Shown here piece by piece: positions 1 to 64,000 of a stretch of 64,000 nt of DNA. The stretch spans positions 1 to 64,000 of the forward strand of contig JBFMGU010000018.1 of assembly GCA_040752415.1 (NCBI GenBank), read 5' to 3'. Source of the DNA: Myxococcota bacterium (GTDB lineage Bacteria > Myxococcota > JACRCW01). Below the pieces are notes generated by a model that had not been told where the DNA came from, ran no database searches, and saw nothing but the letters and a program-made list of their open reading frames with translations. Numbering within the stretch: the first letter of the stretch is position 1; each line of letters begins with the position of its first letter. The translations under genes were made by a program, and so were the position numbers.

Positions 1-136
1 CGAGGCGAAGAAGAAGGCCGAGGAGGAGGCCAGGAAGAAGGCGGAAGAGGCCAAGAAGAAGGCCGAAGAGGAAGCCAAGAAGAAGGCCGAGGAGGCCAAG
101 AAGAAGGCGGAGGAGCAGCTCAAGAAGTGGTTCTGA
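1..136 (+). CDS. Partial CDS: C-terminal Lys/Glu/Ala-rich coiled-coil tail (EAKKKAEEE repeats, ends KKWF)
   Basis: Frame from nt 2 reads EAKKKAEEEARKKAEEAKKK...QLKKWF-TGA(134-136); 5' end lies outside the window. Confidence 0.75.
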   Translation, partial: EAKKKAEEEARKKAEEAKKKAEEEAKKKAEEAKKKAEEQLKKWF

Positions 137-170
137 GTGACGCCCCTGTCACGACGTCGCGGAGCGCACC

Positions 171-818
171 ATGCACCGTCTCCTGGCCCATCCCGCGCTG
201 GCACCTGTGGTGCTGGCGTTGAGCACCGGCGCGCTGGTCCTCTTGCGTCCCACGTTCCCGGAGCGCTGGATCGTCCACTGGGGTGTGGGCAACGTCCCCG
301 ACGGGTGGGCCACGCGAGACGGGCTGGGCGTGTTCTTCCCCGTCATGCTGGGCGCGGGCATCCAGGTGTTCCTGGAGCTGATGGTGCTGCTGATGCGGTC
401 CGCGCAGCGCTCCCTGGACCCGCGCTTGGCGGCGCTGGGCGTGGCGCAGGCGCGCATTGCCGGCACGATGCTGGCGGTGATGATGGGCGCCCTGGCCCTG
501 GCGCTTCCGCTGCTCAACCTGCAGACGCCGTGGCTGATCATCCTCGGCGCGTTCGGATGGGTGGGGCTGCTGGTCGTGGTGCTGGTGGTCTACAACCGTC
601 GTGAGCTGGCGCGACTGCGCGCGGAAGGCGTGCCGGGGTTGGAGCACTACCGCGGCATCCTCTACGTCAACCCCAACGACGAGCGCCTGTGGGTCCCCAA
701 GCTGGCGGGGATGGGTTGGACGTTGAACTTCGCGCACCCGCGCGCGTGGTTGTTGCTGGTGGTGCTCATCTCGCCCGCGCTGATTGCGATCGTGGCGTTG
801 ATGATTCTCCCGAAGTAA
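171..818 (+). CDS. DUF1648/DUF5808-type membrane protein
   Basis: HWGVGNVPDGW N-terminal motif, several TM helices, C-terminal YVNPNDERLWVPK...GWTLNFAHP motif. Confidence 0.85.
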   Translation: MHRLLAHPALAPVVLALSTGALVLLRPTFPERWIVHWGVGNVPDGWATRDGLGVFFPVMLGAGIQVFLELMVLLMRSAQRSLDPRLAALGVAQARIAGTMLAVMMGALALALPLLNLQTPWLIILGAFGWVGLLVVVLVVYNRRELARLRAEGVPGLEHYRGILYVNPNDERLWVPKLAGMGWTLNFAHPRAWLLLVVLISPALIAIVALMILPK

Positions 819-1038
819 CGGCGAACCGCCGGGAGGCGGGGCTCGTCCGACGCTGTTCGGCAGCTCATCGATGGCGTCGCGATTTGACCCCCGCGCATAC
901 CGGTTCACGGTGGGGTGGACCGTGGCGGCGGGTGAACCTGACACCTGCGCGGTGATGGCTCCAAGGGCCATCACTTCCCCGGTCAACCTCAATGGGAACC
1001 GCCGTAGATTCCCGGGAGTCCTCACCGCGGGTGCGCGG

Positions 1039-2238
1039 TCAGGCGCTGGCCAGCTCCATCAGGTGCTTGTGACGGGTGGCGCCCAGGGCGCGGATGAGCT
1101 CACGCACGCGGGGCTGCGTCAGGACCAGCCGCTCACACGCGCCGCGGTCCAGGTAGAGCAGCTTGCACGCGGTCTTCGTCGTCACGGTGGCGGTGATGGG
1201 GATGTCGAACACCACCGAGATCTCGCCGAAGATGTCGCCCTGCTTGAGCTCGGCAACCTGCTGCCGGCCGCCGGCGGACTGGTGGTGCACCAGGCAGTGC
1301 CCGTCCATGAGGATGAAGATGCCGTGTCCGGCGCGACCCTGGTGCAGCAGCACCGTGCCCGCGGGCTCGTCGCGCGTCTTGAACGCGGACACCAGCGCGT
1401 CACGCGCCTCCGTCCCCAGCGGCTTGAACACCGGACTCCCGGCAATGAGGTTGGCCACCACGCGCTGGCGACAGAACTTCTCCAGCACGCGCGCCACCCC
1501 GGGGTGATGCAGTGTCACCTCCGCCATCTGCTCGCGCGTGAGCTCCAACAGCTCGCACTCCTCCGCCGCCGTCACGGTGGCCACGCGGGGCGCGCCGGTG
1601 AGCAGCGCCATCTCGCCAAACACCGCGCCTTCGCCCAGGCGGGCCACCACGTGGGGCTCCGGCTCGTCGACAAAACGCCGCAGCACCGTCACCGCGCCGC
1701 GCACCACCACGAACATGGAGCTGCCCGGCGCTCCTTCCGTGAGGATGGTGTGCCCGGCGGCAAACTGGTGCAGGCGCGTGCGCGCGGCCAACGCCAGGAA
1801 CGCGGCGCGGCCCAGGTCGGAGAAGAGCGGGATGGAAGGCAGGCGCGCCACCGCGGCCGGCACCGCCAGCGTCTTCACCGCCACGCGCGCCACCTCGGTG
1901 CGGGGCTCTGTCGTCGTCGGTGCGCTGCGCTTACGGGCGTAGAGCTCGGCCAGCTTGCGCTGGGTGCGGGTGTGTTTCGGGTCGAGCTTGAGGATGACGT
2001 TGAGGATCGCCATCGCCTTGAGCGCTTCCCCGGTGGCGGTCAGCGCGTCGGCCAGGCGCTCATACTCCACCACCGCCTCCACCACCCGCCCCTGCCTCGC
2101 CAGCATCTCCGCCAGGCGCTGGCGCGCCCACACGTCGCCCGGGTCACCGCCCAGCGCCACGCGCAGCGCCGCCACCGCATCCTGCACCTTCCCCGCCACA
2201 ATCTGCGCGGTGATGGCCTGGCGCTCCGCTTCGGTCAT
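1039..2238 (-). CDS. TPR + tandem cyclic-nucleotide-binding domain protein
   Basis: N-terminal TPR-like helices; two cNMP folds (FGEMALLTGAPRVATV; FGEISVVFDIPITATV); ATG 2238 chosen, ORF is open to 2271. Confidence 0.85.
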   Translation of the reverse strand: MTEAERQAITAQIVAGKVQDAVAALRVALGGDPGDVWARQRLAEMLARQGRVVEAVVEYERLADALTATGEALKAMAILNVILKLDPKHTRTQRKLAELYARKRSAPTTTEPRTEVARVAVKTLAVPAAVARLPSIPLFSDLGRAAFLALAARTRLHQFAAGHTILTEGAPGSSMFVVVRGAVTVLRRFVDEPEPHVVARLGEGAVFGEMALLTGAPRVATVTAAEECELLELTREQMAEVTLHHPGVARVLEKFCRQRVVANLIAGSPVFKPLGTEARDALVSAFKTRDEPAGTVLLHQGRAGHGIFILMDGHCLVHHQSAGGRQQVAELKQGDIFGEISVVFDIPITATVTTKTACKLLYLDRGACERLVLTQPRVRELIRALGATRHKHLMELASA

Positions 2239-2318
2239 GCGCTCACCCCACGGCTTTTCCGACGACACCAATTCCAGAGCATGTCCCTCGTGGCAGGGTC
2301 AAGCGTCCCCGGTCGTCG

Positions 2319-5069
2319 TCACGGCGCTTCGTCCTCTGGCAGGGGCAGGGTGACGGCCCGCAGCGTCACGCCGGTGCACCCGTTGGCGCACAGGTAGTTG
2401 CGCACGGCGCCCAGCGCGTGGGGCGCGGCCTCGGTGTCCACGTACGGGATGTCCAGCTGCAGTTCTCCGTCGTGGCGCTGGGGCGTGAGATACAGCTCCT
2501 GCAGCGTGACCTGCGTGCCCGGCAACGGTCCCAGTCGCTTGGCCAGCTGCCCACGCGCGGCGGCCTCCTGCGTTGGCGTGCCGCCCACCGTCTGCAGGAA
2601 CAGCTCCACCACCTCGGCGTCCCAGTCCTCCGCGGGACCTTGCGCCATGGCGGTGCGCACGCTCTGGCGCATCTGCTCGTGGATGCGGGCGGTGGCGCTC
2701 GCCACGTCGACGTTGTCCTCACTCCGGGAGAGCAGCGCTTCCAGCATGGCCCGCGGGCCACCCGGAGCCAGGCCCTGGCGCGCAGCGTCGGTGGCCAGGC
2801 GCAGCGTCCGACGAGCGCGCGCCTCCCCGGCGCGTTGCTCCGCGTTGTCGTCGTCGGGCAGCACCCAGGGCGGGCGGAGACGGTGACGGCTCGCGGCGCC
2901 GTGATCTCGCAGCGCGTCGTGCAGGCGGGTGGCGGTGGCCTCGTCAACGGGAGAACAGGTCAACGCCAGGGACGTGGCGGCGGACATGAGTCCCGCACGC
3001 TTCACCGGTGTGCCCCCCGCGCTGGTCACCGTGGTGGAAGCGCTCCGCAGCAGCCCATCCAGGTACGTTGGCGACGGCGTGGATTCATCCGGTTCCTCCT
3101 CCATCACCTCGGCGCCCACCAGCACGTCCACCAGGAGCGCACCACCCACCACCGACGTGGTCACGCCGCGGACCTCGCGGGGGAGGGTGAGCTGCTCCAC
3201 CTGGCGCGCGGCGCGTTGCGCGGATTCCTCGTCGGGGAAGGCGGCGTACAGGAGCGGTGAGCGCACGGTCTGGGGGGAAGCGGTGCGTACGAGCAGCTCC
3301 GAGACACGCGGCAGTTGCGGGTTGGCGGGACAGGCCAGCGGCACGGTGGTGCCGGGCACGGGTTGCAGCGCCAGCGGCGTCGTGGGGGGACGCGCCATGG
3401 CCAGGGCCACCGTCACCAAGGACACCACGCCGAGTACCAGGCTGGCCGCGTAGATTCCCAGCCAGGTGATGATGCCCAGGCATCCCGGTGCCGTGCGGTG
3501 CGGCTGCTGCACCAGCAACCCGCGGGCAAGCTGGATCTTCTGCGCAAAGGCCAGGTTGGCGTGCTCCGACGCGTGCAGCACGCGGAACAACGCCGTCACG
3601 TCGTCATCACCGGGCACGCGCGGCTCGGCGAGGAGACGCTTGCGCAGGCCCGCCATGCGCAGCCCGTGTGGAATGCCCACCACCATGAGCACCGCCAGCA
3701 CCACCAGCACCGGGTCCCCGCTGAAGGCGAGCAGCAGCATCACGCCCGCGGCCAGCAGTCGGAAGAACACGTCACCACCGGCGCTGCGGGAGAAGAGCAG
3801 TCCGTGGAGGATGCGCCCTCCGTCGAGGGGGAGGACCGGCAGCAGGTTGAAGAGGTTGATGGCGGCCAGCACCACCAGGCCCTCACGCAGCCCGGCGCGC
3901 TCCGCCACGCCCGTGGCCGCCAGCACCGCGGCCAGCAGCAGCCCCGGCACCGGGCCCGCCAGCAGCACCACCATCTCCTGCCCCAGCGTGGCGTCCTTCT
4001 TCCGCCCCGTGGTGGCGCCCCCGAGGAACGGCACGAAGAAGATGCTGGTGTCCTGGTAGCCCAGCAGCTTCATGGCGCCGAAGTGCCCCAGCTCATGCAC
4101 GAGGATGGTGATCACCACCGCCGCGCTCATCACCGGATCAACCCAGTGCGTGGAGGCCAGGACGAACAGCGCCAGCGTCACCACGAAGGTCCACAGGAAC
4201 AGGTTCCGGCGCGCGGGCGCGGACAGCATCTCGTCATGGCGACGATACGCCGCGACGTCCTCCTCCAACGGAGCGCGCGGCAACGTGACGCCCGCCGCCC
4301 GCGCGGCCTGCGCTCGCGTCACCAACAGGGCGCGCAGACGCCCCATGCCCCGCACCAGCTTGAGCGTGGAGGCCAACGCAAACCGCCAGCCCATGAGGTG
4401 CGCCCCGTCGGGAGCGGCGTGGAGGTGACCGGCCTGCACCAGCCCGTGGAAATACGCCGCGTCCTCCGCTTCCGCCCGACGAGCCGCCTCCGTCAGCTCC
4501 AGCGTCGACGGCACGGACTGCGGGGCACGCACGGCCAGCTGCGCCTGGTGCGCCTGCCAGTGCGCCACGACGGTGGGCGCGTAGGGATCCTGCATGCCCG
4601 GGTACTCCCCGAGCACGGCGTGGGCGAGGCCGTTGAGGGTGGTGAGGCCGGTTCCGTCGGAGAAGAAGGAGCGGAACGCCAGGTTGTGGAGGTGGAGCGG
4701 CTCAGGCACGTCGGAGAAGGAGATGCTGGCGTGGGTGCCTCCGTCGGCGGAGCGCAGCCAAGCCTGCCAGGACTGGTCCCACCGGGAGCGCGTCATCCGA
4801 CGAGCTTGCACCCAGCCGGACCACCTGAAGCCCAGCGCCCCCAGCTCGCGGATGGGACCCTGCAGCCCCTCGCGCACGTGCGGCGGCACCACGCTCTCGT
4901 AGACGGGACGGTGGTGCGGCGGCTGGAGGCGCAGGCGCAGCAGGTTGTGCAGCACCATGACCAGGCGCACCACCTGCAACAGCACCACCAACCCGACGAG
5001 GAGCCACAGGAACCCGGGCAGTCCCCAGGACGCGCCCGACGTGACGGTGCTGTCCGCTGCCAGGTTCAT
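2319..5069 (-). CDS. Site-2 protease (peptidase M50) family membrane metalloprotease with large N- and C-terminal extensions
   Basis: HELGH zinc motif, LAGP and NLFNLLPVLPLDGG motifs within a TM bundle. Confidence 0.85.
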   Translation of the reverse strand: MNLAADSTVTSGASWGLPGFLWLLVGLVVLLQVVRLVMVLHNLLRLRLQPPHHRPVYESVVPPHVREGLQGPIRELGALGFRWSGWVQARRMTRSRWDQSWQAWLRSADGGTHASISFSDVPEPLHLHNLAFRSFFSDGTGLTTLNGLAHAVLGEYPGMQDPYAPTVVAHWQAHQAQLAVRAPQSVPSTLELTEAARRAEAEDAAYFHGLVQAGHLHAAPDGAHLMGWRFALASTLKLVRGMGRLRALLVTRAQAARAAGVTLPRAPLEEDVAAYRRHDEMLSAPARRNLFLWTFVVTLALFVLASTHWVDPVMSAAVVITILVHELGHFGAMKLLGYQDTSIFFVPFLGGATTGRKKDATLGQEMVVLLAGPVPGLLLAAVLAATGVAERAGLREGLVVLAAINLFNLLPVLPLDGGRILHGLLFSRSAGGDVFFRLLAAGVMLLLAFSGDPVLVVLAVLMVVGIPHGLRMAGLRKRLLAEPRVPGDDDVTALFRVLHASEHANLAFAQKIQLARGLLVQQPHRTAPGCLGIITWLGIYAASLVLGVVSLVTVALAMARPPTTPLALQPVPGTTVPLACPANPQLPRVSELLVRTASPQTVRSPLLYAAFPDEESAQRAARQVEQLTLPREVRGVTTSVVGGALLVDVLVGAEVMEEEPDESTPSPTYLDGLLRSASTTVTSAGGTPVKRAGLMSAATSLALTCSPVDEATATRLHDALRDHGAASRHRLRPPWVLPDDDNAEQRAGEARARRTLRLATDAARQGLAPGGPRAMLEALLSRSEDNVDVASATARIHEQMRQSVRTAMAQGPAEDWDAEVVELFLQTVGGTPTQEAAARGQLAKRLGPLPGTQVTLQELYLTPQRHDGELQLDIPYVDTEAAPHALGAVRNYLCANGCTGVTLRAVTLPLPEDEAP

Positions 5070-5325
5070 TTGGCCCGGCAGCGTGACAAGCGACGGCGGT
5101 GGAGGTCAAACCGTCAGGCGTCCCGCCGAGGAGGAAACCCCATGCGTCACCTCGGGCGGGGCCTTGTCACGAGGGGCGCGCCCGTCGAGGACGCGGAGGC
5201 AGGGAGGCGCGCTCAGCGGAGGCGGGTGCCCGGACGGGGCGCGGCGCTCATGGCCGCCGCGGACGTGAGGGTTATAGCTGTGGAGGTCCGGTCAACGGCC
5301 ACGTGACGAGGAGAGGGAGGGGGCG

Positions 5326-8019
5326 GTGGCTCACGCGGATGCCATGTCCGGCGCAATGCCTCCGCGTCGGGACGGCAGGTCGGGTGGGGCGGGCGTGACG
5401 GTGCAGCCCGCGCTTCACGACCTGTTGCTGGAGCCCCGCGGTGGCGCGCTGCTCAAGGGTCTGGGCATCAAGGTCTGGATCGTGGACACGCTCACGATGG
5501 AGCCCACCTTCCTCAGTGAGCCGCTGACCGAGCTGCTCGGGAGCGCCGTCCAGCTGAAGCGCCCGCTCGACGCTGCCGTGCACCCGGAGGACCGTGCCTC
5601 ATTGGTGGTGGCGTGCCGGGCCGTCGCCGCCAGCCGTGCCGCCCGCACCGTGTCGTACCGCACGTTCAAGGAAGGGCGCGTTGTGGCGCTCACGGTGGAG
5701 CTTCATCCGCTGCCCGACGTCAACGGTGGCGGACGGGAGGTGGCGGGCGTGGTGGTGAGCGCCATGGCGATGGTGATGCCTCCCGTCGCCACCGACCTTG
5801 CGTCCCTCATCAACACCGTCGACGGAATCGTCTGGGAGGCGGATGAGGAATTCCGCTTCACCTTCGTGAGCGAACAGGCGGAGCGCCTGCTGGGATATCC
5901 CCGGTCGCGCTGGATCGAGGAGCCCCGGTTCTGGGTGGACCATCTCCATCCCGAAGACCGCGAGCGCTGCATGAGGTTCTGCGTGGAGCAGACCGCGCGG
6001 GGCCAGCCACACCAGTTCGAGTACCGCATGATCGCCGCGGATGGACGGGTGGTGTGGCTGCGCGACATTGTCAGTGTGCTCAATCCAAGGGGAGGGCCGC
6101 GGTTGCTCCGGGGCGTGATGGTCGACGTCACGGGCCAGCATGAAATGCAGGAGGCCGTCGAGCGTTCCGTGTCCCTGCTGCGGGCCGCCCTGGAGGCCAC
6201 CGCGGATGGCATCCTCGTCGTCAGCCAGCGGGGCCGCGTGGCCGCGTGGAACCGCCGCTTCGCCATGATGTGGCGCCTCCCGGAGGAGTGCCTGGAGTCC
6301 GCCAAAGACGCGAGCCTGGTGTCCCGGGTGCTGGAGCAGCTGCGGGAGCCGGAGGCGTTCCAGGCACGGATACGGTGGTTCTACGAGCACCCGGAGGAAG
6401 AGGGCGAGGACGTCATCCATTTCAAGGACGGCCGCGTGGTCGAGCGCTACTCCCGGCCGCAACGGGTGGCCGGCCAGGTTGTGGGCCGGGTGTGGAGCTT
6501 CCGCGACGTGACCAAGCGCAAGCGCGCGGAAGAGGCCCTGGCCCGCAGCGAGGAGAAGTACCGCGAGCTCTACAACAAGACCCCGGTCATGATGCACTCC
6601 GTGGACCGGCATGGGCGCCTGCTGAGCGTGAGCGACTTCTGGCTCGCCTCCCTGGGCTTCACGCGCCAGGAGGTGCTGGGCCGGAAGTCGGTGGAGTTCC
6701 TCACGCCGGAGTCGCGCAAGTACGCCACGGAGGTGGTGCTCCCCGAGTTCTTCACCACCGGCGTGTGCCGGGACGTGCCCTACCAGTTCGTGCGGCGCGA
6801 CGGCAGCGTCATGGACGTCCTGCTCTCCGCCATCGCGGAGCGGAATGCCGAGGGTGAGGTGGTGAGGTCGCTGGCGGTTCTGGTCGACGTCACGGCGCGT
6901 CACCGTGCCGAGCAGCAAAGGGAGCGGGCGTTGGCGCTCCTGGACACGCTGCTGATGAGCGCACCGGTACCGATGGGCTTCCTTGACCGGGACCTGCGCT
7001 TCCAGCGCGTCAATGCGGGTCTGGCCGCGTTGCACGGCGTGCGGCCCGAGGACGACGTGGGTCGCACCATCTGGGAGGCCAGCCCCGGCATGGCTCCGCA
7101 GGTTGCACCCATCATGAGGAGGGTCCTGGAGACCGGACAGGCCACAACCAACGTGGAGCTGAGCGGTGAGGTGCCCAGCGCCCCAGGTGAGATCCGGAGC
7201 TTCCTGGCCAGCTACTACCCCGTGTCCACCGTGGCGGGAGAGATGACGGGGGTGGGAGTCGTCGTCGTGGACGTGACCGAACGGACCCGCGCCGCGGAGC
7301 TGCAGGCCAGGCTCTATCGGGAAGCCCAGCAGGCCATCCGCGCCCGGGACGAGTTCATGTCCATTGCCTCCCACGAGCTGAAGACCCCGCTCACACCGCT
7401 GGTCCTGCTGCTCCAGCTGATGGAGCGGCGGGTGCGTCGCGGTGAGCCGGTGGACCCCGCCGACATCTCGAAGGCGCAGAGTCAGCTTGGACGCCTGTGC
7501 GGCCTGATCAAGGACCTGCTTGATGTGTCGCGCATCCAGGCGGGACGACTGGCGCTCCGTCGTGAGCCCGTCAACCTGTGCGAGCTGGTTCGTGAGGTGA
7601 TCAGCGCCCATCCGGCCGGCGAAGAGAACCGGATGCGGCTGGATGTTCCCACCACGGGTGTCCACGTGGACGGAGACCGTGACCGTCTGCTGCAGGTCGT
7701 CAACAACCTGGTGGACAACGCCGTGAAGTACAGCCCGCGCGACAAGCCCATCGACGTCCGGGTGAGCCGAAACGGTGGCGAAGCGCTTCTCTCCGTGACC
7801 GACCGTGGCATTGGAATCCCCAGGGAACAGCAGCCCATGTTGTTTGAGCGGTTCTTCCGCGCCAGCAACGCGCCCACGACGAGCTACGGCGGATTGGGGC
7901 TGGGGTTGTACATCTGCCGCGACATCGTCGAACGACACGGTGGGCGCATCTGGGTGGACAGCGAGACGGGCAGGGGCGCGACGTTCTACGTGGCCCTTCC
8001 ACTGTGCGCGGCACCGTGA
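5326..8019 (+). CDS. Multi-PAS cytoplasmic sensor histidine kinase
   Basis: Four or more PAS/PAC repeats; H-box ASHELKTPLT, N-box NLVDNAVKYS, DRGIGI and GGLGLGL boxes; GGAGG RBS upstream. Confidence 0.92.
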   Translation: MAHADAMSGAMPPRRDGRSGGAGVTVQPALHDLLLEPRGGALLKGLGIKVWIVDTLTMEPTFLSEPLTELLGSAVQLKRPLDAAVHPEDRASLVVACRAVAASRAARTVSYRTFKEGRVVALTVELHPLPDVNGGGREVAGVVVSAMAMVMPPVATDLASLINTVDGIVWEADEEFRFTFVSEQAERLLGYPRSRWIEEPRFWVDHLHPEDRERCMRFCVEQTARGQPHQFEYRMIAADGRVVWLRDIVSVLNPRGGPRLLRGVMVDVTGQHEMQEAVERSVSLLRAALEATADGILVVSQRGRVAAWNRRFAMMWRLPEECLESAKDASLVSRVLEQLREPEAFQARIRWFYEHPEEEGEDVIHFKDGRVVERYSRPQRVAGQVVGRVWSFRDVTKRKRAEEALARSEEKYRELYNKTPVMMHSVDRHGRLLSVSDFWLASLGFTRQEVLGRKSVEFLTPESRKYATEVVLPEFFTTGVCRDVPYQFVRRDGSVMDVLLSAIAERNAEGEVVRSLAVLVDVTARHRAEQQRERALALLDTLLMSAPVPMGFLDRDLRFQRVNAGLAALHGVRPEDDVGRTIWEASPGMAPQVAPIMRRVLETGQATTNVELSGEVPSAPGEIRSFLASYYPVSTVAGEMTGVGVVVVDVTERTRAAELQARLYREAQQAIRARDEFMSIASHELKTPLTPLVLLLQLMERRVRRGEPVDPADISKAQSQLGRLCGLIKDLLDVSRIQAGRLALRREPVNLCELVREVISAHPAGEENRMRLDVPTTGVHVDGDRDRLLQVVNNLVDNAVKYSPRDKPIDVRVSRNGGEALLSVTDRGIGIPREQQPMLFERFFRASNAPTTSYGGLGLGLYICRDIVERHGGRIWVDSETGRGATFYVALPLCAAP

Positions 8020-8136
8020 TGCGCTCGTCACACGTGTGCGCGCGCGTGGATCGGTGGCGGGTGAACCGCCGTCATATCAAGACCCGCTGGACGTCGCGGC
8101 CGCCGCGGAGTCCCGGAGTCCTGGAGGTAGGCCCTG

Positions 8137-8697
8137 TCAGGGAGCCCGCGACGTGAGGACGGCCATGGCGCCGCGGATCCGGTCCACCGCGCCGGGTGCG
8201 TCGGGCCGCTCGCGCAGTCGGATGACGCCGGTTTCATCCACCAGCAGCGTCTCGAATCCCTGGACCTCCGCCGGGAGGAAGACGGTGGTGCCGCTGACGT
8301 CGACCACGAGGTTCTCCTCCAGCTTCCATTCACGGGCCCATTCCAGGGAGACCGTGCCCAGCGCCACGTTCACCACCGGGATCTCCGGCCCCAGCGCCGG
8401 TCTCACCACGTCACGCCACGCCGCGAACGCACCCCCGCATCCCCGACAGTCCTGTAGGAACGCGTTCACCACCGTGGGTGTCTTCCGTGGCACTTCGAGC
8501 GCGCCGCCCGGTCCGTGCAGCGTCCAGCGTCGGATGGCCAGGGGTTTCGTCTTGGGGGGTGCTTCTCGCCTATGGTCCGCCCACCGCTGTCCCAGGAACC
8601 CCACCGTCACGGCAACCAGGACCAGCAGCGCTCCGAGGACCCGTCGACGAAATTGCGCGAAGGAACGACGGAGGGGCGCCTCGGGCGTGGGTTGCAT
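8137..8697 (-). CDS. Membrane-anchored thioredoxin-like (TlpA-like) protein
   Basis: N-terminal TM helix, CxxC (CRGC) after VVNAF, TLLVDETGVIR strand; start uncertain. Confidence 0.65.
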   Translation of the reverse strand: MQPTPEAPLRRSFAQFRRRVLGALLVLVAVTVGFLGQRWADHRREAPPKTKPLAIRRWTLHGPGGALEVPRKTPTVVNAFLQDCRGCGGAFAAWRDVVRPALGPEIPVVNVALGTVSLEWAREWKLEENLVVDVSGTTVFLPAEVQGFETLLVDETGVIRLRERPDAPGAVDRIRGAMAVLTSRAP

Positions 8698-8764
8698 TCG
8701 TTCCTCAGTGCGGCTTTAGTGCGCAGACTATTCCGGAGCTCAATTCCCGGTGCAAGGGGCGTTC

Positions 8765-10342
8765 ATGAAGCGGGTCCTTTGTCTTTCCATCGCCCTCCTG
8801 GGCACGGCGTGCACCAAGGAGAAACCGGCGGCCCCACCCGCCAAGGCCCCCAGCGCCGCGCCGCTGCCACCCACGGGATTGGCCGCATGGCAGCCGCCCA
8901 CGGGGGTCCCCGCGCAGTTGCCGCTGCTCAACGTCAAGGGGTTGGACGCCTTTGGCTTCCCCAACCAGCTCCCCGACAAGGTTGCGCTCCTGGCCCTCTT
9001 GCGGAGCCGTCAGTACGAGCCGCTCACGAAGTTCATCGAACAGATGGCAGATGAGATCGACAAGGACCCCCGCAAGGAACTGTGGATGTTCGTGGCCATG
9101 AACGCGTTCTACCAGGCCGCGCCCGACCTCCATCCGCTGCTCGACGAGTGGGTGCAGCGCCATCCCACCTCCTTCGCTCCGTGGAGCGCGCGCTCGCACT
9201 ACCTCTTCGCGGTGGCAGCCGAGGCGCGCGGCGACAAGCCGTCGTCAGACACCAAGGAAGCGCAGTTCGCGGCCATGCAGGCATTCAATGAGAAGGCGGC
9301 GGCGGATCTGGCCAAGGCGTTGGAGCTCCGTCCCGGCGTGGTGGAGAACATCCGCTGGCGGACCAAGGTTGCCATGTTCAAGGGTGACGTCGATCCGCGT
9401 CGGATTCTCGAGGACGGCCGGAAGGTCTGCAAGGACTGCCTGACGCTCTACCAGGGCATCATGGCCATGCTGCGCCCGCAATGGGGCGGCTCCTACGAGC
9501 AGATGGACGCGCTGGCCGAGGAAGCGCTCGCCTCGTCCACCAACCCGGCCATGAAGGTGCTGCGCGGCGCCTCCCACAACGAGCGCTGCGACAAGGCCCT
9601 CAACAAGGAGCGTTTCGAAGAGGCGCTGGCGGCCTGCGACAAGTCACTCGAGGCGGGACGTTGGTACCAGTACCTGATCACGCGTGCGGACCTCCACGCC
9701 AAGATGAAGGAGCCGGAGAAGGGGCTGCCCTTTCTCAATGAAGCGTTGGAGCAGTGGCCGCAGGACGCTGAAGCGCTGGGCATGCGCGCTGCCTTCCTGC
9801 GCAAGATGGGACGCTGGGAGGAGGCGCGCAACGACGTGCTGCTTGGAGCCTATGTCAAGGATAACGAAGGCTATGTGAAGTGGGAGCGCTGGCAGGTGAT
9901 GCGCGAGATCCTGAAGGTTGCGGGGGAGAAGTACAAGGCGAAGGACTGGAAGGCCGCGGAGGACCTGTATGACCAGGCGCTGCGCGTCCAGCCCGACGAC
10001 CCCGAGCCCTGGTTCTGGCGGGGCATGACCTTCAAGCAGCGGGACATGGTGGACGCGGCCTTCGGAGACTTCCAGGAGGCGGTCAAGCACACGCGCAAGT
10101 GGCTGATGGCCTACAAGGAGCTTTCCATTGCGTTGGTCAAGCGTGACCAGGCGAAGGATGCGGTTGAGCTGTGGAACGGCTTCATTGCGGACAATCCCCA
10201 GGACGCCGAGGCGGTCTACCTGCGCGGCGGCGTGTACAACCGCCTTGGCGACCTGCAACACGCGAAGGCCGACGCCCAGCGCGCCTGCGAGATGAAGTTC
10301 GACAAGGCGTGCAAGGTGCTGGCAGAGCAGAAGCTGGAGTAG
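8765..10342 (+). CDS. TPR-repeat lipoprotein (DUF4034-like N-terminal region)
   Basis: Lipobox LGTAC; WVQRHPTS, ARG and LRPQWGGSYEQM motifs; multiple TPRs. Confidence 0.75.
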   Translation: MKRVLCLSIALLGTACTKEKPAAPPAKAPSAAPLPPTGLAAWQPPTGVPAQLPLLNVKGLDAFGFPNQLPDKVALLALLRSRQYEPLTKFIEQMADEIDKDPRKELWMFVAMNAFYQAAPDLHPLLDEWVQRHPTSFAPWSARSHYLFAVAAEARGDKPSSDTKEAQFAAMQAFNEKAAADLAKALELRPGVVENIRWRTKVAMFKGDVDPRRILEDGRKVCKDCLTLYQGIMAMLRPQWGGSYEQMDALAEEALASSTNPAMKVLRGASHNERCDKALNKERFEEALAACDKSLEAGRWYQYLITRADLHAKMKEPEKGLPFLNEALEQWPQDAEALGMRAAFLRKMGRWEEARNDVLLGAYVKDNEGYVKWERWQVMREILKVAGEKYKAKDWKAAEDLYDQALRVQPDDPEPWFWRGMTFKQRDMVDAAFGDFQEAVKHTRKWLMAYKELSIALVKRDQAKDAVELWNGFIADNPQDAEAVYLRGGVYNRLGDLQHAKADAQRACEMKFDKACKVLAEQKLE

Positions 10343-10406
10343 CAGCGTTTCGTTTCGGACGGGGGATCATGTCGTGCACCGGCGGTGGTGACGGCCGGCG
10401 GCGGGG

Positions 10407-11216
10407 CTACCGGGCCAGCAACCCCGACGTGACGCGGGCAACGGCCGCGCGGGTTGCGGAATCCACCACGTTGGCCGGCCAGGGCTGTTCCTGCTCCTCC
10501 ACGAGGAAACGCGCTTCTCCCGGCGGGGACCAGCGCGGCCTCGCCAGGATGCGGGTGAGCCGCTCCGCGCAGCGCTCGGGGGATTCCCAGCCGCGCTTGA
10601 CCAGGTTCAGCAGCCATCCCGCCGGCCCACGCCGCGCGCCCAGCTCCGTCCGCACCACGCCGGGATGAAGCACCACCACGTCCAGGTCGGGGTGCTTCCG
10701 CGCCTCGTCGTACATGGCCGCTGCCAGGCACAGCTTGGTGTTGCAGTAGGTCCCCAAGGCGGAGAAGTCCGCTCCCGTGGGCGTCTGGTCCGGCGTGAAC
10801 CTCCCTTTCACGACGAGCCCCGCGCTGACGACCATGATGCGCGCCAGCCGTCCCGCGGCCACCAGCGGCTCCTGCATGGCCAGGGGCCCGAGGTGGTTGA
10901 CCACGAAGGACATCTCCAGCCCGTCGCCGTTGAGGACCCGTGACGACGGCCAGATTCCTGCGTTGTGCACGAGGGTGGTGCCGGGCGTGACCATGGAGGC
11001 GAGCTCCTCTCCCAGGCGCCGTGCGCCCGCCACGCTCGAAAGGTCCCCCGGGACCGCAACCGCGTGCCCGCCGCGTCGCCGCACCTCGTCGACGGTATCG
11101 CGCAGTTGCGCCGCATCTCTCGCCACCAGCAGGAGCTGGTCCGTCTTCCCGGCAAGCGCCACCGCCAACGCCCGGCCAATCCCGCGTGAGGCACCCGTGA
11201 TGATCGTGTCCGTCAT
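10407..11216 (-). CDS. Short-chain dehydrogenase/reductase
   Basis: TGASRGIG, HNAGI, YCNTK (YxxxK), HPGVVRT. Confidence 0.9.
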   Translation of the reverse strand: MTDTIITGASRGIGRALAVALAGKTDQLLLVARDAAQLRDTVDEVRRRGGHAVAVPGDLSSVAGARRLGEELASMVTPGTTLVHNAGIWPSSRVLNGDGLEMSFVVNHLGPLAMQEPLVAAGRLARIMVVSAGLVVKGRFTPDQTPTGADFSALGTYCNTKLCLAAAMYDEARKHPDLDVVVLHPGVVRTELGARRGPAGWLLNLVKRGWESPERCAERLTRILARPRWSPPGEARFLVEEQEQPWPANVVDSATRAAVARVTSGLLAR

Positions 11217-11246
11217 GGAGCCAGGATGCCACCGGGTCCGGGTAAT

Positions 11247-11323
11247 TGGAAGGATATTCCATGTAACGTCGGTGGGACGCCGGGATCCGCGCGGCCGGGA
11301 ATGATGGTCTATAGATGGACCAT
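11247..11323. promoter_or_regulatory. Candidate TetR operator palindromes in the divergent SDR/TetR promoter
   Basis: TGGAA-N5-TTCCA (11247-11261) and ATGGTC-N8-GACCAT (11304-11323, overlapping the TetR ATG) in an AT-richer spacer. Confidence 0.45.
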
Positions 11324-11936
11324 GCGTGCCCCTACGCGGCGTGATGGTGCGGAGCGACGTGAGGCGATCCTGGATGCGGCGCTCAAGTGCTTTGCGCGGC
11401 GCGGAGTGCTGGACACCGGGATCGAGGACATCCGGAAGGCCGCGCGGACGAGCCCTTCAAGCATCTACCACCAGTTCGATGGTCTGCCGTCCATTGCGCT
11501 GGCGCTGCTCATGCGCACCTTTGAGCGGCTGTTCGCCCACCTGGCGCGGCGGGTCGTGGGAACCCGGGATGCGCGTGCGTGTGTGCTCGCCCTCGTGGAT
11601 GCACACCTGGAATGGGTGCTGCGCAACGAGGACGAAGCGCGCGTGATGTACCAGTTGATGAGCACCGGTCTGGCCGCGCGACATGAGCGCGCCCTCGCCC
11701 GGCACAAGGAGCTGCATCTCGCTCCGGTTGCGGCGCACGTGGGAACTTTCATCAGGAGCGGCGCGCTGCCGTCGTGGCCCCCGCTGTTGCTCGACGTGGT
11801 CCTGCTGGGGCCGACGCACGAGGCGTGTCGCAGGTACCTCGTGGGCGCACCCATCGACCCGGAGTGGATGCGGAGCACGTTGCCAACGCTGGCGTGGCGG
11901 AGCATCTCCGGGGCGCTCCCATTGTCCGCGGAGTGA
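11322..11936 (+). CDS. TetR/AcrR family transcriptional regulator
   Basis: RREAILDAALKCFARRG...IEDIRKAARTSPSSIYHQF HTH; divergent from the SDR gene. Confidence 0.9.
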   Translation: MRAPTRRDGAERREAILDAALKCFARRGVLDTGIEDIRKAARTSPSSIYHQFDGLPSIALALLMRTFERLFAHLARRVVGTRDARACVLALVDAHLEWVLRNEDEARVMYQLMSTGLAARHERALARHKELHLAPVAAHVGTFIRSGALPSWPPLLLDVVLLGPTHEACRRYLVGAPIDPEWMRSTLPTLAWRSISGALPLSAE

Positions 11937-12012
11937 GCGCGCGGAGTACATGGCCGAGGCGTCGCCGCCGGGGTCTTTCCGCGCCCGGTGCAGTCGGATA
12001 GCGTCGCAAGGC

Positions 12013-13338
12013 ATGCCGTGGCGTCGCGCGACCCTCACGTGGTGGTCCCCGTGGATCATCGGGACGTTCCTCGCGGGATGTACTCCGTGCCGTTCCGGGG
12101 AAACGTCGCGGGACGGGGCGTGCGTCCGGCTGTGCAACTCCGCCGATGACTGCCTTGGGTCCGAACATTGCTCCGGTGACGGCATCTGTGCTCCGGGACC
12201 GGGAGCGGTCGCGCCCGACGCGGGACAGGCATCTGGCGCGTCCTCCTCGTCGTCGTCTGCCTCCGGTCAGGGGGTGTCCTCCTCGTCGGTGAGTGGGACC
12301 TCGACCGCCGGAGAGACATCCAGTTCCTCCTCGTCGTCCAGCGCGGCCAGCGGCACTTCATCCACGTCGTCTGCGGGCGGCTCCTCGGCCCAGACCTCCA
12401 CCAGCAGCGCTTCATCCGCCGCCAGTTCCTCTTCCGTCGCCACCAGCGCTTCTTCTGCCAGCACCAGCTCTTCATCCCTCGCCACCAGCAGTGGCGGCTC
12501 CACCACTTCCGGTGTGATGAGCTCGAGTTCCTCCTCGTCGTCGTCGAGCGGTGGGGTGGTTGTGTCCACCTCCGCCTCATCCCTCACCTCCAGCTCCTCC
12601 GCGACGACCTCATCCAGCTCCTCCACGTCGTCGGGCGGAGGGCCCACGTTCGTGACCATCACCCACTCGGGTCACTTTGCCAGCAACGCCTCGGAGCTGC
12701 GGCGCACGCTGCAGACCGCCTCCAACCGACGAGCATTCACGTTTGCCACCTGGATGAAGTCCGCCGCGCAGGCCGCCATGTTGCTGGGCGCGGGGGCCAG
12801 CGCGGGCAGTCAGACCTTCGTCTGGGCGGGCAGCACTTCCGGTCGTCCCTTCTTCCAGCACGACCCGGGTGACTATGCCGCCGGACCCAACCTGGAACCG
12901 TGGCCCTACCTGGACCAGTGGGTGCACCTGGTCATCTCGGTGGACGTGGACAACCCCGACGTGGAAGAGCGCGTTCGCTTCTGGATCAACGGGCAGCGCG
13001 TTGCGCGGGACCCCAACCTGCCCATGGTGGCGCCCGGGACGGACCTGTACGTCGGACACACCGTGACGCACGCGCTGGGTAACAAACACACCGGCGGGTT
13101 CGACTGGCGCGGCTGGCTGGCGGAGACCTACCTGCTGCCTGGAGTGACGCTGGACGCGGACGCGTTCGTGGCCCGGGACGACACCAACCTGCGATCCATC
13201 GTCTACACCGGTCCGGTGCCGCCGGAAGCGGCGTATTTCCGCTATCTGCCTGGCGCTCCCGGGCAGAACGGGTTTCCCAACAGCAGCGACTGGACCGCCA
13301 CCGGCGTGGACTCCGACGCCACCACCCTGCCGCCGTAA
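12013..13338 (+). CDS. Lipoprotein with small Cys-rich domain, long Ser-rich linker and C-terminal LamG/concanavalin-like domain
   Basis: Lipobox FLAGC; Cys cluster; poly-Ser tract; FTFATWMK, QWVHLVISVD and RFWINGQ LamG-like strands; alternative ATG at 11950. Confidence 0.7.
   Translation: MPWRRATLTWWSPWIIGTFLAGCTPCRSGETSRDGACVRLCNSADDCLGSEHCSGDGICAPGPGAVAPDAGQASGASSSSSSASGQGVSSSSVSGTSTAGETSSSSSSSSAASGTSSTSSAGGSSAQTSTSSASSAASSSSVATSASSASTSSSSLATSSGGSTTSGVMSSSSSSSSSSGGVVVSTSASSLTSSSSATTSSSSSTSSGGGPTFVTITHSGHFASNASELRRTLQTASNRRAFTFATWMKSAAQAAMLLGAGASAGSQTFVWAGSTSGRPFFQHDPGDYAAGPNLEPWPYLDQWVHLVISVDVDNPDVEERVRFWINGQRVARDPNLPMVAPGTDLYVGHTVTHALGNKHTGGFDWRGWLAETYLLPGVTLDADAFVARDDTNLRSIVYTGPVPPEAAYFRYLPGAPGQNGFPNSSDWTATGVDSDATTLPP
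12232..12640 (+). repeat. Low-complexity Ser/Thr/Gly-coding tract (TCC/TCG/AGC-rich)
   Basis: Roughly 135 codons dominated by Ser inside the lipoprotein CDS. Confidence 0.85.
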
Positions 13339-13631
13339 GAGGCTGCGTCAGGACAAGATGCCCAGTGGGGTTGCCGACGTCGTGAGCGGGCCACGACCTG
13401 GAGTGCGGCGGGCCCTCGCCGCCCTGGTCGGCGCCGAGCGCATTCACAACGGGCCGAACAGCACCGGGGCTCAATGACGTCGGGCGAGGCTCTGCCTCGT
13501 GGCGCTTGGGCCCTTGACGGTTGTCCAAACCGCTCGACGCTGACCAGGGCGGCGAGGGCCCGCCGCGCTCCAGGTCGTGGTCCGCTGGAGGCGGTCAGGA
13601 CCAGATGGGCAACTCATCCTGATGCAACCCC
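13339..13631. mobile_element. Palindromic MITE-like / structured intergenic element
   Basis: Imperfect terminal inverted repeats (13339-13364 vs 13606-13631); internal 56-bp inverted repeat 13385-13440 / 13531-13586 with 4 mismatches; flanked by TAA and CAA. Confidence 0.55.
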
Positions 13632-13715
13632 CAACACGCTCCTGCGAATGACCTCGCATTGCCCGGGAGCGGTGCGCGTCGACGGGTGAAGCCCTGCACG
13701 GGTGTCGCTCGCCGC

Positions 13716-15113
13716 TCACGGAGCCTTGGTGGACAGCGTGGCAATGTGCTGGAACACGCGCCGGTGCACCGCGGACACCAGCGCATCCGACCAGAGGCTC
13801 CAGTACCCGTCGGGACCCAGGCTGCTCTCGTACTCGGTGGTGCCGGTCAGCCGCGTGTTTCCGTCGGAAAGTCGCGTGAGACGGAACTCGCCGGTGCGTG
13901 AGCGGACATAGCCGTCAAGGTGCGGCGGCTCGATGTTGTACGGCGTCAGCTCCTTCATGGGCGCAGGCTGGGAGATGGCCTTGAAGCGCAGCAGTCGTCC
14001 CGGTTCCCACGCCGTGATCTCCTCCACCAGCGGTCCGGTGGAGAACGTGCAATGCCGCGTGGCTCCCACGCCCTCGCCGTATGTCGTCGAATGAACCGGG
14101 TAGGCGATGCCAAGCCGGAAGAACCATTCCGTGGGCGGCGGAAGCTCGGAGTGTCCCACCACGAAAGGCCACACGCGCTCTGGCGGCGCCGCGATGTCCA
14201 TCTCTGTCACCACGCTGTGCACCGCCGGTGCGGAAGCCGCGCGCTCCATTCCCATGAACACGGGCAGCGACGTGCTCATCAGTACCAGCGCCGCAACCTG
14301 CGACGTCGACCGTTGCGCCAGCGCGCGGCCGAGCACACCGCCCAGCGCCGCCATCGCCAGAGCCAGTGGCGCGGCCATCACCAGGCACACGAAACCCTCC
14401 AGCGCAAAGAGCAGCAGCGCTCCACCGCCAATGACCACCGCCGTGCAGGCCACGCCCACGGACTCATGCATGCCGCGCAGCGACGTCCGGTTGAAGATGA
14501 ACGCGCTGAGCACGCCCATGAGGAACGGGGTTCCCACGAACAGACCCATGCCGTAACCGTTCAGCAGGAACACCGAGATGAGGAGCAGCACCACGCCCAT
14601 CAGCGTCGCAATGCCCACCCCCAGCAGCGCCGCGCGCAGTCCTGGCTCCATGCTCACCTGCTCGCGGCGCTGAAGCGCGTGGTGCTGCTCGGGAAGGACG
14701 CAGAACGCCAGCATCGCGAGGTAGTTGATGAGCGGAATGAAGAAGAGCGTGAGGCCGAGCCCGGCGGAGAGCCCCGCGTTGACGGCACGGCGCGCGCTCA
14801 TGGTGGCGCCGATCCACATGAACGGCAGGGAGAGCACCACAAGCGCGATGATCAGCCCCTCGGGAAGCTGGGCCCGGCTGGCGGCCAGCGGTGAGAGGTA
14901 ATCCCAGGGGTGCCAGGTCTTGCCGGTCATCATCATGATGAGGCCGGCGTCCACGGCGTACTTCACGACGATGAGGAAGAAGCCGCTGTCGCGGTACGCC
15001 CGCGGTGTAACAGGAGCATCCACCGAGAACCAGAGGCGCAGCAGGTTCTTGACGTTGGTTCGGGTGCGCTCGTCGCTCGGACCGCTGGCGGGGGTGGTTG
15101 GCAGGATGGACAT
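13716..15113 (-). CDS. DUF805-like multi-TM protein fused to C-terminal SRPBCC (START-fold) domain
   Basis: About 8 TM helices, then VVTEMDIAAPPERVW...GVGATRHCTFSTG...ITAWEPG. Confidence 0.8.
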   Translation of the reverse strand: MSILPTTPASGPSDERTRTNVKNLLRLWFSVDAPVTPRAYRDSGFFLIVVKYAVDAGLIMMMTGKTWHPWDYLSPLAASRAQLPEGLIIALVVLSLPFMWIGATMSARRAVNAGLSAGLGLTLFFIPLINYLAMLAFCVLPEQHHALQRREQVSMEPGLRAALLGVGIATLMGVVLLLISVFLLNGYGMGLFVGTPFLMGVLSAFIFNRTSLRGMHESVGVACTAVVIGGGALLLFALEGFVCLVMAAPLALAMAALGGVLGRALAQRSTSQVAALVLMSTSLPVFMGMERAASAPAVHSVVTEMDIAAPPERVWPFVVGHSELPPPTEWFFRLGIAYPVHSTTYGEGVGATRHCTFSTGPLVEEITAWEPGRLLRFKAISQPAPMKELTPYNIEPPHLDGYVRSRTGEFRLTRLSDGNTRLTGTTEYESSLGPDGYWSLWSDALVSAVHRRVFQHIATLSTKAP

Positions 15114-15384
15114 GGGTGGATGGTGCCACGGCGGATTCCGTGCAGACACCTCTGTGGGCCCGCGCCACCCGCGACGTCGCCTTCGCCACAGCCTGCGTCG
15201 CGGCCCGCGAGCTCCCTTGCACCGTCCCGAGAATCCCGACTAACCGCTACGCCGTGAGCACGCCTGCCCTGGAGGTCACTGCCCCCACCCTGCGCTGCGA
15301 CGAGCGGCGGCACCCCCTCGCCGCGTTCACGCTCCATCTTCTCGTGCTCTCGCTGGTGGTGCGCTCCTGCTGGGTGTGACGGCG

Positions 15385-15891
15385 ATGTGGATCTTCGGTT
15401 ACGGCTCGTTGATGTGGCGTCCGGGGTTTCCGTACCGTCGGGCGGAGGTGGCGGTGCTCACGGGCTGGGAGCGCAGGCTGGACCAGGGCTCTCCCGACCA
15501 CCGCGGCACGCCCGAGCAGCCGGGACGCGTGGCCACGCTGGTCCCCAACGCCGCGGCAGAGAGCACCGGGATTGCCTTCTCGCTCCATGACGTCGGGCGG
15601 GACGAGATCCTGGCGGCGTTGGATCACCGCGAGCGGGGTGGCTACACGCGCGAGCACGTGCGGGTGGCGCTGCGTGACGGCACCACGGTGGACGCGGTGA
15701 CCTGGGTGGCCGCGCTGCGGAACCCCTGGTACCTCGGTCCCACGACGTCACAGCGCATGGCGGAGGTCATCCGCGTGGCGCGCGGCGAGAGCGGGAGCAA
15801 CGTGGAGTACGTGCTGCGCCTGGCGGAGACGCTGCAGGCCCAGGGCGTCGAGGATTCCCACGTGCTGGAAGTGGCGCGCTTGTTGGCGTGA
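15385..15891 (+). CDS. chaC: Glutathione-specific gamma-glutamylcyclotransferase (ChaC family)
   Basis: MWIFGYGSLMW, DHRGTPEQPGRV, LDHRE, GESGSNVEY. Confidence 0.9.
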   Translation: MWIFGYGSLMWRPGFPYRRAEVAVLTGWERRLDQGSPDHRGTPEQPGRVATLVPNAAAESTGIAFSLHDVGRDEILAALDHRERGGYTREHVRVALRDGTTVDAVTWVAALRNPWYLGPTTSQRMAEVIRVARGESGSNVEYVLRLAETLQAQGVEDSHVLEVARLLA

Positions 15892-16344
15892 CCTGGGGAG
15901 AACCCGCGGGGGCGGGTGATCCGGAAAAAAGATCTGCGCGCCTCCTCCCAGTTGCGCGTGCCACGCCACGCAATCCTGCCCAGGCGCCCCGCGCGGTACG
16001 TCGTGGAACCGGCAAGGAGGCGGGACACACCCGGCCAATTTTTCGCGTCCGCGGTTGCTGCGCCAAGGCGTGCGCGCACGCGCGGTGACGACGGAGCACG
16101 CGTTTCCTGCGTTCCCGCGCGAAAAATCAGCAGCACCCTGTCTTGCGGGTTTGCGTGGGCCGCCGCCCGCCTCCGTGGCGCGGTAAAGATGACGCGCAGA
16201 TTAGTGCTGGATTCGCGTCGGACTTGCGCAAAGTGACGACGGGAATCACGCGCAAGAAGATGATTGCATTTCGCGAAACGGCATTGAACACTAAGCGATA
16301 GTCCAAACCAAGGCGTTCCGTTCCCCCCGGGTCGGGCGTGCTGC

Positions 16345-16360
16345 AGGACACCGCGTTGCA
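16345..16360 (+). promoter_or_regulatory. Candidate sigma54 (-24/-12) promoter of the multiheme cytochrome gene
   Basis: AGGACACCGCGTTGCA: GG-N10-GC spacing with a perfect TTGCA -12 box and an imperfect -24 box. Confidence 0.35.
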
Positions 16361-16433
16361 TGGCTCAACGCCGTGGCGGCGGTGCGCGCGCGCAGCCCAG
16401 GGAGCGTGACCATGGGCCTGGAGGAGGTTCACC

Positions 16434-19400
16434 GTGCGCTTGAAAAGGAAATCCTGGTGGCTGGTTGGCCTGTTGTGCCTGAGCGTCACCGCCTGCAGCG
16501 GGGGCGGTGACGATGAGGAGTACGACGACGAGGAGGAGGATGGAGAGTCCTCGTCCAGCGGGGGTGGCACCAGCAGCTCCCAGGCCGGCAGCACCTCCGG
16601 GGGCGGAAACACCTCCCAGGCGGGGTCCACCTCCAACGGAGGAACCACCTCCTACGTGTCCTCCACCTCGTACTCGGGCGGCTCCTCGTCGTGGGGCGGC
16701 TCCACCTCGTACAACAACAACACCTCCTTTGGCGGCTCCACGTCGTCGGGTGGCGCCAGCGGCAATCCACTGGTGGAGCCGTGCGGTGAGCTGCCCGAGC
16801 TGCCGTACGTGTGCCCCGGCGGCACCGCGCCCGCGTGTGAATGCGTGGACCACCAGGACGGCACCTTCCAATGGCACTGCAGCGACTGCCCTTCGCTCGA
16901 CTGCAACGCCACGCCCACCGACCCCGCGTGCGCCAAGGACGTGGCCTGCATCCGCTGTCACGGTCTGCAGACCGCCAACGGGGGACAAGGCATCGAGAAC
17001 CCGCACCCGTGGCGCTACGTGGCGTGCGTGGACTGCCACGGTGGCGTCGGGCGTGACCCGGCCAATCCCGACCGCATCCTCTCCAAGTCGGAAGCGCACG
17101 TGCCAATGCCCGCGGAGATGACCCAGAGCGGCACCAGCAACACGCCCAAGCGCACCAGCTACGAGAACCACTACCTGGGCCGCGGTGGCGTCGAGAACCT
17201 GAACGGTGGCCTGCAGTGGCTGCGCTTCACCAACCCCGGCGACCTGCGCGTGGTCGACCAGACGTGCTCCACCGCGGCGTGCCATCCCGGCATCGACACC
17301 AAGGTGAAGAACTCCACCATGGCCACGCTCGTCGGGAAGTTCGACGCCATGCTCTACCAGATTGGTCTTCCCCGTCCCGCCGACCTGGCGCCCGCGCTGG
17401 GCTATGACTCCTACGGCAAGCGCCTGGCGGTGTGGGGTGCCGCGCACCGCGACGACTCGAACTGGAACCGCAACACCTCGCCGCCCGGCTCCGTGCCGCA
17501 CATCCACGCGCTGGAGTCCTTTGACCGCGAGATCAACCCTGTCTTCAGCGAGCAGGACATTGCCAAGGAGACCATGAACAAGCTGTGTGGCAGCTGCCAC
17601 CTGGGGAACAACGGCTGGAACCACAAGGCCGGCAAGTTCCGCTCCTCTGGATGCACCGCGTGCCACATGCCTTATGACTGGACCGGGCGCAGCCAGAGCA
17701 ATGACCCGCTCATCAACAAGGAAGAGCCCACCTACCCGGCCGCGTACGAGCACATCAGCTGGCCGGAGCGGCCGCATCCTCGTCGCCACCAGATCACGCG
17801 CAACATGAAGGCGGGCGACTGCCTCTCCTGCCACACCGGCTCCGCGCGCCTGGTGTTCCAGTACATGGGCATCCGCGTCGACGACAACAAGGACCTCACC
17901 AAGGCGCGCGACCGCGGCGTGGACATCAACTTCCAGTACTCGCAGCTGGTCAACAATGACCTCAACCCCGACGCGCGGCTGCACGGCTTCGACCAGGAGA
18001 AGCTGATTGAGTACGAGGACCTCAACGAGGACGGCCAGGACGACACCCCGCCCGACGTGCACTACCTGGCGGGCATGGAGTGCGTGGACTGCCACAGCTC
18101 CGCGGACATGCACGGCGACGGAAGGATCTACAGTCGCCAGGACCAGGCAGTGAAGGTCCGCTGCGTGCACTGCCACGGCAACCTGGAATTCCCCGCGGAT
18201 CCCGACGCGGCCAACAACGCCGTCAACGAGCTGTACCTGTCCACCGGACGCATCCAGCGCAAGAACCTCTTCAAGTTCGAGACGGTGCCCGGCTACGGCG
18301 AGGAGGGCTATCCGCAGGTCACCACGCCGGGCATCTGGCTGCGCACCAAGACCACGCGGGAGTGGAAGTGGGTGCCGCAGATTGCGTGGGGCGTGAAGTG
18401 GGATCCCAACGGGCAGGACTGCTTCGGGGAAGGTCTGCGCACCGACCCGCGCAACGGGCAGTTTGTCTGCAACCCGCTCTCGTCCATTGCGCATGGCCGC
18501 TGGAACGGGTTGAGCGCCAATGGCGGTGACCTGGAGGACGGCGTGGGACCGCGACCGGGCGTGGAAGTGGTGCAGGGCGGCGGCGGCACGCAGAACGTGC
18601 AGTTCGGGTTTAGCCACGTGGGCGAAGCGGCCTATGAGCCCAACGAAGTGCCCGCGGGCGGACTGGAGTGCGCGGCGTGCCACTCCACCTGGCACAACAT
18701 GCGCTACGGCAACCACCTGGGCATCAAGGACATCCAGGACGGGAACCGGCTCTATGACTGGGACCGCGTCACCGGTGAGGTCACGCTGGGGACGCAGGGC
18801 TGGTTCAACTTCACCTACGTCAGCATGCTGGACCAGCAGCTCATCATTGATTCCAAGGGCAAGATTGCCTGGGGCATCCCGGCGCGGCTCAAGTTGTTCA
18901 TGCGCCACAGGGTGCTGGGAGCTGGTGGCGCCGAGGTTGAGTACATGCAGGACGCCCTGGGCACGAACTTCCCGTGGAAGACCTACCGGGACCGCGTGGG
19001 CATGGGAAACATCATCCACGAGTCGCAAGGTGGAATCGTCAACGCACCGGGATTCGCGCAGACCTGCGTGGAGCCCAACGGCTTCTGCGACCAGGACGAC
19101 CGCAAGAACATCAACGGCGGCCTCGGCGTCGACACCAACCAGCCACACTCCACCTCACCCATTGGCGGCGGGTGGCGCACCAAGGATTGTCGGGATTGCC
19201 ACCTCGACAACGCCGGCGGCGGTCTGACCCAGGTCAGCGCCCTCTACGGCTGGAATCCCAACGGCCGCACGCCGCAGACCAGTGCGTACCTCAACAAGAT
19301 CACGCAGGTGGAGGCCGCGCACGGCACGTATTCCACCGCCAACGGATTCGTCATCGCCGACGACGGTATCCAGCACCGGCTGGATCACATGGTGGACGAG

Positions 19401-19571
19401 GAGACGGGTTATCCGCTGGTGAACACCATGCACGTGCGCATTGACGACGGTCGGGATGGCCGGCCCCGGCGTGGCTACGACACCTGGGACCAGGACGCCG
19501 CCGGGCCCATCACGCAGTACCTGATTGACCGGCTCAAGAACATCCGCGTGAACAACATCTACGGAAACTAA
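16434..19571 (+). CDS. Large multiheme c-type cytochrome lipoprotein (9 CxxCH + 1 CX4CH)
   Basis: GGAGGAGG RBS; lipobox SVTAC; CIRCH, CVDCH, CSTAACH, CGSCH, CTACH, CLSCH, CVDCH, CVHCH, CAACH, CRDCH. Confidence 0.9.
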   Translation: MRLKRKSWWLVGLLCLSVTACSGGGDDEEYDDEEEDGESSSSGGGTSSSQAGSTSGGGNTSQAGSTSNGGTTSYVSSTSYSGGSSSWGGSTSYNNNTSFGGSTSSGGASGNPLVEPCGELPELPYVCPGGTAPACECVDHQDGTFQWHCSDCPSLDCNATPTDPACAKDVACIRCHGLQTANGGQGIENPHPWRYVACVDCHGGVGRDPANPDRILSKSEAHVPMPAEMTQSGTSNTPKRTSYENHYLGRGGVENLNGGLQWLRFTNPGDLRVVDQTCSTAACHPGIDTKVKNSTMATLVGKFDAMLYQIGLPRPADLAPALGYDSYGKRLAVWGAAHRDDSNWNRNTSPPGSVPHIHALESFDREINPVFSEQDIAKETMNKLCGSCHLGNNGWNHKAGKFRSSGCTACHMPYDWTGRSQSNDPLINKEEPTYPAAYEHISWPERPHPRRHQITRNMKAGDCLSCHTGSARLVFQYMGIRVDDNKDLTKARDRGVDINFQYSQLVNNDLNPDARLHGFDQEKLIEYEDLNEDGQDDTPPDVHYLAGMECVDCHSSADMHGDGRIYSRQDQAVKVRCVHCHGNLEFPADPDAANNAVNELYLSTGRIQRKNLFKFETVPGYGEEGYPQVTTPGIWLRTKTTREWKWVPQIAWGVKWDPNGQDCFGEGLRTDPRNGQFVCNPLSSIAHGRWNGLSANGGDLEDGVGPRPGVEVVQGGGGTQNVQFGFSHVGEAAYEPNEVPAGGLECAACHSTWHNMRYGNHLGIKDIQDGNRLYDWDRVTGEVTLGTQGWFNFTYVSMLDQQLIIDSKGKIAWGIPARLKLFMRHRVLGAGGAEVEYMQDALGTNFPWKTYRDRVGMGNIIHESQGGIVNAPGFAQTCVEPNGFCDQDDRKNINGGLGVDTNQPHSTSPIGGGWRTKDCRDCHLDNAGGGLTQVSALYGWNPNGRTPQTSAYLNKITQVEAAHGTYSTANGFVIADDGIQHRLDHMVDEETGYPLVNTMHVRIDDGRDGRPRRGYDTWDQDAAGPITQYLIDRLKNIRVNNIYGN

Positions 19572-19584
19572 GCGCTTCGGGGAG

Positions 19585-19618
19585 GGCGCCTTCCGGGGCT
19601 GGTCATCCGGGAGGCGCC
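19585..19618 (+). terminator. GC-rich hairpin after the cytochrome gene (terminator-like or stabilising)
   Basis: GGCGCCTTCCGG-N10-CCGGGAGGCGCC; no U-tract. Confidence 0.45.
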
Positions 19619-19637
19619 GTCCGCCGAGCCGGGAGGC

Positions 19638-20354
19638 ATGATGCGGGCAGTGGCGTGTGGCGCGTTGCTTGTGCTGTGGGGTTGCACCGGCGGAATGGCA
19701 GAGGAGCCGGTGGTGACGTCGTCGAGCAGCCGGGAGCTGGCCGGTGCGTTCTACAGCGTGGGTTATGGGCTCGCGGCGCAGCTGGAGGAGCTGGACCTCA
19801 CCGAGGAGGAGCTGGCGCACGTGCTGCGCGGATTCTCCGACGGAGCCCGGAAAGCGCGGCCAGAGTTCGACCTGACCACCGAGCGCGTCCGCATCGCGGG
19901 GCTGTTGCGAAGTCGACAGGAGGTCCGCGCGGACCGGGAACGGGCGAAGGTGGAGACCGAGAAGGCGCTGGGCCTGGCGGTGCTGGACAAGGCGGTGGAG
20001 GAGGGCGCGGAGCGTGTCGAGTCGGGACTGGTGTTCCAGGAGCTGGTGCCGGGAACGGGTGATTCACCGGCGGGCTCGGACCGCGTGAAGGTGAGCTACC
20101 GCGGCACACTCCTCGACGGAACCGAGTTCGACAGCTCCGAGAAGCGCGGCGGTCCGCTGGAGTATCCGCTCTATGCGTCCATCCGCTGCTGGCAGGACGG
20201 ACTGCGCAGGATGAAGGTGGGCGGCCGGGCGCGCCTGCTGTGTCCCTCCGAGCTGGGGTACGGAGACCGCGGACGTCCGCCCATGATTCCCGGCGGCGCG
20301 GTGCTGGTCTTCGAGGTGGAGCTGCTGGACGTGCTCAAGCCCCAGTCGCACTGA
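19638..20354 (+). CDS. FKBP-type peptidyl-prolyl isomerase (FkpA/Mip-like), probable lipoprotein
   Basis: FKBP_N helix YSVG; VKVSYRGTLLDGTEFDSS; MKVGG; PSELGYG; LVFEVELL. Confidence 0.92.
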   Translation: MMRAVACGALLVLWGCTGGMAEEPVVTSSSSRELAGAFYSVGYGLAAQLEELDLTEEELAHVLRGFSDGARKARPEFDLTTERVRIAGLLRSRQEVRADRERAKVETEKALGLAVLDKAVEEGAERVESGLVFQELVPGTGDSPAGSDRVKVSYRGTLLDGTEFDSSEKRGGPLEYPLYASIRCWQDGLRRMKVGGRARLLCPSELGYGDRGRPPMIPGGAVLVFEVELLDVLKPQSH

Positions 20355-20468
20355 TGCCATCCACGTCGGCGGAGCTGGTGACCGCGTGGTGACGGTGGCG
20401 GCGGGCCATCCCGAGATGGGCCCATGATCCTGACGCGGCCCCGGCGCAGCGGTTTGCGGAACGGGTCC

Positions 20469-21446
20469 TCAAACGCCACTGGGATGTGCGGTGCCCGACG
20501 GAAAGTCGTCGTGACGTCGTGCTGCGCGCCGGGTGCGGACCCAGGACGCCAGGACCGACCCAACCAGCAGCGCCACCACCGTGCCCAGGGAGACCAGCAC
20601 GGGAATCTTCACCCACTCCGAGATGGCCAGCTTCACCCCCACGAACACCAGCACCAGCGCCAGGCCGGGCTGCAGGTAGAAGAACCGCTCCGCCATGTTG
20701 GCCAACAGGAAGTACAGCGAGCGCAGGCCCAGCACGGCAAAGATGTTCGACGTGAAGACGATGAAGGGATCGTCGGTGATGGCCAGGATGGCCAGGATGG
20801 AATCCACCGCGAACACCACGTCGGTGGTCTCCACGAGCAGCAGCACGCTGAACAGCGGGGTGGCCTTCAGCACGCCGTCCTCCCGCGCAAACAGACGGCT
20901 GCCGTGCTCACCGCGGGTGGTGGGAACAATCCGCCGCAGCAGGCGGAACGCCCGGCTCCGCTCGGGATGGGGCGCGCCCTGGTGACGTCGCAGCATCTTG
21001 ACGCCGGAGGCCACCAGCACCGCGCCAAACACGTAGACCACGGCATGGAACGTGTGGAGCAGCGCAGCCCCGCCCAGCACCATGGCCAGGCGCAGCACAA
21101 TGGCACCCAGCACACCCCAGAACAGCAGCCGGTGCTGGTACGCCGCGGGGACCTGGAAGGCGGTGAAGATCGCGTAGAAGACGAACAAGTTGTCGACGGA
21201 GAGCGCCTTCTCGATCACGTAGCCGGTGAAGAACGCTTCGGCGTGCTCGGCGCCCCAGTGCCACCAGACCAGGCCGTTGAAGGCCAGCGCCAGGGCAATC
21301 CACACCGCGCTCCACGTGGCGGCTTCCCGGCTGGTGACCGCGTGGGCTCGTCGGTGGAACACCCGCAGGTCCAGCACCAGCATCGCCGTGATGAACGCGC
21401 CGAACAGCAGCCACAGCGTCGGTGAGCCCACGGTCTCGAAAGCCAT
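20469..21446 (-). CDS. TerC/Alx family membrane protein
   Basis: GYVIEKALSVDNLFVF, QHRLLFWGVLGA, ETTDVVFAVDSI, FTSNIFAVLGLRSLYF. Confidence 0.93.
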   Translation of the reverse strand: MAFETVGSPTLWLLFGAFITAMLVLDLRVFHRRAHAVTSREAATWSAVWIALALAFNGLVWWHWGAEHAEAFFTGYVIEKALSVDNLFVFYAIFTAFQVPAAYQHRLLFWGVLGAIVLRLAMVLGGAALLHTFHAVVYVFGAVLVASGVKMLRRHQGAPHPERSRAFRLLRRIVPTTRGEHGSRLFAREDGVLKATPLFSVLLLVETTDVVFAVDSILAILAITDDPFIVFTSNIFAVLGLRSLYFLLANMAERFFYLQPGLALVLVFVGVKLAISEWVKIPVLVSLGTVVALLVGSVLASWVRTRRAARRHDDFPSGTAHPSGV

Positions 21447-21604
21447 GTCGCCGGATGTAACGGAAGGACGCAGGCCCCACCCGCCTCCGTCCGCGCTGGA
21501 GGTGGCGACGCGCGCTCTGCGTCACGACGGCCGGCCGTCCCGTCTCAACTTCCGCCGGTGCCTCGACCGACGGTGACGATCACCTGCACGCGCAGCCGAC
21601 GTTG

Positions 21605-22120
21605 CTACTGCTTCGGCTCGAAGGTCAGCGCCGCGGAGTTGATGCAGTATCGCAGCCCGGTGGGCGCGGGTCCGTCGTCAAACACGTGCCCCAGGTGGCC
21701 GCCGCACCGGCTGCACAACACCTCGGTGCGCACCATGCCAAAGGAGCGGTCGCTCTCCTTGTCCACCATCCCCTCGGCAATGGGCTGCGTGAAGCTGGGC
21801 CAACCCGTCCCGCTGTCGAACTTGTGCTCGGAGGAGAACAGCTCCTGGCCGCAGGCCGCGCACCGGTAGATGCCCTTCTCGTGGTTGTTCCAGTACTTGC
21901 CGGTGAAGGCGCGCTCGGTGCCCTTCTCACGCAGCACGTGGAACTGCTCCGCGGTCAGGACCTTGCGCCATTCCTCGTCGGACTTCACCACCTTGCCGGT
22001 GGCGGCGCCCCCGTTGCTGGCCACCGCGGCGGTCGGCTTCACGTCGGGAGTCACCTCGGCGGCACGGCACGCCGTCGTCGCCAGGCCAAGGGTCAGGAAC
22101 ATGGTACCGAGGTAACGCAT
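21605..22120 (-). CDS. msrB: Peptide-methionine (R)-S-oxide reductase with signal/lipoprotein peptide
   Basis: [46 protein letters not shown]-terminal LATTAC. Confidence 0.95.
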
Positions 22121-22301
22121 CCGCCCTCCCGCCCTTCACGGGCATCACGCAGTTGTATGACGCGACTACGATGCTTCAACCCGTCGCCGGGATTCTTCCC
22201 CTGGAGCGTGGCCACCATGTCCTGCAAGGTGGGCGTGACCGTGGCCACAATCCGCGTGCGGTGGTCATCCCGGTCCCGTAACGTCGAGGTCTGGGAACGC
22301 C

Positions 22302-23282
22302 ATGCTGCGTCGACGTCTCACGCTCCTGCTGACCCTTGGGCTCACCTCCACGGCGTGGGCGGACCTTCCTCCGCTCCCGCCCGTCGACGCGGGACCGCCG
22401 CTGACGGTGGCGCCCGCGCTGCTCGAGGCCTCGTTGCGCTGCACCGACGACGGGAGCCCGTGGCAGGAGCCGGTCATCCTGGTCCATGGCACCAGCGTGC
22501 TCCCCGAGGAGAACTGGGGCTGGGTCTACCTGCGGACGTTGTCCGCGCGCGGGTTGCAGGTGTGCACGGTGGCCCTGCCCGTGCGCGCCCTCGGCGACAT
22601 CCAGGAGGCCTCGCAATACGTGGTGCACGCCATCCGCACCGTGCACGCGCGCACCGGTCGACGGGTGGACGTGCTGGGGCACAGCCAGGGCGGCCTGGAG
22701 CCGCGTTGGGCGTTGAAGTGGTGGCCGGACACCCGGGACATGGTCGACGACCTGGTGACGCTGGCCACGCCGCACCACGGCTCGTGGCTCGCCAACGTCC
22801 TCTCCCCGCTGCCGTGCGCGTTGAAGGCGTGCTTGCAGATGCGGCGCGGCTCGTCGTTCCTGGAGGTGCTCAACCGTGACGACGAGACCCCGGGGGCCAT
22901 TGACTACACCAGCCTGTACAGCATCACCGACCACGCCGTGTTGCCCGCGTCCGGACAGGCCTCCGCGCTGCTGGAGGGAGCGGTCAACCTCGCCATCCAG
23001 GACGTGTGTCCGGGGCGCGTGGTGATGCACCTGGCTTTTGCGTGGGACCCGGTGGTGGTGGCGCTGGTGGTGGATGCGCTCACCCATCCCGGCGGCGTGG
23101 ACCCCGCGCGACTGCCCAAGGGCATCTGTCGTCGGATGGAGGATCCCACGCGTTATCTTTCCGACGTGGTGACGCGCGACTACCTTCGCGGCGTGGTCCG
23201 CAGCGTGCCCCTTCTTCCGCCCACCTTCGTCGAGCCCCGCCTGGCGCCCTACGTCGTGGTGGACCGCTCGAACGTGCGGTGA
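22302..23282 (+). CDS. Secreted lipase/esterase (alpha/beta hydrolase)
   Basis: Signal peptide; ILVHGT; GHSQGG nucleophile elbow; TPHHGS. Confidence 0.88.
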   Translation: MLRRRLTLLLTLGLTSTAWADLPPLPPVDAGPPLTVAPALLEASLRCTDDGSPWQEPVILVHGTSVLPEENWGWVYLRTLSARGLQVCTVALPVRALGDIQEASQYVVHAIRTVHARTGRRVDVLGHSQGGLEPRWALKWWPDTRDMVDDLVTLATPHHGSWLANVLSPLPCALKACLQMRRGSSFLEVLNRDDETPGAIDYTSLYSITDHAVLPASGQASALLEGAVNLAIQDVCPGRVVMHLAFAWDPVVVALVVDALTHPGGVDPARLPKGICRRMEDPTRYLSDVVTRDYLRGVVRSVPLLPPTFVEPRLAPYVVVDRSNVR

Positions 23283-23462
23283 GCCGCTGGCGTCGTCCGC
23301 ATCCCTGACACGCGGTTGGCGCCGTCCGCGGAAGCTGTTGATGCGTCCGCTCGGAGGCAGCGATGGCCTGGGTCTGTGAGCGCGCAGCGCGTCAAGATGC
23401 GGATGGAGCGGCACCGCGGCGCCGTTGTAGGGTGGAATCCCTTTCCAAAACGAGGTGGCAAC

Positions 23463-24791
23463 GTGGGCATCATCCAGGTCAACGCGGGCGTTCCCGGTCC
23501 CAAGAGCAAGGCGCTGATGGAGCGGCGGCAACGCGTGGTCTCGCGCGGGCTGAACACCGCGCATCCGCTGTTCATCTCCAACGCCAGCGGCGCCACCGTC
23601 ACCGACGTCGACGGGAACGTGCTTCTGGACTTCACCGGCGGCATTGGCGCGCTGAACGTGGGCCACGCGCGTCCCGAGGTGGTGAGCGCGGCCATGGAGC
23701 AGGCGCGGCGCTTCACGCACACCGCCATCCAGGTCAATGGCTATGAGGCCTACGTGGCGCTGGCGGAGAAGATCACCAGCCTGGCGCCCATCGGCGGCGA
23801 CAAGAAGGCGTTCATCGTGTCGACGGGAACGGAGGCGTGCGAGAACGCGGTGAAGTTCGCCCGCGCGTACACCAAGCGCGCCGCCATCGTCGTGTTCGAG
23901 CACGCCTTCCACGGACGCTCGCTCGGCGGGCTCTCGCTGACCAGCCGCTCCAAGCCGTACAAGGTGGGCTTTGGGCCGTTCCTGCCGGAAATCTACCGGA
24001 TGGAATACCCCACGTATTACCGGAACGGTCAGACGGAGAAGGAAGGCCTGGAGCACATCAAGGCGCGCCTCGCGGAGTTCTTCCGCACCGTCATCGCGCC
24101 GGACCAGGTGGCGGGCATCATGATCGAGCCGGTGCTGGGCGAGGGTGGCTTCCTGGTGCCGCCCACCGGGTTCATCCCGCACCTGCGCGAGGTGTGCACG
24201 CAACACGGCATCCTGCTCATCATCGACGAGGTGCAGAGCGGTTTTGCGCGCACCGGGAAGCTGTTCGCGGTGGAGCACCACGGCGTGGAGCCCGACCTCA
24301 TGACCATGGCCAAGAGCATGGCCGGTGGCTTCCCGGTGGCGGCGGTGGTGGGTCGCGCGCACATCATGGACTGCGTGGACCCCGGCGCGCTGGGCGGAAC
24401 CTATGCCGGCAACCCCATGGCCTGCGCCGCCGCGTTGGCGAACATCCAGGTCATCGAGGAGCAGAAGCTGGTCGAGCGGAGCCAGAAGCTGGGCGCGCGC
24501 CTGCGCGAGCGGCTCCTCCAGCTGCAGGAGAAGCACAAGCTCATTGGCGACGTGCGCGGCGTGGGATCCATGCTGGCCATCGAGCTGGTGAAGGACCGCG
24601 CCACCCGCGCCCCCGCCACCGACGAGACCGCCAAGGTGGTGGCCGAGTCGCGCAACCGGGGTCTGCTGCTGTTGTCCACCGGCACCTACGGCAACGTCAT
24701 CCGCTTCCTCATGCCGCTCACCATCGAGGATGCGCACCTGGATGAAGGCCTGGCCGTGCTCGACACCGCGCTCGGCCTTGCCGCCGCCTGA
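23463..24791 (+). CDS. gabT: 4-aminobutyrate aminotransferase (class III PLP-dependent)
   Basis: DFTGGIGALNVGH, IEPVLGEGG, DEVQSGFARTG, AKSMAGG, LGGTYAGNP; GTG start after GAGGTG. Confidence 0.88.
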   Translation: MGIIQVNAGVPGPKSKALMERRQRVVSRGLNTAHPLFISNASGATVTDVDGNVLLDFTGGIGALNVGHARPEVVSAAMEQARRFTHTAIQVNGYEAYVALAEKITSLAPIGGDKKAFIVSTGTEACENAVKFARAYTKRAAIVVFEHAFHGRSLGGLSLTSRSKPYKVGFGPFLPEIYRMEYPTYYRNGQTEKEGLEHIKARLAEFFRTVIAPDQVAGIMIEPVLGEGGFLVPPTGFIPHLREVCTQHGILLIIDEVQSGFARTGKLFAVEHHGVEPDLMTMAKSMAGGFPVAAVVGRAHIMDCVDPGALGGTYAGNPMACAAALANIQVIEEQKLVERSQKLGARLRERLLQLQEKHKLIGDVRGVGSMLAIELVKDRATRAPATDETAKVVAESRNRGLLLLSTGTYGNVIRFLMPLTIEDAHLDEGLAVLDTALGLAAA

Positions 24792-24947
24792 TACGACCCG
24801 TCACCTGACGTCGTCACGATAGTGGTCCCGGGACGCGAAGCCTTCACGTCCGCCCGGTGAACACCACGCGCGCTGGCTCCGGCGCCACCGAACGCTAAGC
24901 CTTCGGTTGCGGCCCCCGGTCTTCCTGCTGGCTGCGCGGAGGTTCGG

Positions 24948-25187
24948 ATGAACGGAACGTCGTCGTCCGTGGTGCGGGGCGCCCTGGGGGCGTTGCCGGT
25001 CATGCTCCTGGTCCTCCTTGGCGCGGACGGAGAGAAGGAAGCCGTGGGTCTCATCCTGCTGCTCATGTTCGCGGTGCTCTGCCCGGTGGGCGCGTACCTG
25101 GCCGTCCAGGCGGGGAAGCGCGACCCCAACGCGCGGCCGGTGAAACGACGCCGCGGGCGTGGGCACCACATCCCCTCCTACCGCTGA
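24948..25187 (+). CDS. Small two-TM hypothetical protein
   Basis: GGAGG RBS, two hydrophobic segments, basic tail. Confidence 0.5.
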   Translation: MNGTSSSVVRGALGALPVMLLVLLGADGEKEAVGLILLLMFAVLCPVGAYLAVQAGKRDPNARPVKRRRGRGHHIPSYR

Positions 25188-25346
25188 AGCTCCCCATGCG
25201 TATCCCGCCGGATGCCACCCGCACCCATCGGTCAGCGGGGCTGGGCCGGCGCGCGGATGGGAGCATGCCCCATCGGTCAGCGTTTCACTTTCCGAAACAT
25301 CCCGAAGCATTAGCCTTGGCCGCGATCTCTCACGGGAGGACGGGCC

Positions 25347-26336
25347 ATGTTCGCTCACGGGGTGTCATCAGGATGGGTGCTGGGATTCATGCTGTGCGCG
25401 ACGCCACTCTTCGCCGACACGGTGGAGACGGCGCCGGGAACCTCGCCGCAGGCGCAGCAGGACCAGGAGATGTACTCGCGCATCAAGGAGATTCGTCCGC
25501 GCTTCGGACTCAATGAAGATGTGTTGACGCCGGAGGACCGCGAGGAGCTTGCCAGGGCCGCACGCTTCCTCAAGCAGCAGGAGGGCATCCGCGCCGTCAT
25601 CTCCGGTCACGCCGACGAGCGCGGCACCGAGGAGTTCAACCTGGCGCTTGGTCAACGCCGCGCCGTGGCGGTGCGCAACTACCTGCAGGACATGGGCGTC
25701 TCCCCCGACCGCATCCAGGTGGTCACCTACGGCGAGAACCGCCCGCTCATCGCCGAGCACAACGAGGTCGCGTGGGCGGCCAACCGTCGCGCGGAGATCC
25801 ACCCGGAGGGCACGCTGGCGGTGGTTCCCGCCTCCGCGCAGGTGACACAGCAGACGCCGGTGGCACAGCCGCCTCCGGAGAAGGCCGCGCCGACGCGGCA
25901 GCAGGAACGCCAGCAGCCCACCTCCAACCACGACGGAGCGCGTGGTCGCATGTTGAGCTGGTTGCCGCTCTGGGCCGGCCCGGTGGTCATGGCGTTGGCC
26001 ATTCCCGCCGCGCTGCTGGCCATCCCGTTCCTTGCGTCCATGCTCTACCTGGGCCCCTCGGTGTGGCGCGCGCCGGTGCAGGGACAGGAGCCGCTGCTGC
26101 TGAGCGGTGGTGGTGTCGTCGGAAATGGCACCGCCAGTCCGGCCAATCTCGCCGGAAGCCTCTGGTCCGCCGCGCTGCATCCCGACCAGCGTGGTCTCTC
26201 GGTTCCCATTGCCATGGTGGGCGCGGCCGGCGTGCTGGGCGCGGGCGTGCTGGCGTTGGCCGCGTTGGCGGTGGGCGGTGGACTGTTGGGCGCTGCGTTG
26301 ATTCCCGTCGAGCAGGGCGAGCCCGAGGGGCGCTGA
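25347..26336 (+). CDS. OmpA/Pal-like peptidoglycan-binding domain protein with C-terminal hydrophobic segments
   Basis: GHADERGTEEFNLALGQRRA...TYGENRP...NRRAE; Pro/Gln linker; two TM-like stretches. Confidence 0.85.
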   Translation: MFAHGVSSGWVLGFMLCATPLFADTVETAPGTSPQAQQDQEMYSRIKEIRPRFGLNEDVLTPEDREELARAARFLKQQEGIRAVISGHADERGTEEFNLALGQRRAVAVRNYLQDMGVSPDRIQVVTYGENRPLIAEHNEVAWAANRRAEIHPEGTLAVVPASAQVTQQTPVAQPPPEKAAPTRQQERQQPTSNHDGARGRMLSWLPLWAGPVVMALAIPAALLAIPFLASMLYLGPSVWRAPVQGQEPLLLSGGGVVGNGTASPANLAGSLWSAALHPDQRGLSVPIAMVGAAGVLGAGVLALAALAVGGGLLGAALIPVEQGEPEGR

Positions 26337-26338
26337 CC

Positions 26339-27832
26339 ATGTTCCCCGCGGTCCAGAAGCACCCGCGTTACGCCACGCAGGCCCCGGTCTCCGTGCTGAT
26401 GCCGGACGACGCGGGACTGCAACGCCTCTGCCTGCACAACGTCTCCTTGGGCGGAGTGTTCGTGCGCACGCTGGAGCCGGCCGAGCCGGGCGCCACGGTG
26501 CATGTGCTCTTTGACCTGGAGGAGGCGCGCTTCAGTGCCGCGGCGCGGGTGGTGCATGTCGTCGACGAGTACGACGCGAAGGTGAAGTCCCACCCGTGCG
26601 GCATGGGATTGCAGTTCGAGTCGCTGGAGCCGCACGCGGGCGAGGCGCTGAACCGGTTGCTGATGGGGTTGCAGGACACGCCCCCGTCACAGCCCGTCGT
26701 GTCGACGTCCAACGAGGTCCCGGCTGCTCCCGACGAGCAGGTGCCTGGTGCGCCCGCGGCGTGGCCCGCGGTCGAGTCCAGGGTGCCTGCGTTGGAGGCG
26801 CCCGCGAAGCAGGAGAAGGTGGAGGCCAACGTGGAGGATCCCGGTGCGACGCTGGACGCCGCGCCGGAGGACCCTCCACCCGAAAGCACGGATGTCTCCC
26901 TCGAGCAGATTGTTGCCGAGGCGCCGGTGTCGTTGGAGCCGGTGGTTGCGGTGGCGGACGTCGTTGAGCCCACTCCGGAGCCCGCCGTCACGACGGACGC
27001 CACGCCGGTTGCGCCAGTCCAGCCCGCCTTGTCCACGGTGCTCGCCGCGGTGGAGCGCTTCCTGGCGGCGTGGGAGCGCGGTGAGCTTGGTGCCTGTCTC
27101 GGTCTTCCCCGGGATGCCACGCTGCAGGAGATGCGCGCGGTGCTCGAGTCGCTGGTGTGGATGACCTCCTCGGTCCCCGAGCACGCTTCCGACGAGGACG
27201 GTGCCCGGATCCTGAAGACCCACGCGCTCCTTCCCGGCGTGGCGCGTGAGCTCGAGCGCAAGCGGGAACCCGAGCGGAAGACGTATCTCGACGGCGCCAA
27301 GCGCATGGACACCCCCATGTTCCGAGCCATGCAGCTCGCGGCGCAGGCGGAACGGGAGGAAGAAGGCAGCCTCGTCGTGGCGCGTGATCTTCTCCGCGAC
27401 GCACTCGCGCTCGCGCCCACCAGCCAGGTGATCCGCGCACGCCTGGACCGCGTGGAACGTCTGCTGCAGGAGGAGCGTGCGCGAATGATGGTGGAGGAGG
27501 CGCTGGCCGCGGCGCAGGTGGGGAGGACTGCGGAGGCGCAGCGTCTCGCCGAGGAGGCCCGCAAGGTGTGGCACGGTCGGCTGGTGCGTCTGACCACGCT
27601 GCGTGTGCTGGAGCTGACCGGTGCGGTTCGCGATGCCATCGACGTCGCCACGGCGCTGGTGCGCGAGCATCCGCAGGAGGAGGTGGCCTGGCACGCGCTG
27701 GTCCGGCTGCAACAGCGCATTGGCCGCACCGACCTGGCACTGGAGGCCGCCGAGACGCTCGCGCGACTGCAGCCCGGGGACCTCGCCGCCGAGGTGAGAT
27801 GTCGGCGCCTGCGGAGCGCCACCCGGGTGTGA
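26339..27832 (+). CDS. PilZ-domain protein with Pro/Ala/Glu linker and C-terminal TPRs
   Basis: QKHPRY, NVSLGGVFV, ARVVHV, GMGLQF; helical repeats at the C-terminus. Confidence 0.8.
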   Translation: MFPAVQKHPRYATQAPVSVLMPDDAGLQRLCLHNVSLGGVFVRTLEPAEPGATVHVLFDLEEARFSAAARVVHVVDEYDAKVKSHPCGMGLQFESLEPHAGEALNRLLMGLQDTPPSQPVVSTSNEVPAAPDEQVPGAPAAWPAVESRVPALEAPAKQEKVEANVEDPGATLDAAPEDPPPESTDVSLEQIVAEAPVSLEPVVAVADVVEPTPEPAVTTDATPVAPVQPALSTVLAAVERFLAAWERGELGACLGLPRDATLQEMRAVLESLVWMTSSVPEHASDEDGARILKTHALLPGVARELERKREPERKTYLDGAKRMDTPMFRAMQLAAQAEREEEGSLVVARDLLRDALALAPTSQVIRARLDRVERLLQEERARMMVEEALAAAQVGRTAEAQRLAEEARKVWHGRLVRLTTLRVLELTGAVRDAIDVATALVREHPQEEVAWHALVRLQQRIGRTDLALEAAETLARLQPGDLAAEVRCRRLRSATRV

Positions 27833-27937
27833 AGCTTGGGGTTGGTCGCTGCCGTGGTGACGACGGGATGGCTGCCGCAGCACACGCCGTGCTAGGACCG
27901 CGGAGATGGCGCGTGTGTCGCCCACGCGGTGAGGCCG

Positions 27938-29242
27938 ATGGATACCCGGCAGAAGCTCCTCGTCGACCGCCTCATTGCCACGCCGGTGGCGCGTGCCTTG
28001 GCGGTGGCGGTGCGCGGCGCGGGACACGTGCTGCGCCTGGATCACGCGGTGCAACCGGAGAAGGTGCGCACCATCCTCGTCGCCAAGATCGTGGGGATGG
28101 GCAGCATCGTGCAGGCGCTCCCGTTCCTCCACGGACTGAAGCGGGAGTTCCCCAACGCGCGCATCATCTTCCTCACCGGCGTGAACAACCGCGGGCTGGT
28201 GGACCGGCTCTCCTGCGTGGACCAGGCCCTCTATCTTGACGACGGAAACTTGCTCACGTTGGGGACGGATACCGCCAGTGCGCTCGCGCGTCTGCTCGTC
28301 GGTGGCGTGGACCTGTTCTTCGACCTGGAGGTCTACTCGGGTGGCACGTCGCTGCTCGGGCTGATGAGCCTGGCGCGCAACCGCTACGGCTTCTACCGGC
28401 ACACCGCGAACTTCCGGAAGAACATCTACACGCACCTGCTCTCCTTCAACATCCGCGTGCCAGTCTCCCAGCTCTACCTGCAGCTCCTGCGCGCGGCGGT
28501 ACCCGGTGCCCAGGTGCCCACCGAGGTGCCTCCGCTCCCCGTCCGTGACGACGAGCGCGCGGGTCTCCGCGCCAGGCTGCAGCAGGCCGGTCAACCGCTG
28601 GCCGCGCAGTACGTGGTGGTCAACCCCAACGCCTCCGACCTGCTCATCGAGCGACGCTGGCCCGCGGATCACGTCGTGGAGGCGGTGGAGCGGCTGCAGG
28701 AGATGGGGCTGCAGGTGGTGCTCACCGGCGCCCGTTCCGAGGCGGCGTACGTCGGGGATATCGCGCGGCGGTGTCCCCCGGGCGTGGTGGATTCGTCGGG
28801 GCGCTTGTCGCTGGGGGAGCTGCTGGCGTTGCTGGAGGGCGCGGCGTGCGTCGTCACCAATGACACCGGGCCCATGCACCTGGCCATTGCGCTGCGTCGT
28901 CCCACGGTGTGCCTCTTTGGTCCCGGCGACCCCGACCACTACGGCACCTTCAACCGCACCACGGAGATCATCTACCGCGGCGTCGCGTGCAGCCCGTGCA
29001 TCTATGAGACCGACGTGCCGCCGTGCGCTGGCGACAACGTGTGCATGCAACAGATCACGCCGCTGGAGGTGGTGGACGCGGTGCAGCGGATGATGCGCGG
29101 TGAGCCGCCGCGCGCACGTCCGCACCGTGCCAGCATCATGATGACGGGAGAACGGGGGCAGCCGCTGGGCATGCTGGTGCAGGAGTCCGCGGTGGACCAC
29201 CCCAACGCGCCCGCGTGGCGACGTCGGGTTCGGACCGGATGA
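27938..29242 (+). CDS. Glycosyltransferase family 9 (heptosyltransferase-like)
   Basis: GMGS, RRWP, VTNDTGPMHLAIAL, LFGP, CSPC...C...C. Confidence 0.9.
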   Translation: MDTRQKLLVDRLIATPVARALAVAVRGAGHVLRLDHAVQPEKVRTILVAKIVGMGSIVQALPFLHGLKREFPNARIIFLTGVNNRGLVDRLSCVDQALYLDDGNLLTLGTDTASALARLLVGGVDLFFDLEVYSGGTSLLGLMSLARNRYGFYRHTANFRKNIYTHLLSFNIRVPVSQLYLQLLRAAVPGAQVPTEVPPLPVRDDERAGLRARLQQAGQPLAAQYVVVNPNASDLLIERRWPADHVVEAVERLQEMGLQVVLTGARSEAAYVGDIARRCPPGVVDSSGRLSLGELLALLEGAACVVTNDTGPMHLAIALRRPTVCLFGPGDPDHYGTFNRTTEIIYRGVACSPCIYETDVPPCAGDNVCMQQITPLEVVDAVQRMMRGEPPRARPHRASIMMTGERGQPLGMLVQESAVDHPNAPAWRRRVRTG

Positions 29243-30135
29243 GCGCGCGCGCCACGGTGGCGGAGGAACGTTGCGCGGTGTGTGGAGAGCTCACCCGCAC
29301 GGAAGTGCTGCAGCCCGCGTCTACCTATGCGCGCCACGGCCAATACCGGATTGCCACCTGCGCGCGGTGCGGATGCGGGCAGACCGAGCCGCGTCCGTCG
29401 ACGGAGGAACTGTCCGCGTTCTACGCGCGAGAATACCAGTACGACGCGCACCGGCTCATCGCGACGGAGAAACGCCGGCGCGCGCGCCGCATCCTGGACC
29501 ACGCGCTCGGGAACGCGCGTCGCGTGCTGGATGTGGGTTGCATGTATGGCTACCTCGTCGAGGAGGCCGTGGCGCGCGGGGCGTACGCGGCGGGTGTGGA
29601 GCTCTCCGCCGGACCGGCGCGTGAGGCGCGGGCGCGTGGCCTGGAGGTGTTCCACGGGACGCTGGAAGCCTACGCGCGCACCAACCCCGCGCCCTTCGAC
29701 CTCGTCGTGGCGCAGCATGTGCTCGAGCACGTGACGGACCCCGCGCTGTTCCTGGAGACCGCGCGGACGCTGCTGGCGCCGCAAGGCAGACTCTGCATCT
29801 GCGTTCCCAACTTCGACGCGCGGGCGCGCCGCGTCTTCCCTCGTGCGTGGGGCTGGTACCAGGTGCCGGTGCATCTGCATCACTTCACGGAACATTCCCT
29901 GCGGACCCTGCTGCAATCCCACGGATTCTGTGTCGAGGACGTGCGGCGTCGTGGCGGTGACTCGCTGTTCGTGCTCATCACGTTGGCGCAGGGCGCGGGG
30001 ATGGCGCCACGCTCGGATGCCATGGGCCCGCCGGGCCTTCTGACGCGCGCGGCGGTGCAGGCGGCCAGCACGCTGCTGCGTCCCTACTACCGCCTCGGTG
30101 ACGACGAGCTCATGGTGCTGGCCCGTCGCATCTGA
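29239..30135 (+). CDS. Class I SAM-dependent methyltransferase with N-terminal Zn-ribbon
   Basis: CAVC...CARC; VLDVGCMYG; HVLEHVTDP; VPN; HLHHF; ATGA overlap with the GT9 gene. Confidence 0.88.
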   Translation: MSARATVAEERCAVCGELTRTEVLQPASTYARHGQYRIATCARCGCGQTEPRPSTEELSAFYAREYQYDAHRLIATEKRRRARRILDHALGNARRVLDVGCMYGYLVEEAVARGAYAAGVELSAGPAREARARGLEVFHGTLEAYARTNPAPFDLVVAQHVLEHVTDPALFLETARTLLAPQGRLCICVPNFDARARRVFPRAWGWYQVPVHLHHFTEHSLRTLLQSHGFCVEDVRRRGGDSLFVLITLAQGAGMAPRSDAMGPPGLLTRAAVQAASTLLRPYYRLGDDELMVLARRI

Positions 30136-30197
30136 ACAGAAAGGCGCACCGTTTCCTGGCCTGCTCTCGCGGGTTGCTGTTAGGCTCGCGCGTCGAC

Positions 30198-32204
30198 ATG
30201 GGAACACCGGGATTGCGCCGCGCGCCTCCATCTCTGGCGTATGCGGGACCGGCGCTGGTGGCCGTCCTGGGTGTGGCCGCGGTGACGGCGTCGTCGGGCC
30301 TTCCCCCTGGCAATCCGTGGGCGGTGCTGTGCTGGAGCGCGTGCCTGCTCCTCGCGTGTGCGGGTTGGGGCCGGCTCGTCGAGCGTGTGCTCACCGGCGG
30401 CAACCGCGCCGACCTGGGCCTGCAGTCCGCGTGGGGTCTCGGCGCGTTGGTGGCGACGGGAGGCTGGTTGTGCGTTGGGCGCGCGGTTTCACCGGGGACC
30501 GCGTTCCTGCTGGTCAATGGCGGCGTTCTCGCGTTGGCGGCCACGTTGGCCCTGGACCGTCGTCGGGAAGTGGCGCGACTGCACTGGGCAACCCGCGCGG
30601 TCACCCTCCGGCCACTCGTTACCGCCGGCGTGCTCGTCGCGCTGTTGCTCGCCGCGTTCCAGTTCGTGGGCGCGGTCGCGGACTGGAGCTTCAACGTCAA
30701 CGACGACTACGTGGCGTATTTCCCGTTCGCACGGAAGATGCTGCAGACCGGCACGCTCGACGAGCCCTTCAGCCTCCGACGCCTCAGCACCCTGGGCGGC
30801 CAGTCCTTCCTCCACGCGCTGCTGTTGCCGGTGGCGAACGAGTACCAGCTCCACGTCCTGGACCGTGGCGTCTGCCTGCTGTTGATGGCGTTGCTCGTCG
30901 TCGGAGCGCTCGGACGCGGCTCGGCGACCGCGGTGTTGGTGGCTCTCTGGCTCGTGGTGCTGCTGCCCAACAACCGCGTGAACACCACGAGTCACATGTC
31001 GGGCGCGGTGCTGTTCCTTGCGCTCTTTCGCACACTGCAGTGGCTCGGTCGGGTGAAGGTGTCGTCGGTGGGGGCGGGGGTGCTGCTCGGCATGCTGGCC
31101 GCGGCGGTGTGCACCTTCCGTCAGAATTTCATGTTGGTGGCGGCGCTCCTCGTCGGGGCGGGGCTCGCCTCCCGGATCGCGGATGCTCCGCGCGGTCGTC
31201 GGAGCGCGGCGTTCCGGACGGTGTTGAGCACCGCGGTCTGCGGCCTGGTCTTCCTGGTGCCGTGGATGATTGCGTCGCACCGTTCTTCGGGCACGTTCCT
31301 CTTCCCGGTCTTCCCCGGCAACTTCAGCCAGCAGTTCTCCTTCAGCGCCACGTCGGAGAGCTGGCAGTCACGCGCGCGCTTCCTGTGGGACAACCTCACG
31401 CATCCGCATCCCTTCCGCGCCGCGCCGTTGTTCCTGGTGGCCGGGCTCCTGCTCCGTCCCTGGCGCTCCCATCGCGCTCTGGTCTCCCTCGTCGTCGCCG
31501 TGGTGCTGGGCTGGGTGAGCCTGGTTCTCGCGTTTCCCACGTCGGACCCGCCCAATCTCTCCCGGTACAGCTACGCGTTCCTGCTCGCCGCGGCCGTCGC
31601 GGTGGTGCTGGAGGGACTCTCCTCGGCGGGGCGGCTCGGGGGCGTGGTGACGACGGTGGCGGCGGGCATCCAACTCCTCGCCTCCACACCGGCGGCGCTC
31701 GAGCAGGCGCGGAAGGATGCGCACCACGTGGGCCCGGTGTACTTCGGCGACGCGCCATTGTTGCCGGCCTTCATGCTCCGAGCTGTTTCCTATGAGGGCC
31801 TGCAGGCCAGCGTCCCCGAGGGCGGAGCACTGTTGGTGATGCTGGATTTTCCGTTCCTGCTGGACTTCACGCGCAATCCCATCGTGAACATCGACACGCC
31901 CGGTGCGGTGGCGCCCCCGCCGGGCCTGCCGGTCTCCGACGGAGGTGAACGCGTGGCGGACTACCTGACGACGGTGGGGATTCCCTACGTGGCGTTCGTC
32001 CGTCCGGAGCGCGCGGTGCACATGTACCGTCGGGACCTGTGGGAAGGCCTCCGCGACGATCCCTCGCCGCTGACGCGCGCACAGGTGCGCATGTACCTGG
32101 GCACCATGGATGCGCTGGCGGAGCTCTCCCGCTCACGCGTCCGCCTGCACGACGACGGGACGTTGGTGGTGCTGGACCTCACGCGTCGTGTGGAAGACCG
32201 ATGA
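30198..32204 (+). CDS. Polytopic membrane protein, possibly GT-C fold glycosyltransferase
   Basis: More than 10 TM helices; acidic NDDYVAY loop after the early TMs; co-oriented with GT9 and methyltransferase genes. Confidence 0.55.
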   Translation: MGTPGLRRAPPSLAYAGPALVAVLGVAAVTASSGLPPGNPWAVLCWSACLLLACAGWGRLVERVLTGGNRADLGLQSAWGLGALVATGGWLCVGRAVSPGTAFLLVNGGVLALAATLALDRRREVARLHWATRAVTLRPLVTAGVLVALLLAAFQFVGAVADWSFNVNDDYVAYFPFARKMLQTGTLDEPFSLRRLSTLGGQSFLHALLLPVANEYQLHVLDRGVCLLLMALLVVGALGRGSATAVLVALWLVVLLPNNRVNTTSHMSGAVLFLALFRTLQWLGRVKVSSVGAGVLLGMLAAAVCTFRQNFMLVAALLVGAGLASRIADAPRGRRSAAFRTVLSTAVCGLVFLVPWMIASHRSSGTFLFPVFPGNFSQQFSFSATSESWQSRARFLWDNLTHPHPFRAAPLFLVAGLLLRPWRSHRALVSLVVAVVLGWVSLVLAFPTSDPPNLSRYSYAFLLAAAVAVVLEGLSSAGRLGGVVTTVAAGIQLLASTPAALEQARKDAHHVGPVYFGDAPLLPAFMLRAVSYEGLQASVPEGGALLVMLDFPFLLDFTRNPIVNIDTPGAVAPPPGLPVSDGGERVADYLTTVGIPYVAFVRPERAVHMYRRDLWEGLRDDPSPLTRAQVRMYLGTMDALAELSRSRVRLHDDGTLVVLDLTRRVEDR

Positions 32205-32211
32205 GCCGTGC

Positions 32212-33090
32212 TCAGCGCGGTGGCTTGTCGTCGATCTCCTGGAACTTGTCCCGGCTGTAGCCGCACGCGAGCTTGGGGTTGGCCAGCACCAGGCGACAGT
32301 TGCGTTTGTCGATGGCGTCGATGGCGCTCTTCTCCGGCATGGTGAGCACCTTCTCCAGCGTGCGCAGTCCCTCCGCCGCGTCGTCGGGTGCGTCCTTCTT
32401 CTGCCCGTGACAGATGAGGCTCACGCCCAGCTCGGTGAAGGTGCTGGTGTCCGGTCGCAGCCGCACGCTCTGGCGGTGGAACTCAATGGACTTCTTCTTG
32501 TCGCCGCGCGTGCCCGCCACCACCTTCACAATCCACCAGTCCGGGACGATCCGGTAGAAGATCCCCAGCACGTAGTGGAAGTGCGCCTCCAGGAGATCCT
32601 CGTCGAGCTTGAAGGGCTTTCCGCGCGTGATGTTGAGGCCGGTGAGCCAGCTCTGCTCCACCTCCTTGGCCAGCCTCACGCTCTTCATGATCCCCCGCAC
32701 CGTTCCCTGACGACCCAGCGCAATCCCCAGGTACAGGTAGCAGTGCGGCACCGTCTGTCCCGCGCGGGCAACGCACTTGCGGACCAGCTCCTCCGCCTGC
32801 GTGTAGGCCTTCAGCTTCTCGGCGTCGGGCGTCTCCCGGTGCACCTCGAAGTAGCCGATCAGCGCGCGGGCCACCCGCCACTGCAGCTCCGGGCGTTCCT
32901 CGGCCTCCGCGTGGCCTTTCACCGCGTGGTAGATCTCGTCGTACTTCCCGTAGCCCAGGCGCGCGTCCACCCACGCCACCGCCGCAGCCTCGTCGTGAAC
33001 CGGGTAGCCTTCCGACGCGGGTGCGCTCTCCTGCGCCTGCAGCAGCGGCACCACCAGCACCAGCGGCACCAGCGCACCGCGCACGCGCAT
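32212..33090 (-). CDS. Secreted TPR-like helical repeat protein
   Basis: Signal peptide; LQWRVARA, HCYLYLGIALG, HYVLGIFY...VP helical repeats; TGATG coupling to the upstream gene. Confidence 0.65.
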   Translation of the reverse strand: MRVRGALVPLVLVVPLLQAQESAPASEGYPVHDEAAAVAWVDARLGYGKYDEIYHAVKGHAEAEERPELQWRVARALIGYFEVHRETPDAEKLKAYTQAEELVRKCVARAGQTVPHCYLYLGIALGRQGTVRGIMKSVRLAKEVEQSWLTGLNITRGKPFKLDEDLLEAHFHYVLGIFYRIVPDWWIVKVVAGTRGDKKKSIEFHRQSVRLRPDTSTFTELGVSLICHGQKKDAPDDAAEGLRTLEKVLTMPEKSAIDAIDKRNCRLVLANPKLACGYSRDKFQEIDDKPPR

Positions 33091-33566
33091 CAACGCGACC
33101 CCAACAGCTCTTGCAGCAGCGCGCGCGCCAGCGGCTCCTTGCAGCGCGGCTCGAACGCCTCCAGTGCGTCGCGCACCAGGCCGCTGACCACCAGCTTCCC
33201 GCTCTTGTGCTGGCTGCCCAGCTGCGCCAGCGCGCGCTCACCCACCGCCGCGTCGGGATGTTGCAGCATCTTGCACAGCAGCTCCGCCTCGTCGGGCATC
33301 TCGTGGTTCTTCACCAGCGCATCCGCCGCGGCCACGATCTCGTCGGGAGTGTGCGCGCCGCGCAGACGTTCCATGCGCATCCGGGAGCCCATGGCGGGGG
33401 CCGGACGGGCGGGCGCGGGCGGAGCCGGGGACGGAGCGCCGCCACCCTTGAACAACGCGTCCAGCTTGGCGAACTTGGCACCGCGCGGCCCCGACGACGG
33501 CGTGGGCGTGGGGTTGGCGCGGGGCGTGAACGGGCTGTCGGGAAGGCGTGGGTCCTTGGGGGGCAT
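33090..33566 (-). CDS. Hypothetical protein (Pro-rich N-terminus, helical C-terminus)
   Basis: GAGGTG RBS; GC-rich third positions; stop overlaps the next ATG. Confidence 0.65.
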   Translation of the reverse strand: MPPKDPRLPDSPFTPRANPTPTPSSGPRGAKFAKLDALFKGGGAPSPAPPAPARPAPAMGSRMRMERLRGAHTPDEIVAAADALVKNHEMPDEAELLCKMLQHPDAAVGERALAQLGSQHKSGKLVVSGLVRDALEAFEPRCKEPLARALLQELLGSR

Positions 33567-33686
33567 GGTCCACCTCGAAGCGCAGGGTACACACGGCGGT
33601 ATCTGTTCCGCACGCCGTCACGCAAGCTCGGCGGACGGCGGGGTGGGACTGGCGGACCACCGCGTCAACGCCTACAACTGCTTCTC

Positions 33687-34748
33687 GTGCTGGAACGCTT
33701 CCTGAGCCAGACCGCCGCCAGCGTGGACCGCGCGCTGTTCCACGCGCTCAGCACCGCCACCAAGGGCGGCCTGCGCGGCACCTCCGCCGAGAGACTGGAT
33801 CACGCCGAGCGCGTGCGCGGCCTGCGCGCCATTGCCGGGATGTACAGCACCCCGGAAATCATCTCCGACGTGGAGCGCTTCTTCCCCGGTCCCGCGCGGG
33901 AGGTGCAGGAGCGCCTGGTGCGTCGTGAGGATGACAGCGACGTGGTGGAGCTGAGCTGGGCCTCACGCGCACCGCTCTTCCATGACGCCGTGGCCGAGCG
34001 CTACCTCAAGCACAGGCACAACCAGACCGGCGTGGCGCGCCTCTACACGCCGGGCGGCGCGGGGCGTCCCGCGGTGGTGCTCATCCACGGTTATCTCGGC
34101 GGAAACTGGCTGCTGGAGTCGCGCGTGTGGCCGCTGCAATGGCTCATGCGCCTGGGCCTGGACCCCGTGCTCACCGTGCTGCCGTTCCACGGCGCGCGCG
34201 CCACGCCCGGACGCCTGGGCCCGCCGCCGTTCCCCTCCACCGACCCGCGCTTCACCATCGAGGCGTTCCGTCAGGCGGTGGCGGACCTGCGCACGCTGGC
34301 GCACACGCTGCGGCAGCGCGGCGCGCCGGCGGTGGGGCTGATGGGCATGAGCCTGGGCGGATACACCACCGCGCTCGCCGCCACCGTCGACGAGTACGAC
34401 TTCGTGGTGCCCATGATTCCGCTCGGCTCCATCGCGGACTTCGCCCTGGCGGGCGGCCGGCTGGGCTCCACGCCCGACGAGGCGGCGGAGCAGCACCGGC
34501 TCCTGGACGCGGCGCACGCCGTGGTGAGCCCGTTCGCACGGCCCTCCCGAGTGAAGCCCGGCCGCGCGCTGGTGCTCACGGGCGCCGCGGACCGCATCAC
34601 GCCCAGCCACCACGCCTCCCGACTCGCGGACCACCTGGGCGCGCAGTTGCACACCTTCCACGGCGGACACCTGCTGCAGTTTGGGCGGGGCAATGCGTTC
34701 CGCGCCGTGGGCACCATGTTGCGCCGCCTGGGCCTGGCCTCCGGCTGA
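33687..34748 (+). CDS. Alpha/beta hydrolase
   Basis: LIHGY, LPFHGAR, GMSLGG nucleophile, D (ADRI) and H (GGH) triad candidates; GTG start approximate. Confidence 0.8.
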   Translation: MLERFLSQTAASVDRALFHALSTATKGGLRGTSAERLDHAERVRGLRAIAGMYSTPEIISDVERFFPGPAREVQERLVRREDDSDVVELSWASRAPLFHDAVAERYLKHRHNQTGVARLYTPGGAGRPAVVLIHGYLGGNWLLESRVWPLQWLMRLGLDPVLTVLPFHGARATPGRLGPPPFPSTDPRFTIEAFRQAVADLRTLAHTLRQRGAPAVGLMGMSLGGYTTALAATVDEYDFVVPMIPLGSIADFALAGGRLGSTPDEAAEQHRLLDAAHAVVSPFARPSRVKPGRALVLTGAADRITPSHHASRLADHLGAQLHTFHGGHLLQFGRGNAFRAVGTMLRRLGLASG

Positions 34749-34832
34749 GACCGGCTTCCCGCTCGACGAAATGTTGGAGCACGCTCCGGGCACGACCTAG
34801 TCTCCTCGACGGTGTCGTCGTCAGGAGCACGC

Positions 34833-37800
34833 ATGCGCGCACGGGTGGTCCCGTTGGCCGTGGTGGTGATGGTGCTGGGCGCCTGTCCGCGCCTGGTCAC
34901 CGTGGAGCTGGGTGGCCCGGAGGAGCCTCCGCCCCCGTCGTCGGACGCGGGCCCGGAGCCGGTCATCACCGAGGTCACCGTGAGCCCGCGCCGTTCCGTG
35001 GACCTGGACGGCGGGGCCGGCACCCTGGCCGCATACGCGGGCGACCTGCTCACCGTCACCGGCGCGCACTGGTCCACCTCCGCCGTGCAGCTCAAGGTGG
35101 GCGAGGAGGTGGTTCCGCTCGAGTCGGTGTCGGACACCCAGCTCACCGCCGTGGTGCCGGTGGGCATGCGCAGCGGGCCGCTCCGCGTGGTCAGCGGTGA
35201 GCGCAGCTCCAGGGTCCCCGGTCCCACGCTGGTCTACCTTGGCCGTGGCCACGTCCCGGTCCCCACCGACCTCGGCGTCGTGGACCCGCGCATCACCATC
35301 ACCGCGTCGGGAACCGCGGGCACGCGTTGCGCCCGGGCACCGGATGGCGTCGACGCCGGGGCCACGCCCTATGACGCGGAGTGCGCGCGCTACAAGGCCC
35401 CGCAGCAGATGGCGCTCACCTTCTCGTTCGGCGCGGTGCCGCAGTTCGCGGGGGAGCAGTACGCGGCCATCGTGCAGGCGTTTGGCGGCGCGGTGGGCAT
35501 GGCGCGGCTCTCCCTGTCCGACGAGATTCGCGTGGTCTCCGGCCTGCAGCCCTACGTCCCGGACCTGGACAACCCCTCGCTCCACGACGTGGCGGTGATG
35601 CAGGCCGCGCGCACCGGCAACCAGTTCGCCTGGCAGGTGCAGCTGGGCACGTTGCTGGGCAATGCGTCGGTGGCGGTGGCGGGAGAGAACCTGGTGCCCA
35701 TGCTGCTGCGCAACGGCAAGCAGTACTGGGTGGGCGTGGAGGACCTGGGGAACGCCACGCACCGCGTGCGGCCCTACGGCGGACTTCCCGGCGGTGGTTA
35801 CGGCTGGCTCACCGAGAATGGCGTCGAGCTGGCGGGAAATCTCCGGGCCGCCGCCGCGCTGGAGCCGGGCTGGTATCCCTACGGCGCGCACGGGGCGGAC
35901 CCCATGCTGGTGGACCTCTCCTGCAGTGAGAGCGTGGCCGACGCGGGACCCGGCGTGCTCCTGCACCACGTCTTTCCTCCGCCGCGCAGCGAGGTGGAGA
36001 ACGGCATGGGTGACGTCGTCACCGGGGCGTGGCCGGTGCCCAACCCGGATGGCGGATGCGCGCCAGGCACGCGCTGTCATGACCGCGTGCAACAGGAGGG
36101 CTCACCGGTACTGCGCAGCGTGTTTCCGTGTCTCTCCTCGCCCATCTGCACCGGCTTCCTCTTCTGCGCGCAGAATCCCGAGTGCCAGCACTACACCTGT
36201 CCGCCGGAGTCGGATTGCGGGGCGCTGGTGGCGTGTCGCGGGGATACGCAGTGCGCGCAGCTCTTGGCGAACAACACGCCGTGTGACGAGGACAACCGCT
36301 GCATCGCGGCGCGCCGCTGCCTGCAAGGCCCCGACGGGTTCTGCGACGCGCTCGCCCAGTGCGAGGCCGACGAGACGTGCCGCACCGTGCGGGATTGCGC
36401 GGGTGACCCGGCGTGTCGTGGGGCGGTGGGATGCCTGTTTGATTCCTCGTGCGAATCCAACGCGAAGTGCGCGCTAAACCCCGGAGCCTGTGAGCTGGCG
36501 CTGGGCTGCTATGAGCAACTGTGTCGCGGACCCGCCGAGCCCTCCGCGTTGCACCCGCTGGTCCCGGGCGGACTGGTGCTCGCTCCCGCCGCGGCCAGCG
36601 ACCCGTTCGAGCAGCGCGCCAGCCCCATGTGCGTGGTGGACGGCTACAGCGGCGAGCTGGGAGGCCTGGGCCTGACCGTTTCCGCCGTGACCACGCTGCC
36701 CAGCTCCCGCGCGGAGGACGCGCGCATCATGCTGGTTCCCTCGCTGGGGCAACCGCTGCGGGAGGTGTGGACCTACTCGTACGCGGACGGATTCCGGCGC
36801 GTGCCCACCGTCGAGCAGTACGTGGAGCTGCACCCCGACCCGGACCTCGCCATCGTCTACGCCGTTCCCGCGCAGGGCAGCCGGGTGGACATGCTGGACC
36901 CGGACGGTGAGCTGAGCGGCTCCTTCAGCGTCATGGGTACGCCGCTGCACGCCTGGCCTGTCGACGCCACCGGGCGCATGCTGGTGGTGTACCCGCAGGT
37001 CACGTTGCTGATGGATGCGTCCGGCACCGTGCTCAAGCACCAGCTGCTCGAGGCTCCGCTCTCCTTCCGCGCGCAGCGCGCCGACGACGTCACCGAGGCC
37101 CTCTGGGTCATCCAGCCGCGTGGCGACGACGCGGCCGACCTGGCGCGCTACCGCCTGGAACCCGACGGAGAGACCCTGCTGGTGGAGGAGCTGCGCGTGG
37201 CGGCGGAGGACGCTGGCGTCTACCCGCTGGGCTTCCTGGGCAACCGCTTCGTCGGCTTCGACTTCTCACCCGCCGCGCTCGTCAATTGCGTGGAGTCCTA
37301 TGCGCTGTCGCTGGTGACGGTGAGCAGCAGCGGCCTGGAGGTGCAGCCCATCCCCGACTCGTGCAGCGTGGACCTCGTGGCAATCAATCCCTCGTCGGGG
37401 AACGCCTACTTCCGTTACGGCGAGGGCGAGGACACGCTGATGCGCACGGTGGACCTGCACACCGGCACCATGGTGGCCACGGGGCAGCGTCCTCCCGCAT
37501 CCATGACCGCGGTGCCCGGCGGCGGCGTGGTGGGCGTGTTCTTCAACCTGGAGATCGGCACCTTCGAGCTGGGGCAGGTGGACCGGAATCACGCGTACAC
37601 GTCGCTGGGGACCGCGCCGGCATTCCTGGCGCCCATGGTGGTCAGTCCCGACGGGAGACGGCTCTACATCGGCGGGGAGGGCAGCGTGACCGAGCTGGAG
37701 CTGGGATTGGATGTCTCGCAGGGAGCGCAGGGGTCCATCAGCGTCGTCAGCGCCACGTCGCTGGGCTCCACCCCGGTGGCCGGCAATGTCACCAGCCTGG

Positions 37801-37871
37801 CCATGGATCCCACCGGCGCGCGCCTGGTCTACGTCGACAACAGCGCGCAGCGCGTGGGCCTGGTGCGTTGA
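34833..37871 (+). CDS. Large lipoprotein: IPT/TIG-like domain, Cys-rich helical repeat region, C-terminal beta-propeller
   Basis: Lipobox LGAC; SVSDTQLTAVVP TIG motif; about 25 Cys in 36050-36530; VSPDGRRLY and MDPTGARLVY propeller blades. Confidence 0.7.
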   Translation: MRARVVPLAVVVMVLGACPRLVTVELGGPEEPPPPSSDAGPEPVITEVTVSPRRSVDLDGGAGTLAAYAGDLLTVTGAHWSTSAVQLKVGEEVVPLESVSDTQLTAVVPVGMRSGPLRVVSGERSSRVPGPTLVYLGRGHVPVPTDLGVVDPRITITASGTAGTRCARAPDGVDAGATPYDAECARYKAPQQMALTFSFGAVPQFAGEQYAAIVQAFGGAVGMARLSLSDEIRVVSGLQPYVPDLDNPSLHDVAVMQAARTGNQFAWQVQLGTLLGNASVAVAGENLVPMLLRNGKQYWVGVEDLGNATHRVRPYGGLPGGGYGWLTENGVELAGNLRAAAALEPGWYPYGAHGADPMLVDLSCSESVADAGPGVLLHHVFPPPRSEVENGMGDVVTGAWPVPNPDGGCAPGTRCHDRVQQEGSPVLRSVFPCLSSPICTGFLFCAQNPECQHYTCPPESDCGALVACRGDTQCAQLLANNTPCDEDNRCIAARRCLQGPDGFCDALAQCEADETCRTVRDCAGDPACRGAVGCLFDSSCESNAKCALNPGACELALGCYEQLCRGPAEPSALHPLVPGGLVLAPAAASDPFEQRASPMCVVDGYSGELGGLGLTVSAVTTLPSSRAEDARIMLVPSLGQPLREVWTYSYADGFRRVPTVEQYVELHPDPDLAIVYAVPAQGSRVDMLDPDGELSGSFSVMGTPLHAWPVDATGRMLVVYPQVTLLMDASGTVLKHQLLEAPLSFRAQRADDVTEALWVIQPRGDDAADLARYRLEPDGETLLVEELRVAAEDAGVYPLGFLGNRFVGFDFSPAALVNCVESYALSLVTVSSSGLEVQPIPDSCSVDLVAINPSSGNAYFRYGEGEDTLMRTVDLHTGTMVATGQRPPASMTAVPGGGVVGVFFNLEIGTFELGQVDRNHAYTSLGTAPAFLAPMVVSPDGRRLYIGGEGSVTELELGLDVSQGAQGSISVVSATSLGSTPVAGNVTSLAMDPTGARLVYVDNSAQRVGLVR

Positions 37872-37885
37872 GCACTCCACCGCAT

Positions 37886-38791
37886 TCAGCGCGCGGCCAC
37901 CACCATCTCGTCCTGCACCACCACGCGGCTCACCACCTGCATGCCCTGGCCCGCGGGAACGCGCTGGGCGTGCGCCGCGTCGTAGCGACGTCCCTTCTCG
38001 CCGCCCGAGACGATGAACCGACCCCAGTCGGCCTGCTCCCGCTCGTCCACCAGCTCGCCGTCCAGGTAGAGGCGGTGCGTGGGGAAGGTGGAGCGGTTCA
38101 CCGTCACGGTGCGCGTTCCGTCGCAGCAGATCTCGTTGGTGGCGACGATCCAGATGTACGGCGCGTCGATGCCGTAGAGCGGGAACGTGCTGTCCTGGGC
38201 CAGCGTGGACATGCGCACCGCGCGACGCTCCGTCACCGCCAGGCACTGCCCGCCGCGCGTCAGCCCACCGGTGGTGCCCTGGCGGAAGTTGCTCTCCGGG
38301 ATGGCCTCTCCGTCGCCAAACAGGCGCACCGGGCCCGCCACCAGGTAGCGCGTGTAGCCCAGGTCGTGGTCGCTGCTCACCGAGGTGTAGCTGGCGTAGC
38401 TCCCGTCGTCGGCGTGGCCCGCCCGGGGCACCACCTGGCCCGCGCGACACTGCGCGGTGAACGAGCCCAGGTGCAGCGCGCCGCGGTAGTCCTTGCCCGC
38501 CACGTAGTCACGCCAGGATTTCTCGTCGGAGAAACGCGCGGGCGGCTCCGGGTTGGTGCTCAGGCTCATCCCCGTCACCGCGGCCATGATGGCCGGCCAA
38601 CGCCACGGCTCGCCCGCCCACGGATTGGGCTGCAGGCTGCGCAGCTCGTTGTAGAGCACGCGCGGGTCGTAGGAGCGGATGTGCGCCACCACCTTGATGT
38701 CCTGCGCGCGGATTTCGTGCGTGGGCTTCTCGTCGGAAGAAGCGGAGGAGGTGAGCAGCGTGGCGGTGATGAGGGCGGTGGCGACGAACAT
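37886..38791 (-). CDS. Secreted hypothetical protein
   Basis: Signal peptide MFVATALITATLLTSSASS; GGAG RBS; GC3 bias. Confidence 0.65.
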   Translation of the reverse strand: MFVATALITATLLTSSASSDEKPTHEIRAQDIKVVAHIRSYDPRVLYNELRSLQPNPWAGEPWRWPAIMAAVTGMSLSTNPEPPARFSDEKSWRDYVAGKDYRGALHLGSFTAQCRAGQVVPRAGHADDGSYASYTSVSSDHDLGYTRYLVAGPVRLFGDGEAIPESNFRQGTTGGLTRGGQCLAVTERRAVRMSTLAQDSTFPLYGIDAPYIWIVATNEICCDGTRTVTVNRSTFPTHRLYLDGELVDEREQADWGRFIVSGGEKGRRYDAAHAQRVPAGQGMQVVSRVVVQDEMVVAAR

Positions 38792-38967
38792 GGACGTCTC
38801 CTGCACGGCGCGCCTCTGGCGCCGTTGGGTTGGCGTGGGGTCTCGGGTGTCGGGCTCCCGGCGACGGACGCAGAGCCCCATTGCGGCCCGCGTGCCAGCC
38901 CGCTCGTCCAGCTCAACGTGCGGATTTCACAGCGGAATCTGAAATGGGCCCCCACGCCAGACCCGTG

Positions 38968-39030
38968 CCAGGCAAGCCTTGCTCATCCCTCCTCGCGGTG
39001 GTGGCTGCATGACCGAGCAAGCCTTGCTCA
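38968..39030. promoter_or_regulatory. Paired palindromic binding sites GCAA-N3-TTGC in a divergent promoter
   Basis: 14-bp direct repeat GCAAGCCTTGCTCA at 38972-38985 and 39017-39030; second copy lies in the perfect palindrome GAGCAAG-C-CTTGCTC. Confidence 0.55.
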
Positions 39031-39102
39031 GGGGCGTCCTCCAAATTGTCCCGCGCGCGCGGCCTCGCGTACCGTGATCAGCATCTCCACCCCCAAGGCA
39101 CC

Positions 39103-40887
39103 ATGAAAACCTCGACGACACGACGGCTTGCCACGCACTTCCTCTTCACCGCGCTCACGCTGTCCGGCTGCGACTGTCGCGGACCCGGCAGCGTGCTACC
39201 TGGCGCTTCCGACGACGCGGGCGCGGCGGGCGCGGGCGGCGACGCGGGCGGAAACTCCACCACCCACGACGGCGGCAGCACCGGTGGCGACGGAGAAAGC
39301 CGGGGCGACGGCGGGATTCCCGTCGGGGATGGTTGTCCCGCGTATCACCGTCGCTGCAACGGCACGTGCGTGCCCATCACCACCGACCCCAACAACTGCG
39401 GCGACTGCGGCGTGGTGTGCGACGCCAACGAGGTGTGCGCGGGGGGCGCGTGCTCGGGCACGTGTCTCGCCAACCAGACGGCGTGCCACCAGGAGTGCGT
39501 TGACACCGACGTCGACAACCGCCACTGCGGCGACTGCGACCAGCCGTGCGACCCGGGGGAGGGCTGCTCCGGTGGAACCTGTGTCGAGGTGATTCCGGTG
39601 GGACCGGGGCCCGCGGTGTGTCCCGGCGCGCAGGTGGTGGCGCTGCCCGACGCCGGCGTGCAGTGCACCGGGGATCTCGCGCAGGTGACGTTCCGTTGGG
39701 GTTTGTGCTCGTGCGACGACGTCTCGGTTTCGCAGCGGATCGAGATCGACGCCTACAACAGCCTGCAGGGCCCCTACGTGCCGGGCGGCGCGGGCGGCGG
39801 GCTGGGAGTCAACGGTCGCCTGCAGACCAGCGCGAATGTCGACGTCAGCGGCAGCCTGTGGGTGGCTGACGAGGACGGGATTGGCGTGAGCTCACCCGTG
39901 GAGGTGGGCGTGGACCTGTATTGCGGTGGTCGCTTCCAGTCGAGCAACTCCGTGACCGTGGTGCGCGACGCCTACGTTCACGACGACATCTCCGCGCAAT
40001 CCTTCACCGTGGGCGGCACGCTGCACGTCCCGCCCGGTGTCGACGTGGGCAACGCCACCTACGGCGCGCTGCAGAACGCGCAGTTCACCGTTCCACCGCC
40101 CTGCGACTGCGCACCGGAAGAGCTCATCCCCATCGCGTCCATCGTCGCGGCGCGGCGGCCGCCCGACAATGACAACGCCGTCATCGGCCTGGACCCGGAC
40201 GCCTTCCTCGGCCAGAACGCGCCCTCCCGCCTGGACCTGCCGTGTGGCGCCTACTACCTGCGCGGCATTGCCACCTCCAACGCGGTGACCATCGTGGCGC
40301 ACGGCAAGGTGGCGCTGTTCATCGACGGGAACATCCAGAGCAGCGCGCCGCTGGACATCACCGTGGCGCCGCCCGCCGAGCTCGACGTGTTCGTGCTGGG
40401 CACGCTGGGTACCTCGCAGCGCGTGAAGCTCGGCTCACCGGCGTTTCCCGCGCTGACGCGAGTCTACGTCCAGTCCGACAATGGCATCGGTTTGTCGTCG
40501 GGCCTGGACCTGGGCGCGTTCCTCTACGCCGCGCACGGCCCGGTGGGCATGTCCGGGGACCTGGAGATCTTCGGCGGCGTGATGGCCGGGCGTTACTCCA
40601 CCAGCGGTCGGACCACCGTGCACTATGACCGCGCGGTGCTGCGCACCGGGGAAGGCTGCGGTGACCCGCCCACCGTGGAGGTCGACGGCGGCGTTCCCGT
40701 GGCGGTGGACGCCGGCACCATCACGCCGGGCGCGGACGCGGGGACGGGTCCGGGGCCGTGCCAGAGCTGTCGCGACTGCGGGAACCAGGCCTGCAACGCT
40801 GGCGTGTGCGGCGCGTGCTCCCAGGATTCCGACTGCTGCGCCCCGCTCATCTGCCTCGACGGCGTCTGCGACATCATCCCCGGCTGA
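39103..40887 (+). CDS. Myxobacterial Cys-rich surface lipoprotein with beta-helix-like central domain
   Basis: Lipobox LSGC; repeats CV..DPNNCGDCG..C and CV..DNRHCGDC..C; Gly/Val/Ser-rich beta repeats; Cys-rich C-terminus. Confidence 0.75.
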   Translation: MKTSTTRRLATHFLFTALTLSGCDCRGPGSVLPGASDDAGAAGAGGDAGGNSTTHDGGSTGGDGESRGDGGIPVGDGCPAYHRRCNGTCVPITTDPNNCGDCGVVCDANEVCAGGACSGTCLANQTACHQECVDTDVDNRHCGDCDQPCDPGEGCSGGTCVEVIPVGPGPAVCPGAQVVALPDAGVQCTGDLAQVTFRWGLCSCDDVSVSQRIEIDAYNSLQGPYVPGGAGGGLGVNGRLQTSANVDVSGSLWVADEDGIGVSSPVEVGVDLYCGGRFQSSNSVTVVRDAYVHDDISAQSFTVGGTLHVPPGVDVGNATYGALQNAQFTVPPPCDCAPEELIPIASIVAARRPPDNDNAVIGLDPDAFLGQNAPSRLDLPCGAYYLRGIATSNAVTIVAHGKVALFIDGNIQSSAPLDITVAPPAELDVFVLGTLGTSQRVKLGSPAFPALTRVYVQSDNGIGLSSGLDLGAFLYAAHGPVGMSGDLEIFGGVMAGRYSTSGRTTVHYDRAVLRTGEGCGDPPTVEVDGGVPVAVDAGTITPGADAGTGPGPCQSCRDCGNQACNAGVCGACSQDSDCCAPLICLDGVCDIIPG

Positions 40888-40988
40888 CCTGACGCAAGGA
40901 CTGCGTCCCGCCTCGCGCGCAGCCTGCGCCGCCGCAACTCCTGCGCCGTGGAATGCGCGCTCCCGAGGGAAAACCGGGGGGCTGGTCT

Positions 40989-41004
40989 CGGCACGGACCG
41001 TGCT
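40989..41004 (+). promoter_or_regulatory. Candidate sigma54 promoter of the sqr operon
   Basis: CGGCACGGACCGTGCT: GG(40990-91)-N10-GC(41002-03), perfect GGCAC; ATG at 41017. Confidence 0.55.
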
Positions 41005-41016
41005 GAAGCGCGCGGC

Positions 41017-42246
41017 ATGAAGCACATCGTCATCCTCGGCGCTGGCACGGGCGGGACCATGATGGCCAACCGCCTCGCCCGCAGGCTGCCGAGCAGCGAG
41101 TGGAAGATCACCGTCGTCGACCGGGACGGGGATCACGTCTACCAGCCCGGCCTGCTGTTCCTTCCCTTTGGCGACTCCCGTCGGGAGGAGCTGGTCCGTC
41201 CGCGCACGCTCTTCCTGCCGCCGCACGTGGAGCTGGTGCTGCGCGCCGTCGAGCGCGTGGAGCCGGAGCACAGCCGCGTGGCTTTCCAGGACGGCTCTTC
41301 GCTGCGCTACGACTTCCTCATCGTCGCCACGGGGACGCGCATCGTGCCGGAGGCCACCGCGGGGCTCACCGGTCCCGGTTGGCGTCGCAACACCTTTGAC
41401 TTCTACACCCTCGACGGAGCGGAGGCGCTGGGCCGCGCGCTCTCCGAGCTGAAGGGCGGCCGCCTGGTGCTCAACGTGGTGGAGATGCCCATCAAGTGCC
41501 CGGTGGCGCCGCTGGAGTTCCTCTTCCTCGCCGACGCGTTCCTCACCCAGCGCGGCATCCGCGACCGCGTGGAGCTGGCGCTGGCCACCCCGCTGGACGG
41601 TGCGTTCACCAAGCCCCGCGCCGCGGCCATGCTCGGCGGGATGCTCGACCGCAAGGGCATCCAGGTGGTGCCCAACTTCAACGTCGAGGCGGTGGACACC
41701 GAGAAGCGCGTGCTGCGCTCCTACGACAACCGCGAGGAGCCCTACGACCTCCTCGTCACCATCCCGCAGCACCAGGGCAGCGAGCTGGTGGCGCGCTCCG
41801 GCCTGGGCAATGACACCGGCTTCATCCCCACCGACAAGCACACGCTGCAGAGCAAGGCGTTCCCCAACATCTTCGTCCTCGGCGACGCCACGGACCTGCC
41901 CAGCTCCAAGGCCGGCTCGGTGGCGCACTTCCAGAGCGAGGTGCTGACGGAGAACGTGCTCTGCGCCGTCGCGGGGAAGCCCTTCGGAGCGTCCTTCGAC
42001 GGACACGCCAACTGCTTCATCGAGACCGGCTTTGGCCGCGCCATGCTGATCGACTTCAACTACGAGACCGAGCCGCTGCCCGGCCGCTTCCCGCTCCCCG
42101 GCGTGGGGCCGTTCACGCTGCTGGAAGAGAGCCACGTGAACCACTGGGGCAAGCTCGGCTTCCGCTGGGTCTACTGGAACATGCTCATCACCGGCCGCGA
42201 CCTGCCGCTGGATCACCGCATGGTGATGGCCGGGAAGTGGAGCTGA
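41017..42246 (+). CDS. sqr: Sulfide:quinone oxidoreductase, type III-like
   Basis: GAGTGG FAD motif, HVYQPG, IKCPVAPLEF, GDAT...SKAGSVAH, FDGHANCFIETG. Confidence 0.88.
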   Translation: MKHIVILGAGTGGTMMANRLARRLPSSEWKITVVDRDGDHVYQPGLLFLPFGDSRREELVRPRTLFLPPHVELVLRAVERVEPEHSRVAFQDGSSLRYDFLIVATGTRIVPEATAGLTGPGWRRNTFDFYTLDGAEALGRALSELKGGRLVLNVVEMPIKCPVAPLEFLFLADAFLTQRGIRDRVELALATPLDGAFTKPRAAAMLGGMLDRKGIQVVPNFNVEAVDTEKRVLRSYDNREEPYDLLVTIPQHQGSELVARSGLGNDTGFIPTDKHTLQSKAFPNIFVLGDATDLPSSKAGSVAHFQSEVLTENVLCAVAGKPFGASFDGHANCFIETGFGRAMLIDFNYETEPLPGRFPLPGVGPFTLLEESHVNHWGKLGFRWVYWNMLITGRDLPLDHRMVMAGKWS

Positions 42247-42248
42247 TC

Positions 42249-43256
42249 ATGGTCACCACGTCGAACAACGTCTCCGAGCTGGCCGCGCTGCGCCAGGAGA
42301 TTGCGGAGCTCCGTGCCGAGATGCGCAGCGTGCTCGAGCACCAGCGCGCCCGCGACGAGCTGATGGAGGAGCTGACGCCCATCCTCAAGGAGGTGCTGCA
42401 GGTGGGCACCGAGAAGCTCGCGGTGCTGGAGCAGCGGGGGTACTTCGCCTTCGGGCGCGCCGGGCTGGACGTGGTGGACCGCGTGGTCACCGGCTTCACG
42501 CCGGAGGACGTCACCGCGCTGGGTGAAAACGTCGTGCGCATCCTGCAGACGGTGCGCGGCATGACCCAGCCTGCGGTGCTGGCCATCGCGGATGAGGCCA
42601 CGCGTGCCGTCGAGGATGCGCAGGGTGGTGAGCCCATGAGCTGGCGCGGTCTCCTCCACGCCTCGCGGGATGAGGACGTGCAGCGCGGGCTGGCCACCAT
42701 GGTGGCGGTGCTGCGTCGGGTGGGGCAGGCCGCGCACCGTGGCGCCGGCAGCCGCAAGGAGGGCTCGGAGCGGTTGCGCCAGATGCTCGCCCCCAGCCGC
42801 AGGAAGGACGCTGTGACGACGACACCGCCGCCGCCCCGGCCCGCTCCCCTCGCCGCGCGACCGCTCAACGAGCACCTGGCGCCCAGCCGCAAGCCCGCGG
42901 ACTTCTGTGAGGCCCGCCCGGTGAAGGGCGACCGTCCCGCCAAGGGCCCCGTCATCTCGCTGCCCGGCGTCACGTTGGACGCGGAGGGCTTCCTTGCCGA
43001 CGCCAACGCCTGGAACCAGGACGTGGCGGTGCAGATGGCCCGCGCGCTCAACATGCCCGCGCTCACCGAGACGCATTGGAAGGTCATTGAGTTCGCGCGC
43101 AAGGAGTTTGCGGAGACGGGCAAGAGCCCCAACGTGCGACGCCTCTCGGTGGGCTCCGGCGTGGGCGTCAAGGAGCTCTACGCGCTCTTCCCCGACGCGC
43201 CCGGCAAGACCGCCGCCCGCGTGGCCGGCATTCCCAAGCCCGGTGGCTGTCTCTGA
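42249..43256 (+). CDS. DUF1641 domain fused to TusE/DsrC/DsvC sulfur-relay domain
   Basis: MSWRGLLHASRDEDVQRGL...LRRVG (DUF1641-like); LDAEGFL...W...LTETHWKVI...LYALFP..P...AARVAGIPKPGGCL (DsrC fold). Confidence 0.85.
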   Translation: MVTTSNNVSELAALRQEIAELRAEMRSVLEHQRARDELMEELTPILKEVLQVGTEKLAVLEQRGYFAFGRAGLDVVDRVVTGFTPEDVTALGENVVRILQTVRGMTQPAVLAIADEATRAVEDAQGGEPMSWRGLLHASRDEDVQRGLATMVAVLRRVGQAAHRGAGSRKEGSERLRQMLAPSRRKDAVTTTPPPPRPAPLAARPLNEHLAPSRKPADFCEARPVKGDRPAKGPVISLPGVTLDAEGFLADANAWNQDVAVQMARALNMPALTETHWKVIEFARKEFAETGKSPNVRRLSVGSGVGVKELYALFPDAPGKTAARVAGIPKPGGCL

Positions 43257-43289
43257 AACCCCCGTCACACGAATCCGCAGGAGGCTCAC

Positions 43290-43757
43290 ATGGAAACCGC
43301 ACGTCGCAAGATTGCCATCATCTGCTCCAAGGGAGGCCTCGACGAGGCATATCCCGCCCTCATCCTCGCCAACGCCGCGCGCATGTCCGGCATCGACTGC
43401 TTCGTGTTCTTCACGTTCTACGGCCTGGACGTCGTCACGGAGAAGAAGGTGGACCACCTGCACGTGAACATGGTGGGCAACCCCACCAGCCCGGTCCCCA
43501 CCATGCTCGCGGGACTGCCCGGCATGGAGAACTTTGCCGCGCGCATGATGCAGAAGAAGATGGATGAGCTGGGCATGCCCCCCGCGCGCGAGATGATCAA
43601 GACGCTGGAGGAGTCCGGCGCGGAGCTCTACGGCTGCCAGCTGGCCATGGAGATGATGAAGCTGGAGAAGAAGGACCTCCTGCCCCAGGTCAAGGACGTC
43701 ATCACCGCGGGCGACTTCTACGAGCTGTCCGAGGGCGCGCAGATCATCTTCGTGTGA
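43290..43757 (+). CDS. DsrE/DsrF/DrsH-like sulfur carrier
   Basis: SKGGLDEAYPALILA, FFTFYGL, YGCQLAMEM, GAQIIFV; GGAGG RBS. Confidence 0.88.
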   Translation: METARRKIAIICSKGGLDEAYPALILANAARMSGIDCFVFFTFYGLDVVTEKKVDHLHVNMVGNPTSPVPTMLAGLPGMENFAARMMQKKMDELGMPPAREMIKTLEESGAELYGCQLAMEMMKLEKKDLLPQVKDVITAGDFYELSEGAQIIFV

Positions 43758-44097
43758 ACGTGGGTGAAGCGCGCCTGTCTCGTCGAGTGGTGCGGCCCGT
43801 GTGGTGCAATGTGCGGTGATCTGGTCGGCGTCACCGCTGCCAATGGCCTCGAGATCCACGGTAGATTCCGCAGGTGTGGCATCGGTGAGACGTCGGCCTC
43901 ACCGGTGGGCGCGGTTGTCGGAAGATGACCGTCACCGGTGCGCGCGTGGCGCCGCCGCTCACACGGGGGAACGGAGACGACAAAGTCCCAGGCAGCTCTG
44001 CGTTCGAGTTCAAGCTTGGGGCACTTTGGGACGATTTGTTGACCTGGGTTGAAGGCCAACCATAGGGTGCAAACGTACTGGTCCGGCGAGGGGTGCC

Positions 44098-44706
44098 ATG
44101 TCTTCCCTGACTTCCACGTTGAAGTGGCGTGAGACCGAGGCCCTGGCCGCGCGGCGCGACCTGTGCACCGCCTCCGACACCATCCGCGGCATGTTCATCA
44201 CCAACGCGCTGGAGTGTGTGCGGCGGGTGGTCAGCCCGGTGGCCGTCACCGAGATCGAGGCGGAGCTGGGCATCAAGGAGAAGCCGGCCATGCTGGCCAA
44301 GGTGCCCATGCGCAGCTTCATTGAAGTGCAGATGGCCGCCGCCAAGCGCATGGCCCCCGTCGTGGGAAGTCCGGAGGACGCGCTGGCCCGGATTGGTGGC
44401 GCCAGCCTGGAGATCTTCTTCGACTCCATTGCCGGCAAGACCATGAAGCTCCTGGCCGGCGACGACCCGCAGCGCCTGCTCAGCGCCGCGCCCAACGGCT
44501 ACCAGTTCGCGGTGACCTTCGGGTCGCGCAGCTACGAGAAGACCGGGCCGCGCTCCGGCGTGTTCACCCTTGAGCGTGAGCTCCTGGGGCCCTGCCACAC
44601 CCTGGGCACATTCGACGCCGCCATCTTCGGTGTGCACGGCATGCACCCGGACATGAAGGTGGAGCAGTCCGACGTGGCCACCTTCAAGATCCTCGTCAGC
44701 TGGTGA
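44098..44706 (+). CDS. DUF2378 / TIGR02265-type myxobacterial protein
   Basis: DTIRGMF, LARIG...FFDSIAGKTM, DPQRLL...PNGYQFAVTFGSR, ends VSW. Confidence 0.8.
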   Translation: MSSLTSTLKWRETEALAARRDLCTASDTIRGMFITNALECVRRVVSPVAVTEIEAELGIKEKPAMLAKVPMRSFIEVQMAAAKRMAPVVGSPEDALARIGGASLEIFFDSIAGKTMKLLAGDDPQRLLSAAPNGYQFAVTFGSRSYEKTGPRSGVFTLERELLGPCHTLGTFDAAIFGVHGMHPDMKVEQSDVATFKILVSW

Positions 44707-44714
44707 GCGGAGCC

Positions 44715-45515
44715 ATGCGGTTCCAGGGCCGGGTGGCGCTTGTCACCGGAGGGAACAGCGGAATCGGGCTCGCGTGCGCGCAGCGCCTGGCGGCGGAGGG
44801 TGCGCGCGTGGTGGTGGCCTGTCGCAACGTTGCCACCGGGGAACAGGCGGTCTCCACCATCCAAGCCGCCGGCGGCGCCGCGCGCGCGGTGCGCATGGAC
44901 GTCACCCGCCCCGACGAGGTCACCGCCGCGCTGGCCAGCGTGGTTGCCGTCGAGGGCGCGCTGCACGTGCTCATCCACTCCGCGGGCGGTGGCGGAGAGC
45001 TGCAGGCGGCCACCGAGATCGACGAGGCGCAGTGGTCCACGCTCCTGGACGTGAACCTGGGCGGCGCCTGGCGCGTGAGTCGCGCGGCGCTCCCCGTGCT
45101 GGCGCGCAGCGGCGGCGGCGCGGTGGTGCTCATCTCCTCCATTGCCGCGCTGGACACCGTGCCGCGCGCGGCGCCGTACATGGCCGGCAAGAGTGGCATG
45201 CTTGGACTGACCCGCAGCATGGCCTTGGATTACGCGGTCCACGGCGTGCGCGTGAACTGCGTCTGTCCCGCGTTCGTGGAGACGCCGTTGCTCAGCCGCG
45301 TCATCGAGAGTCAGCCGGATGCGCGCAAGGCGCGGCTGGCCTGGACGCGGCTGCATCCGCTGGGGCGCCTGGGTCGTCCCGACGACGTGGCCGCGGCCGC
45401 CACCTTCCTGGCCGCGCCCGAGGCCGGCTGGATCACGGGCGTGGCCTTGCCGGTGGACGGCGGCTACCTGCTGGGTCGCGTGGCCGGCGCGCCGCCCGAT
45501 CTGTCAGGCTCATGA
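44715..45515 (+). CDS. SDR oxidoreductase (FabG-like) in the PKS operon
   Basis: TGGNSGIG, YMAGK, VRVNCVCP, ITG..LPVDGG; alternative GTG 44703 overlaps the previous stop. Confidence 0.9.
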   Translation: MRFQGRVALVTGGNSGIGLACAQRLAAEGARVVVACRNVATGEQAVSTIQAAGGAARAVRMDVTRPDEVTAALASVVAVEGALHVLIHSAGGGGELQAATEIDEAQWSTLLDVNLGGAWRVSRAALPVLARSGGGAVVLISSIAALDTVPRAAPYMAGKSGMLGLTRSMALDYAVHGVRVNCVCPAFVETPLLSRVIESQPDARKARLAWTRLHPLGRLGRPDDVAAAATFLAAPEAGWITGVALPVDGGYLLGRVAGAPPDLSGS

Positions 45516-45574
45516 GCCAGGATTTCCTCAAGCGATCAGTGTGCGGATAGTCTGACCGGGACGAGGCGCTGGGA

Positions 45575-48500
45575 ATGGGTGAGCCGATTGCGGTGGTGGG
45601 CCTGGGTTGCGTGCTTCCCGACGCGCTGAACGTCCGCGCGTTCTGGGACAACACGCTGCGTGGTCACTCCGCCATCCGCGAGCTGCGCGGCGGGGGCTGG
45701 GAATGGACGCGCTACCACGACCCCAACCCCTCCGCGCCCGACCGTGCGCACTGCATCCTGGGCGCGCGCGTCGAGGATTGGGTGTTTGACTGGCGTCGCT
45801 TCCGCATGCCGCCCGCCGAGGCGGAGAGCATCAACCCGCTGCAGTTGATGGTGTTGGATGCCGGTACGCAGGCGCTGGAGGGCGTGAAGGTCATTCCGCG
45901 CGAGCGGGCCGGATTGTTCCTGGGCGGCACCGGGCTCGGCTGGCAGCGCGACAGCGGTCTGCGCATCCGCATGCAGGACCTCGTCGACGCGCTGGAGCAG
46001 AGCGAGGCGTATGGTCGGCTGGCGCCCGCGCAGCGGCAGGCGGTGCTGGAGGGCGCGCAACGCAGCCTGGATGCGCGGCTCAAGCCGGTGAGTGAGGACA
46101 ATGTCGTCGGGGCCAGCGCTTCCGTGGCGGCCGGGCGCATTGCCATGCACTTTGACCTCAAGGGCCTGCACTATTCGGTCGACGCGGGCTTTGCCAGCTC
46201 GTTGGCCGCGCTGGAGTGCGGCGTGCGCGCGCTGCGCGACGGGACGCTGGACCTCTCCGTGGTGGGCGGCGTCAGCGAGCTGCTCTCGCCGCTGGAGCTG
46301 GTGGCGTTCTCCAAGATGGGCGGGCTGGCGCAGCAGAAGGTGGCGCCCTTTGACGCTTCCGCCGAGGGCACGCTGCTCGGGGAGGGCACGGTCATCTTCG
46401 CGCTCAAGCGCCTCTCCGACGCCGAGCGCGACGGCGACCTCATCCACGCCGTGGTGCTGGGCGTGGGCGGCTCCTCCGACGGACACGGCAAGGCCCTGGT
46501 GGCGCCCCGTGCCGAGGGGCAGGCGCTGGCCATGCGGCGCGCGTACGACGACGGCGAGGTCTCTCCGCACACCGTGGGCTTCGTGGAGTGTCACGCCACC
46601 GGCACCCAGGTGGGCGACGCCAGTGAGGTGCGCGCGTTGGCCCGCATCTACGCGGGCGGCGCGAGGAGCAGCGTGGCGCTCGGGTCGGCCAAGCCTTTCG
46701 TGGGGCACCTGCGCGCCGCGGCGGGCGCGGTGGGCATGTTGCGCGCCGTGCTGGCGTTGCAGCACCGCACCGTGCCGGCGCAGATCGCGTTCAAGACGCC
46801 CAATCCCGCGCTGGAGCTGGACAGCACGCCGTTCTACGTGCCCACCGCCAACACGGCGCTCACGTCGCTGGGTGACGCGGAGCTGCCGCGCGCGGCGGTG
46901 AGCGCATTTGGTTTTGGTGGCAACAACTTCCACGCGGTGCTGGAGGCCCATGCCGGTGCGCGCCCGCGCCCCGCGCGTCGGAAGGTGTCCACCGACGAGC
47001 CGATTGCCGTGGTGGGCATGGGCGGCATCTTCCCCGGCGCGGAAGGTGTCGACGCGTTCTGGCGCATGATCATGGACGGGCGCGACACCACGCGTGAGGT
47101 TCCCAAGGACCGCTGGGACATCGACCGGCACTGGTCCAACGACCCCACCCGCCTGGACCGCAGCTACAGCCGACTGGGTTGCTTCCTGGAGAAGCTGCCC
47201 TCGCTCGAGGAGCGCTGGCGCATCCCGCCCTCCGCGGCGGAGAGCCTGGACCCCAGCCACCTGCTGGTCTTGCGCTGCGCCGAGGAGGCGCTCAGCGACG
47301 CGCGCTACACGCCGGGACGCTGGGACAAGGACCGCGTGGCGGTGATGCTGGCCTTCCTTCCCTACCAAGGGAAGAAGTTCCTGGCCGACATCCGCGTGAA
47401 CTTCCAGGAATACGCCGCGGACCTCGCCCACGCGCTCAAGCAGGCCGGCGTCTCCGACGAGCAGGCCCACGCGGTGCTCGCCGAGACGGAGGTGCGCTTC
47501 AAGCGTGCGCTGCCGGGCATCAGCGAGGACACGCTCACCGGCTACCTCGGCAGCGTCAACGCCGCGCGGGTCACCAAGCTGCATGACTTCCACGGCCCGC
47601 ACTTCGTCGTCGACAGTGCGTGCGCCTCCACCCACGCCGCGCTGCACGCCGCCGTGTCCGCGCTGCGCCACCGCACCGCCGACGTGGTGCTCTCCGGTGG
47701 CGTGTGGTGCGACATGATGCCGGAGTTCTTCATCGCGGCGTGTCGCTTCAACGCGCTCTCCGCCACCGGCATCACCCCGTTCTGCGCGCGCGCCGACGGG
47801 TTCATCCCCGGAGAGGGCGCCGGCATCTTCGTGCTCAAGCGCCTCTCCGACGCCGAGCGTGACGGAGACAAGGTCCACGCCGTCATCCGCGCGGTGGCCG
47901 GGTCCTCAGACGGGCGTGGTCGCAGCGTGTTGGCGCCCAACCCCGCGGGCGAGGCCATGGCCATGACGCGCGCGTTGGAAGCGGCGGGCGTGGACGCCAC
48001 CAGCGTGGACTACGTGGAGTGCCACGGCACCGGGACCGCGCTGGGCGACGTGGTGGAAGTGGACGCGTTGACGCGCGCGTATGGAAAGGGGCGCCCGCGG
48101 CCGCTGCTCATCGGCTCGGTGAAGAGCAACATTGGACACCTGAACGCCGCCGCCGGTGCGCCCGCGCTCATCAAGACCGCCCTGGCGGTGCGCGACGGAG
48201 TCATTCCTCCCTCGCTGAAGGTGGAGACGCCCAACCCGCAGATTGATTTTGCCTCTGGGCCCGTCAGCGTTGTCACCACGGCGCGACAGTGGGTCATGGC
48301 GCCGGGGCAGCCGCGTCGCGCTGGCATCAGCGGATTTGGCGTGGGCGGCACCAACATGCACCTGGTGGTGGAGCAGTACCTGCCGCAGGGGGCGCAGAAG
48401 CCACGGGCGGAGTCGGCGGTCGTCGTCACGGAGGCAGCCGGGCCGCAGATTGCCGTGGTGGCGGGTGCGGACCTGCAGGGTTGCGTGGAGGCGTTGGGCG

Positions 48501-51500
48501 CGCTGGCCACGGAGCAGCGTGATGCGGCACCGGGCGCGTTTGCCATGGCGCTGCAGCGCACCCACACCACGCCGCCGCGCGGGCCCGACCGGGTGCGCGT
48601 GGCCATCGTGGCCAGCACGCCCGTCGAGCTTTTCAAGCGTCACACGCTGCTGCAGTCCGCGGTGCGCAACGGGCATGACCTGGCGTTGCTGCGCCAGCAG
48701 GGCATCTGCGTGGGGATGCTGGACCCGTCCCTGAAGGTGACGGTGGCCTTCCCCGGCCAGGGTCCCCAGTACGTGAACATGCTGCGCGAGGCGGCGGCGC
48801 GTTTCCCCACGCTGCGCGAGGTGCTGCAGCGCGTGGACGTGGCCTACCAGCGGCTGGCGGGTCGCACGCTGACCAGCGCGTTCATCGTCGAGGACGCCAG
48901 CAATTGGCAGCAGCGTGACGAGGACATCCACTGCGCCGTGTTTGCCGTGAACTGCGCGCTGTACGAGCTGTTGCGCGCGCACGGGCTCAAGGCGGACAGC
49001 GTGCTGGGCCAGAGCGCCGGCGAGCTCTCCGCGCTGGTGGCGGCGGGCGTGCTCTCGCTGGAGGACGGACTGGGTGCGGTGCGGGAGCGCACCCTCAGCG
49101 TGCTTGCGCTGCAGACCGCTGACCCGGGGCAAATGGTGGCGCTGGCCTGCTCGGCGCAGACCGCGGCGCGACTGATGGAGGGACTGCCCGGCTACGCGGC
49201 GCTGGCGGCGGACAACGCGCCCAACGCGTGCATCGTCTCCGGCGCGCGCGCGGCCATGACGGCGTTGGTGGAGCGCTGTCAGCAGCAGGGCGTGGAGGCC
49301 ACCGTGCTGGCGGTGAGCCACGCGTACCACTCGCAGATGATTGCCGGCGCGCGGGACCGCTACCTGCGCCTGCTGCGCACGCTGACCTTCCGGGAGCCGC
49401 AGTGCGAGATCTTCTCGACGATCACCGGGGGCTCCCTGGCGGGCATGCGCGCGGCGGATTGGCCCGAGCACCTGGCCAGCCAGTTCGTGCTGCCGGTGGC
49501 GCTGCGTCAGGCGGTGGAGGCGGCGTACGCGTCGGGGACGCGCATGTTCGTGGAGTGTGGACCCAAGTGGCCGCTGACCACGTTCATTGGCGAGATCCTG
49601 GAGGGACGTCCCCACGCCGCGCTGGCCACCATCCATCCCAAGGTGGGGGAGGTGGAGCTGCTGCAGCGTGCGCTGGCGTTCCTGCACGTGCACGGCGTGG
49701 CCTCGCTGGCGCCTGCGGCCCCCACGGTGCTCACCGCTCCTCCCGCCCCGACGAGCTCCTTGCCGCCCATGCCCGCCACCGGCCCCACCATCAGCGTGCC
49801 CCCGCCCGGCGACGTGGTGGCGCTGTTGCGCTCCATGCGCACGCTGATTGACGGGTTCCTCCAGCCGCTGGAGTCCGCCGCGCCGGGACGTGCGCCCAGT
49901 GGCGTGGAGGCGGTGCAGGCCGTGCAGGCCATGCGCGAGGCGGTGCAGGTGTTGGAGCGCGTATCCACCCCGCCGCTTGGCGTCAGTCGGCCGCCCGCGC
50001 CGGCCTCGCAGCGACCCGCTCCGTCGAGCCCGCCCGCCGCGCCCGCCCCGGTGACGACGGGAACACCCGCTCCCGGACCCGACCACGCGGCCACGGTGCT
50101 GGCGCGCCTCAAGGCCAACGTCATCCGCAAGACGGGCTATCCCGCGGAGATGCTCGAGGACAATCTCGACCTCGAGGCGGACCTGGGCATCGACACCGTC
50201 AAGCAGGTGGCCATCCTGGGCGAGACGCGCGCCCAGCTGGGCGTGGCCGCGGATCCCAACTTCAAGCTGCGCGACCACAACACGCTGCGCAAGATGGCGC
50301 AGTATCTCGTCGGCAGACTGGGTGGTGCCGTCGCGGTTGCGCCCGCGCCCGCACCCGTGGCTCCGGCTCCCGTCGTGGCGCCGTCGCCGGCGCAGGGCGG
50401 GGAGCGTGAGGTGGTGCGCGCGCAGGTGTTGGCCCACGTCATGCGCAAGACGGGCTACCCGGCGGAGATGCTGGAGGAGAATCTCGACCTCGAGGCGGAC
50501 CTGGGCATCGACACCGTCAAGCAGGTGGCCATCCTGGGCGAGGTGCGCGTCCAGCTTGGCCTGCCGCAGGACCCCACCTTCAAGCTGCGCGACCACAACA
50601 CGCTGGCCAAGGTGGTGGACCACTTCACGCGTCGCCTGCAGGCGCAGTCGCGCCCCGTCCCGCCGCCAGCCATCACCACCCCCGCGCGGGGCACGCCCGC
50701 TCCCGCCGCCGCGCGCCAGGTGCGCCAGGAAGCGCTGGACCAGGTGCTGGGCACGTTGAAGGCCAACGTGATGCGCAAGACCGGCTACCCGCCGGAGATG
50801 CTGGAGCTGGACCTCGATCTCGAGGCGGACCTGGGCATCGACACCGTCAAGCAGGTGGCCATCCTCGGCGAGACGCGCGCCCAGCTCGGGCTTGCCACGG
50901 ACCCCAACTTCAAGCTGCGCGAGACCAACACGCTGCGCAAGATGGGCCAGTATCTCGTCGGGAGACTGGCGGGCGCGGCGCCGCGTGATCGCACACCCGC
51001 GCGCACCGAGATTCCGGTGGTCCCCGCTCCCGCGCCGGCTCCTTCCGCGCCCGTGGTGTCGTCGGAAGAGACCTGGAACCAGGTGCACCAGCTGGTCATC
51101 CAGCAGCTCATTCGCAAGACGGGCTACCCCGCGGAGATGCTCGAGCTGGACCTCGACCTCGAGGCGGACCTGGGCATCGACACCGTCAAGCAGGTGGCGA
51201 TCTTTGGCGAGGTGCGCGCGCAGCTGAAGCTGGCCCAGGATCCCAACTTCCGCCTGCGCGACCACACCACGCTGCGCAAGATCATCAGCCACTTCGCCTC
51301 GCGCCTGCAGCCCGCCACCCCCCCGCCCACAACGACGGCGCCCAGCGCACCTCCTCCCGTGGCAGCGACTCCGGCGGCACCCGAGTTCCAGCGCGTGGGC
51401 GAGCCCGTGCACGTGACCTCCCGCGCGCCAGGCACCGCGTTCATCTGCGGCGGCGCCGAGCTGCGGGTGGTCACCATGGCGCGCTGCGCGCAGATCATGA

Positions 51501-52282
51501 TGGACGCCGTGGTGAAGGGCTCCGGCGGCGTCCCCGTGGCGTTGCTGGGTTTGCGCTCCGGCGCGCCCGCGCTCGTCGAGGATACCGGGGCGTTGCTGCT
51601 GGAGGTGCAGGCGCGCGCGGAGAGCGGCCAGGTGGAGACGCGCCTGGTCTCCGCCTCCGGCGCGGTGCACTTCGTGGGTCGGGTGGAGCTGGCCGCGGAA
51701 CGTCCGCAGGCTGCGTTGAACCTGGCTTCTCCCGCCGTGCGCGTCGGCGTGGACCCGCGCAACCGCGCGCGCAATGGCGTGGCGCTGTTGCAGGCGGTGG
51801 GGCGGGTGGATCCGGGCTCTCGCACGCCGCCAGTGGTGGACTGGGCGCAGCAGCTCCGCTTTGACCTGCTGGCCGGTGGCATGACCGTGCCGGAGTCCGC
51901 GGGCAATCCCGCCGCGTGCATCGCCGCCGCGCTCGACGGTGCCGGAGCGATCGCCTCGTTCGGCTGGTACGCGCTCACCGGGGCGTTCCACGTGCCCTGC
52001 GCGCTGGAGAGCCTGCGCTTCCACGCCCTCCCAAGCCCGGGGGCGGAGCTGCGTTTCCACGTGCAACTGGCGCCGTTCGCCCAGGGAGCGTGGCACGCGC
52101 ATGCGCTGATTCTCGACGGAGAAGGCCGGGTGCTGGGGGAGCTGCAGGGCTTGACCGGTGTGCGCGTGGGACCCACTGCGGGGGCGGTGTGGCAGGGGTT
52201 GGACGTCGACGGAACGGCCGTGGCGTGGCAACGCTTCACGCAACAGCTTTCCGGACCCGTGATCGATGGTGAGGACCATTGA
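45575..52282 (+). CDS. Iterative type I PKS / PfaA-related subunit A: KS(Cys->Phe)-KS-AT-ACPx4(Thr)-degenerate DH
   Basis: KS1 DAGFASS/ECHATGT/GHL; KS2 DSACAST/ECHGTGT/GHL; AT FPGQG, GQSAG, HAYH; four LEADLGIDTVKQ; C-terminal hot-dog-like region lacking the HxxxGxxxxP motif. Confidence 0.92.
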   Translation: MGEPIAVVGLGCVLPDALNVRAFWDNTLRGHSAIRELRGGGWEWTRYHDPNPSAPDRAHCILGARVEDWVFDWRRFRMPPAEAESINPLQLMVLDAGTQALEGVKVIPRERAGLFLGGTGLGWQRDSGLRIRMQDLVDALEQSEAYGRLAPAQRQAVLEGAQRSLDARLKPVSEDNVVGASASVAAGRIAMHFDLKGLHYSVDAGFASSLAALECGVRALRDGTLDLSVVGGVSELLSPLELVAFSKMGGLAQQKVAPFDASAEGTLLGEGTVIFALKRLSDAERDGDLIHAVVLGVGGSSDGHGKALVAPRAEGQALAMRRAYDDGEVSPHTVGFVECHATGTQVGDASEVRALARIYAGGARSSVALGSAKPFVGHLRAAAGAVGMLRAVLALQHRTVPAQIAFKTPNPALELDSTPFYVPTANTALTSLGDAELPRAAVSAFGFGGNNFHAVLEAHAGARPRPARRKVSTDEPIAVVGMGGIFPGAEGVDAFWRMIMDGRDTTREVPKDRWDIDRHWSNDPTRLDRSYSRLGCFLEKLPSLEERWRIPPSAAESLDPSHLLVLRCAEEALSDARYTPGRWDKDRVAVMLAFLPYQGKKFLADIRVNFQEYAADLAHALKQAGVSDEQAHAVLAETEVRFKRALPGISEDTLTGYLGSVNAARVTKLHDFHGPHFVVDSACASTHAALHAAVSALRHRTADVVLSGGVWCDMMPEFFIAACRFNALSATGITPFCARADGFIPGEGAGIFVLKRLSDAERDGDKVHAVIRAVAGSSDGRGRSVLAPNPAGEAMAMTRALEAAGVDATSVDYVECHGTGTALGDVVEVDALTRAYGKGRPRPLLIGSVKSNIGHLNAAAGAPALIKTALAVRDGVIPPSLKVETPNPQIDFASGPVSVVTTARQWVMAPGQPRRAGISGFGVGGTNMHLVVEQYLPQGAQKPRAESAVVVTEAAGPQIAVVAGADLQGCVEALGALATEQRDAAPGAFAMALQRTHTTPPRGPDRVRVAIVASTPVELFKRHTLLQSAVRNGHDLALLRQQGICVGMLDPSLKVTVAFPGQGPQYVNMLREAAARFPTLREVLQRVDVAYQRLAGRTLTSAFIVEDASNWQQRDEDIHCAVFAVNCALYELLRAHGLKADSVLGQSAGELSALVAAGVLSLEDGLGAVRERTLSVLALQTADPGQMVALACSAQTAARLMEGLPGYAALAADNAPNACIVSGARAAMTALVERCQQQGVEATVLAVSHAYHSQMIAGARDRYLRLLRTLTFREPQCEIFSTITGGSLAGMRAADWPEHLASQFVLPVALRQAVEAAYASGTRMFVECGPKWPLTTFIGEILEGRPHAALATIHPKVGEVELLQRALAFLHVHGVASLAPAAPTVLTAPPAPTSSLPPMPATGPTISVPPPGDVVALLRSMRTLIDGFLQPLESAAPGRAPSGVEAVQAVQAMREAVQVLERVSTPPLGVSRPPAPASQRPAPSSPPAAPAPVTTGTPAPGPDHAATVLARLKANVIRKTGYPAEMLEDNLDLEADLGIDTVKQVAILGETRAQLGVAADPNFKLRDHNTLRKMAQYLVGRLGGAVAVAPAPAPVAPAPVVAPSPAQGGEREVVRAQVLAHVMRKTGYPAEMLEENLDLEADLGIDTVKQVAILGEVRVQLGLPQDPTFKLRDHNTLAKVVDHFTRRLQAQSRPVPPPAITTPARGTPAPAAARQVRQEALDQVLGTLKANVMRKTGYPPEMLELDLDLEADLGIDTVKQVAILGETRAQLGLATDPNFKLRETNTLRKMGQYLVGRLAGAAPRDRTPARTEIPVVPAPAPAPSAPVVSSEETWNQVHQLVIQQLIRKTGYPAEMLELDLDLEADLGIDTVKQVAIFGEVRAQLKLAQDPNFRLRDHTTLRKIISHFASRLQPATPPPTTTAPSAPPPVAATPAAPEFQRVGEPVHVTSRAPGTAFICGGAELRVVTMARCAQIMMDAVVKGSGGVPVALLGLRSGAPALVEDTGALLLEVQARAESGQVETRLVSASGAVHFVGRVELAAERPQAALNLASPAVRVGVDPRNRARNGVALLQAVGRVDPGSRTPPVVDWAQQLRFDLLAGGMTVPESAGNPAACIAAALDGAGAIASFGWYALTGAFHVPCALESLRFHALPSPGAELRFHVQLAPFAQGAWHAHALILDGEGRVLGELQGLTGVRVGPTAGAVWQGLDVDGTAVAWQRFTQQLSGPVIDGEDH
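50090..51310 (+). repeat. Four tandem ACP-coding repeats separated by Pro/Ala linkers
   Basis: CTCGAGGCGGACCTGGGCATCGACACCGTCAAGCAGGTGGC recurs four times at about 320-340 nt spacing. Confidence 0.92.
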
Positions 52283-55200
52283 TGAGCAAAGGCGGTGAGG
52301 CCCAACAACTCGCGGTGGTGGGCATGGCCTGCCGCCTTCCGGGCGCACCCAACCTGGAGGCGTTCTGGCGCCTGCTCGTCGAGGGCACGGTGGCGCTGGA
52401 GCCGCTGCAGCCCGACCGCTGGGATCCCGCCACCTACGCGGATGAGCTGCCCGACGGACGCGCGCAGAGCTTCCTGGGTGGCGTGTTGAAGGACTTCCGC
52501 GTCGACTTCGCCGCGCTGCACCTCCCGCCGCTGCAGACCGAGCGCCTGCACCGCATGGAGAAGGTGGCGGTGGCGACCATGACGGAGGCGCTGCGCGACG
52601 CCCAGGCACGCGGGGCCGCGTGGGAGGGGAAACGCGGGCAGATCTTCGTGGCGGCCAGCACGCTGGCTCCCGACACGCTCACCGATCACGGTCGCCGCAT
52701 CCGACGCTACGAGCTGGCCGCGCCCATCCGCGAAGCGTTGGACGCCGTGGTGCCGCAGCAGGCCAACGACGCCGACGAGATTGTCCAGCAGCTCTTCAAC
52801 GTGGCCGCGCCGCCGGTGGACCCGGACTCCCTGCAGAGCACCGCCAGCCTCATCGGCGGTCGCGTGGCGCACCTGTTCAACTTCGACGGTGGCCACCTCG
52901 CCGTCGACGGAGGCATGTCCTCCAGCCTGGCCGCGCTGCACCGTGCCGCGGTGGCGCTGCAGACGGGTGCGTGTGATCTCGCGCTGGTGTGCGGCCTGTC
53001 TCCGCTCCTCACCGCGTCGTCGGTGCTGGCGTTCGCGCACCACGGCCTGCTCACCACCGACCGGCCCCGTCCCTTCCAGCCCGACGCCAATGGCACCACG
53101 CTGGGAGAGGGCGCGGGCGCGCTGGTGTTGATGCGCCGTGACGAGGTGCCCGCGGAGCGGACCTACGCGGTTCTCGAGGGACTGGGCAGCGGACACGCCA
53201 GCAGCGCCAGCGCGCTCAAGGACATCACCGCGCAGGCGGCCACGGCGGCGTTGGCGCAGGCAGGCTGTGGTCCCGACGAGGTGGCGGTGGTGGAGTCCCG
53301 CGCGTGCGGCGTGGCCGGCGAGGATTCCGCGGAGTCCGAGGGGCTGGCCATTGCGTACGGCAGTGCCAGCCGCGCCGCGCCCCTGCTCGTCACCTCGACG
53401 GTAGGCCAGCTGGGCTTCCTGCAGGCCGCGGGCGGGACCGTGGCGCTGCTCAAGGCGTGCCTGGCCATTTCCCGTGGGAGCTGGCCGGCCTCTGCCGTGG
53501 CGGGCGCACCCCGTCGCGTGGGCGTCAGCGACGCGGGATTGGGGCCGTTGGCCTACCACGCCATCCTCGCGCATCCGTCGGTGGAGACGGTGGCGACGGA
53601 GAAGCGCGTGGTGCGTCGTCGTCCGGAGCCGGACGCGGTTGCGGTGGTGGGCGCGGGACTCCTGGTGCCGCAGGCCAATGACGTGGAGACGTTCTGGCGC
53701 AACGTGCTCAACAAGGTGGACGCCATCTCCGACCTGCCGGCGGACCGCTTCGACGTCGACCGGCTGGTGGGCGCCAGCCCGGACGCGGGCGCGGTGCTCA
53801 AAACGCGGCTCGCCGGTGTCGTCGACATTCCCGCGTACGACCCGCTGCGCTTTGGTCTCCCGCCCCACACCGCCGCGGCCATGGACCCCGCGGTGGCGCT
53901 CTCCCTGCTCAGCGCGGAGCAGGCGCTGGCCCAGGCGCAGTACGGACCGGGAAAGTGGGATCCCCGACGGGTGCAGGTGGTGATGGGGCAGCTGCCCATG
54001 CGCGCCAAGGAAATGCAGATGGAGGCGCGGCTGCTCTTTGCCGGGCACCTGGTGCTCTCCGCGGAGGCGCTGCGGGAGGCGGGCCTGGCCGATGGCGACG
54101 TGCAACGCGTCATCCAGCTGGCGCGCGAGCTCTACAACCGCCGCGTCCCGCCCATCTCCCCGGAAATGCTCGAGGCGCGCACCGGCCTCACCTGCGCCCA
54201 GCGCGTGGCCAATGCGTGGGGCTTCCACGGCGGCGCGCTTTCCGTCGACGCGGCCTGCGCCTCGTCGTTGGCGGCGGTGCGCATCGGGGTGGAGTCGCTG
54301 CGACTGGGCGAGGCCGACGTCGTGGTGGCGGGCGGTGTGGCCTACAACCTGCTGCCGGAATACTACATCAGCCTCAGCATGCTCGGCGTGCTCTCGCCGC
54401 GCGGGGCGCCCCCGTTTGACGTCGGTGCGGATGGGTTCGTGCCCGCGGAGGGCGGTGGCGCGGTGGTGCTGCGTCGCCTCAAGGATGCGCAGCAGGCCGG
54501 CGAGAAGGTGCTGGCGGTCATCCGTGGCGTGGGCAGCGCGGGCGACGGGCGCAGTCCCTCCATCTACGCACCCAGCGGCGAGGGCTACCGTCGCGCCATC
54601 CAGCGCGCGTTGCAGTCCGCGGGCGTCGGCGCGTCGGACATTGACTACGTGGAGGCACACGGCGGCGGAACGCGACGTGGCGACCAGGCGGAGACCGAGG
54701 CCTACGCCGCCATCTACGGCCAGCGCGACGCCGGGGCTCCCATGGTGGTGGGCACGGTGAAGTCGCAGATTGGCCACCAGAGCTCCGCGGCGGGAATCGT
54801 GGGGCTCATCAAGACGGCGCTGGCGCTCGAGCGTCGCGTCATCCCGCCCAGCAACTGCGACGCGCCTCCCCACGCCGAGCTGCCCTTCGGCCGCGTGCCG
54901 CTGGACCTGGCCGCCGAGCCGCGCCCCTGGACCACCTCCGGTCGACGTCGACGCGCCGGCGTGAGCGCATTTGGCCTGGGCGGCGTGAACTACCACGTCA
55001 TCCTCGAGGAGCCGGAGCGCAACCCGCGAGATGAGGTGACACCCGAGCAGCAACCGCCCGCGCACCTGCCCAGCCGTGGCGCCCGCGCGGACCGCTTCCT
55101 CGTCGAGCTGGTGCCGGTGGCACTGCCGGAGCGCCCGCCGCGGCTGAACCTGTTGGGCCGTCACGTCGTCGTGGTGGCGGACGCGGGAAAGCTCTGGCCC

Positions 55201-57588
55201 GCGTTCCAGGCGCGCCTGACCCAGCGCGGCGCCGTTGTCTCCATCCTGCCCGCCGGTACTCCCGACCTGGAGGCGGCCATCCGTGATGCGCGCGCCGCCC
55301 ACGGCGTGGTGCACGGCGTGTTGGACCTCAGCACCTTTGCTCCGCCGTCGGAGTCCCCGCCCACCTCGGACGCGCTGGCCCGGCAGGTGCTGGAGGTGCA
55401 GGCGCGCGCTTTCACCGTGTTGCGCGCGGTCTACCCGGACCTGGCCGACGCCGCGCCCCAGACCGCGTTCTACGGCGCGGTGACGTCGATGGGTGGCGAC
55501 CTGGGCCTCATGGTTCGCACTGGTGGCAACGTGCTGGGCGCCACGATGTTGGGGTGGGCCAAGGGCCTCAAGCAGGAGCTGCCCGGCGTGGTGGCCAAGG
55601 GCCTGGACTTTGACCCGCACCAACGTGCCGACGAGGTGGCGACCCAGGCGTTGCGCGAGATCGAGGATGCCAACCCGCGCATGGAGGTGGGCTTTGCCGG
55701 GCGCCGCTTTGGCGTGAACCTCCGACGGGCGAGCTTCCCCGAGGAGGCGCCCGCGGTCAGCGGCATCACGCGTGGCGACGTGTACGTGTTCTCCGGTGGC
55801 GGCCGCGGCGTGGTGTTCGAGTGCGCGTGCGCGCTGGCGCGCCAGGGGGCCATTGCCGTCGTCACCGGCCGCACCGCGCCGCCGCGCGGCGACGAGTCCT
55901 GGCTGCACCTCGACGAGGCCGCGTTTGCCGCGTACCGCACCGAGGAGATGGCGCGACGTCGCCGCGCGGATCCCACGCTCACCCCCGCGCGCTTTGCCCA
56001 GGAGTTCGACAACCTGGTGCGCCAACGCGAGCTGTTCCGCAACCTGCAGCGCGCCCGGGCCCAGGAGCTCCCGCTGCACTACGAGGTCTGCGACGTCACC
56101 GACCGCGCGCAGGTGGACGCGCTGGTGGCGCGCGTGGTGGCCAGCCACGGGCGCGTCGACGGGCTCATCCACGGCGCCATGGTGGAGTGGTCGCGCAGCC
56201 TGCCGTCCAAGTCGCCGCAGATCGTCGAGCGCACCATGGCCGCCAAGGTGGTGGGGCTCATCCAACTCGTCGAGGCGCTGCGGGAGGAGAAGCTCGGCAC
56301 CATCCTGTGCTTCGGGTCGGGCGCGGGGCGGTTCGGCAACCGCGGCCAGTCCGACTACTGCGCGGCCAATGCGCAGATGGCGGCGCTGCTACCCGTGCTG
56401 GCGGCGCGTCATCCCGCACGACCGCGCGCCATGACGGTGGATTGGACCGCGTGGCAGGAGGTGGGCGCCGCGGTGCAGAACCCCGACGTGGCGCGGCTGG
56501 TGGAAGCCACCGGCGTGACCGCCATCCGCCCGCAGGAGGGGACCTACTGGTTCCTGCGTGAGCTCACCGCGGCCGACGAGGGCGAGTCCGTCATCTTCGA
56601 GGAGCGCATGCTCCATGACTGGCCCACGCTGGGCAGCGGCGGCGAGGGCAGCGGGGAGGACGCCGTGCTCCTCGACGACCGCGGCATGCCATTGGTGCCC
56701 GGTGAGTGGCCGCTGGTCGACCGCGTGCTGCAGCGCGAGGAGGGCCGGGTCCGCTTTGCGCGTCGTCTCGAGGTGGACAAGGACGCGTTCCTGGATCAGC
56801 ACCGCCTGTACCGCGTGCCCATCGTCCCGGCCACGTTCGGCTGCGAGATCCTCGCCGAGGCCGCCGCGCTGTGCTCCCCGGGCTGGGATGTGGCCGAGGC
56901 GCACGACGTGGTCATTGACGTGCCCATGAAGCTGTTCCGCGAGCAGCCGCTGCTCATCCGCGCCTCCGCCACCGTGGTGGAGGAGAGTGGCGACGTGCGC
57001 GTGGTGCAGGCGGAGACGCATTCCCACCTGTTCCTCAAGGGGCGGCCGTTGGAGGAGCGCACGCATCACCGCGGTCGCTTCCTGCTGCGGAGACAGCGCC
57101 AGCCCGCGTCCAAGGTGGCCTTCCCAGACGTGCCCGGCGTGGTGCGCTCACGCTCGTTCTTCCACCTGGCCAAGGATCCCGTGACGCTGGGGCCGCTGTT
57201 CTGTCGCGCGGAGTGGATCCGCGTCACCGTGGATTCCGTGGTGGGAACCGTGCGTGCACCCCGCCAGCGCGACATCCTGGCCCGCACCGCCTATCCCGTG
57301 TTCCAGGTGGACCCGCTCCTGATGGACGCCGCGTTCCAGGTTGCCGCCAACTGGGACGGACACCACCACGGCAACGTCTCCATCCCCGTCGGCGTGGGCA
57401 AGCTGCTCTTCGGTCGCACGCGGGGGCGCGGAGAAGCGGCGCGTGTGCTGGCCACGGTGCGCCAGGTGGCCAATCCCGACGTGGTCTACGACATCATGGT
57501 GGCCGGCGAGAACGACGACCTCCTGATGCAGATTGGCGGCCTGCGCCTGCGTCGCGTCAGCCCCGCCGACGATCCCTCCGAGGCATGA
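52282..57588 (+). CDS. Type I PKS subunit B: degenerate KS-KS-KR-DH
   Basis: KS3 DGGMSSS/ESRACG/GFL; KS4 DAACASS/EAHGGGT/GHQ; KR SGGGRGV...GRFGNRGQSDYCAAN; DH FLDQHRLYRVPIVP and DPLLMDAAFQ; TGATG coupling. Confidence 0.92.
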   Translation: MSKGGEAQQLAVVGMACRLPGAPNLEAFWRLLVEGTVALEPLQPDRWDPATYADELPDGRAQSFLGGVLKDFRVDFAALHLPPLQTERLHRMEKVAVATMTEALRDAQARGAAWEGKRGQIFVAASTLAPDTLTDHGRRIRRYELAAPIREALDAVVPQQANDADEIVQQLFNVAAPPVDPDSLQSTASLIGGRVAHLFNFDGGHLAVDGGMSSSLAALHRAAVALQTGACDLALVCGLSPLLTASSVLAFAHHGLLTTDRPRPFQPDANGTTLGEGAGALVLMRRDEVPAERTYAVLEGLGSGHASSASALKDITAQAATAALAQAGCGPDEVAVVESRACGVAGEDSAESEGLAIAYGSASRAAPLLVTSTVGQLGFLQAAGGTVALLKACLAISRGSWPASAVAGAPRRVGVSDAGLGPLAYHAILAHPSVETVATEKRVVRRRPEPDAVAVVGAGLLVPQANDVETFWRNVLNKVDAISDLPADRFDVDRLVGASPDAGAVLKTRLAGVVDIPAYDPLRFGLPPHTAAAMDPAVALSLLSAEQALAQAQYGPGKWDPRRVQVVMGQLPMRAKEMQMEARLLFAGHLVLSAEALREAGLADGDVQRVIQLARELYNRRVPPISPEMLEARTGLTCAQRVANAWGFHGGALSVDAACASSLAAVRIGVESLRLGEADVVVAGGVAYNLLPEYYISLSMLGVLSPRGAPPFDVGADGFVPAEGGGAVVLRRLKDAQQAGEKVLAVIRGVGSAGDGRSPSIYAPSGEGYRRAIQRALQSAGVGASDIDYVEAHGGGTRRGDQAETEAYAAIYGQRDAGAPMVVGTVKSQIGHQSSAAGIVGLIKTALALERRVIPPSNCDAPPHAELPFGRVPLDLAAEPRPWTTSGRRRRAGVSAFGLGGVNYHVILEEPERNPRDEVTPEQQPPAHLPSRGARADRFLVELVPVALPERPPRLNLLGRHVVVVADAGKLWPAFQARLTQRGAVVSILPAGTPDLEAAIRDARAAHGVVHGVLDLSTFAPPSESPPTSDALARQVLEVQARAFTVLRAVYPDLADAAPQTAFYGAVTSMGGDLGLMVRTGGNVLGATMLGWAKGLKQELPGVVAKGLDFDPHQRADEVATQALREIEDANPRMEVGFAGRRFGVNLRRASFPEEAPAVSGITRGDVYVFSGGGRGVVFECACALARQGAIAVVTGRTAPPRGDESWLHLDEAAFAAYRTEEMARRRRADPTLTPARFAQEFDNLVRQRELFRNLQRARAQELPLHYEVCDVTDRAQVDALVARVVASHGRVDGLIHGAMVEWSRSLPSKSPQIVERTMAAKVVGLIQLVEALREEKLGTILCFGSGAGRFGNRGQSDYCAANAQMAALLPVLAARHPARPRAMTVDWTAWQEVGAAVQNPDVARLVEATGVTAIRPQEGTYWFLRELTAADEGESVIFEERMLHDWPTLGSGGEGSGEDAVLLDDRGMPLVPGEWPLVDRVLQREEGRVRFARRLEVDKDAFLDQHRLYRVPIVPATFGCEILAEAAALCSPGWDVAEAHDVVIDVPMKLFREQPLLIRASATVVEESGDVRVVQAETHSHLFLKGRPLEERTHHRGRFLLRRQRQPASKVAFPDVPGVVRSRSFFHLAKDPVTLGPLFCRAEWIRVTVDSVVGTVRAPRQRDILARTAYPVFQVDPLLMDAAFQVAANWDGHHHGNVSIPVGVGKLLFGRTRGRGEAARVLATVRQVANPDVVYDIMVAGENDDLLMQIGGLRLRRVSPADDPSEA

Positions 57589-58310
57589 GCACCTGCGTCC
57601 TGGCCACGCGCGTCGTGACCGAGGTGGACGCCCTCGAACGCGAGCTCGCCGAGCTGGAGCAGCGCCCCGTCTTCGCGCGCGGCACCGTCAAACGCCGCGG
57701 GGAGCACGCTGCCGGTCGCCTCGCCGCGCACCATGCGCTCACGCTGTTGCGCGGAGCGGGAGAGCGTCGGGCCATCCTCACCGCGGAAGGGCCGGAGCAG
57801 GGGCGACCGCGCGTCATCCAGCTCCCGCACGGCCAGGACCTCGACGTCACCGTGTCCATCACGCACGCGGATGGCCTGGCCGTTGCACTGGCGTGCGAGG
57901 TGGCGGCGGGGTTGGACCTCGTCACGCTTGAGGACCATGGCGAGGCGTTTGCGCGTGAGGCCTTTGCGCCCGGTGAGCTGGCGGCGTGGCGTGGCTTGTT
58001 CTCCCACGACGTCCTGGCGACGTGCGCCGCGTTTGCCTTCAAGGAGAGCGTGCTCAAGTGGTTGCGGGTTGGGATGGGCTTGTCGCTGCAGGGCCTGCGT
58101 GTCCTCCCGCGCAGCCTGGACCGCCGCACCGCGCCCTCCACCCTCCGCCTCGACGTGGAAGGAGCTGGAACACCCTGCCCGGAGCTGGCCGGATGGCTCT
58201 GGACGGAGCACACGCGGGTCCTGGCGCTGGTGTCGGAGGATCACCGCTTGCGCATCCTGGAGCCCGCGGGAGGCCTTCGTGGGTACTTCGGCTCGGCTAC
58301 GGGCGCATAG
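57585..58310 (+). CDS. 4'-phosphopantetheinyl transferase superfamily protein
   Basis: AGRLAA, GRP, VSITHA, GLDLV, FAFKESVLK; ATGA overlap with the PKS-B stop. Confidence 0.85.
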   Translation: MSTCVLATRVVTEVDALERELAELEQRPVFARGTVKRRGEHAAGRLAAHHALTLLRGAGERRAILTAEGPEQGRPRVIQLPHGQDLDVTVSITHADGLAVALACEVAAGLDLVTLEDHGEAFAREAFAPGELAAWRGLFSHDVLATCAAFAFKESVLKWLRVGMGLSLQGLRVLPRSLDRRTAPSTLRLDVEGAGTPCPELAGWLWTEHTRVLALVSEDHRLRILEPAGGLRGYFGSATGA

Positions 58311-58357
58311 CCAGGCAACAGTTGCCCAGCGGGCTTGCTTGACCAGGCAAACCTTGC
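58311..58357. promoter_or_regulatory. Paired CCAGGCAA-N3-TTGC sites upstream of the EBP gene
   Basis: CCAGGCAACAGTTGC (58311-58325) and CCAGGCAAACCTTGC (58343-58357), 32-bp period. Confidence 0.55.
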
Positions 58358-58407
58358 GCAGTTGCATCAACCCTGCGTAACTAGGTGGGCACGTGGGAGG
58401 GAGCGTC

Positions 58408-60222
58408 GTGGAACTGGAAACCGTTCGACTGACGGCGGGCGCGGGCATGGAGGAGCGGGGTGAGCCGCCGGTGTTCCTGGTGGCCTATCACCTCGGCGGT
58501 GCGGCGGTGGGGCGGCTGCCGGATGGCGGCGCGGTCGTGGTGGGGCGCAGCTCGCCGGCGGACCTGGTCGTGGCGGACCGCTCGCTCTCACGGCTGCACG
58601 CGCGTTTCCGTCGTCACCACGGGCAGGTGCTGGTGGAGGACCTGGGTTCCACCAACGGAACGCAGGTCAATGACAACCCCATCCAGAGTGAGACGCCGCT
58701 CGCGCCCAGCGACGTGGTCTCGCTCGGCTCGGTGCGCATCCGCCTGGTGGCGCACTCCACCACCGCGCGCGCCGCGGGTGCGCTGGAGAGCCACGAGCAC
58801 TTCCAGGACCGCGTCCACGACGAGCTGGTGCGCGCGCGCCACTTCGGGCGGACCGCGGCGGTGCTGGCGGTGCGCTCCACGCGCGTGGGGGAGGACGTGG
58901 CGGAGCTGGCCGCGCGACTGGCCACCCATCTCACCGCGGTGGACCGCGTGGCGGTGTACAGCAGCGGGGTCCTGGAGGTGCTGCTCGCGGAAACCTCGTC
59001 GGAGCGTGCCCAGGAGCTGGCCGCGCAGCTGGTGAAGGCCGGGCCCTTGCGCGTGGGCGTGGCCGTCTATCCGCACACCGCCACCACGGCGGAAGCCCTG
59101 CTGGAGGCCGCGCGCGGCGCGTTGCGACAGACCTCCGAGCGGCACGCGGTGGCCCTGGCGCCGGAGGCTGCGCACACCGTGGAAGCGCCCGCCCAGCCCG
59201 CGCCGCGCGGCGTGTTGCGCAGCCAGGCCATGCGGGAGCTGGACGAGACGGTGGACCGCCTGCACCGCTCGACGATCCCGGTGCTGCTCTGGGGTGAGAC
59301 CGGCGTGGGCAAGGAGGTCATGGCCCGCACCATCCATGAGCGCTCCCCGCGCGCGCGCCAGCCCATGGTGTGCATCAACTGCGGCGCCATCCCTGCGCAT
59401 CTGCTCGAGAGCACGCTGTTTGGCCATGAGAAGGGCGCGTTCACCGGCGCCACCCAGCAGCACCGCGGCGTGTTCGAGGCGGCGCACGGCGGCACCGTGT
59501 TCCTCGACGAGATTGGCGAGCTTTCCGCGGCGGCGCAGACCGCGTTGCTGCGCGTGCTGGAGACGCGGCGCATCACCCGCGTGGGGTCGACCAAGGAGAT
59601 CGAGGTGGACGTGCGCATCATTGCCGCCACCCACCGCGACCTCGAGGAGATGAGCGCCCAGGGCACCTTCCGCTCCGACCTGCTCTTCCGCCTCAACGCC
59701 ATGACGCTGCGCATCCCGCCGCTGCGCAACCGCAAGGAGGAGATTCTTCCATTGGCGGAGCGCTTCCTCGCCGAAGCCAACACGCTGGTAGGGCGGCAGC
59801 TGCAGGGGTTCATGCCCGCGGCACGCGACTTGCTCCTCGCCTATTCGTGGCCCGGCAACGTCCGGGAGCTGAAGAACGCCATCGAACGCGCCGTGGTGAT
59901 TGCCCGGTTGGACACCATCAGCGTGGAGGACCTCCCGGAGCGTGTGCGTCAGGCGGTGCCGCCGCCCACGCCGGAGCCGGAGCTGCAGTCCACTCCTCCC
60001 GACGATGATGGACCGACCATGGAGATCAGCATGGTCGCGGAGCTGGATTTCAAGGCGTTGGTGCAACGCTACGAGACCCGGCTCATCGTGCAGGCCCTGC
60101 ACGCTACCGGTGGCAACCAGACGCTGGCCGCCCGGCGCCTGCGCATGCCGCTGCGCACGCTGGTCCACAAGATCAAGACGCTGGGAATCAAGAAGCTGGG
60201 TTACGCGGCGCCCGGCGAGTGA
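58408..60222 (+). CDS. Sigma54-dependent enhancer-binding protein: FHA - degenerate GGDEF - AAA+ - Fis HTH
   Basis: GR...SRLHA...DLGSTNGT (FHA); GETGVGKE, GAFTGA, FLDEIGE, WPGNVREL; GNQTLAARRL; GGAGG RBS. Confidence 0.93.
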   Translation: MELETVRLTAGAGMEERGEPPVFLVAYHLGGAAVGRLPDGGAVVVGRSSPADLVVADRSLSRLHARFRRHHGQVLVEDLGSTNGTQVNDNPIQSETPLAPSDVVSLGSVRIRLVAHSTTARAAGALESHEHFQDRVHDELVRARHFGRTAAVLAVRSTRVGEDVAELAARLATHLTAVDRVAVYSSGVLEVLLAETSSERAQELAAQLVKAGPLRVGVAVYPHTATTAEALLEAARGALRQTSERHAVALAPEAAHTVEAPAQPAPRGVLRSQAMRELDETVDRLHRSTIPVLLWGETGVGKEVMARTIHERSPRARQPMVCINCGAIPAHLLESTLFGHEKGAFTGATQQHRGVFEAAHGGTVFLDEIGELSAAAQTALLRVLETRRITRVGSTKEIEVDVRIIAATHRDLEEMSAQGTFRSDLLFRLNAMTLRIPPLRNRKEEILPLAERFLAEANTLVGRQLQGFMPAARDLLLAYSWPGNVRELKNAIERAVVIARLDTISVEDLPERVRQAVPPPTPEPELQSTPPDDDGPTMEISMVAELDFKALVQRYETRLIVQALHATGGNQTLAARRLRMPLRTLVHKIKTLGIKKLGYAAPGE

Positions 60223-60237
60223 GACGAGGCCAACGCC

Positions 60238-61599
60238 ATGCGAAAGCACGTGACCCCGCAGGACGTGGCGGGTGAGGAGGAGATTGCGCGCGGAGCCACG
60301 AGCTCGGTGCGTCGGGCCCGCGACGAGGACCTGGAGCGCTGGGTGGCGCGCAAGGTGCTCCACGCGGAGCGCGCGCGTGAGCCGGTGGAGGTGGAGCGCT
60401 TCAACCGCGAGGCACGACTCACCGCGCAGCTGGAGCATCCCCACGTGGTGCCCGTCCACGCGCTGGGCATCCAGGAGGACGGCACGCCGTGGTTCACCAT
60501 GCAGCGCGTGGAGGGCCGTGCGCTCCATGAGCTGTTGCCCACCAGCCTGCTGCAGCAGAAACCGGAGGAGGCCCACGCGCTGCTGGAGGTGTTCCTCAAG
60601 GTCTGCGACGCCGTCTCCTTCGCGCACAGCATGGGAATCATCCACCGCGACATCAAGCCGCAGAACGTGGTGGTGGGGAGCTTTGGGCAGGTCTACCTGA
60701 TGGACTGGGGCACGGCGCAGCGGCTGGGCGCGGCGCACCAGGATCCTCCCGGCACGGTGGTGGGAACGCTGGCGTATCTCTCACCGGAGCAGGCGCGCGG
60801 GGACACTGCCGCGCTGGATGAGCGCACCGACGTGTTTGGCCTGGGCGCGGTGCTCTACCAGATCCTGACCCTAAGCCCGCCTTATTCCGCGCGAAGCGTC
60901 AAGGAGATGCTGATCCAGGCCCGGAACGGCCTCATCCGCGACCCGCAGAGCGTGGCCACCGGCGTGACGCTGCCGCGGGAACTGTGTCGCATTGCCATGA
61001 AGGCCCTGAACGTGGATCCCCGGGCGCGCCATGCCAGCGCCGCGGCGCTGAAGCGGGACGTGCAGACCTTCGTGCGCAGCGGGTTCCTGCGCTTCCGCAC
61101 CGAGGAGTACGCGGCCGGCGAATACATTGTGCGGGAAGGTGGCCAGGGCGACGCCGTGTACATCATCACCTCCGGTCGTTGTGAGGTGAGCAAGGAGGTC
61201 TCCGGCCAGGAGAACGTGCTGCGCACCATGGAGGAGGGGGACGTGTTCGGGGAGATGGCCGCGCTGACCGGGCCGCCGCGGACCGCCACCGTGCGTGCGC
61301 TCACCCCCGTCACCGTGGCGGTGGTGGGACGGGAGGACCTGGAGGAGAAGCTGGCCATGGACACGTGGGCCGGCAAGCTGGTCACCACGCTGGCGCAACG
61401 CTTCCGGGAGCTGGACCAGCGCTACCAACACGCGGTGCGTGAGCGGGATGAAGCGTTGCTCGCCGTGCGCGCGCTGACGTTGTTGCGCCGGGAGCCAGGT
61501 ATTTCGTCGGAGCGGCTGTGCCAGGTGCTGGTGTTGGAGACGGGGCGCAGCGCGGAGGATGTCACGGCGGTGTTGCAACGCGCGGCAATCCTGTGTTAG
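60238..61599 (+). CDS. Ser/Thr protein kinase with C-terminal cNMP-binding domain
   Basis: VARK, HRDIKPQN, DWG, GTLAYLSPEQ, DVFGLG; FGEMAALTGPPRTATV. Confidence 0.92.
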   Translation: MRKHVTPQDVAGEEEIARGATSSVRRARDEDLERWVARKVLHAERAREPVEVERFNREARLTAQLEHPHVVPVHALGIQEDGTPWFTMQRVEGRALHELLPTSLLQQKPEEAHALLEVFLKVCDAVSFAHSMGIIHRDIKPQNVVVGSFGQVYLMDWGTAQRLGAAHQDPPGTVVGTLAYLSPEQARGDTAALDERTDVFGLGAVLYQILTLSPPYSARSVKEMLIQARNGLIRDPQSVATGVTLPRELCRIAMKALNVDPRARHASAAALKRDVQTFVRSGFLRFRTEEYAAGEYIVREGGQGDAVYIITSGRCEVSKEVSGQENVLRTMEEGDVFGEMAALTGPPRTATVRALTPVTVAVVGREDLEEKLAMDTWAGKLVTTLAQRFRELDQRYQHAVRERDEALLAVRALTLLRREPGISSERLCQVLVLETGRSAEDVTAVLQRAAILC

Positions 61600-61691
61600 T
61601 CATTATTAGTAATAGGGACTGCGAGCGCAGCGGCTGAGCGGCGAAACGGCGCGAGCCCTGGAGTGCGGTGTGGAGCGTCAGAGGGAAGCGG

Positions 61692-61817
61692 GGCGGAGTG
61701 GCAGCGAAGCACCGCCCTGGATCAGTTGACATGCTGGTGATGTCGGGTCCGCGGGCGCGGGGGGACCTGATGACCGGGGGGACCTGATCCAGGGCGGTGC
61801 GCCGCGGCCACTTCGCC
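61692..61817. other. Structured intergenic element between convergent genes (candidate ncRNA, terminator or repeat)
   Basis: Perfect 17-bp inverted repeat 61709-61725 / 61784-61800, extendable outwards, enclosing two small hairpins and a 14-bp direct repeat. Confidence 0.45.
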
Positions 61818-61835
61818 AACTTTCGGCACGGTTGG

Positions 61836-63521
61836 CTACTTCGTCTCCATGCGCAGCACCCCGGCCCAATCCTCCGGGGGTGCCTCGCGCTGGAGGCGTT
61901 CACACCGCTGCGCGTACAGCTTGAAGAGCGGGTCATCCGGTACCTGCTCCAGGCAGGCCCGGAACACCACCCCCGCCTCCTCGAACCGGCGCGCCCGGTA
62001 GTGGCCCAGCGCGTCCTCGTACCGGCCCAGCACGGTGGCGTCGAGGGCGGCGCGCGAAGGGTCCCGTGGGTTCCAGACCTCGTACACGGTGATGGGATTC
62101 TCCGCGCCCTTCACCAGCACGCGGTCCACGGTGCGCATGGAGAAACGGGCGGGGTCGCGCAGCCGCTCGCGCGTGGCCTGGGTGATGAGCAGCTCCGTGC
62201 CATAGACCTTGGTGAGCCCCTCCACGCGCGAGGCGAGGTTCACCGCGTCCCCCACCACGCCGCAGTCCATGCGCTCACACCCGCCAATGGTTCCCAGCAT
62301 GACGCGTCCGCTGTTGACGCCAATGCCGGCGCGGATGAGGACCAGGCCTTCGCGCACCCGTCGGAGGTTGAGCTGCCGCAGCGCGTCCGACATGGCCAGC
62401 GCGCCGCGCACGCCGTCGTCGGCGTCCCGGGGGAACAGCGCCATGATGCCGTCCCCCAGGTACTGGTTCACCACGCCCATGTACCCGTGGATGGCGGGCT
62501 CCATGGCCTCCAGGTACGCGTTGATGAAGCGGAAGTTCTCCTGCGGCGTGAGCCGCGCGCTCATGTTGGCGAAGGAGCGGATGTCGGAGAACAGCACGGT
62601 CATCTCCTGCTGCACGCTGTCGCCGCGTTCCACGTCGGAGAGCGTGCGCTTCCCCAGCAGCTGCAGGAACTCATAGGGGACGAAGCGCCGCGCCGAGGCG
62701 TTGAGCCGCGCCATGCGGATCAGCGTGATGGCCACGTACAGGGCCAGCAGCACGCTGACGACGTAGAGCACCACGCGGAACAGCTCGGAGCGCTGGCGCT
62801 GCGCGGTGACGAACTGCTGGTACGCGGTGGCGAGCTGCCCGGTGGCCGCGGCGCTGTCCAACGCGAGGTAGCGGGTGATGAGCTCCGCCAGCGCCTGCCG
62901 ACGTGCGGACATCATGCGTGCGTGTCGCGCCGCCCGCGCCAGCTCCGGGTAGGTGGTGTCGGGGTCGGTCACCTCCAGCAGGATGCGACGGGTGACCTCC
63001 TCCAGCTCCGCGGCGGAAGCGGTGTCGGGGGTGAGCATGGCGCGCAGGGTCGCGCGTTGCAGCGTGTCCAGCTTCTCGCCGGCGCCGGGGGTTCCTTCCA
63101 CCTCGCCCAGGGCGCGCGGCAGGTAGCTGGAGGAATTGCGGAACACGGAGCTGCTGGACTTGATGTCCTCCACCAGCGTGCCCTTCTCGGTGACGTCGGA
63201 CTCCAGCGCCTGGAGCGCGGCGTCCACGGCGGGGTCGGACAGCGCGTGGGCCATCACGTCCTGGCGCAGCGCGCCCGTCCGGCGCGCAAGCTCCGCCAAC
63301 GTCTGCACCAGCCGGTCATAGTTGGGCAGCAGCGCGAAGCGGGCCTGCAGCACCAGGGCGTCCAGCTGGGCATCCAGCTCCCGCACGTCCCGCAGCTCGG
63401 CGGTGGCGCGGCTGTGCTGCTCGGCGTCGCGGTCCTGCGCGGCGCGGAAGAGCAGGGTGAGGGTCACGGTGACGGCGGCGGCCAGCAACACGGCCACCAG
63501 GTGACGCCGCAGCTCCTTCAC
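61836..63521 (-). CDS. Membrane class III nucleotide cyclase with DAHL-like periplasmic sensor domain
   Basis: Two TMs flanking a helical domain (NYDRLV, FRNSSSYLP); FSDIRSF, GDGIMALF, GDAVNLASRVEG; GTGA overlap with the peroxidase stop. Confidence 0.88.
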   Translation of the reverse strand: MKELRRHLVAVLLAAAVTVTLTLLFRAAQDRDAEQHSRATAELRDVRELDAQLDALVLQARFALLPNYDRLVQTLAELARRTGALRQDVMAHALSDPAVDAALQALESDVTEKGTLVEDIKSSSSVFRNSSSYLPRALGEVEGTPGAGEKLDTLQRATLRAMLTPDTASAAELEEVTRRILLEVTDPDTTYPELARAARHARMMSARRQALAELITRYLALDSAAATGQLATAYQQFVTAQRQRSELFRVVLYVVSVLLALYVAITLIRMARLNASARRFVPYEFLQLLGKRTLSDVERGDSVQQEMTVLFSDIRSFANMSARLTPQENFRFINAYLEAMEPAIHGYMGVVNQYLGDGIMALFPRDADDGVRGALAMSDALRQLNLRRVREGLVLIRAGIGVNSGRVMLGTIGGCERMDCGVVGDAVNLASRVEGLTKVYGTELLITQATRERLRDPARFSMRTVDRVLVKGAENPITVYEVWNPRDPSRAALDATVLGRYEDALGHYRARRFEEAGVVFRACLEQVPDDPLFKLYAQRCERLQREAPPEDWAGVLRMETK

Positions 63522-64000
63522 GGCACCGCCCCGCTCGGGACCAGGCCGGTCAGCGTGTTGAGGAACGCGGCAATCTGCGTGATCTCGGAGGCGGTGAGCC
63601 CGCGACCGAGCTGGTAGCGCGCCATGATGGTGATGGCGGCGTCGAGCGTGGCGGCGGACCCGTCGTGGAAGTAGGGCGCGGTGAGCGCCACGTTGCGCAG
63701 GCTGGGCACCTTGAAGACGTGGCGGTCGCGCTCGCGTCCGGTCACGTTGTAGCGGCCCAGGTCCGCCTTGGTGATTTCCCCGCGCTCCTTGAAGTAGTCC
63801 CCCATGACGCCCAGCGGCGCGTACATGTTGCCGCCCACGTTGCGCCCCTGGTGACACGACACGCAGCCATAACCCACGAAATGGAGATAGCCCTGGTACT
63901 CCTCCGGGCTCAGCGCGTCGGTCTCCCCCATCAGGAACCGGTCAAAGCGGCTGCCCCGCGGGACGATGAAGCGCATGTACTCCGCCACCGCGTCTTTCAC
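63518..64000 (-). CDS. Partial CDS: di-heme cytochrome c peroxidase (CcpA/MauG family), C-terminal half
   Basis: SRFD, GCVSCHQG, FKVPSLRNVALTAPYFHDGS, FLNTLTG; 5' end lies outside the window. Confidence 0.9.
   Translation of the reverse strand: MKDAVAEYMRFIVPRGSRFDRFLMGETDALSPEEYQGYLHFVGYGCVSCHQGRNVGGNMYAPLGVMGDYFKERGEITKADLGRYNVTGRERDRHVFKVPSLRNVALTAPYFHDGSAATLDAAITIMARYQLGRGLTASEITQIAAFLNTLTGLVPSGAVP

Follow-up and report, generated by a model that had tools for sequence, protein, structure and literature searches.

The locus described here raises the question of which kind of synthase places a ketosynthase (KS) that lacks the catalytic cysteine in front of an active one, and does so twice on two proteins encoded side by side. 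It is located in the window (the whole stretch of 64,000 nucleotides that was analysed, from a draft genome of Myxococcota) and had been noticed in a sequence-only reading as a pair of chains built from dead and active domains, hereafter KS0 and KS for the ketosynthases and DH0 and DH for the dehydratases. The domain content, the KS phylogeny and the carrier domains suggest that the operon is, with fair likelihood, a compact iterative type I polyketide or lipid synthase that forms one lineage with the PUFA-like "dawenol-type" polyketide synthases (PKSs) of Myxococcaceae.

Organisation and distribution of the operon

The synthase is encoded by a compact operon of three overlapping genes: chain A, chain B and a phosphopantetheinyl transferase (PPTase) (Table 1). 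With the Pfam models, chain A resolves into KS-KS-AT-ACP and chain B into KS-KS-KR-DH. The stop codon of chain A and the start of chain B overlap in TGATG, and on account of this overlap the start of chain B is most likely ATG 52282, not TTG 52279 where the open reading frame opens. The ATG of the PPTase gene overlaps the stop codon of chain B (ATGA). Pfam scans detected nothing related to PKSs elsewhere in the 64-kb window and no thioesterase or other release enzyme at the locus. A scan for promoters and terminators gave no signal above that of shuffled sequences.

Table 1. Features of the synthase operon and of the two genes located ahead of it (positions in the window).
Feature	Position	Strand	Remarks
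DUF2378 / TIGR02265 gene	44098..44706	+	Pfam 5e-24; TIGR02265
Classical SDR (FabG / glucose-dehydrogenase-like)	44703..45515	+	Pfam adh_short_C2 1.5e-60
Chain A	45575..52282	+	2235 aa; KS0-KS-AT-ACPx4-DH0
KS1 (KS0 of chain A)	45575..46981	+	DAGF, Phe206 (TTT 46190) at the Cys site; H340 (CAC 46592), K373 and H378 (CAC 46706) kept
KS2, active ketosynthase	46988..48418	+	C683 (TGC 47621), H817, H855
Acyltransferase (AT)	48749..49699	+	Pfam Acyl_transf_1 1.2e-31; motifs GQSAG, HAYH
Four tandem ACPs	50072..51319	+	each DLGIDTVKQV
DH0, predicted double-hotdog pseudo-dehydratase	51350..52279	+	C-terminal end of chain A; fold prediction and profile comparison
Chain B	52282..57588	+	1768 aa from ATG; KS0-KS-KR-DH
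KS3 (KS0 of chain B), fully degenerate	52294..53634	+	DGGM, M213 (ATG 52915); ESRACG, R341; GFL, F380
KS4, active ketosynthase	53623..55047	+	C660 (TGC 54256); EAHGGG, H794; GHQ, H833
Ketoreductase (KR)	55408..56460	+	Pfam KR 1.9e-26; motif YCAAN; extent from the TIGR02813 match
Dehydratase (DH)	56710..57567	+	Pfam PKS_DH_N and PS-DH; HRLYRVPIVP, DAAFQ
Sfp-type phosphopantetheinyl transferase (PPTase)	57585..58310	+	Pfam ACPS and 4PPT_N

Judged from collinear relatives, the two-chain operon is conserved in other Myxococcota. Chain A is collinear with the chain A of the genomes G005, G346, G284 and G165 (50-55% identity), and chain B with that of G005, G346, G059 and G284 (43.6-45.6% identity over about 1760-1790 residues), the chain B of G165 being compared by its motifs only. 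The arrangement KS-KS-AT-ACP plus KS-KS-KR-DH was confirmed by Pfam in three of the related loci. A KS3-type match (E <= 3.4e-51) was present in 27 of 400 other Myxococcota genomes; the corresponding open frames range from 454 to 3964 aa, 21 of them are about 1750-2140 aa long, and those of G346, G005, G059 and G284 were checked further. The chain-A-type proteins that are named by their sources come from Anaeromyxobacter, Archangium, Cystobacter and Vitiosangium. The genome contigs searched with the whole chain B returned, through a generic KS motif, ordinary PKSs (<= 38% identity) and no orthologue, and the metagenome contigs searched with KS3 alone gave 271 pattern matches and no relative. 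To our knowledge no product has been assigned to the two-chain operon; since cultured genera also carry it, a metabolite widespread among myxobacteria may await discovery. It also represents a minimal, two-protein version of an unusual and barely studied class of iterative synthases, in which the control exerted by dead KS domains and the need for two KS pairs could be addressed.

Dead and active ketosynthases

Every residue and coordinate first reported for the four KS domains was recovered (Table 1): KS1 has Phe for Cys and keeps both His, KS3 has lost all three catalytic residues, and KS2 and KS4 are intact, the latter with variant motifs around its His residues. These states are those of the families. 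Among the 93 rows of the chain A family, the Cys site of KS1 is occupied by F (47 rows), Y (33), H (6), G (2) or A (1), with four gaps and no Cys, and the triad of KS2 is CHH in 93/93. Both His of KS1 are kept in 80 rows; the 13 others comprise seven that have lost one His (replaced by D, A or S), two that have lost only the second His and four alignment gaps. In the chain B family, KS3 never has Cys (0/32), its first His site is Arg in 28 rows and its second is His in three, and the triad of KS4 is CHH in all 32 rows, the row of G165 having been re-sliced before scoring.

The contrast between the two KS0 types bears on their function. KS1 is a plausible malonyl decarboxylase that would make the starter: it keeps the His-Lys-His set and the GFGG motif, as most KS1-type domains do, and it is conserved about as well as the active KS2, with terminal branches of 0.28 for KS1 and 0.26 for KS2 and identities of 59% and 64% to the respective nearest orthologue. 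The competing explanation is that KS1 is only structural, like KS3, with its retained His serving folding or ACP docking and not catalysis, and that initiation occurs by decarboxylation of malonyl-ACP by the active KSs themselves or from an acyl-CoA starter. The bulky F, Y or H at the Cys site fits this explanation, since the KSQ loading-module rows of the same comparison have Gln there (VDSGQSS); so do the 13 rows that lack His at one of the two sites or at both, and the KS3-type partners, which work without any triad. However, the same His-Lys-His and GFGG residues have decayed completely in the KS3 lineage, and a purely structural KS1 is in our judgement a serious contender with somewhat less than even chances.

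The pseudo-dehydratase of chain A

Neither Pfam nor NCBIfam has a match to the last 310 residues of chain A. Their predicted fold is a double hotdog (AF2 pLDDT 80.5, pTM 0.82) that most closely resembles PKS dehydratases (Foldseek E 2e-11); against the DH of MlnB, the VIA comparison gives Z 24.2 and rmsd 4.7 for 247 aligned residues. Profile comparison with the DH of chain B by hhalign is also positive (94.3%, E 1e-7): D196 of DH0 is aligned with the Asp of DH, but no Gln is retained and the region around the His stays unaligned. The motif HxxxGxxxxP was not found in DH0, and in the 12 rows of its family the only invariant residues are W165, G176, W206, P228 and W293, none of them a polar residue. 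From the model and the profiles, DH0 is distantly homologous to the DH of chain B and lacks the catalytic His motif, which is what had been suspected of this end of chain A, and the DH of chain B is complete, as had also been stated. Residues, conservation and predicted fold sustain a construction from pseudo/active pairs, two of KS0 and KS and one of DH0 and DH. The family profile did not detect DH0 in G005. A thioesterase function of DH0 was considered and rated no more than a remote possibility: TesB-type structures score lower (Z 18.8-20.8) than DHs (21-24), and no catalytic residue is conserved.

Phylogeny of the ketosynthase pairs

A phylogenetic tree was built from 72 KS rows, of which 23 are KS0. 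All 23 KS0 rows form a single clade (UFBoot 100 / SH-aLRT 98), the active KS rows of the family are included in a clade of 27 rows (99/97) that also holds four modular KS rows, and the KS0 and KS domains of the window are each placed inside the tandem-family KS0 and active-KS clades. The sub-clades of KS0 mirror those of their active partners (nine KS0 and nine active rows of the chain-A type, five and five of the chain-B type), so that the KS0-KS pair was duplicated as a unit. The KS0 clade is separate from the chain-length factor (CLF) rows of the Pfa3 proteins of the source genome, whose Cys site is occupied by D or E, and on this tree KS0 is not a PfaC chain-length factor. In these Pfa3-type proteins the Cys-less domain follows the active KS; the domain order of the operon is therefore reversed with respect to the KS-CLF of PfaC, as the sequence-only reading had argued. 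The placement of the KSs against known classes was answered in part: the KS0 domains stand apart from the Pfa3 CLF, but the deep branching is unstable, the modular KSs being outside the active KS clade in one tree and four of them inside it in two others, and an origin from a PfaA-type KS is consequently not established.

Threonine-type ACPs and the private PPTase

The phosphopantetheine site of all four ACPs is a Thr (ACC), namely T1541 (50195), T1647 (50513), T1757 (50843) and T1870 (51182), and is aligned with the serine of the DS motif in the ACPs of PigH and PksA. Thr is found at this position (DLG[IV]DT[VI]) in almost the whole superfamily. It is a textbook rule that carrier proteins need serine. 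A literature search yielded no paper on threonine replacing the phosphopantetheine serine of a carrier protein, nor did it find LGIDTV, LGVDTV, GIDTVK or DTVKQV as ACP motifs, its single match being irrelevant. What is new here is the presence of Thr in all four ACPs, and in almost the whole superfamily, next to a private PPTase lineage.

PPTase orthologues (39.6-50% identity) are found directly downstream of chain B in five other two-chain loci, so that this conserved lineage adjoins chain B in 6/6 of them, and the cluster of G173 contains a 44% match. The source genome encodes five other PPTases, to which the operon PPTase has no real similarity (E > 0.1 to four of them, 1e-4 to the AcpS-like one). 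We advance tentatively, and as one joint proposal that is less likely than not, that the operon and the superfamily of PUFA-like synthases carry the phosphopantetheine arm on Thr, that the private PPTase lineage installs it, that the KS0-KS unit is an independent and reversed re-invention of the CLF principle, and that KS1 primes the synthase by decarboxylation. If the Thr-type ACPs are really loaded, the serine rule would change, and the Thr carriers with their PPTase would be a naturally orthogonal pair, usable for orthogonal tagging in synthetic biology.

Proposed mechanism and product

The synthase is probably an iterative polyene synthase. The single AT would load malonyl units on the four tandem ACPs, for whose activation, apparently on threonine, the PPTase of the operon would be responsible. 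KS1, with its His-Lys-His set, may decarboxylate malonyl-ACP to give the starter, after which KS2 on chain A and KS4 on chain B would extend the chain at different stages. In each pair, KS0 would act like a chain-length factor and stand in for the partner subunit of an ordinary KS dimer, KS3 being only structural. The KR and DH of chain B would process every round, and DH0, as a dead paralogue of DH, is probably a scaffold, partner or substrate-tunnel domain. Because there is no enoyl reductase (ER), the product would most likely be a conjugated polyene or polyenoic acyl chain.

A PfaD-type ER (TIGR02814) is not found in the cluster; in the source genome its family is confined to the contigs C509 and C135. 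If an ER of the two pfa clusters or of the FAS acted in trans, the product could be more saturated, and PUFA synthases do employ a separate ER protein. That the operon makes a partly or fully reduced secondary lipid, with a distant ER or the upstream SDR in trans, nevertheless seems rather unlikely to us: the source genome has two PfaD-type ER genes and the SDR is translationally coupled upstream, but both ER genes are inside complete pfa clusters of their own on other contigs, the SDR is of a generic FabG/glucose-dehydrogenase type (only generic SDR/FabG matches in NCBIfam) whose orthologue is absent from five other two-chain loci, and no ER-family match was obtained among the scanned ORFs of five related loci (G059, G005, G346 and two loci of G173).

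Comparison with known synthases

A design without precedent is not supported by the comparison: the KS0-KS unit (YHKH/CHKH) is present in the protein P0195, a cluster in G173 has four such pairs, and the two-chain operon itself recurs in other Myxococcota. P0195 (AIS92915.1 / A0A097DC56) and P0243 (A0A097DC57) are PKSs of Stigmatella aurantiaca Sg a15 and belong to a cluster that presumably is the dawenol polyene synthase published by Osswald et al. (2014, J Biotechnol 191:54). In the literature, dawenol is termed a "PUFA-like PK". As in the window, the Sg a15 proteins have a Cys-less KS fused ahead of an active KS, their KS0 and KS group with those of the window in the two respective clades, and they have five Thr-type ACPs in tandem (DLGIDTVKQVE). 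The dawenol-type and G173 clusters share the private PPTase lineage of the window, and the G173 cluster also has KR and DH and no ER. The differences concern how these parts are distributed. The G173 cluster contains four KS pairs and comprises about ten proteins, among them an AAT-DH protein, a free AT and P450s, and Pfam did not find the AAT, free AT and P450 of this layout in the window; the ACPx4 protein of G173 is separate and next to the KR ORF, whereas ACPn-KR is fused in the named relatives. One N-terminal KS of the dawenol-type system keeps its Cys (CHKY). The window differs from that system by its two fused chains, single AT and DH0, with an identity of about 40%.

Dead KS paralogues that partner or precede an active KS are also known from the type II KS-alpha/KS-beta (CLF) systems and from KSQ loading domains. 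CLFs typically carry Gln at the Cys site, and the KSQ rows P0200_KS1 and P0208_KS1 are QHKH, of which KS1 shares the His-Lys-His. In the window the dead and the active domain share one chain without an intervening ACP, the residue at the Cys site is F/Y/H in KS1 and M or another in KS3 rather than Gln, and KS3 has no triad.

The PUFA synthases PfaA/PfaC resemble the synthase proposed here in being iterative, multi-ACP systems with two active KSs, one of which is paired with a Cys-less KS-like domain. KS2 is aligned with residues 2-451 of the PDB entry 6riw ("ORF10"; E 3e-83), presumably the KS-CLF didomain of Moritella PfaC. In the window the dead domain is first and is present twice. The enediyne PKSE is a single chain KS-AT-ACP-KR-DH-PPTase with one KS and a Ser-type ACP; it shares with the operon the catalytic set and the dedicated PPTase and makes a polyene without ER, as the operon probably does, and the PPTase (PF01648) is also fused in some relatives of about 3000 aa with Thr-type ACPs (P0217, P0220, P0224, P0226, P0232 and P0233). 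The window differs in its two chains, tandem KSs and separate PPTase gene, and Pfam scans of the neighbours, made with general models only, revealed neither an enediyne cassette nor a hotdog thioesterase.

It is very improbable that the operon is merely an enediyne-type PKSE or a canonical PUFA synthase split in another way, although three chain B relatives bear the JGI label "enediyne polyketide synthase" and chain A as a whole protein scores 1067.7 bits with the PfaA model TIGR02813 (cut-off 1010.1), which the true Pfa2 proteins of the source genome pass. The score of chain A is a sum over two KS domains, and in the genome search the best chain A match reaches 504.7 bits and stays under the cut-off. 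Pfam and TIGR02814 found no FabA-type DH, PfaD ER or AGPAT of PUFA synthases in the operon. Tandem KSs are not known to be part of the PKSE or PfaA architectures. The ACPs of the operon are Thr-type, unlike the Ser-type LGIDSI repeats of PUFA synthase, the ACPs of the two Pfa2 proteins of the source genome carrying DLGIDSIKRVEIL; the separation of the KS0 clade from the Pfa3 CLF rows is a further argument against this reading.

PigJ and RedX of prodiginine synthesis are two-KS proteins as well, but of another pathway and with other partners; the NCBIfam model of PigJ hits the two chains in two stretches, at 5.6e-109 and 7.3e-68, with scores that remain far under the cut-off. The accessible part of PMC11188435 does not state the dead domain of PigJ, and a literature search on tandem KS, hglE-KS and PigJ/RedX gave nothing useful.

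Authenticity of the dead sites

The recurrence of the same substitutions across the family places the pattern of dead sites far beyond chance, and by this comparison the Phe of KS1 is genuine. Errors of sequencing or assembly, and likewise a decay of the genes to pseudogenes, have a negligible probability even though the source genome is a draft of 520 contigs and TTT is one base from TGT: the same states are shared by the 93 and 32 relatives, which come from many sources, both reading frames run uninterrupted through 2235 and 1768 codons, the four ACP copies have diverged (51-66 of 90 residues identical) and are no collapsed repeat, TRF detecting no tandem DNA repeat of ACP length, and a contig from a public run agrees at 46190-46192. 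This run, the only public DNA run found, shares 0.07 of the words and may be the source sample; it gave a single shallow contig of 217 bases (depth 2.6) spanning 46153-46369, without any difference from TTT, which is weak support. No RNA run was listed as containing the stretch. For most of the synthase stretch the run contains only short fragments from KS genes of other organisms.

Genes ahead of chain A

The DUF2378 and SDR genes would perhaps also be part of the operon. The stop codon of the DUF2378 gene overlaps the start of the SDR gene; whether the SDR belongs to the synthase system is uncertain, and the DUF2378 protein is a possible accessory of the synthase. The latter has no relative by sequence in the PDB, and its gene is not adjacent to the synthase in G059, G165, G284 and G346. 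It is one of only three DUF2378 copies in the source genome; G005 also has three copies, one of them directly upstream of its chain A (37.5% identity).

Organization of the locus

The window corresponds to contig C90 of a genome of 11.0 Mb assembled in 520 contigs. The stop codon of chain A overlaps an ATG at 52282 (TGATG), and chain A starts 60 bases after the end of a gene encoding a classical SDR. Family scans of the window detected neither a thioesterase nor, outside the operon, any further PKS-related gene. The DUF2378 gene adjoins the cluster only in this genome and in G005, one of the other two-chain loci of Myxococcota; both genomes have three copies of it. A sulfur-handling trio (Pyr_redox_2 oxidoreductase, DUF1641 and DsrC-like fusion, DsrE-like protein) is located directly upstream (40948-43757), and a long ORF with cytochrome c7/c3-type multihaem motifs is present at 16434-19571.

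Features of the synthase locus (positions in the window)
Feature	Residues, motifs or domains	Position	Strand	Remarks
DUF2378/TIGR02265 gene		upstream of chain A		end overlaps the start of the classical SDR gene
Chain A	KS-KS-AT-ACP(s) and 310 residues without family match	45575-52282	+	2235 aa; translation and domain scan
KS1	F206 (TTT), H340, H378	46190 (TTT)		alignment and codon look-up
KS2	C683 (TGC), H817, H855	47621 (TGC)		alignment and codon look-up
AT	GQSAG, HAYH
ACP1-4	Thr codons	50195, 50513, 50843, 51182
Chain B	KS-KS-KR-DH	ORF from 52279	+	1769 codons; translation and domain scan
KS3	M213 (ATG), R341, F380	52915 (ATG)		alignment and codon look-up
KS4	C660 (TGC), H794, H833	54256 (TGC)		alignment and codon look-up
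KR	YCAAN
Chain B DH	HRLYRVPIVP, DAAFQ
PPTase, Sfp-type		ATG at 57585		241 aa; overlaps the stop of chain B (ATGA)

Active-site residues and origin of the KS pairs

The four KS domains share pairwise identities of 30-40%. The sequence-only reading had described in each chain a Cys-less KS (KS0; KS1 and KS3) followed by an active KS (KS2 and KS4), and every residue that it named is borne out by the four-KS alignment and the codon look-up. The chain A family comprises 93 rows, i.e. 88 database proteins (including chain A of the window) and five from genomes. At the Cys site of KS1 we observe Phe (47 rows), Tyr (33), His (6), Gly (2), Ala (1) or a gap (4), and never Cys; the Phe of KS1 is thus real and no sequencing error. 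The reads add a weak and possibly not independent check, a 217-base contig from one public run (share 0.07) that spans 46153-46369 and agrees at the TTT codon. Both His of KS1 are present in 80 of the 93 rows, and the Cys-His-His triad of KS2 in all of them. Throughout the 32 rows of the chain B family, the Cys is absent from KS3, whose first His site is occupied by Arg in 28 rows and whose second is His in only three; the triad of KS4 is conserved in 32/32.

Phylogenetic trees were obtained from 74 KS domains, and from 72 in later runs, after removal of matches below 45 bits or 200 profile positions and of the third KSs of the database proteins P0200 and P0208; the later runs also omitted the very long ownPfa3_C135 CLF and ownFab_C475 rows. 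In the careful tree (72 rows), all 23 KS0 domains, whether of chain-A type, of chain-B type or from the many-protein clusters of G173 and Stigmatella, form one clade (UFBoot 100, SH-aLRT 98). Their 23 active partners are included in a second clade (99/97), together with four modular KSs in that run. The deeper branching of the KSs varied among runs. The sub-clades of KS0 and active domains mirror each other (9 and 9, 5 and 5), which argues that the KS0-KS didomain is of single origin and was later copied as a unit. This genome also contains two canonical myxobacterial PUFA synthase clusters, on contigs C509 (~18.5-37 kb) and C135 (~37.5-56.5 kb), each with a PfaD ER, Pfa2, Pfa3 with KS-CLF and its own PPTase nearby; the KS0-KS domains are placed apart from their Pfa3 KS and CLF rows.

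Threonine-type carrier domains and the operon PPTase

All four ACPs display the motif DLGIDTVKQV, with Thr (ACC) at the position of the phosphopantetheine Ser; in the HMMER alignment it stands opposite the DS serine of the carrier domains of PigH and PksA. Thr is found in every tandem-KS relative (P0123-P0191) with a recognisable ACP motif and in most KS-AT-ACPn-KR-DH relatives of ~3000 aa, and P0194 and P0199 each combine a Thr-type with a Ser-type ACP. For the ACP protein of G173, a set of 120 relatives contains 407 motifs with Thr and 23 with Ser (114 proteins Thr-only, six Ser-only), and a protein of Stigmatella Sg a15 has five Thr-type ACPs. Almost the entire superfamily, with P0243 and L102:1-2694 as further examples, has Thr at this site. 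The two canonical Pfa2 proteins of this genome (DLGIDSIKRVEIL) have Ser-type ACPs.

Directly 3' of chain B, each of the five other two-chain loci encodes an orthologue of the operon PPTase (39.6-50% identity), and the G173 cluster contains a 44% match. The operon PPTase has no real similarity to the five other PPTases of this genome, two of which are beside the canonical pfa clusters. Thr-type ACPs together with this private PPTase lineage suggest, as the simplest reading, that a dedicated PPTase loads the ACPs on the Thr. Canonical PPTases are not known to load an ACP with Ser changed to Thr. No description of a Thr-type phosphopantetheine site was found in the literature searched; the dawenol paper may include one. 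The finding would gain interest if Thr-linked carrier domains prove undescribed.

The C-terminal tail of chain A

The tail of chain A (DH0) was modelled with AlphaFold from a 12-row alignment (pLDDT 80.5, pTM 0.82) and consists of two hotdog halves. The best Foldseek matches of the model are PKS dehydratases (7zmf_B, E 2e-11, TMq 0.65). VIA-align gives Z 24.2 with the MlnB DH (rmsd 4.7, 247 aligned), Z ~21 with product-template domains and Z 18.8-20.8 with TesB-type thioesterases. Against a DH profile from five loci, DH0 matches the chain B DH with 94.3% probability (E 1e-7, 222 columns), in an alignment that begins past the catalytic His region. D196 of DH0 is opposite the DH Asp and the DH Gln is lost, neither position being conserved in the DH0 family, where only W165, G176, W206, P228 and W293 are invariant. 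Fold and profile matches, the unaligned His region and these few invariants argue that DH0 is a dead paralogue of the chain B DH.

DH0 belongs to a small family, for which a search of 1.84 billion sequences yields 79 representatives at E <= 1e-3; its members are chain A fusions or free proteins of ~250-400 aa. G346 encodes DH0 as a separate gene of 317 aa, located between those of the two chains; a family profile search did not detect it in G005. In G284 (locus L100), DH0 (7880-10018) is in another frame than chain A (3792-9314) and overlaps its end, either as a separate gene or through an assembly frameshift. The C-terminus of DH0 (~52240-52279) has a tail, W(Q/R)(R/H)F...GED(H/V)xW, that is conserved in many relatives and could be a docking motif toward chain B.

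Proposed functioning of the synthase

Since its two active KSs have a single AT, four ACPs, a single KR and a single DH at their disposal, the synthase would work iteratively, as PUFA synthases do. The domain scan detected no ER in either chain, and the PfaD family is present in the genome only on C509 and C135; since an ER is lacking, a conjugated polyene chain would be the expected product. Each KS0 would probably stand in for the second KS monomer of a dimer. KS1 could in addition be a priming decarboxylase, a role that we tentatively favour since it retains His-Lys-His and GFGG, all lost from KS3, and its degree of conservation is close to that of KS2. A purely structural role of KS1, which the same retention speaks against, is nearly as likely.

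Related systems and distribution

The 'highly unusual PKS' of Stigmatella aurantiaca Sg a15 was reportedly linked to the polyene dawenol by Osswald in 2014. P0195 (AIS92915.1; KS0-KS-AT, with YHKH/CHKH) and P0243 (A0A097DC57) are PKS proteins of this strain and presumably belong to the dawenol synthase. Dawenol is termed a 'PUFA-like PK' in literature citing Osswald 2014, and a dawenol-like cluster is reported from Corallococcus sp. bb12-1. This strain has a homologue of P0243 (P0249), which argues indirectly for the assignment. The four KS pairs of the G173 cluster are distributed over four proteins; the cluster further encodes an ACPx4 protein adjoining a KR ORF, AAT-DH, a free AT, a PPTase and P450s. 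The KS0-KS unit is thus already in the databases (P0195, G173). With its two fused chains and DH0, the synthase of the window represents a distinct variant that is, as far as our searches reach, undescribed. The observations of the sequence-only reading stand, and its interpretation is supported in part.

Full-length relatives of chain B form 26 clusters in the protein collection (39-59% identity), nearly all of unnamed metagenome proteins; three carry the JGI label 'enediyne polyketide synthase'. Chain-A-type proteins are numerous, with Archangium, Cystobacter, Vitiosangium, Anaeromyxobacter, Stigmatella and Myxococcus, also Ectobacillus and Brevibacillus, as source names. A KS3-type match (E <= 3.4e-51) was found in 27 of 400 other sampled Myxococcota genomes (families f15, 3; f7, 2; f11, 22), the unpublished G195 being counted in the denominator only. 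In G005, G284 and G346, both chains have collinear counterparts, at 50-55% for chain A and 44-46% for chain B; G059 has one for chain B, and G165 one for chain A. The two-chain domain architecture is confirmed by Pfam in three loci, and we infer it in the remaining f11 genomes from ORF size only.

P0182 (Hyalangium minutum, 2257 aa) has four consecutive KS domains, of which the third displays CHKY (Cys present, Tyr at the second His site), as does the first KS of a 1287-aa protein of G173 (L101:4266-8126). A distinct tandem-KS family (P0030, P0035 and P0048, ~2850-2960 aa) has the reverse order, an active KS followed by a degenerate one (HSAH, DDAH); P0030 has two intact KSs and Thr-type ACPs, and the ACPs of P0048 are Ser-type.

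What the first reader, a model, noticed from the sequence alone, without database searches (positions are those of the whole stretch)
50090..51310. All four ACP domains of the PKS have threonine at the phosphopantetheine site
Seen: each ACP reads LEADLGID-T-VKQ (ACC codons at 50195, 50513, 50843, 51182; Thr1541/1647/1757/1870). ACP1-3 contain no Ser at all; ACP4 has Ser only in its last helix. No other ACP is encoded in the operon. Known: PfaA-type ACPs read LEADLGID-S-IK and the Ser is the phosphopantetheine acceptor. Inference: four copies that differ elsewhere but all keep Thr, in an intact operon with its own PPTase, argue against decay or sequencing error. This may be a carrier system primed on Thr. 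I recall similar GIDT motifs in unannotated PKSs but know of no characterisation; novelty needs a literature check.
Basis: partly seen in the sequence, partly recalled or inferred. Interest (0 to 1): 0.93.

Follow-up and report, generated by a model that had tools for sequence, protein, structure and literature searches.

The report
Carrier proteins with threonine attachment site
All four carrier domains of this polyketide synthase have threonine where studied carrier proteins have the serine that holds their cofactor arm, and hundreds of related synthases in bacteria and archaea keep the same threonine, which points to a way of attaching the cofactor that I did not find described.

Summary
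Gene 45575-52282 encodes four tandem ACP domains reading LEADLGIDTVKQVAI, with ACC (Thr) codons at 50195, 50513, 50843 and 51182. No other carrier was found in the operon.

It is not a local oddity. DTVKQ-type ACPs form one large, old lineage, separate from the canonical DSIKRVEIL PfaA type:
- At least 583 stretches occur in species genomes from at least 10 phyla, including archaea.
- The coding motif occurs in 105 of 401 genomes of the window's own phylum.
- Thr is almost invariant (777 T, 1 S, 1 A in the DTVKQ background), and all four Thr codons are used.

The same genome has two further Pfa-like clusters with normal Ser ACPs.

Thr-type synthases usually carry their own Sfp-type PPTase, found in 50 of 78 loci. 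In 12 cases the PPTase is fused into the same polypeptide, and in 11 of these the only ACPs detected were Thr-type. These PPTases keep their catalytic residues and form a branch separate from Ser-linked ones.

Best reading (about 0.6): true carriers primed on Thr. This is indirect and unproven. E. coli ACP S36T cannot be primed, so this would be new chemistry.

I found no description of it, but the dawenol PKS paper could not be read.

The parts
44703..45515 (+). SDR-family reductase gene directly upstream. Whether it belongs to the operon is uncertain.
   Evidence: Pfam adh_short_C2 E 1.5e-60; NCBIfam SDR/FabG-like. It ends 59 bases before the PKS gene starts.
45575..52282 (+). PKS gene 1 (P0001, 2235 aa): Cys-less KS-like domain, then KS, AT, four Thr-type ACPs and a DH-like domain.
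   Evidence: TIGR02813 omega_3_PfaA scores 1067.7 bits against a cut-off of 1010.1. The first KS-like domain reads DAGFASS where a KS has its active-site Cys; the second reads DSACAST (read).
50075..50338 (+). ACP1; Thr1541 codon ACC at 50195-50197.
   Evidence: AF2 mean pLDDT 90.4, with Thr as the first residue of helix II.
50393..50656 (+). ACP2; Thr1647 codon ACC at 50513-50515.
50723..50986 (+). ACP3; Thr1757 codon ACC at 50843-50845.
51062..51325 (+). ACP4; Thr1870 codon ACC at 51182-51184.
51320..52279 (+). C-terminal domain of P0001: PKS dehydratase/product-template-like double hotdog, not recognised by Pfam.
   Evidence: AF2 mean pLDDT 65.9. Foldseek against PDB gives E about 6e-10 to 1e-8 and TM about 0.5 to PKS DH and PT domains. 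The model confidence is moderate.
52282..57588 (+). PKS gene 2 (P0002): Cys-less KS-like domain, then KS, KR and DH. Its start overlaps the stop of gene 1 (TGATG).
   Evidence: It reads DGGMSSS (no Cys) and then DAACASS (read).
57585..58310 (+). Sfp-type 4'-phosphopantetheinyl transferase (241 aa). Its ATG overlaps the stop of gene 2 (ATGA).
   Evidence: Pfam ACPS 31.6 bits (cut-off 25) and 4PPT_N 29.4 bits (cut-off 27). Overlap shown. It sits in the Thr-linked PPTase branch. Predicted docking to ACP1 scores 0.90 against a best control of 0.05.

Best explanation
The four domains are working acyl carrier domains of an iterative, PUFA-synthase-like type I PKS. The synthase is laid out as [KS'-KS-AT-ACP4-DH'] + [KS'-KS-KR-DH] + PPTase, and I found no enoyl reductase in the genes scanned around it. 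They belong to an old, widespread ACP lineage (motif DLG[IV]DTVKQxExF) in which the cofactor-bearing Ser is replaced by Thr.

The most likely mechanism is that the co-encoded Sfp-type PPTase transfers 4'-phosphopantetheine from CoA onto the Thr hydroxyl at the start of helix II. The resulting thiol arm then carries malonyl and growing acyl chains as usual.

Shown: the sequence, the conservation, the fold position, the gene linkage and the fusion to PPTases.
Inferred: that Thr is the acceptor, and that the product is a polyene or lipid-like chain.
For: 1. Thr is kept in all 4 copies, in the orthologues of 2 related genomes, and in 17 of 17 aligned domains. Among 903 ACP-domain hits it was 777 T, 114 S, 5 P, 5 gaps, 1 Q and 1 A. 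The S cases are almost all of the separate DSIKRVEI class. In the DTVKQ background there was only 1 S and 1 A. These counts include some duplicate loci.
2. All four Thr codons are used at the site (ACG 116, ACC 112, ACA 19, ACT 9; n=256). Ser (TCN) is one base change away from Thr, yet almost never occurs.
3. In a scan of metagenome contigs whose search patterns did not include the site, Ser-type PfaA ACPs gave 184 S, 0 T and 3 gaps in 80 loci. The two classes are therefore clean.
4. On an ACP tree built without the site and the next four columns, T against S needs 2 changes among 158 rows; 0 of 500 shuffles were as low.
5. A PPTase lies within the fetched DNA in 50 of 78 Thr loci. 12 open frames hold Thr-type ACPs and a PPTase domain in one polypeptide, and in 11 of them the only ACPs my profile detected were Thr-type (Pfam confirmation for 8 proteins).
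6. Thr-linked PPTases keep the GxD, W/FxxKE(A/S)xxK and SH motifs.
7. In three megasynthases a single Ser-bearing ACP sits beside the Thr-type ACPs (L064, L080, P0115). The one in P0115 has the full DTVKQ background (DSVKQ); the other two read DSVKR and DSIKQ. Two of these proteins (L080, P0115) have one fused PPTase, which suggests that the hydroxyl is the functional group.
8. The window PPTase docks on ACP1 with CoA and Mg: ipSAE 0.90 in 3 of 3 runs against a best control of 0.05. The runs agree in at least 97% of contacts and the partner pLDDT is at least 86. 116 of 157 solved complexes and 2 of 215 mismatched pairs reached this mark. ACP residues 40-42 and PPTase residues 113-114, 150 and 154 are in the interface. 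Solved PPTase-carrier complexes exist, so the pass may reflect likeness.
9. The rest of the synthase has intact KS, AT, KR and DH domains that need a carrier, and no Ser carrier was found on the contig.
Against: - No biochemical evidence exists here.
- Thr in place of Ser blocks priming in the one case I could read: E. coli ACP(S36T) 'cannot be post-translationally modified by 4'-PP' (PMC3340395, passages).
- The PPTase and ACP split rests on a single branch (1 change). Co-inheritance of whole clusters explains it as well as co-adaptation does, and there are no independent replicates.
- The PPTase residue that differs (Asn in 20 of 20 Ser-linked; Ser 49, Thr 4, Ala 1 of 54 Thr-linked) is the published FNxSH versus hShxH split. 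The hShxH class is there called PKS/NRPS-type, so it says nothing specific about Thr.
- The window's own PPTase has Val at the second acidic position of GxDxE (4 of 54 Thr-linked do) and is very far from solved PPTases (best E 0.014).
- The near-absolute preference for Thr over Ser is not explained by simple hydroxyl equivalence.
Confidence: 0.6

Rival explanations
1. The Thr-type domains are not primed at all. They are ACP-fold scaffolds or docking modules, and the synthase uses a Ser-ACP supplied in trans, for example the housekeeping AcpP.
For: E. coli ACP S36T cannot be primed. The genome has a normal AcpP (contig C88, DSL motif). Other Ser-less ACP paralogues noted elsewhere in this scan were read as non-carriers (unchecked notes).
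Against: The domains come in tandem arrays of 2-6 copies, as in PUFA synthases, and the whole DLG[IV]D-T context is invariant. A non-functional site would be expected to drift to A, G or N, but only 1 Ala was seen in the DTVKQ background. 11 megasynthases have a built-in PPTase and only Thr-type ACPs detected. No Ser carrier was found in 76 of the 78 Thr-type loci with my PfaA-type ACP profile. That profile would miss very different carriers.
Confidence: 0.12
2. Thr carries something other than the standard arm. Examples are an acyl-phosphopantetheine or other CoA-derived group transferred by the dedicated PPTase, or a direct O-acyl ester.
For: The strict preference for Thr over Ser, together with separate PPTase and ACP branches, hints at a requirement beyond a hydroxyl. 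Each Pfa-like cluster in this genome keeps its own PPTase.
Against: The PPTases keep the ordinary CoA- and Mg-binding motifs. The KS domains have the usual Cys-His-His residues, which fit thioester chemistry. There is no extra transferase in the operon. Nothing found here points to a different donor.
Confidence: 0.08
3. The Thr is an artefact: an assembly or sequencing error, or a decaying pseudogene.
For: None found.
Against: There are four independent copies with differing flanks, long open frames with coupled starts, and the same residue in hundreds of independent assemblies.
Confidence: 0.01

Closest known systems
PfaA tandem ACP domains of PUFA synthases (Shewanella, Vibrio, Photobacterium; motif LGIDSIKRVEIL)
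   Same: Same fold, and the same TGYP..ML...LDLEADLGID context up to the acceptor residue. They are also tandem arrays separated by Ala/Pro-rich linkers. P0001 passes TIGR02813. Two such Ser-type clusters lie in the same genome.
   Different: The acceptor is Thr, not Ser. Helix II reads TVKQ(A/V)ExF instead of SIKRVEIL. It is a separate branch on the ACP tree and is linked to hShxH-type rather than FNxSH-type PPTases.
'Secondary lipid synthase' Types R and S of Shulse & Allen 2011 (Koribacter, Solibacter, Elusimicrobium, Roseiflexus; Desulfobacterium autotrophicum)
   Same: My Thr-type loci from Acidobacteriota, Elusimicrobiota, Chloroflexota and Desulfobacteraceae match in three ways: the taxa, the layout (KS-MAT-...-ACP3-6-KR followed by a PPTase, sometimes with an ACC gene between) and the P1b' hShxH PPTase motif.
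   Different: The main text of that paper contains neither 'serine' nor 'threonine', and the products are uncharacterised. I matched by taxon and layout, not by sequence identity. Its Figure S3 and other supplements were not looked at.
Dawenol polyene PKS of Stigmatella aurantiaca Sg a15 (Osswald et al. 2014, J Biotechnol 191:54)
   Same: A PKS from that strain (P0010 = AIS92916.1) has five Thr-type ACPs followed by a KR. Another paper calls dawenol a 'PUFA-like PK'. If P0010 is part of that cluster, a Thr-type system makes a product in vivo.
   Different: That P0010 belongs to the dawenol cluster is my recollection; no call shows it. The paper is not held, so I do not know whether it comments on the Thr. 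The architecture differs from the window's, and identity over the ACP region is 43%.
Enediyne PKSE (KS-AT-ACP-KR-DH-PPTase, polyene-forming); recalled, not tested
   Same: The single-polypeptide Thr-type synthases of Thermoplasmatota and others have the same domain order, ending in a built-in PPTase. As there, I found no ER in the window's cluster.
   Different: PKSE has, as far as I recall, one Ser-type ACP. Here there are 3-6 Thr-type ACPs. No sequence comparison was made.
E. coli AcpP S36T mutant
   Same: The same substitution at the same structural position.
   Different: The mutant is not primed and is non-functional (PMC3340395). Here the Thr is the conserved natural state, beside dedicated PPTases.

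Membership tests
Acyl carrier protein / PP-binding domain (PF00550) | Profile match above the curated cut-off | tested here: met
   PF00550 scores 74.5 bits for P0001 against a cut-off of 20.8. ACP1 alone scores 30.7 bits.
Acyl carrier protein / PP-binding domain (PF00550) | Helical-bundle fold with the acceptor residue at the N-terminus of helix II | tested here: met
   AF2 mean pLDDT 90.4. Long helices at 2-20, 41-55 and 71-82, plus a short helical turn at 65-67. Residue 41 (Thr) opens helix II.
Acyl carrier protein / PP-binding domain (PF00550) | Conserved Ser in the D-S-(L/I) motif as the phosphopantetheine acceptor | tested here: not met
   Thr in 4 of 4 domains. It aligns with the Ser of 5y08 and 2kr5.
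Acyl carrier protein / PP-binding domain (PF00550) | Carries 4'-phosphopantetheine in the cell | not testable with these tools
   Needs mass spectrometry of the protein.
PfaA of PUFA synthases (TIGR02813) | Profile score above the cut-off | tested here: met
   1067.7 bits against 1010.1. The best stretch covers only KS-AT.
PfaA of PUFA synthases (TIGR02813) | KS-MAT-ACPn-KR in one protein, with PfaB/C/D (AT, KS-CLF-DH2, ER) partners | tested here: not met
   There is an extra Cys-less KS-like domain in front, and the KR lies on the second protein. No ER or FabA-like DH gene was found among the neighbours scanned.
PfaA of PUFA synthases (TIGR02813) | ACP motif LGIDSIKRVEIL | tested here: not met
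   It reads LGIDTVKQVAIL. A site-blind sample of the Ser type gave 184 S and 0 T.
Sfp-type PPTase (PF01648 + PF17837) | Profile matches above the cut-offs, plus the catalytic Asp, Glu and Lys | tested here: met
   31.6 bits against 25 and 29.4 against 27. D111, K153, E154, K158 and H94 are present. The second acidic residue of GxDxE is Val113.
P1b' (hShxH) PPTase group of Shulse & Allen Types M-T | hShxH motif instead of (F/S)NxSH | tested here: met
   The window PPTase reads VSITH. Thr-linked PPTases have Ser 49, Thr 4 and Ala 1 of 54 at the Asn position; Ser-linked ones have Asn in 20 of 20.
Dawenol-type PKS | Orthology with the S. aurantiaca cluster | tested here: inconclusive
   They share only the Thr-type ACP lineage (43% identity). 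The architecture differs, and the reference cluster was not available.

The most novel reading that the evidence does not exclude
O-phosphopantetheinyl-threonine is a natural, ancient and widespread cofactor linkage. A whole lineage of iterative PKS/FAS-like synthases in bacteria and archaea would use Thr-primed carriers served by their own PPTases. These PPTases can use Thr where AcpS cannot. This would give a carrier system that may be chemically tougher than, or insulated from, the cell's Ser-based carrier machinery.
Probability: 0.5. Interest if true: 0.9.

Novelty: new variant of a known kind. Interest (0 to 1): 0.8.

Why it matters
The Ser acceptor is treated as a universal, defining feature of carrier proteins in fatty acid, polyketide and non-ribosomal peptide synthesis. 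Motif-based annotation and active-site checks rely on it.

A large natural family with Thr would mean one of two things. Either some PPTases can prime a secondary alcohol, or these widespread synthases work without the classical arm. The first would be a new post-translational linkage. It would also offer a possible orthogonal tagging pair for biotechnology and would call for revised annotation rules.

The family includes whole-pathway megasynthases in Desulfobacteraceae, Acidobacteriota, Chloroflexota, Elusimicrobiota and Thermoplasmatota whose products are unknown. The question is directly testable with one small domain and one small enzyme, and cultured strains carry the system.

Tried and rejected
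Literature. They covered threonine combined with phosphopantetheine, ACP, PUFA synthase and tandem ACP, and motif strings such as LGIDT, LGVDT and GIDTVK. None returned a paper describing Thr at the attachment site.
- The papers with 'threonine' that I opened used it for kinases, an NRPS substrate, a helix-IV residue or the DST motif.
- Three papers were not held: the dawenol paper, Miyanaga 2008 on ArsA, and a PPTase review under an id I recalled. 'Not in print' therefore means only 'not found in these searches'.

Earlier notes of this scan. There was nothing near this place and nothing alike by sequence. A word search gave only other Ser-less ACPs.

A PPTase residue specific for Thr. The best candidate (Asn to Ser before the SH motif) turned out to be the published FNxSH versus hShxH split. 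I rejected it as a Thr signature.

Stand-alone Thr-type ACP proteins. 40 small hits were found, many of them on short contigs. I did not check them further, so this is not informative.

Not done:
- A scan of the phylum for the Ser motif, to match.
- RNA or read evidence of expression.
- Checking the acceptor residue in Shulse & Allen Types M-Q (for example ArsA), because named genomes cannot be addressed with these tools.
Full report
**1. The observation**

The window holds a long open frame, 45575-52282 on the + strand, whose translation is a 2235-residue type I PKS.
- Pfam finds two KS regions, an AT and PP-binding domains.
- The stretch 50050-51350 contains GACCTGGGCATCGACACCGTCAAGCAG four times.
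- The four domains differ elsewhere (59-75% identical to the first).
- ACP1-3 contain no Ser in the fold. ACP4 has Ser only at its edge and in the last helix.
- The Thr aligns with the cofactor Ser of two solved ACPs, PigH and PksA.
- In an AlphaFold2 model (mean pLDDT 90.4) it is the first residue of helix II, the position of the acceptor in carrier proteins.

**2. The operon**

- Gene 1 reads: KS-like without the active-site Cys (DAGFASS), KS (DSACAST), AT, four ACPs, and a 320-residue C-terminal domain. Pfam does not name this last domain, but it folds as a PKS dehydratase-like double hotdog (pLDDT 65.9, Foldseek E about 1e-9).
- Gene 2 (52282-57588) reads: KS-like without Cys, KS, KR, DH.
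- Gene 3 (57585-58310) is an Sfp-type PPTase.
- The genes overlap as TGATG and ATGA, so they are translationally coupled.
- An SDR gene lies just upstream. An FHA/sigma-54 activator and a Ser/Thr kinase lie downstream.
- I found no enoyl reductase in the genes scanned. By analogy with ER-less iterative PKSs, the product is probably a polyene-like chain. This is inference.
- PF00550 matches on the contig lie only inside gene 1.

**3. The same genome has ordinary Ser-type systems**

The assembly (11.0 Mb, 520 contigs, 96.8% complete) has 13 PF00550 matches.
- Two other Pfa-like clusters, on contigs C509 (5 ACPs) and C135 (3 ACPs), read LGIDSIKRVEIL.
- Of the four remaining matches, three have Ser at the motif position (DSL in AcpP on C88, DSL on C203, GSL on C2). 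The truncated match on C475 reads VNSA.
- Six PPTase-family matches exist, and one lies beside each of the three Pfa-like clusters.

The Thr is therefore not a habit of this organism. It is a property of this one synthase lineage.

**4. How widespread it is**

- Protein search. A search with residues 1500-1900 listed 120 proteins, the query included. Of the 119 others, 100 had only Thr-type ACPs, 18 only Ser-type, and 1 both. That search is seeded by shared words, so it favours Thr.
- Related genomes. The orthologous clusters in two related genomes keep Thr.
- Species genomes. The 78 loci kept come from Myxococcota, Thermodesulfobacteriota, Acidobacteriota, Elusimicrobiota, Chloroflexota, Gemmatimonadota, Actinomycetota, Bacillota, Rhodothermota, and the archaeal Thermoplasmatota and Methanobacteriota. 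They include the cultured strains Desulfospira joergensenii, Desulfocicer vacuolatum, Ectobacillus funiculus and Cystobacter fuscus.
- Own phylum. The exact coding pattern occurs in 105 of 401 sampled genomes (59 of 154 genera). The reversed control pattern occurs in none.

**5. Two clean classes**

- Among 903 ACP-domain hits the site was T 777, S 114, P 5, gap 5, Q 1, A 1. The contexts fall into DTVKQ(A/V)ExF and DSIKRVEI(L/M/F). This set includes some duplicate loci and the window twice.
- In the DTVKQ context I saw one Ser (P0115) and one Ala (P0117). Two further megasynthases (L064, L080) have one Ser-bearing ACP beside their Thr-type ones, with mixed motifs (DSVKR, DSIKQ).
- A control scan of metagenome contigs started from this genome's Ser-type ACPs and used patterns that do not cover the site. 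It gave 184 S, 0 T and 3 gaps in 80 loci.
- An ACP tree was built without the site and the following four columns. It used one domain per locus plus the window's four. I dropped duplicate loci L002-L005, L008 and L053, domains with more than 12 gaps, and domains with a residue other than S or T. It needs 2 S/T changes among 158 rows, and 0 of 500 shuffles were as low.
- At the site all four Thr codons occur (ACG 116, ACC 112, ACA 19, ACT 9). The amino acid, not the codon, is conserved.

**6. Link to PPTases**

- A PPTase lies within the fetched DNA of 50 of 78 Thr-type loci and 18 of 80 Ser-type loci. Many contigs are cut short.
- Twelve uninterrupted frames contain both Thr-type ACPs and a C-terminal PPTase domain. 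In eleven of them my profile found Thr-type ACPs only. Pfam confirmed the layout (ER)-KS-AT-ACP-KR-DH-PPTase for eight such proteins. A synthase that carries its own PPTase and only Thr-type carriers is the strongest argument here that these carriers are PPTase substrates.
- On a tree of 75 PPTase domains (54 Thr-linked, 20 Ser-linked, 1 unlinked from this genome), the two labels are separated by one branch (SH-aLRT 99; 0 of 500 shuffles as low). I had dropped a second frame of a frameshifted gene, an identical duplicate, and the two AcpS-like proteins.
- Both groups keep the catalytic motifs.
- The window's PPTase sits in a starred group of five with a Polyangia MAG, a related genome, a Nannocystaceae MAG and, oddly, Ectobacillus.

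**7. Limits of that link**

- One branch means one event. Whole clusters are inherited together, so the split does not by itself show that the enzymes are adapted to Thr.
- The sharpest difference is Asn in 20 of 20 Ser-linked PPTases against Ser 49, Thr 4, Ala 1 of 54 Thr-linked ones, two residues before the SH motif. This is exactly the P1b (F/S)NxSH versus P1b' hShxH split that Shulse & Allen reported in 2011 between their cluster Types A-L and M-T. They call the hShxH class PKS/NRPS-type (section 8 read). It is not a Thr signature.
- Their Types R and S match my Thr-type loci by taxa and layout (section 7 read; Pfam).
- Their main text does not contain the words serine or threonine.
- A 2016 review of bacterial PUFA genes speaks only of 'a serine residue of ACP' and has no 'threonine' (passages).

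**8. Predicted docking**

The window PPTase, ACP1, CoA and Mg gave ipSAE 0.90 in three runs against a best control of 0.05.
- The runs agree in at least 97% of contacts, and the partner pLDDT is at least 86.
- The mark was reached by 116 of 157 solved complexes and 2 of 215 mismatched pairs.
- The counts hold only roughly here, because my own alignments were used and ligands rode along.
- ACP residues 40-42 (Asp-Thr-Val) and helix II touch PPTase residues 113-114, 150 and 154 (Glu154 is the conserved KE Glu).
- Solved PPTase-carrier complexes exist, so this shows likeness to them. It does not show that Thr is modified.

**9. Why it is surprising**

In E. coli, ACP(S36T) is used as the standard unmodifiable control. 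[quoted passage not shown] A natural lineage that has fixed this very substitution, next to PPTases, contradicts the usual rule that the acceptor is always Ser.

**10. Mechanism and rivals**

I put about 0.6 on true carriers primed on Thr by the co-encoded PPTase. The rivals are:
- non-primed scaffold domains using a trans Ser-ACP: 0.12;
- a different group on Thr: 0.08;
- an artefact: 0.01.

What remains unexplained is why Thr is preferred so strictly over Ser. If only a hydroxyl were needed, more Ser would be expected, since it is one base change away.

**11. Prior knowledge**

- The gene families are known as uncharacterised 'secondary lipid synthases'.
- A Stigmatella aurantiaca Sg a15 PKS with five Thr-type ACPs is on record (AIS92916.1). 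I recall it as part of the dawenol polyene cluster (Osswald 2014), but no call shows this.
- That paper is cited in a paper I read but is not held. It may or may not mention the Thr.
- Ten literature searches found no description of a Thr acceptor.

I rate the finding a new variant of a known kind. There is perhaps a one-in-four chance that it has been noted somewhere I could not read.

Noticed in passing
window 51320-52279: The last 320 residues of PKS gene 1 have no Pfam match. They are predicted (pLDDT 65.9) to form a PKS dehydratase/product-template-like double hotdog. Homologues were found only in a few myxobacterial loci (L019, L026, L025, L020). I saw no clear HxxxGxxxxP motif by eye.
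   Followed up: partly
own genome contigs C509 (about 22500-37400) and C135 (about 37500-55000), held as L097 and L098: There are two more Pfa-like clusters in the same genome, with 5 and 3 canonical Ser-type ACPs (LGIDSIKRVEIL). Each has its own FNxSH-type PPTase. The C135 PPTase has Asn in place of the motif's His (FNLSN).
   Followed up: partly
L030:1079-12841, L056:1508-13231, L047:2999-14221, L075:3272-14743 and others: Single polypeptides of 3000-3900 residues have the order ER-KS-AT-ACP(Thr)n-KR-DH (Desulfobacteraceae) or (ER)-KS-AT-ACP(Thr)n-KR-DH-PPTase (Thermoplasmatota, Methanobacteriota, Myxococcota and other bacteria). Each is a complete iterative synthase in one protein, and some are in archaea.
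   Followed up: partly
L062:13633-19274, L070:13746-15377: Acetyl-CoA carboxylase genes (biotin carboxylase/BCCP and carboxyltransferase) lie directly beside Thr-type synthases and their PPTases in Acidobacteriaceae and Elusimicrobiota loci. Shulse & Allen noted the same for Koribacter.
   Followed up: no
P0010 residues 4-82; P0100; L003 and L015 (G035:C41): Dawenol-like myxobacterial PKSs have, besides their Thr-type ACPs, an extra ACP-like domain. Its motif is degenerate (such as GLGMTQEEL or DLGMTPEEI), with Gln or Pro at the acceptor position. It is probably a non-carrier ACP relic.
   Followed up: no
L023 (Ectobacillus funiculus JCM 11201, Bacillota): This locus has a window-type cluster ([KS'-KS-AT] + [KS'-KS-KR-DH] + PPTase, with one Thr-type ACP). 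Its PPTase groups with the window's myxobacterial clade (starred group of 5), which suggests transfer between phyla.
   Followed up: no
window 58393-60222 and 60238-61599: Directly downstream of the PPTase lie an FHA-domain sigma-54 activator and a Ser/Thr protein kinase with a cyclic-nucleotide-binding domain. They may regulate the cluster.
   Followed up: no
window 57585-58310, residue 113: The window's PPTase and its three closest relatives have Val, not Glu, at the second acidic position of the GxDxE metal motif (4 of 54 Thr-linked PPTases). Among Ser-linked ones, 6 of 20 have Gln there.
   Followed up: no
window 39046-40887: An ORF with DUF7305 and Stig1-like Cys-rich repeats lies upstream. 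It appears unrelated to the PKS.
   Followed up: no

What the first reader, a model, noticed from the sequence alone, without database searches (positions are those of the whole stretch)
57585..58310. Translationally coupled, divergent PPTase: candidate Thr-accepting transferase
Seen: ATGA overlap with PKS-B; Sfp/EntD-like size (241 aa) with AGRLAA and SITH, but the metal motif reads GLDLV (no second acid, unlike GxDxE) and FAFKESVLKW replaces WxxKEAxxKA. Inference: these changes may accommodate the extra methyl of Thr, giving an orthogonal PPTase/ACP pair of possible use for protein labelling.
Basis: partly seen in the sequence, partly recalled or inferred. Interest (0 to 1): 0.75.

Follow-up and report, generated by a model that had tools for sequence, protein, structure and literature searches.

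The report
PPTase paired with threonine-site carrier domains
This is a real phosphopantetheinyl transferase gene coupled to a polyketide synthase whose carrier domains all carry threonine where serine is expected, a pairing that recurs widely, but its odd motifs are not what goes with the threonine.

Summary
A 241-aa Sfp-type PPTase (57585-58310) overlaps the PKS-B stop by ATGA and carries every quoted motif. PKS-A has four tandem ACPs that read LGIDTVKQ, with Thr aligned to the phosphopantetheine Ser.

Thr-ACPs are not a local oddity. About 110 of the 150 best-scoring representatives in a 1.84-billion-protein search are Thr-type. 108 of 401 sampled Myxococcota genomes carry the motif. 27 of 30 Thr-type loci examined have their own PPTase within about 12 kb or fused to the synthase. 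One 3.3-Mb genome holds only AcpP with AcpS plus the Thr-ACPs with this kind of PPTase.

However, GLDLV and F..KE occur in only 7 of 37 aligned PPTases. The orthologous Archangium-type enzymes, and the other Thr-linked types, keep GxDxE and WxxKEA beside the same Thr-ACPs. F/KES is a known Sfp subfamily signature.

Best reading: an EntD-like PPTase dedicated to the operon's Thr-ACPs, with Thr as acceptor. This is inferred, not shown. Whether it excludes Ser carriers is open. The dawenol PKS paper could not be read.

The parts
57585..58310 (+). Sfp-type (EntD-like) 4'-phosphopantetheinyl transferase, 241 aa (P0001)
   Evidence: Invariant D111, E154, K158 and R45 are kept.
57585..57588 (+). ATGA overlap of the PKS-B stop and the PPTase start (translational coupling)
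   Evidence: In relatives the frames overlap, abut or are fused. G059 and G165 have a PKS-B-PPTase fusion in 2043- and 2040-aa frames.
57909..57923 (+). Motif 2, GLDLV: D111 is kept, and the second acid is replaced by V113
58032..58061 (+). Motif 3, FAFKESVLKW (F/KES form): E154 and K158 are kept
45575..52282 (+). PKS-A, 2235 aa: KS-like domain without Cys (VDAGFASSL), active KS (VDSACASTH), AT (GQSAGE), four ACPs, and a C-terminal DH-like region
50087..50335 (+). ACP1; acceptor-site Thr1541 (codon ACC, 50195-50197); no Ser anywhere in this 83-aa domain
50405..50653 (+). ACP2; Thr1647 (codon 50513-50515)
50735..50983 (+). ACP3; Thr1757 (codon 50843-50845)
51074..51322 (+). ACP4; Thr1870 (codon 51182-51184)
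51335..52279 (+). C-terminal 315 aa of PKS-A: no Pfam hit, PS-DH-like by language-model features (a lead only); a separate ORF of about 317 aa in Archangium-type loci
52279..57588 (+). PKS-B, 1769 aa: KS-like domain without Cys (VDGGMSSSL), active KS (VDAACASSL), KR, DH

Best explanation
P0001 is a two-domain, Sfp-type PPTase of the EntD-like (P1b' hShxH, F/KES-leaning) kind. It is translated together with a compact iterative PKS operon: PKS-A is KS0-KS-AT-ACPx4-DH-like and PKS-B is KS0-KS-KR-DH. Its job is to convert the four tandem ACPs of PKS-A to their holo form. Those ACPs have Thr and no Ser at the N-terminus of helix II, so the phosphopantetheine arm of CoA is most likely transferred to the Thr hydroxyl. 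The chemistry would be the usual PPTase chemistry, with D111, E154 and Mg2+ activating the hydroxyl and K158 and R45 holding CoA. The pairing of a Thr-ACP synthase with its own PPTase is inherited widely across phyla. The window's GLDLV and FAFKES motifs are drift within a small subclade, giving an AcpS-like metal site with no acid at D+2. They are not the determinants of Thr use.

Shown: the gene, its fold, the coupling, the Thr at the Ser position, and conservation of the pairing. Inferred: that Thr is modified, that this enzyme does it, and that generic PPTases do not.
For: Gene and fold.

Thr at the acceptor position. It is invariant in 42 of 42 aligned Thr-ACPs, together with Q40 of DTVKQ. 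All four Thr codons are used over the loci: ACC 59, ACG 62, ACT 4, ACA 3.

Local uniqueness: the only Thr-ACPs in this 11-Mb genome are these four.

Reciprocal linkage: 9 of 9 PPTase-homologue loci with enough flank have Thr-ACPs. 25 of 30 Thr-ACP loci have the PPTase inside a 20-kb window, and 27 of 30 do after extension. Five of these are fused: four to the synthase (L059, L078, L079, L080) and one to PKS-B (L087). The three genomes that miss hold such a PPTase on another contig.

By my hand cross-tabulation, 105 of 108 motif-bearing Myxococcota genomes have an A1-like PPTase at E<=1e-12, against 60 of 293 genomes without the motif.

Genome G104 (3.3 Mb, 98% complete) has only AcpP plus the Thr-ACPs as carriers, and only an AcpS-sized PPTase (126-aa frame) plus this PPTase type.

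The catalytic residues D111, E154 and K158 are invariant in 37 of 37 aligned PPTases. The genome's own AcpS reads GMDLVEV, so an active PPTase family also lacks an acid at D+2.

A spinach ACP-I Ser38-to-Thr mutant lost function according to PMC9310384 (background passage). This fits a need for a special enzyme.
Against: There is no biochemical evidence that Thr is modified.

V113 removes a residue that I recall, from no call, as a Mg2+ ligand in Sfp, so reduced activity is possible.

A PPTase next to the synthase is common for Ser-type pfa-like clusters too (Shulse and Allen 2011, section 8). In this genome the two Ser-type clusters also have a PPTase 1.7 and about 9 kb away.

Thr-linked PPTases are not shown to form one clade. 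PPTases beside Ser carriers (L122, L127, L101) fall among them with weak support.

The E<=1e-12 threshold also admits HetI-like PPTases.

A few fused synthases mix one Ser-ACP with several Thr-ACPs, so the enzyme type may take both residues.

Related genomes are not independent samples.
Confidence: 0.6

Rival explanations
1. One reading: GLDLV (loss of the second acid) and FAFKES are adaptations that make room for the Thr methyl group, producing a Thr-only enzyme orthogonal to Ser systems.
For: The two motif changes are real and are conserved in a 7-member subclade that includes a PKS-B-fused form.
Against: 29 of 37 aligned PPTases keep GxDxE and 30 of 37 keep W..KE. Most of these are linked to the same LG[IV]DTVKQ ACPs, including the orthologous Archangium-type operons. 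F/KES is an ordinary subfamily signature. Synthases that mix Ser- and Thr-ACPs and carry a fused PPTase exist.
Confidence: 0.07
2. The Thr-ACPs are loaded by the genome's generic HetI-like PPTases (on contigs C5, C135 and C509). P0001 is then redundant or serves another target.
For: Three HetI-like Sfp-type PPTases are present in the genome. Sfp-type enzymes are often promiscuous (PMC3909215 passages).
Against: The PPTase is retained next to, or fused with, Thr-ACP synthases in 27 of 30 loci. G104 has no other Sfp-type PPTase and no other non-AcpP carrier. A Ser-to-Thr ACP mutant is reported as non-functional.
Confidence: 0.15
3. The system is inactive here. Either the Thr-ACPs are never phosphopantetheinylated (degenerate carriers), or P0001 is a pseudoenzyme because V113 removed a metal ligand.
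For: The canonical Ser is absent and one canonical acid is absent. P0001 scores only 32.7 bits on Pfam ACPS and reaches no NCBIfam cut-off.
Against: Thr is invariant across deep divergence and is encoded by all four codons. The KS Cys and the AT Ser are intact. The V-subclade is conserved and in two genomes fused to PKS-B. AcpS enzymes work without an acid at that position (plus recalled knowledge). A Stigmatella aurantiaca Sg a15 PKS with five Thr-ACPs (AIS92916.1) is, as far as I recall and did not verify, part of the cluster that makes dawenol.
Confidence: 0.1

Closest known systems
PcpS of Pseudomonas aeruginosa (PDB 7bcz) and EntD-type / F/KES Sfp-type PPTases
   Same: Best sequence match among solved structures (profile E 2.4e-11) at 27-28% identity in Foldseek. 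Shares KRxxEFxAGR, SITH and F..KES, and the two-domain fold.
   Different: PcpS reads GLDVE where the window reads GLDLV. PcpS-type enzymes act on Ser carriers, while this one sits beside Thr-only ACPs. No NCBIfam EntD, HetI or AcpT model is reached.
PfaE / HetI-type PPTases of PUFA and heterocyst-glycolipid synthases
   Same: A PPTase encoded with a tandem-ACP iterative synthase. The window ACP hits TIGR02813 PfaA at 45.6 bits, far below its cut-off.
   Different: The HetI-like PPTases of this genome form a separate starred clade (98*). They carry FNLSH and WTLKEA and sit with LGIDSIKRVEI Ser-ACPs. P0001 gives no HetI hit at all.
'Type R' secondary lipid synthase of Shulse and Allen 2011 (PMC3098273)
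   Same: One pfaA-like gene with 3-6 tandem ACPs followed by a downstream PPTase with the P1b' hShxH motif, in Acidobacteria, Elusimicrobia and Chloroflexi. My ~2900-3100-aa Thr-ACP synthases with an abutting PPTase look like this type, and named hits come from the same phyla. This equivalence is an inference.
   Different: The paper's main text never mentions serine or threonine (0 occurrences). The window's two-protein KS0-KS architecture is different.
Stigmatella aurantiaca Sg a15 PKS AIS92916.1 (dawenol-type cluster; the assignment is recalled, not verified)
   Same: Five tandem ACPs that all read LGIDT(V/I)(K/T)Q. Related loci carry an A1-like PPTase 8-11.5 kb downstream.
   Different: An ACPx5-KR protein of about 1270 aa, not KS0-KS-AT-ACPx4. 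Its PPTase keeps GVDLE and W..KEA. The paper (pmid 25102237) is not held, so I do not know whether it comments on Thr.

Membership tests
Sfp-type (group II) PPTase | Two PPTase half-domains in one chain of about 230 aa (pseudo-dimer fold) | tested here: met
   PF17837 plus PF01648, both above cut-off. AF2 pLDDT 91.6. Full-length Foldseek matches to 2c43, 7bcz, 4qjk and 4mrt; AcpS entries match only half the length.
Sfp-type (group II) PPTase | Motif 2 GxDxE (two acids) | tested here: not met
   The motif reads GLDLV. D111 is present and V113 replaces Glu. The same change is seen in 7 of 37 aligned relatives.
Sfp-type (group II) PPTase | Motif 3 (W/F)xxKE(A/S)xxK with catalytic Glu and Lys | tested here: met
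   FAFKESVLK. E154 and K158 are invariant in 37 of 37.
Sfp-type (group II) PPTase | Transfers Ppant from CoA to a carrier protein | not testable with these tools
This needs an assay.
F/KES (EntD-like) subfamily | F..KES motif 3 and hShxH (P1b') rather than FNxSH | tested here: met
   FAFKES and SITH. The subfamily is described in PMC3909215 and P1b' in PMC3098273. The subfamily's motif 1a was not checked.
HetI / PfaE-type PPTase (NCBIfam NF042922) | Score at or above the curated cut-off of 370 bits | tested here: not met
   P0001 has no HetI hit. Other Thr-linked PPTases score 28-45 bits. The genome's generic PPTases score 47-147 bits.
AcpS-type (group I) PPTase | Single domain of about 120 aa | tested here: not met
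   241 aa with two domains. Only the D-x-V form of motif 2 resembles AcpS.
Carrier protein (PP-binding, PF00550), for the ACP partners | Four-helix ACP fold | tested here: met
   Pfam PF00550 at 74.5 bits on PKS-A. AF2 pLDDT 93.4. TM 0.72-0.87 to solved ACPs, Foldseek E 2.6e-3 and weaker.
Carrier protein (PP-binding, PF00550), for the ACP partners | Conserved Ser at the N-terminus of helix II as the Ppant site | tested here: not met
   Thr in 4 of 4 ACPs here and in 42 of 42 aligned relatives.

The most novel reading that the evidence does not exclude
O-phosphopantetheinyl-threonine is a natural, widespread modification. On this reading, a large cross-phylum family of PUFA-synthase-like enzymes uses Thr instead of the supposedly universal Ser as the prosthetic-group site. 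The family includes this operon, dawenol-type PKSs, 'Type R' lipid synthases and forms in Thermoplasmatota MAGs. Each synthase brings its own EntD-like PPTase because ordinary AcpS and Sfp enzymes do not load Thr. Such pairs could then serve as labelling systems orthogonal to Sfp and AcpS.
Probability: 0.45. Interest if true: 0.85.

Novelty: new variant of a known kind. Interest (0 to 1): 0.68.

Why it matters
Textbooks, and the annotation rules that check for an active-site serine, treat Ser as the only phosphopantetheine attachment residue. Here Thr replaces it in all four ACPs. The same is true of about 110 of the 150 best-scoring representative synthases from many phyla, and these nearly always come with their own PPTase. 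If Thr is truly loaded, three things follow. Carrier-protein chemistry gains a second acceptor residue. Genome-mining tools would be wrongly calling these ACPs inactive. A ready-made set of PPTase/ACP pairs becomes available to test for orthogonality in protein labelling. The determinant of Thr use therefore remains unknown.

Tried and rejected
1. The motif-to-Thr link was rejected by alignment A2.

2. I tested whether Thr-linked PPTases form one exclusive clade. Two quick IQ-TREE trees separate only the HetI-like clade (98*). The backbone is weak, and long-branch PPTases beside Ser carriers (L101, L122, L127) or of unknown context (L100, L125) fall among the Thr-linked rows. Monophyly is not claimed.

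3. A phyletic profile with the A1 HMM at E<=1e-12 is not clean, because HetI-like PPTases of other genera pass at 55-61 bits.

4. I looked for a compensating acid for V113. E116 (D+5) is common family-wide, including in enzymes that keep Glu at D+2, so it is not a compensation.

5. Literature: searches were aimed at a natural Thr acceptor and found none. Searches were on dawenol, secondary lipid synthases and the KEA/KES subfamilies. The dawenol paper is not held.

6. Complex prediction of PPTase + ACP + CoA + Mg was not available, so there is no verdict.

7. Earlier scan notes held nothing relevant.

8. Flanking genes (TIGR02265, SDR, sigma-54 activator, Ser/Thr kinase) are not conserved at the orthologous operons of G395 and G059. 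I left them out of the system.

9. Foldseek on the ACP model gave no hit at E<=0.001. The fold assignment rests on TM and rmsd values.
Full report
**What is there**

The ORF at 57585-58310 (+) encodes 241 residues. Its ATG overlaps the TGA of the upstream 1769-aa PKS gene in the sequence ATGA. Pfam gives the N-terminal and the catalytic PPTase domains, both just above their cut-offs (30.3 and 32.7 bits). An AlphaFold2 model built on 37 sequences has pLDDT 91.6. It matches human AASDHPPT, PcpS, PptT and Sfp over its full length, while AcpS structures cover only half. It is therefore a genuine Sfp-type, two-domain PPTase. The closest solved relative by sequence is PcpS (7bcz), labelled EntD in the sequence table (profile E 2.4e-11).

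**The operon**

PKS-A (45575-52282) has five parts. First comes an N-terminal KS-like domain whose active-site Cys is Phe (VDAGFASSL). Then come an active KS (VDSACASTH), an AT (GQSAGE) and four tandem ACPs. Last is a 315-aa C-terminal region with no Pfam hit, which language-model features place with PKS dehydratases (a lead only). PKS-B (52279-57588) has a KS-like domain with Met at the Cys position, an active KS, a KR and a DH. Only PKS-A, PKS-B and the PPTase are conserved at the orthologous operons of two complete genomes. The flanking TIGR02265, SDR, sigma-54 activator and kinase genes are not. With no ER domain, the product is probably a polyene or polyunsaturated lipid. That is an inference.

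**The threonine**

All four ACPs read DLGIDTVKQVAI. The Thr residues (1541, 1647, 1757, 1870) align with the phosphopantetheine Ser of PigH and PksA ACPs. In a pLDDT 93.4 model the Thr is the first residue of helix II. That model superposes on solved ACPs at TM 0.72-0.87, although Foldseek E-values are only 2.6e-3 or weaker. ACP1 contains no Ser at all. These are the only LGxDT-type carriers in the 11-Mb genome.

**How general it is**

A word-based search with the ACP region returned 119 multi-ACP synthases. A regular expression counted 524 Thr against 90 Ser at the site. This search is biased toward shared words such as GIDTV.

An unbiased profile search of 1.84 billion representatives found 7300 proteins at E<=0.001, 5016 at E<=1e-10 and 1552 at E<=1e-30. 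Among the best 150:
- 99 are all-Thr.
- 9 are Thr with one odd or gapped domain.
- 2 mix Ser and Thr.
- 40 are Ser-type (39 all-Ser plus 1 with a gapped domain).
- By domain, the count is 424 Thr against 219 Ser.

Named sources include Acidobacteriota, Chloroflexi, Actinomycetota, Elusimicrobia, Thermoplasmatota MAGs, Stigmatella and Corallococcus.

In 401 sampled Myxococcota genomes, the DNA pattern for G[IVM]DTVKQ occurs in 108 genomes (59 of 154 genera). The reversed control pattern occurs in none.

Across 48 loci the acceptor codon is ACC 59, ACG 62, ACT 4 and ACA 3. Ser-type loci use TCG 23 and TCC 8. In 42 aligned Thr-ACPs, the Thr and the Gln of DTVKQ are invariant. Ser-type PUFA ACPs read DSIKR.

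**Linkage to a PPTase**

Starting from the PPTase, 11 related loci were found. All 9 with enough upstream DNA carry LG[IV]DTV[KR]Q ACPs.

Starting from the ACPs, I fetched 30 Thr-type loci from other Myxococcota genomes, in three architectures. 25 have a PPTase hitting the family HMM within the 20-kb window. Five of these are fused: four to the synthase (L059, L078, L079, L080) and one to PKS-B (L087). Two more have the PPTase about 11.5 kb downstream. The three misses are two loci cut by contig ends and one locus (L083) with none within about 30 kb. All three of those genomes hold such a PPTase on another contig.

Ten Ser-type loci had no PPTase in their windows, even with a generic HMM. Seven of them look like orthologues of one another, so they are not independent. 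This genome's own two Ser-type clusters do have HetI-like PPTases nearby. Adjacency alone is therefore not special to Thr.

The most telling case is genome G104 (3.3 Mb, 98% complete). Its only carriers at E<=0.001 are AcpP and the Thr-ACPs of one 2909-aa synthase. Its only PPTases are an AcpS-sized one (126-aa frame) and the one next to that synthase.

By my hand cross-tabulation, 105 of 108 motif-bearing genomes have an A1-like PPTase at E<=1e-12, against 60 of 293 without the motif. That threshold also admits HetI-like enzymes.

**Why the motif idea fails**

In the 37-sequence alignment, Glu at D+2 is kept in 29 sequences, Val replaces it in 7 (the window, P0004-P0007, L086, L087) and Gly in 1. 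Trp of motif 3 is kept in 30, and Phe occurs in the same 7. The orthologous Archangium-type operons (GVDLE, W[AT][LM]KEAVLK), the dawenol-like PPTases and the PfaA-like-type PPTases all sit beside Thr-ACPs. F/KES versus W/KEA is a described split of Sfp-type enzymes (PMC3909215, introduction passages), and PcpS reads FSLKES. The D-x-V form resembles AcpS; this genome's AcpS reads GMDLVEV. D111, E154, K158 and R45 are invariant. I therefore read the window's motifs as drift within a subclade that remains functional. In two genomes this subclade is fused to PKS-B in 2043- and 2040-aa frames.

**Limits**

Two quick trees separate only the HetI-like clade (98*) from everything else. Thr-linked PPTases are not shown to be monophyletic. 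PPTases beside Ser carriers (L101, L122, L127) fall among them on long branches. No NCBIfam model reaches its cut-off for any Thr-linked PPTase tested. A few fused synthases have one Ser-ACP ahead of four or five Thr-ACPs (P0064, P0081, P0066, P0156, P0175). G059 has two other Ser carriers but only an AcpS-like and the fused PPTase. The enzyme type may therefore accept both residues. Nothing here shows modification of Thr directly.

**Literature**

Ten full-text searches found no report of a natural Thr acceptor. One background passage says that spinach ACP-I Ser38-to-Thr or -Cys mutants lost function (PMC9310384). Shulse and Allen 2011 (sections 7 and 8 and term searches) describe 'Type R' synthases with 3-6 ACPs and a downstream PPTase bearing hShxH, but the main text never mentions serine or threonine. 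A 2026 paper on hybrid PUFA-like pathways confirms Ser in its own ACPs (PMC13291983 passage). The Stigmatella Sg a15 PKS AIS92916.1 has five Thr-ACPs. I recall, but could not verify, that it belongs to the dawenol cluster of Osswald et al. 2014. That paper is not held and may comment on the Thr. I did not open any supplementary files.

**Verdict**

The larger finding, a widespread Thr-site carrier family with co-inherited PPTases, is the interesting part and is directly testable.

Noticed in passing
window 46178-46204 and 52903-52929: Both PKS proteins begin with a KS-like domain that lacks the active-site Cys (VDAGFASSL in PKS-A, VDGGMSSSL in PKS-B). An active KS follows in each. This is a CLF-before-KS order in each of two subunits, unlike PfaC, which I recall as KS-then-CLF.
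   Followed up: partly
window 51335-52279: The C-terminal 315 aa of PKS-A has no Pfam hit, but language-model features place it with PS-DH dehydratases (score 0.96). In Archangium-type loci it is a separate ORF of about 317 aa between PKS-A and PKS-B.
   Followed up: partly
G000 contigs C509 (about 27-37.5 kb) and C135 (about 38.9-55 kb): The same genome holds two more tandem-ACP synthases. Both are Ser-type (LGIDSIKRVEI, five and three ACPs), and each has a HetI-like PPTase nearby. That makes three PUFA-like systems, each with its own PPTase, in one genome.
   Followed up: partly
P0064, P0081, P0066, P0156, P0175: Synthases in which one ACP has Ser and the other four or five have Thr. In P0064 and P0081 the Ser-ACP comes first, and both carry a fused PPTase domain.
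   Followed up: partly
P0080, P0085 (named Thermoplasmatota archaeon MAGs by their source): Archaeal-labelled multi-domain synthases with six Thr-ACPs and a C-terminal PPTase domain. Whether the taxonomic binning is right was not checked.
   Followed up: no
L059, L078, L079, L080: PfaA-like synthases with a fused C-terminal PPTase also carry an extra Thr-type ACP about 3.3-3.5 kb (roughly 1100-1200 residues) upstream of the tandem array.
   Followed up: no
G363:C2:178492-179141; G015:C582:433-1011: In one genome the operon-type PPTase matches in two adjacent frames, which suggests a frameshift. In another the match contains one in-frame TGA.
   Followed up: no
G045, G082, G115, G039, G111, G087, G072: A further set of loci has only one or two G[IV]DTVKQ motifs and a PPTase match of 95-109 bits some 3-6 kb away on the same contig. 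This may be a fourth architecture of Thr-ACP systems.
   Followed up: no
window 58393-61599: Directly downstream lie an FHA-domain sigma-54 activator and a Ser/Thr kinase with a cNMP-binding domain. Neither is conserved at the orthologous operons.
   Followed up: partly
window 42237-43256: A 339-aa ORF combines DUF1641 with a C-terminal DsrC-like domain (96.9 bits). It lies next to a pyridine-nucleotide-disulphide oxidoreductase (40948-42246).
   Followed up: no
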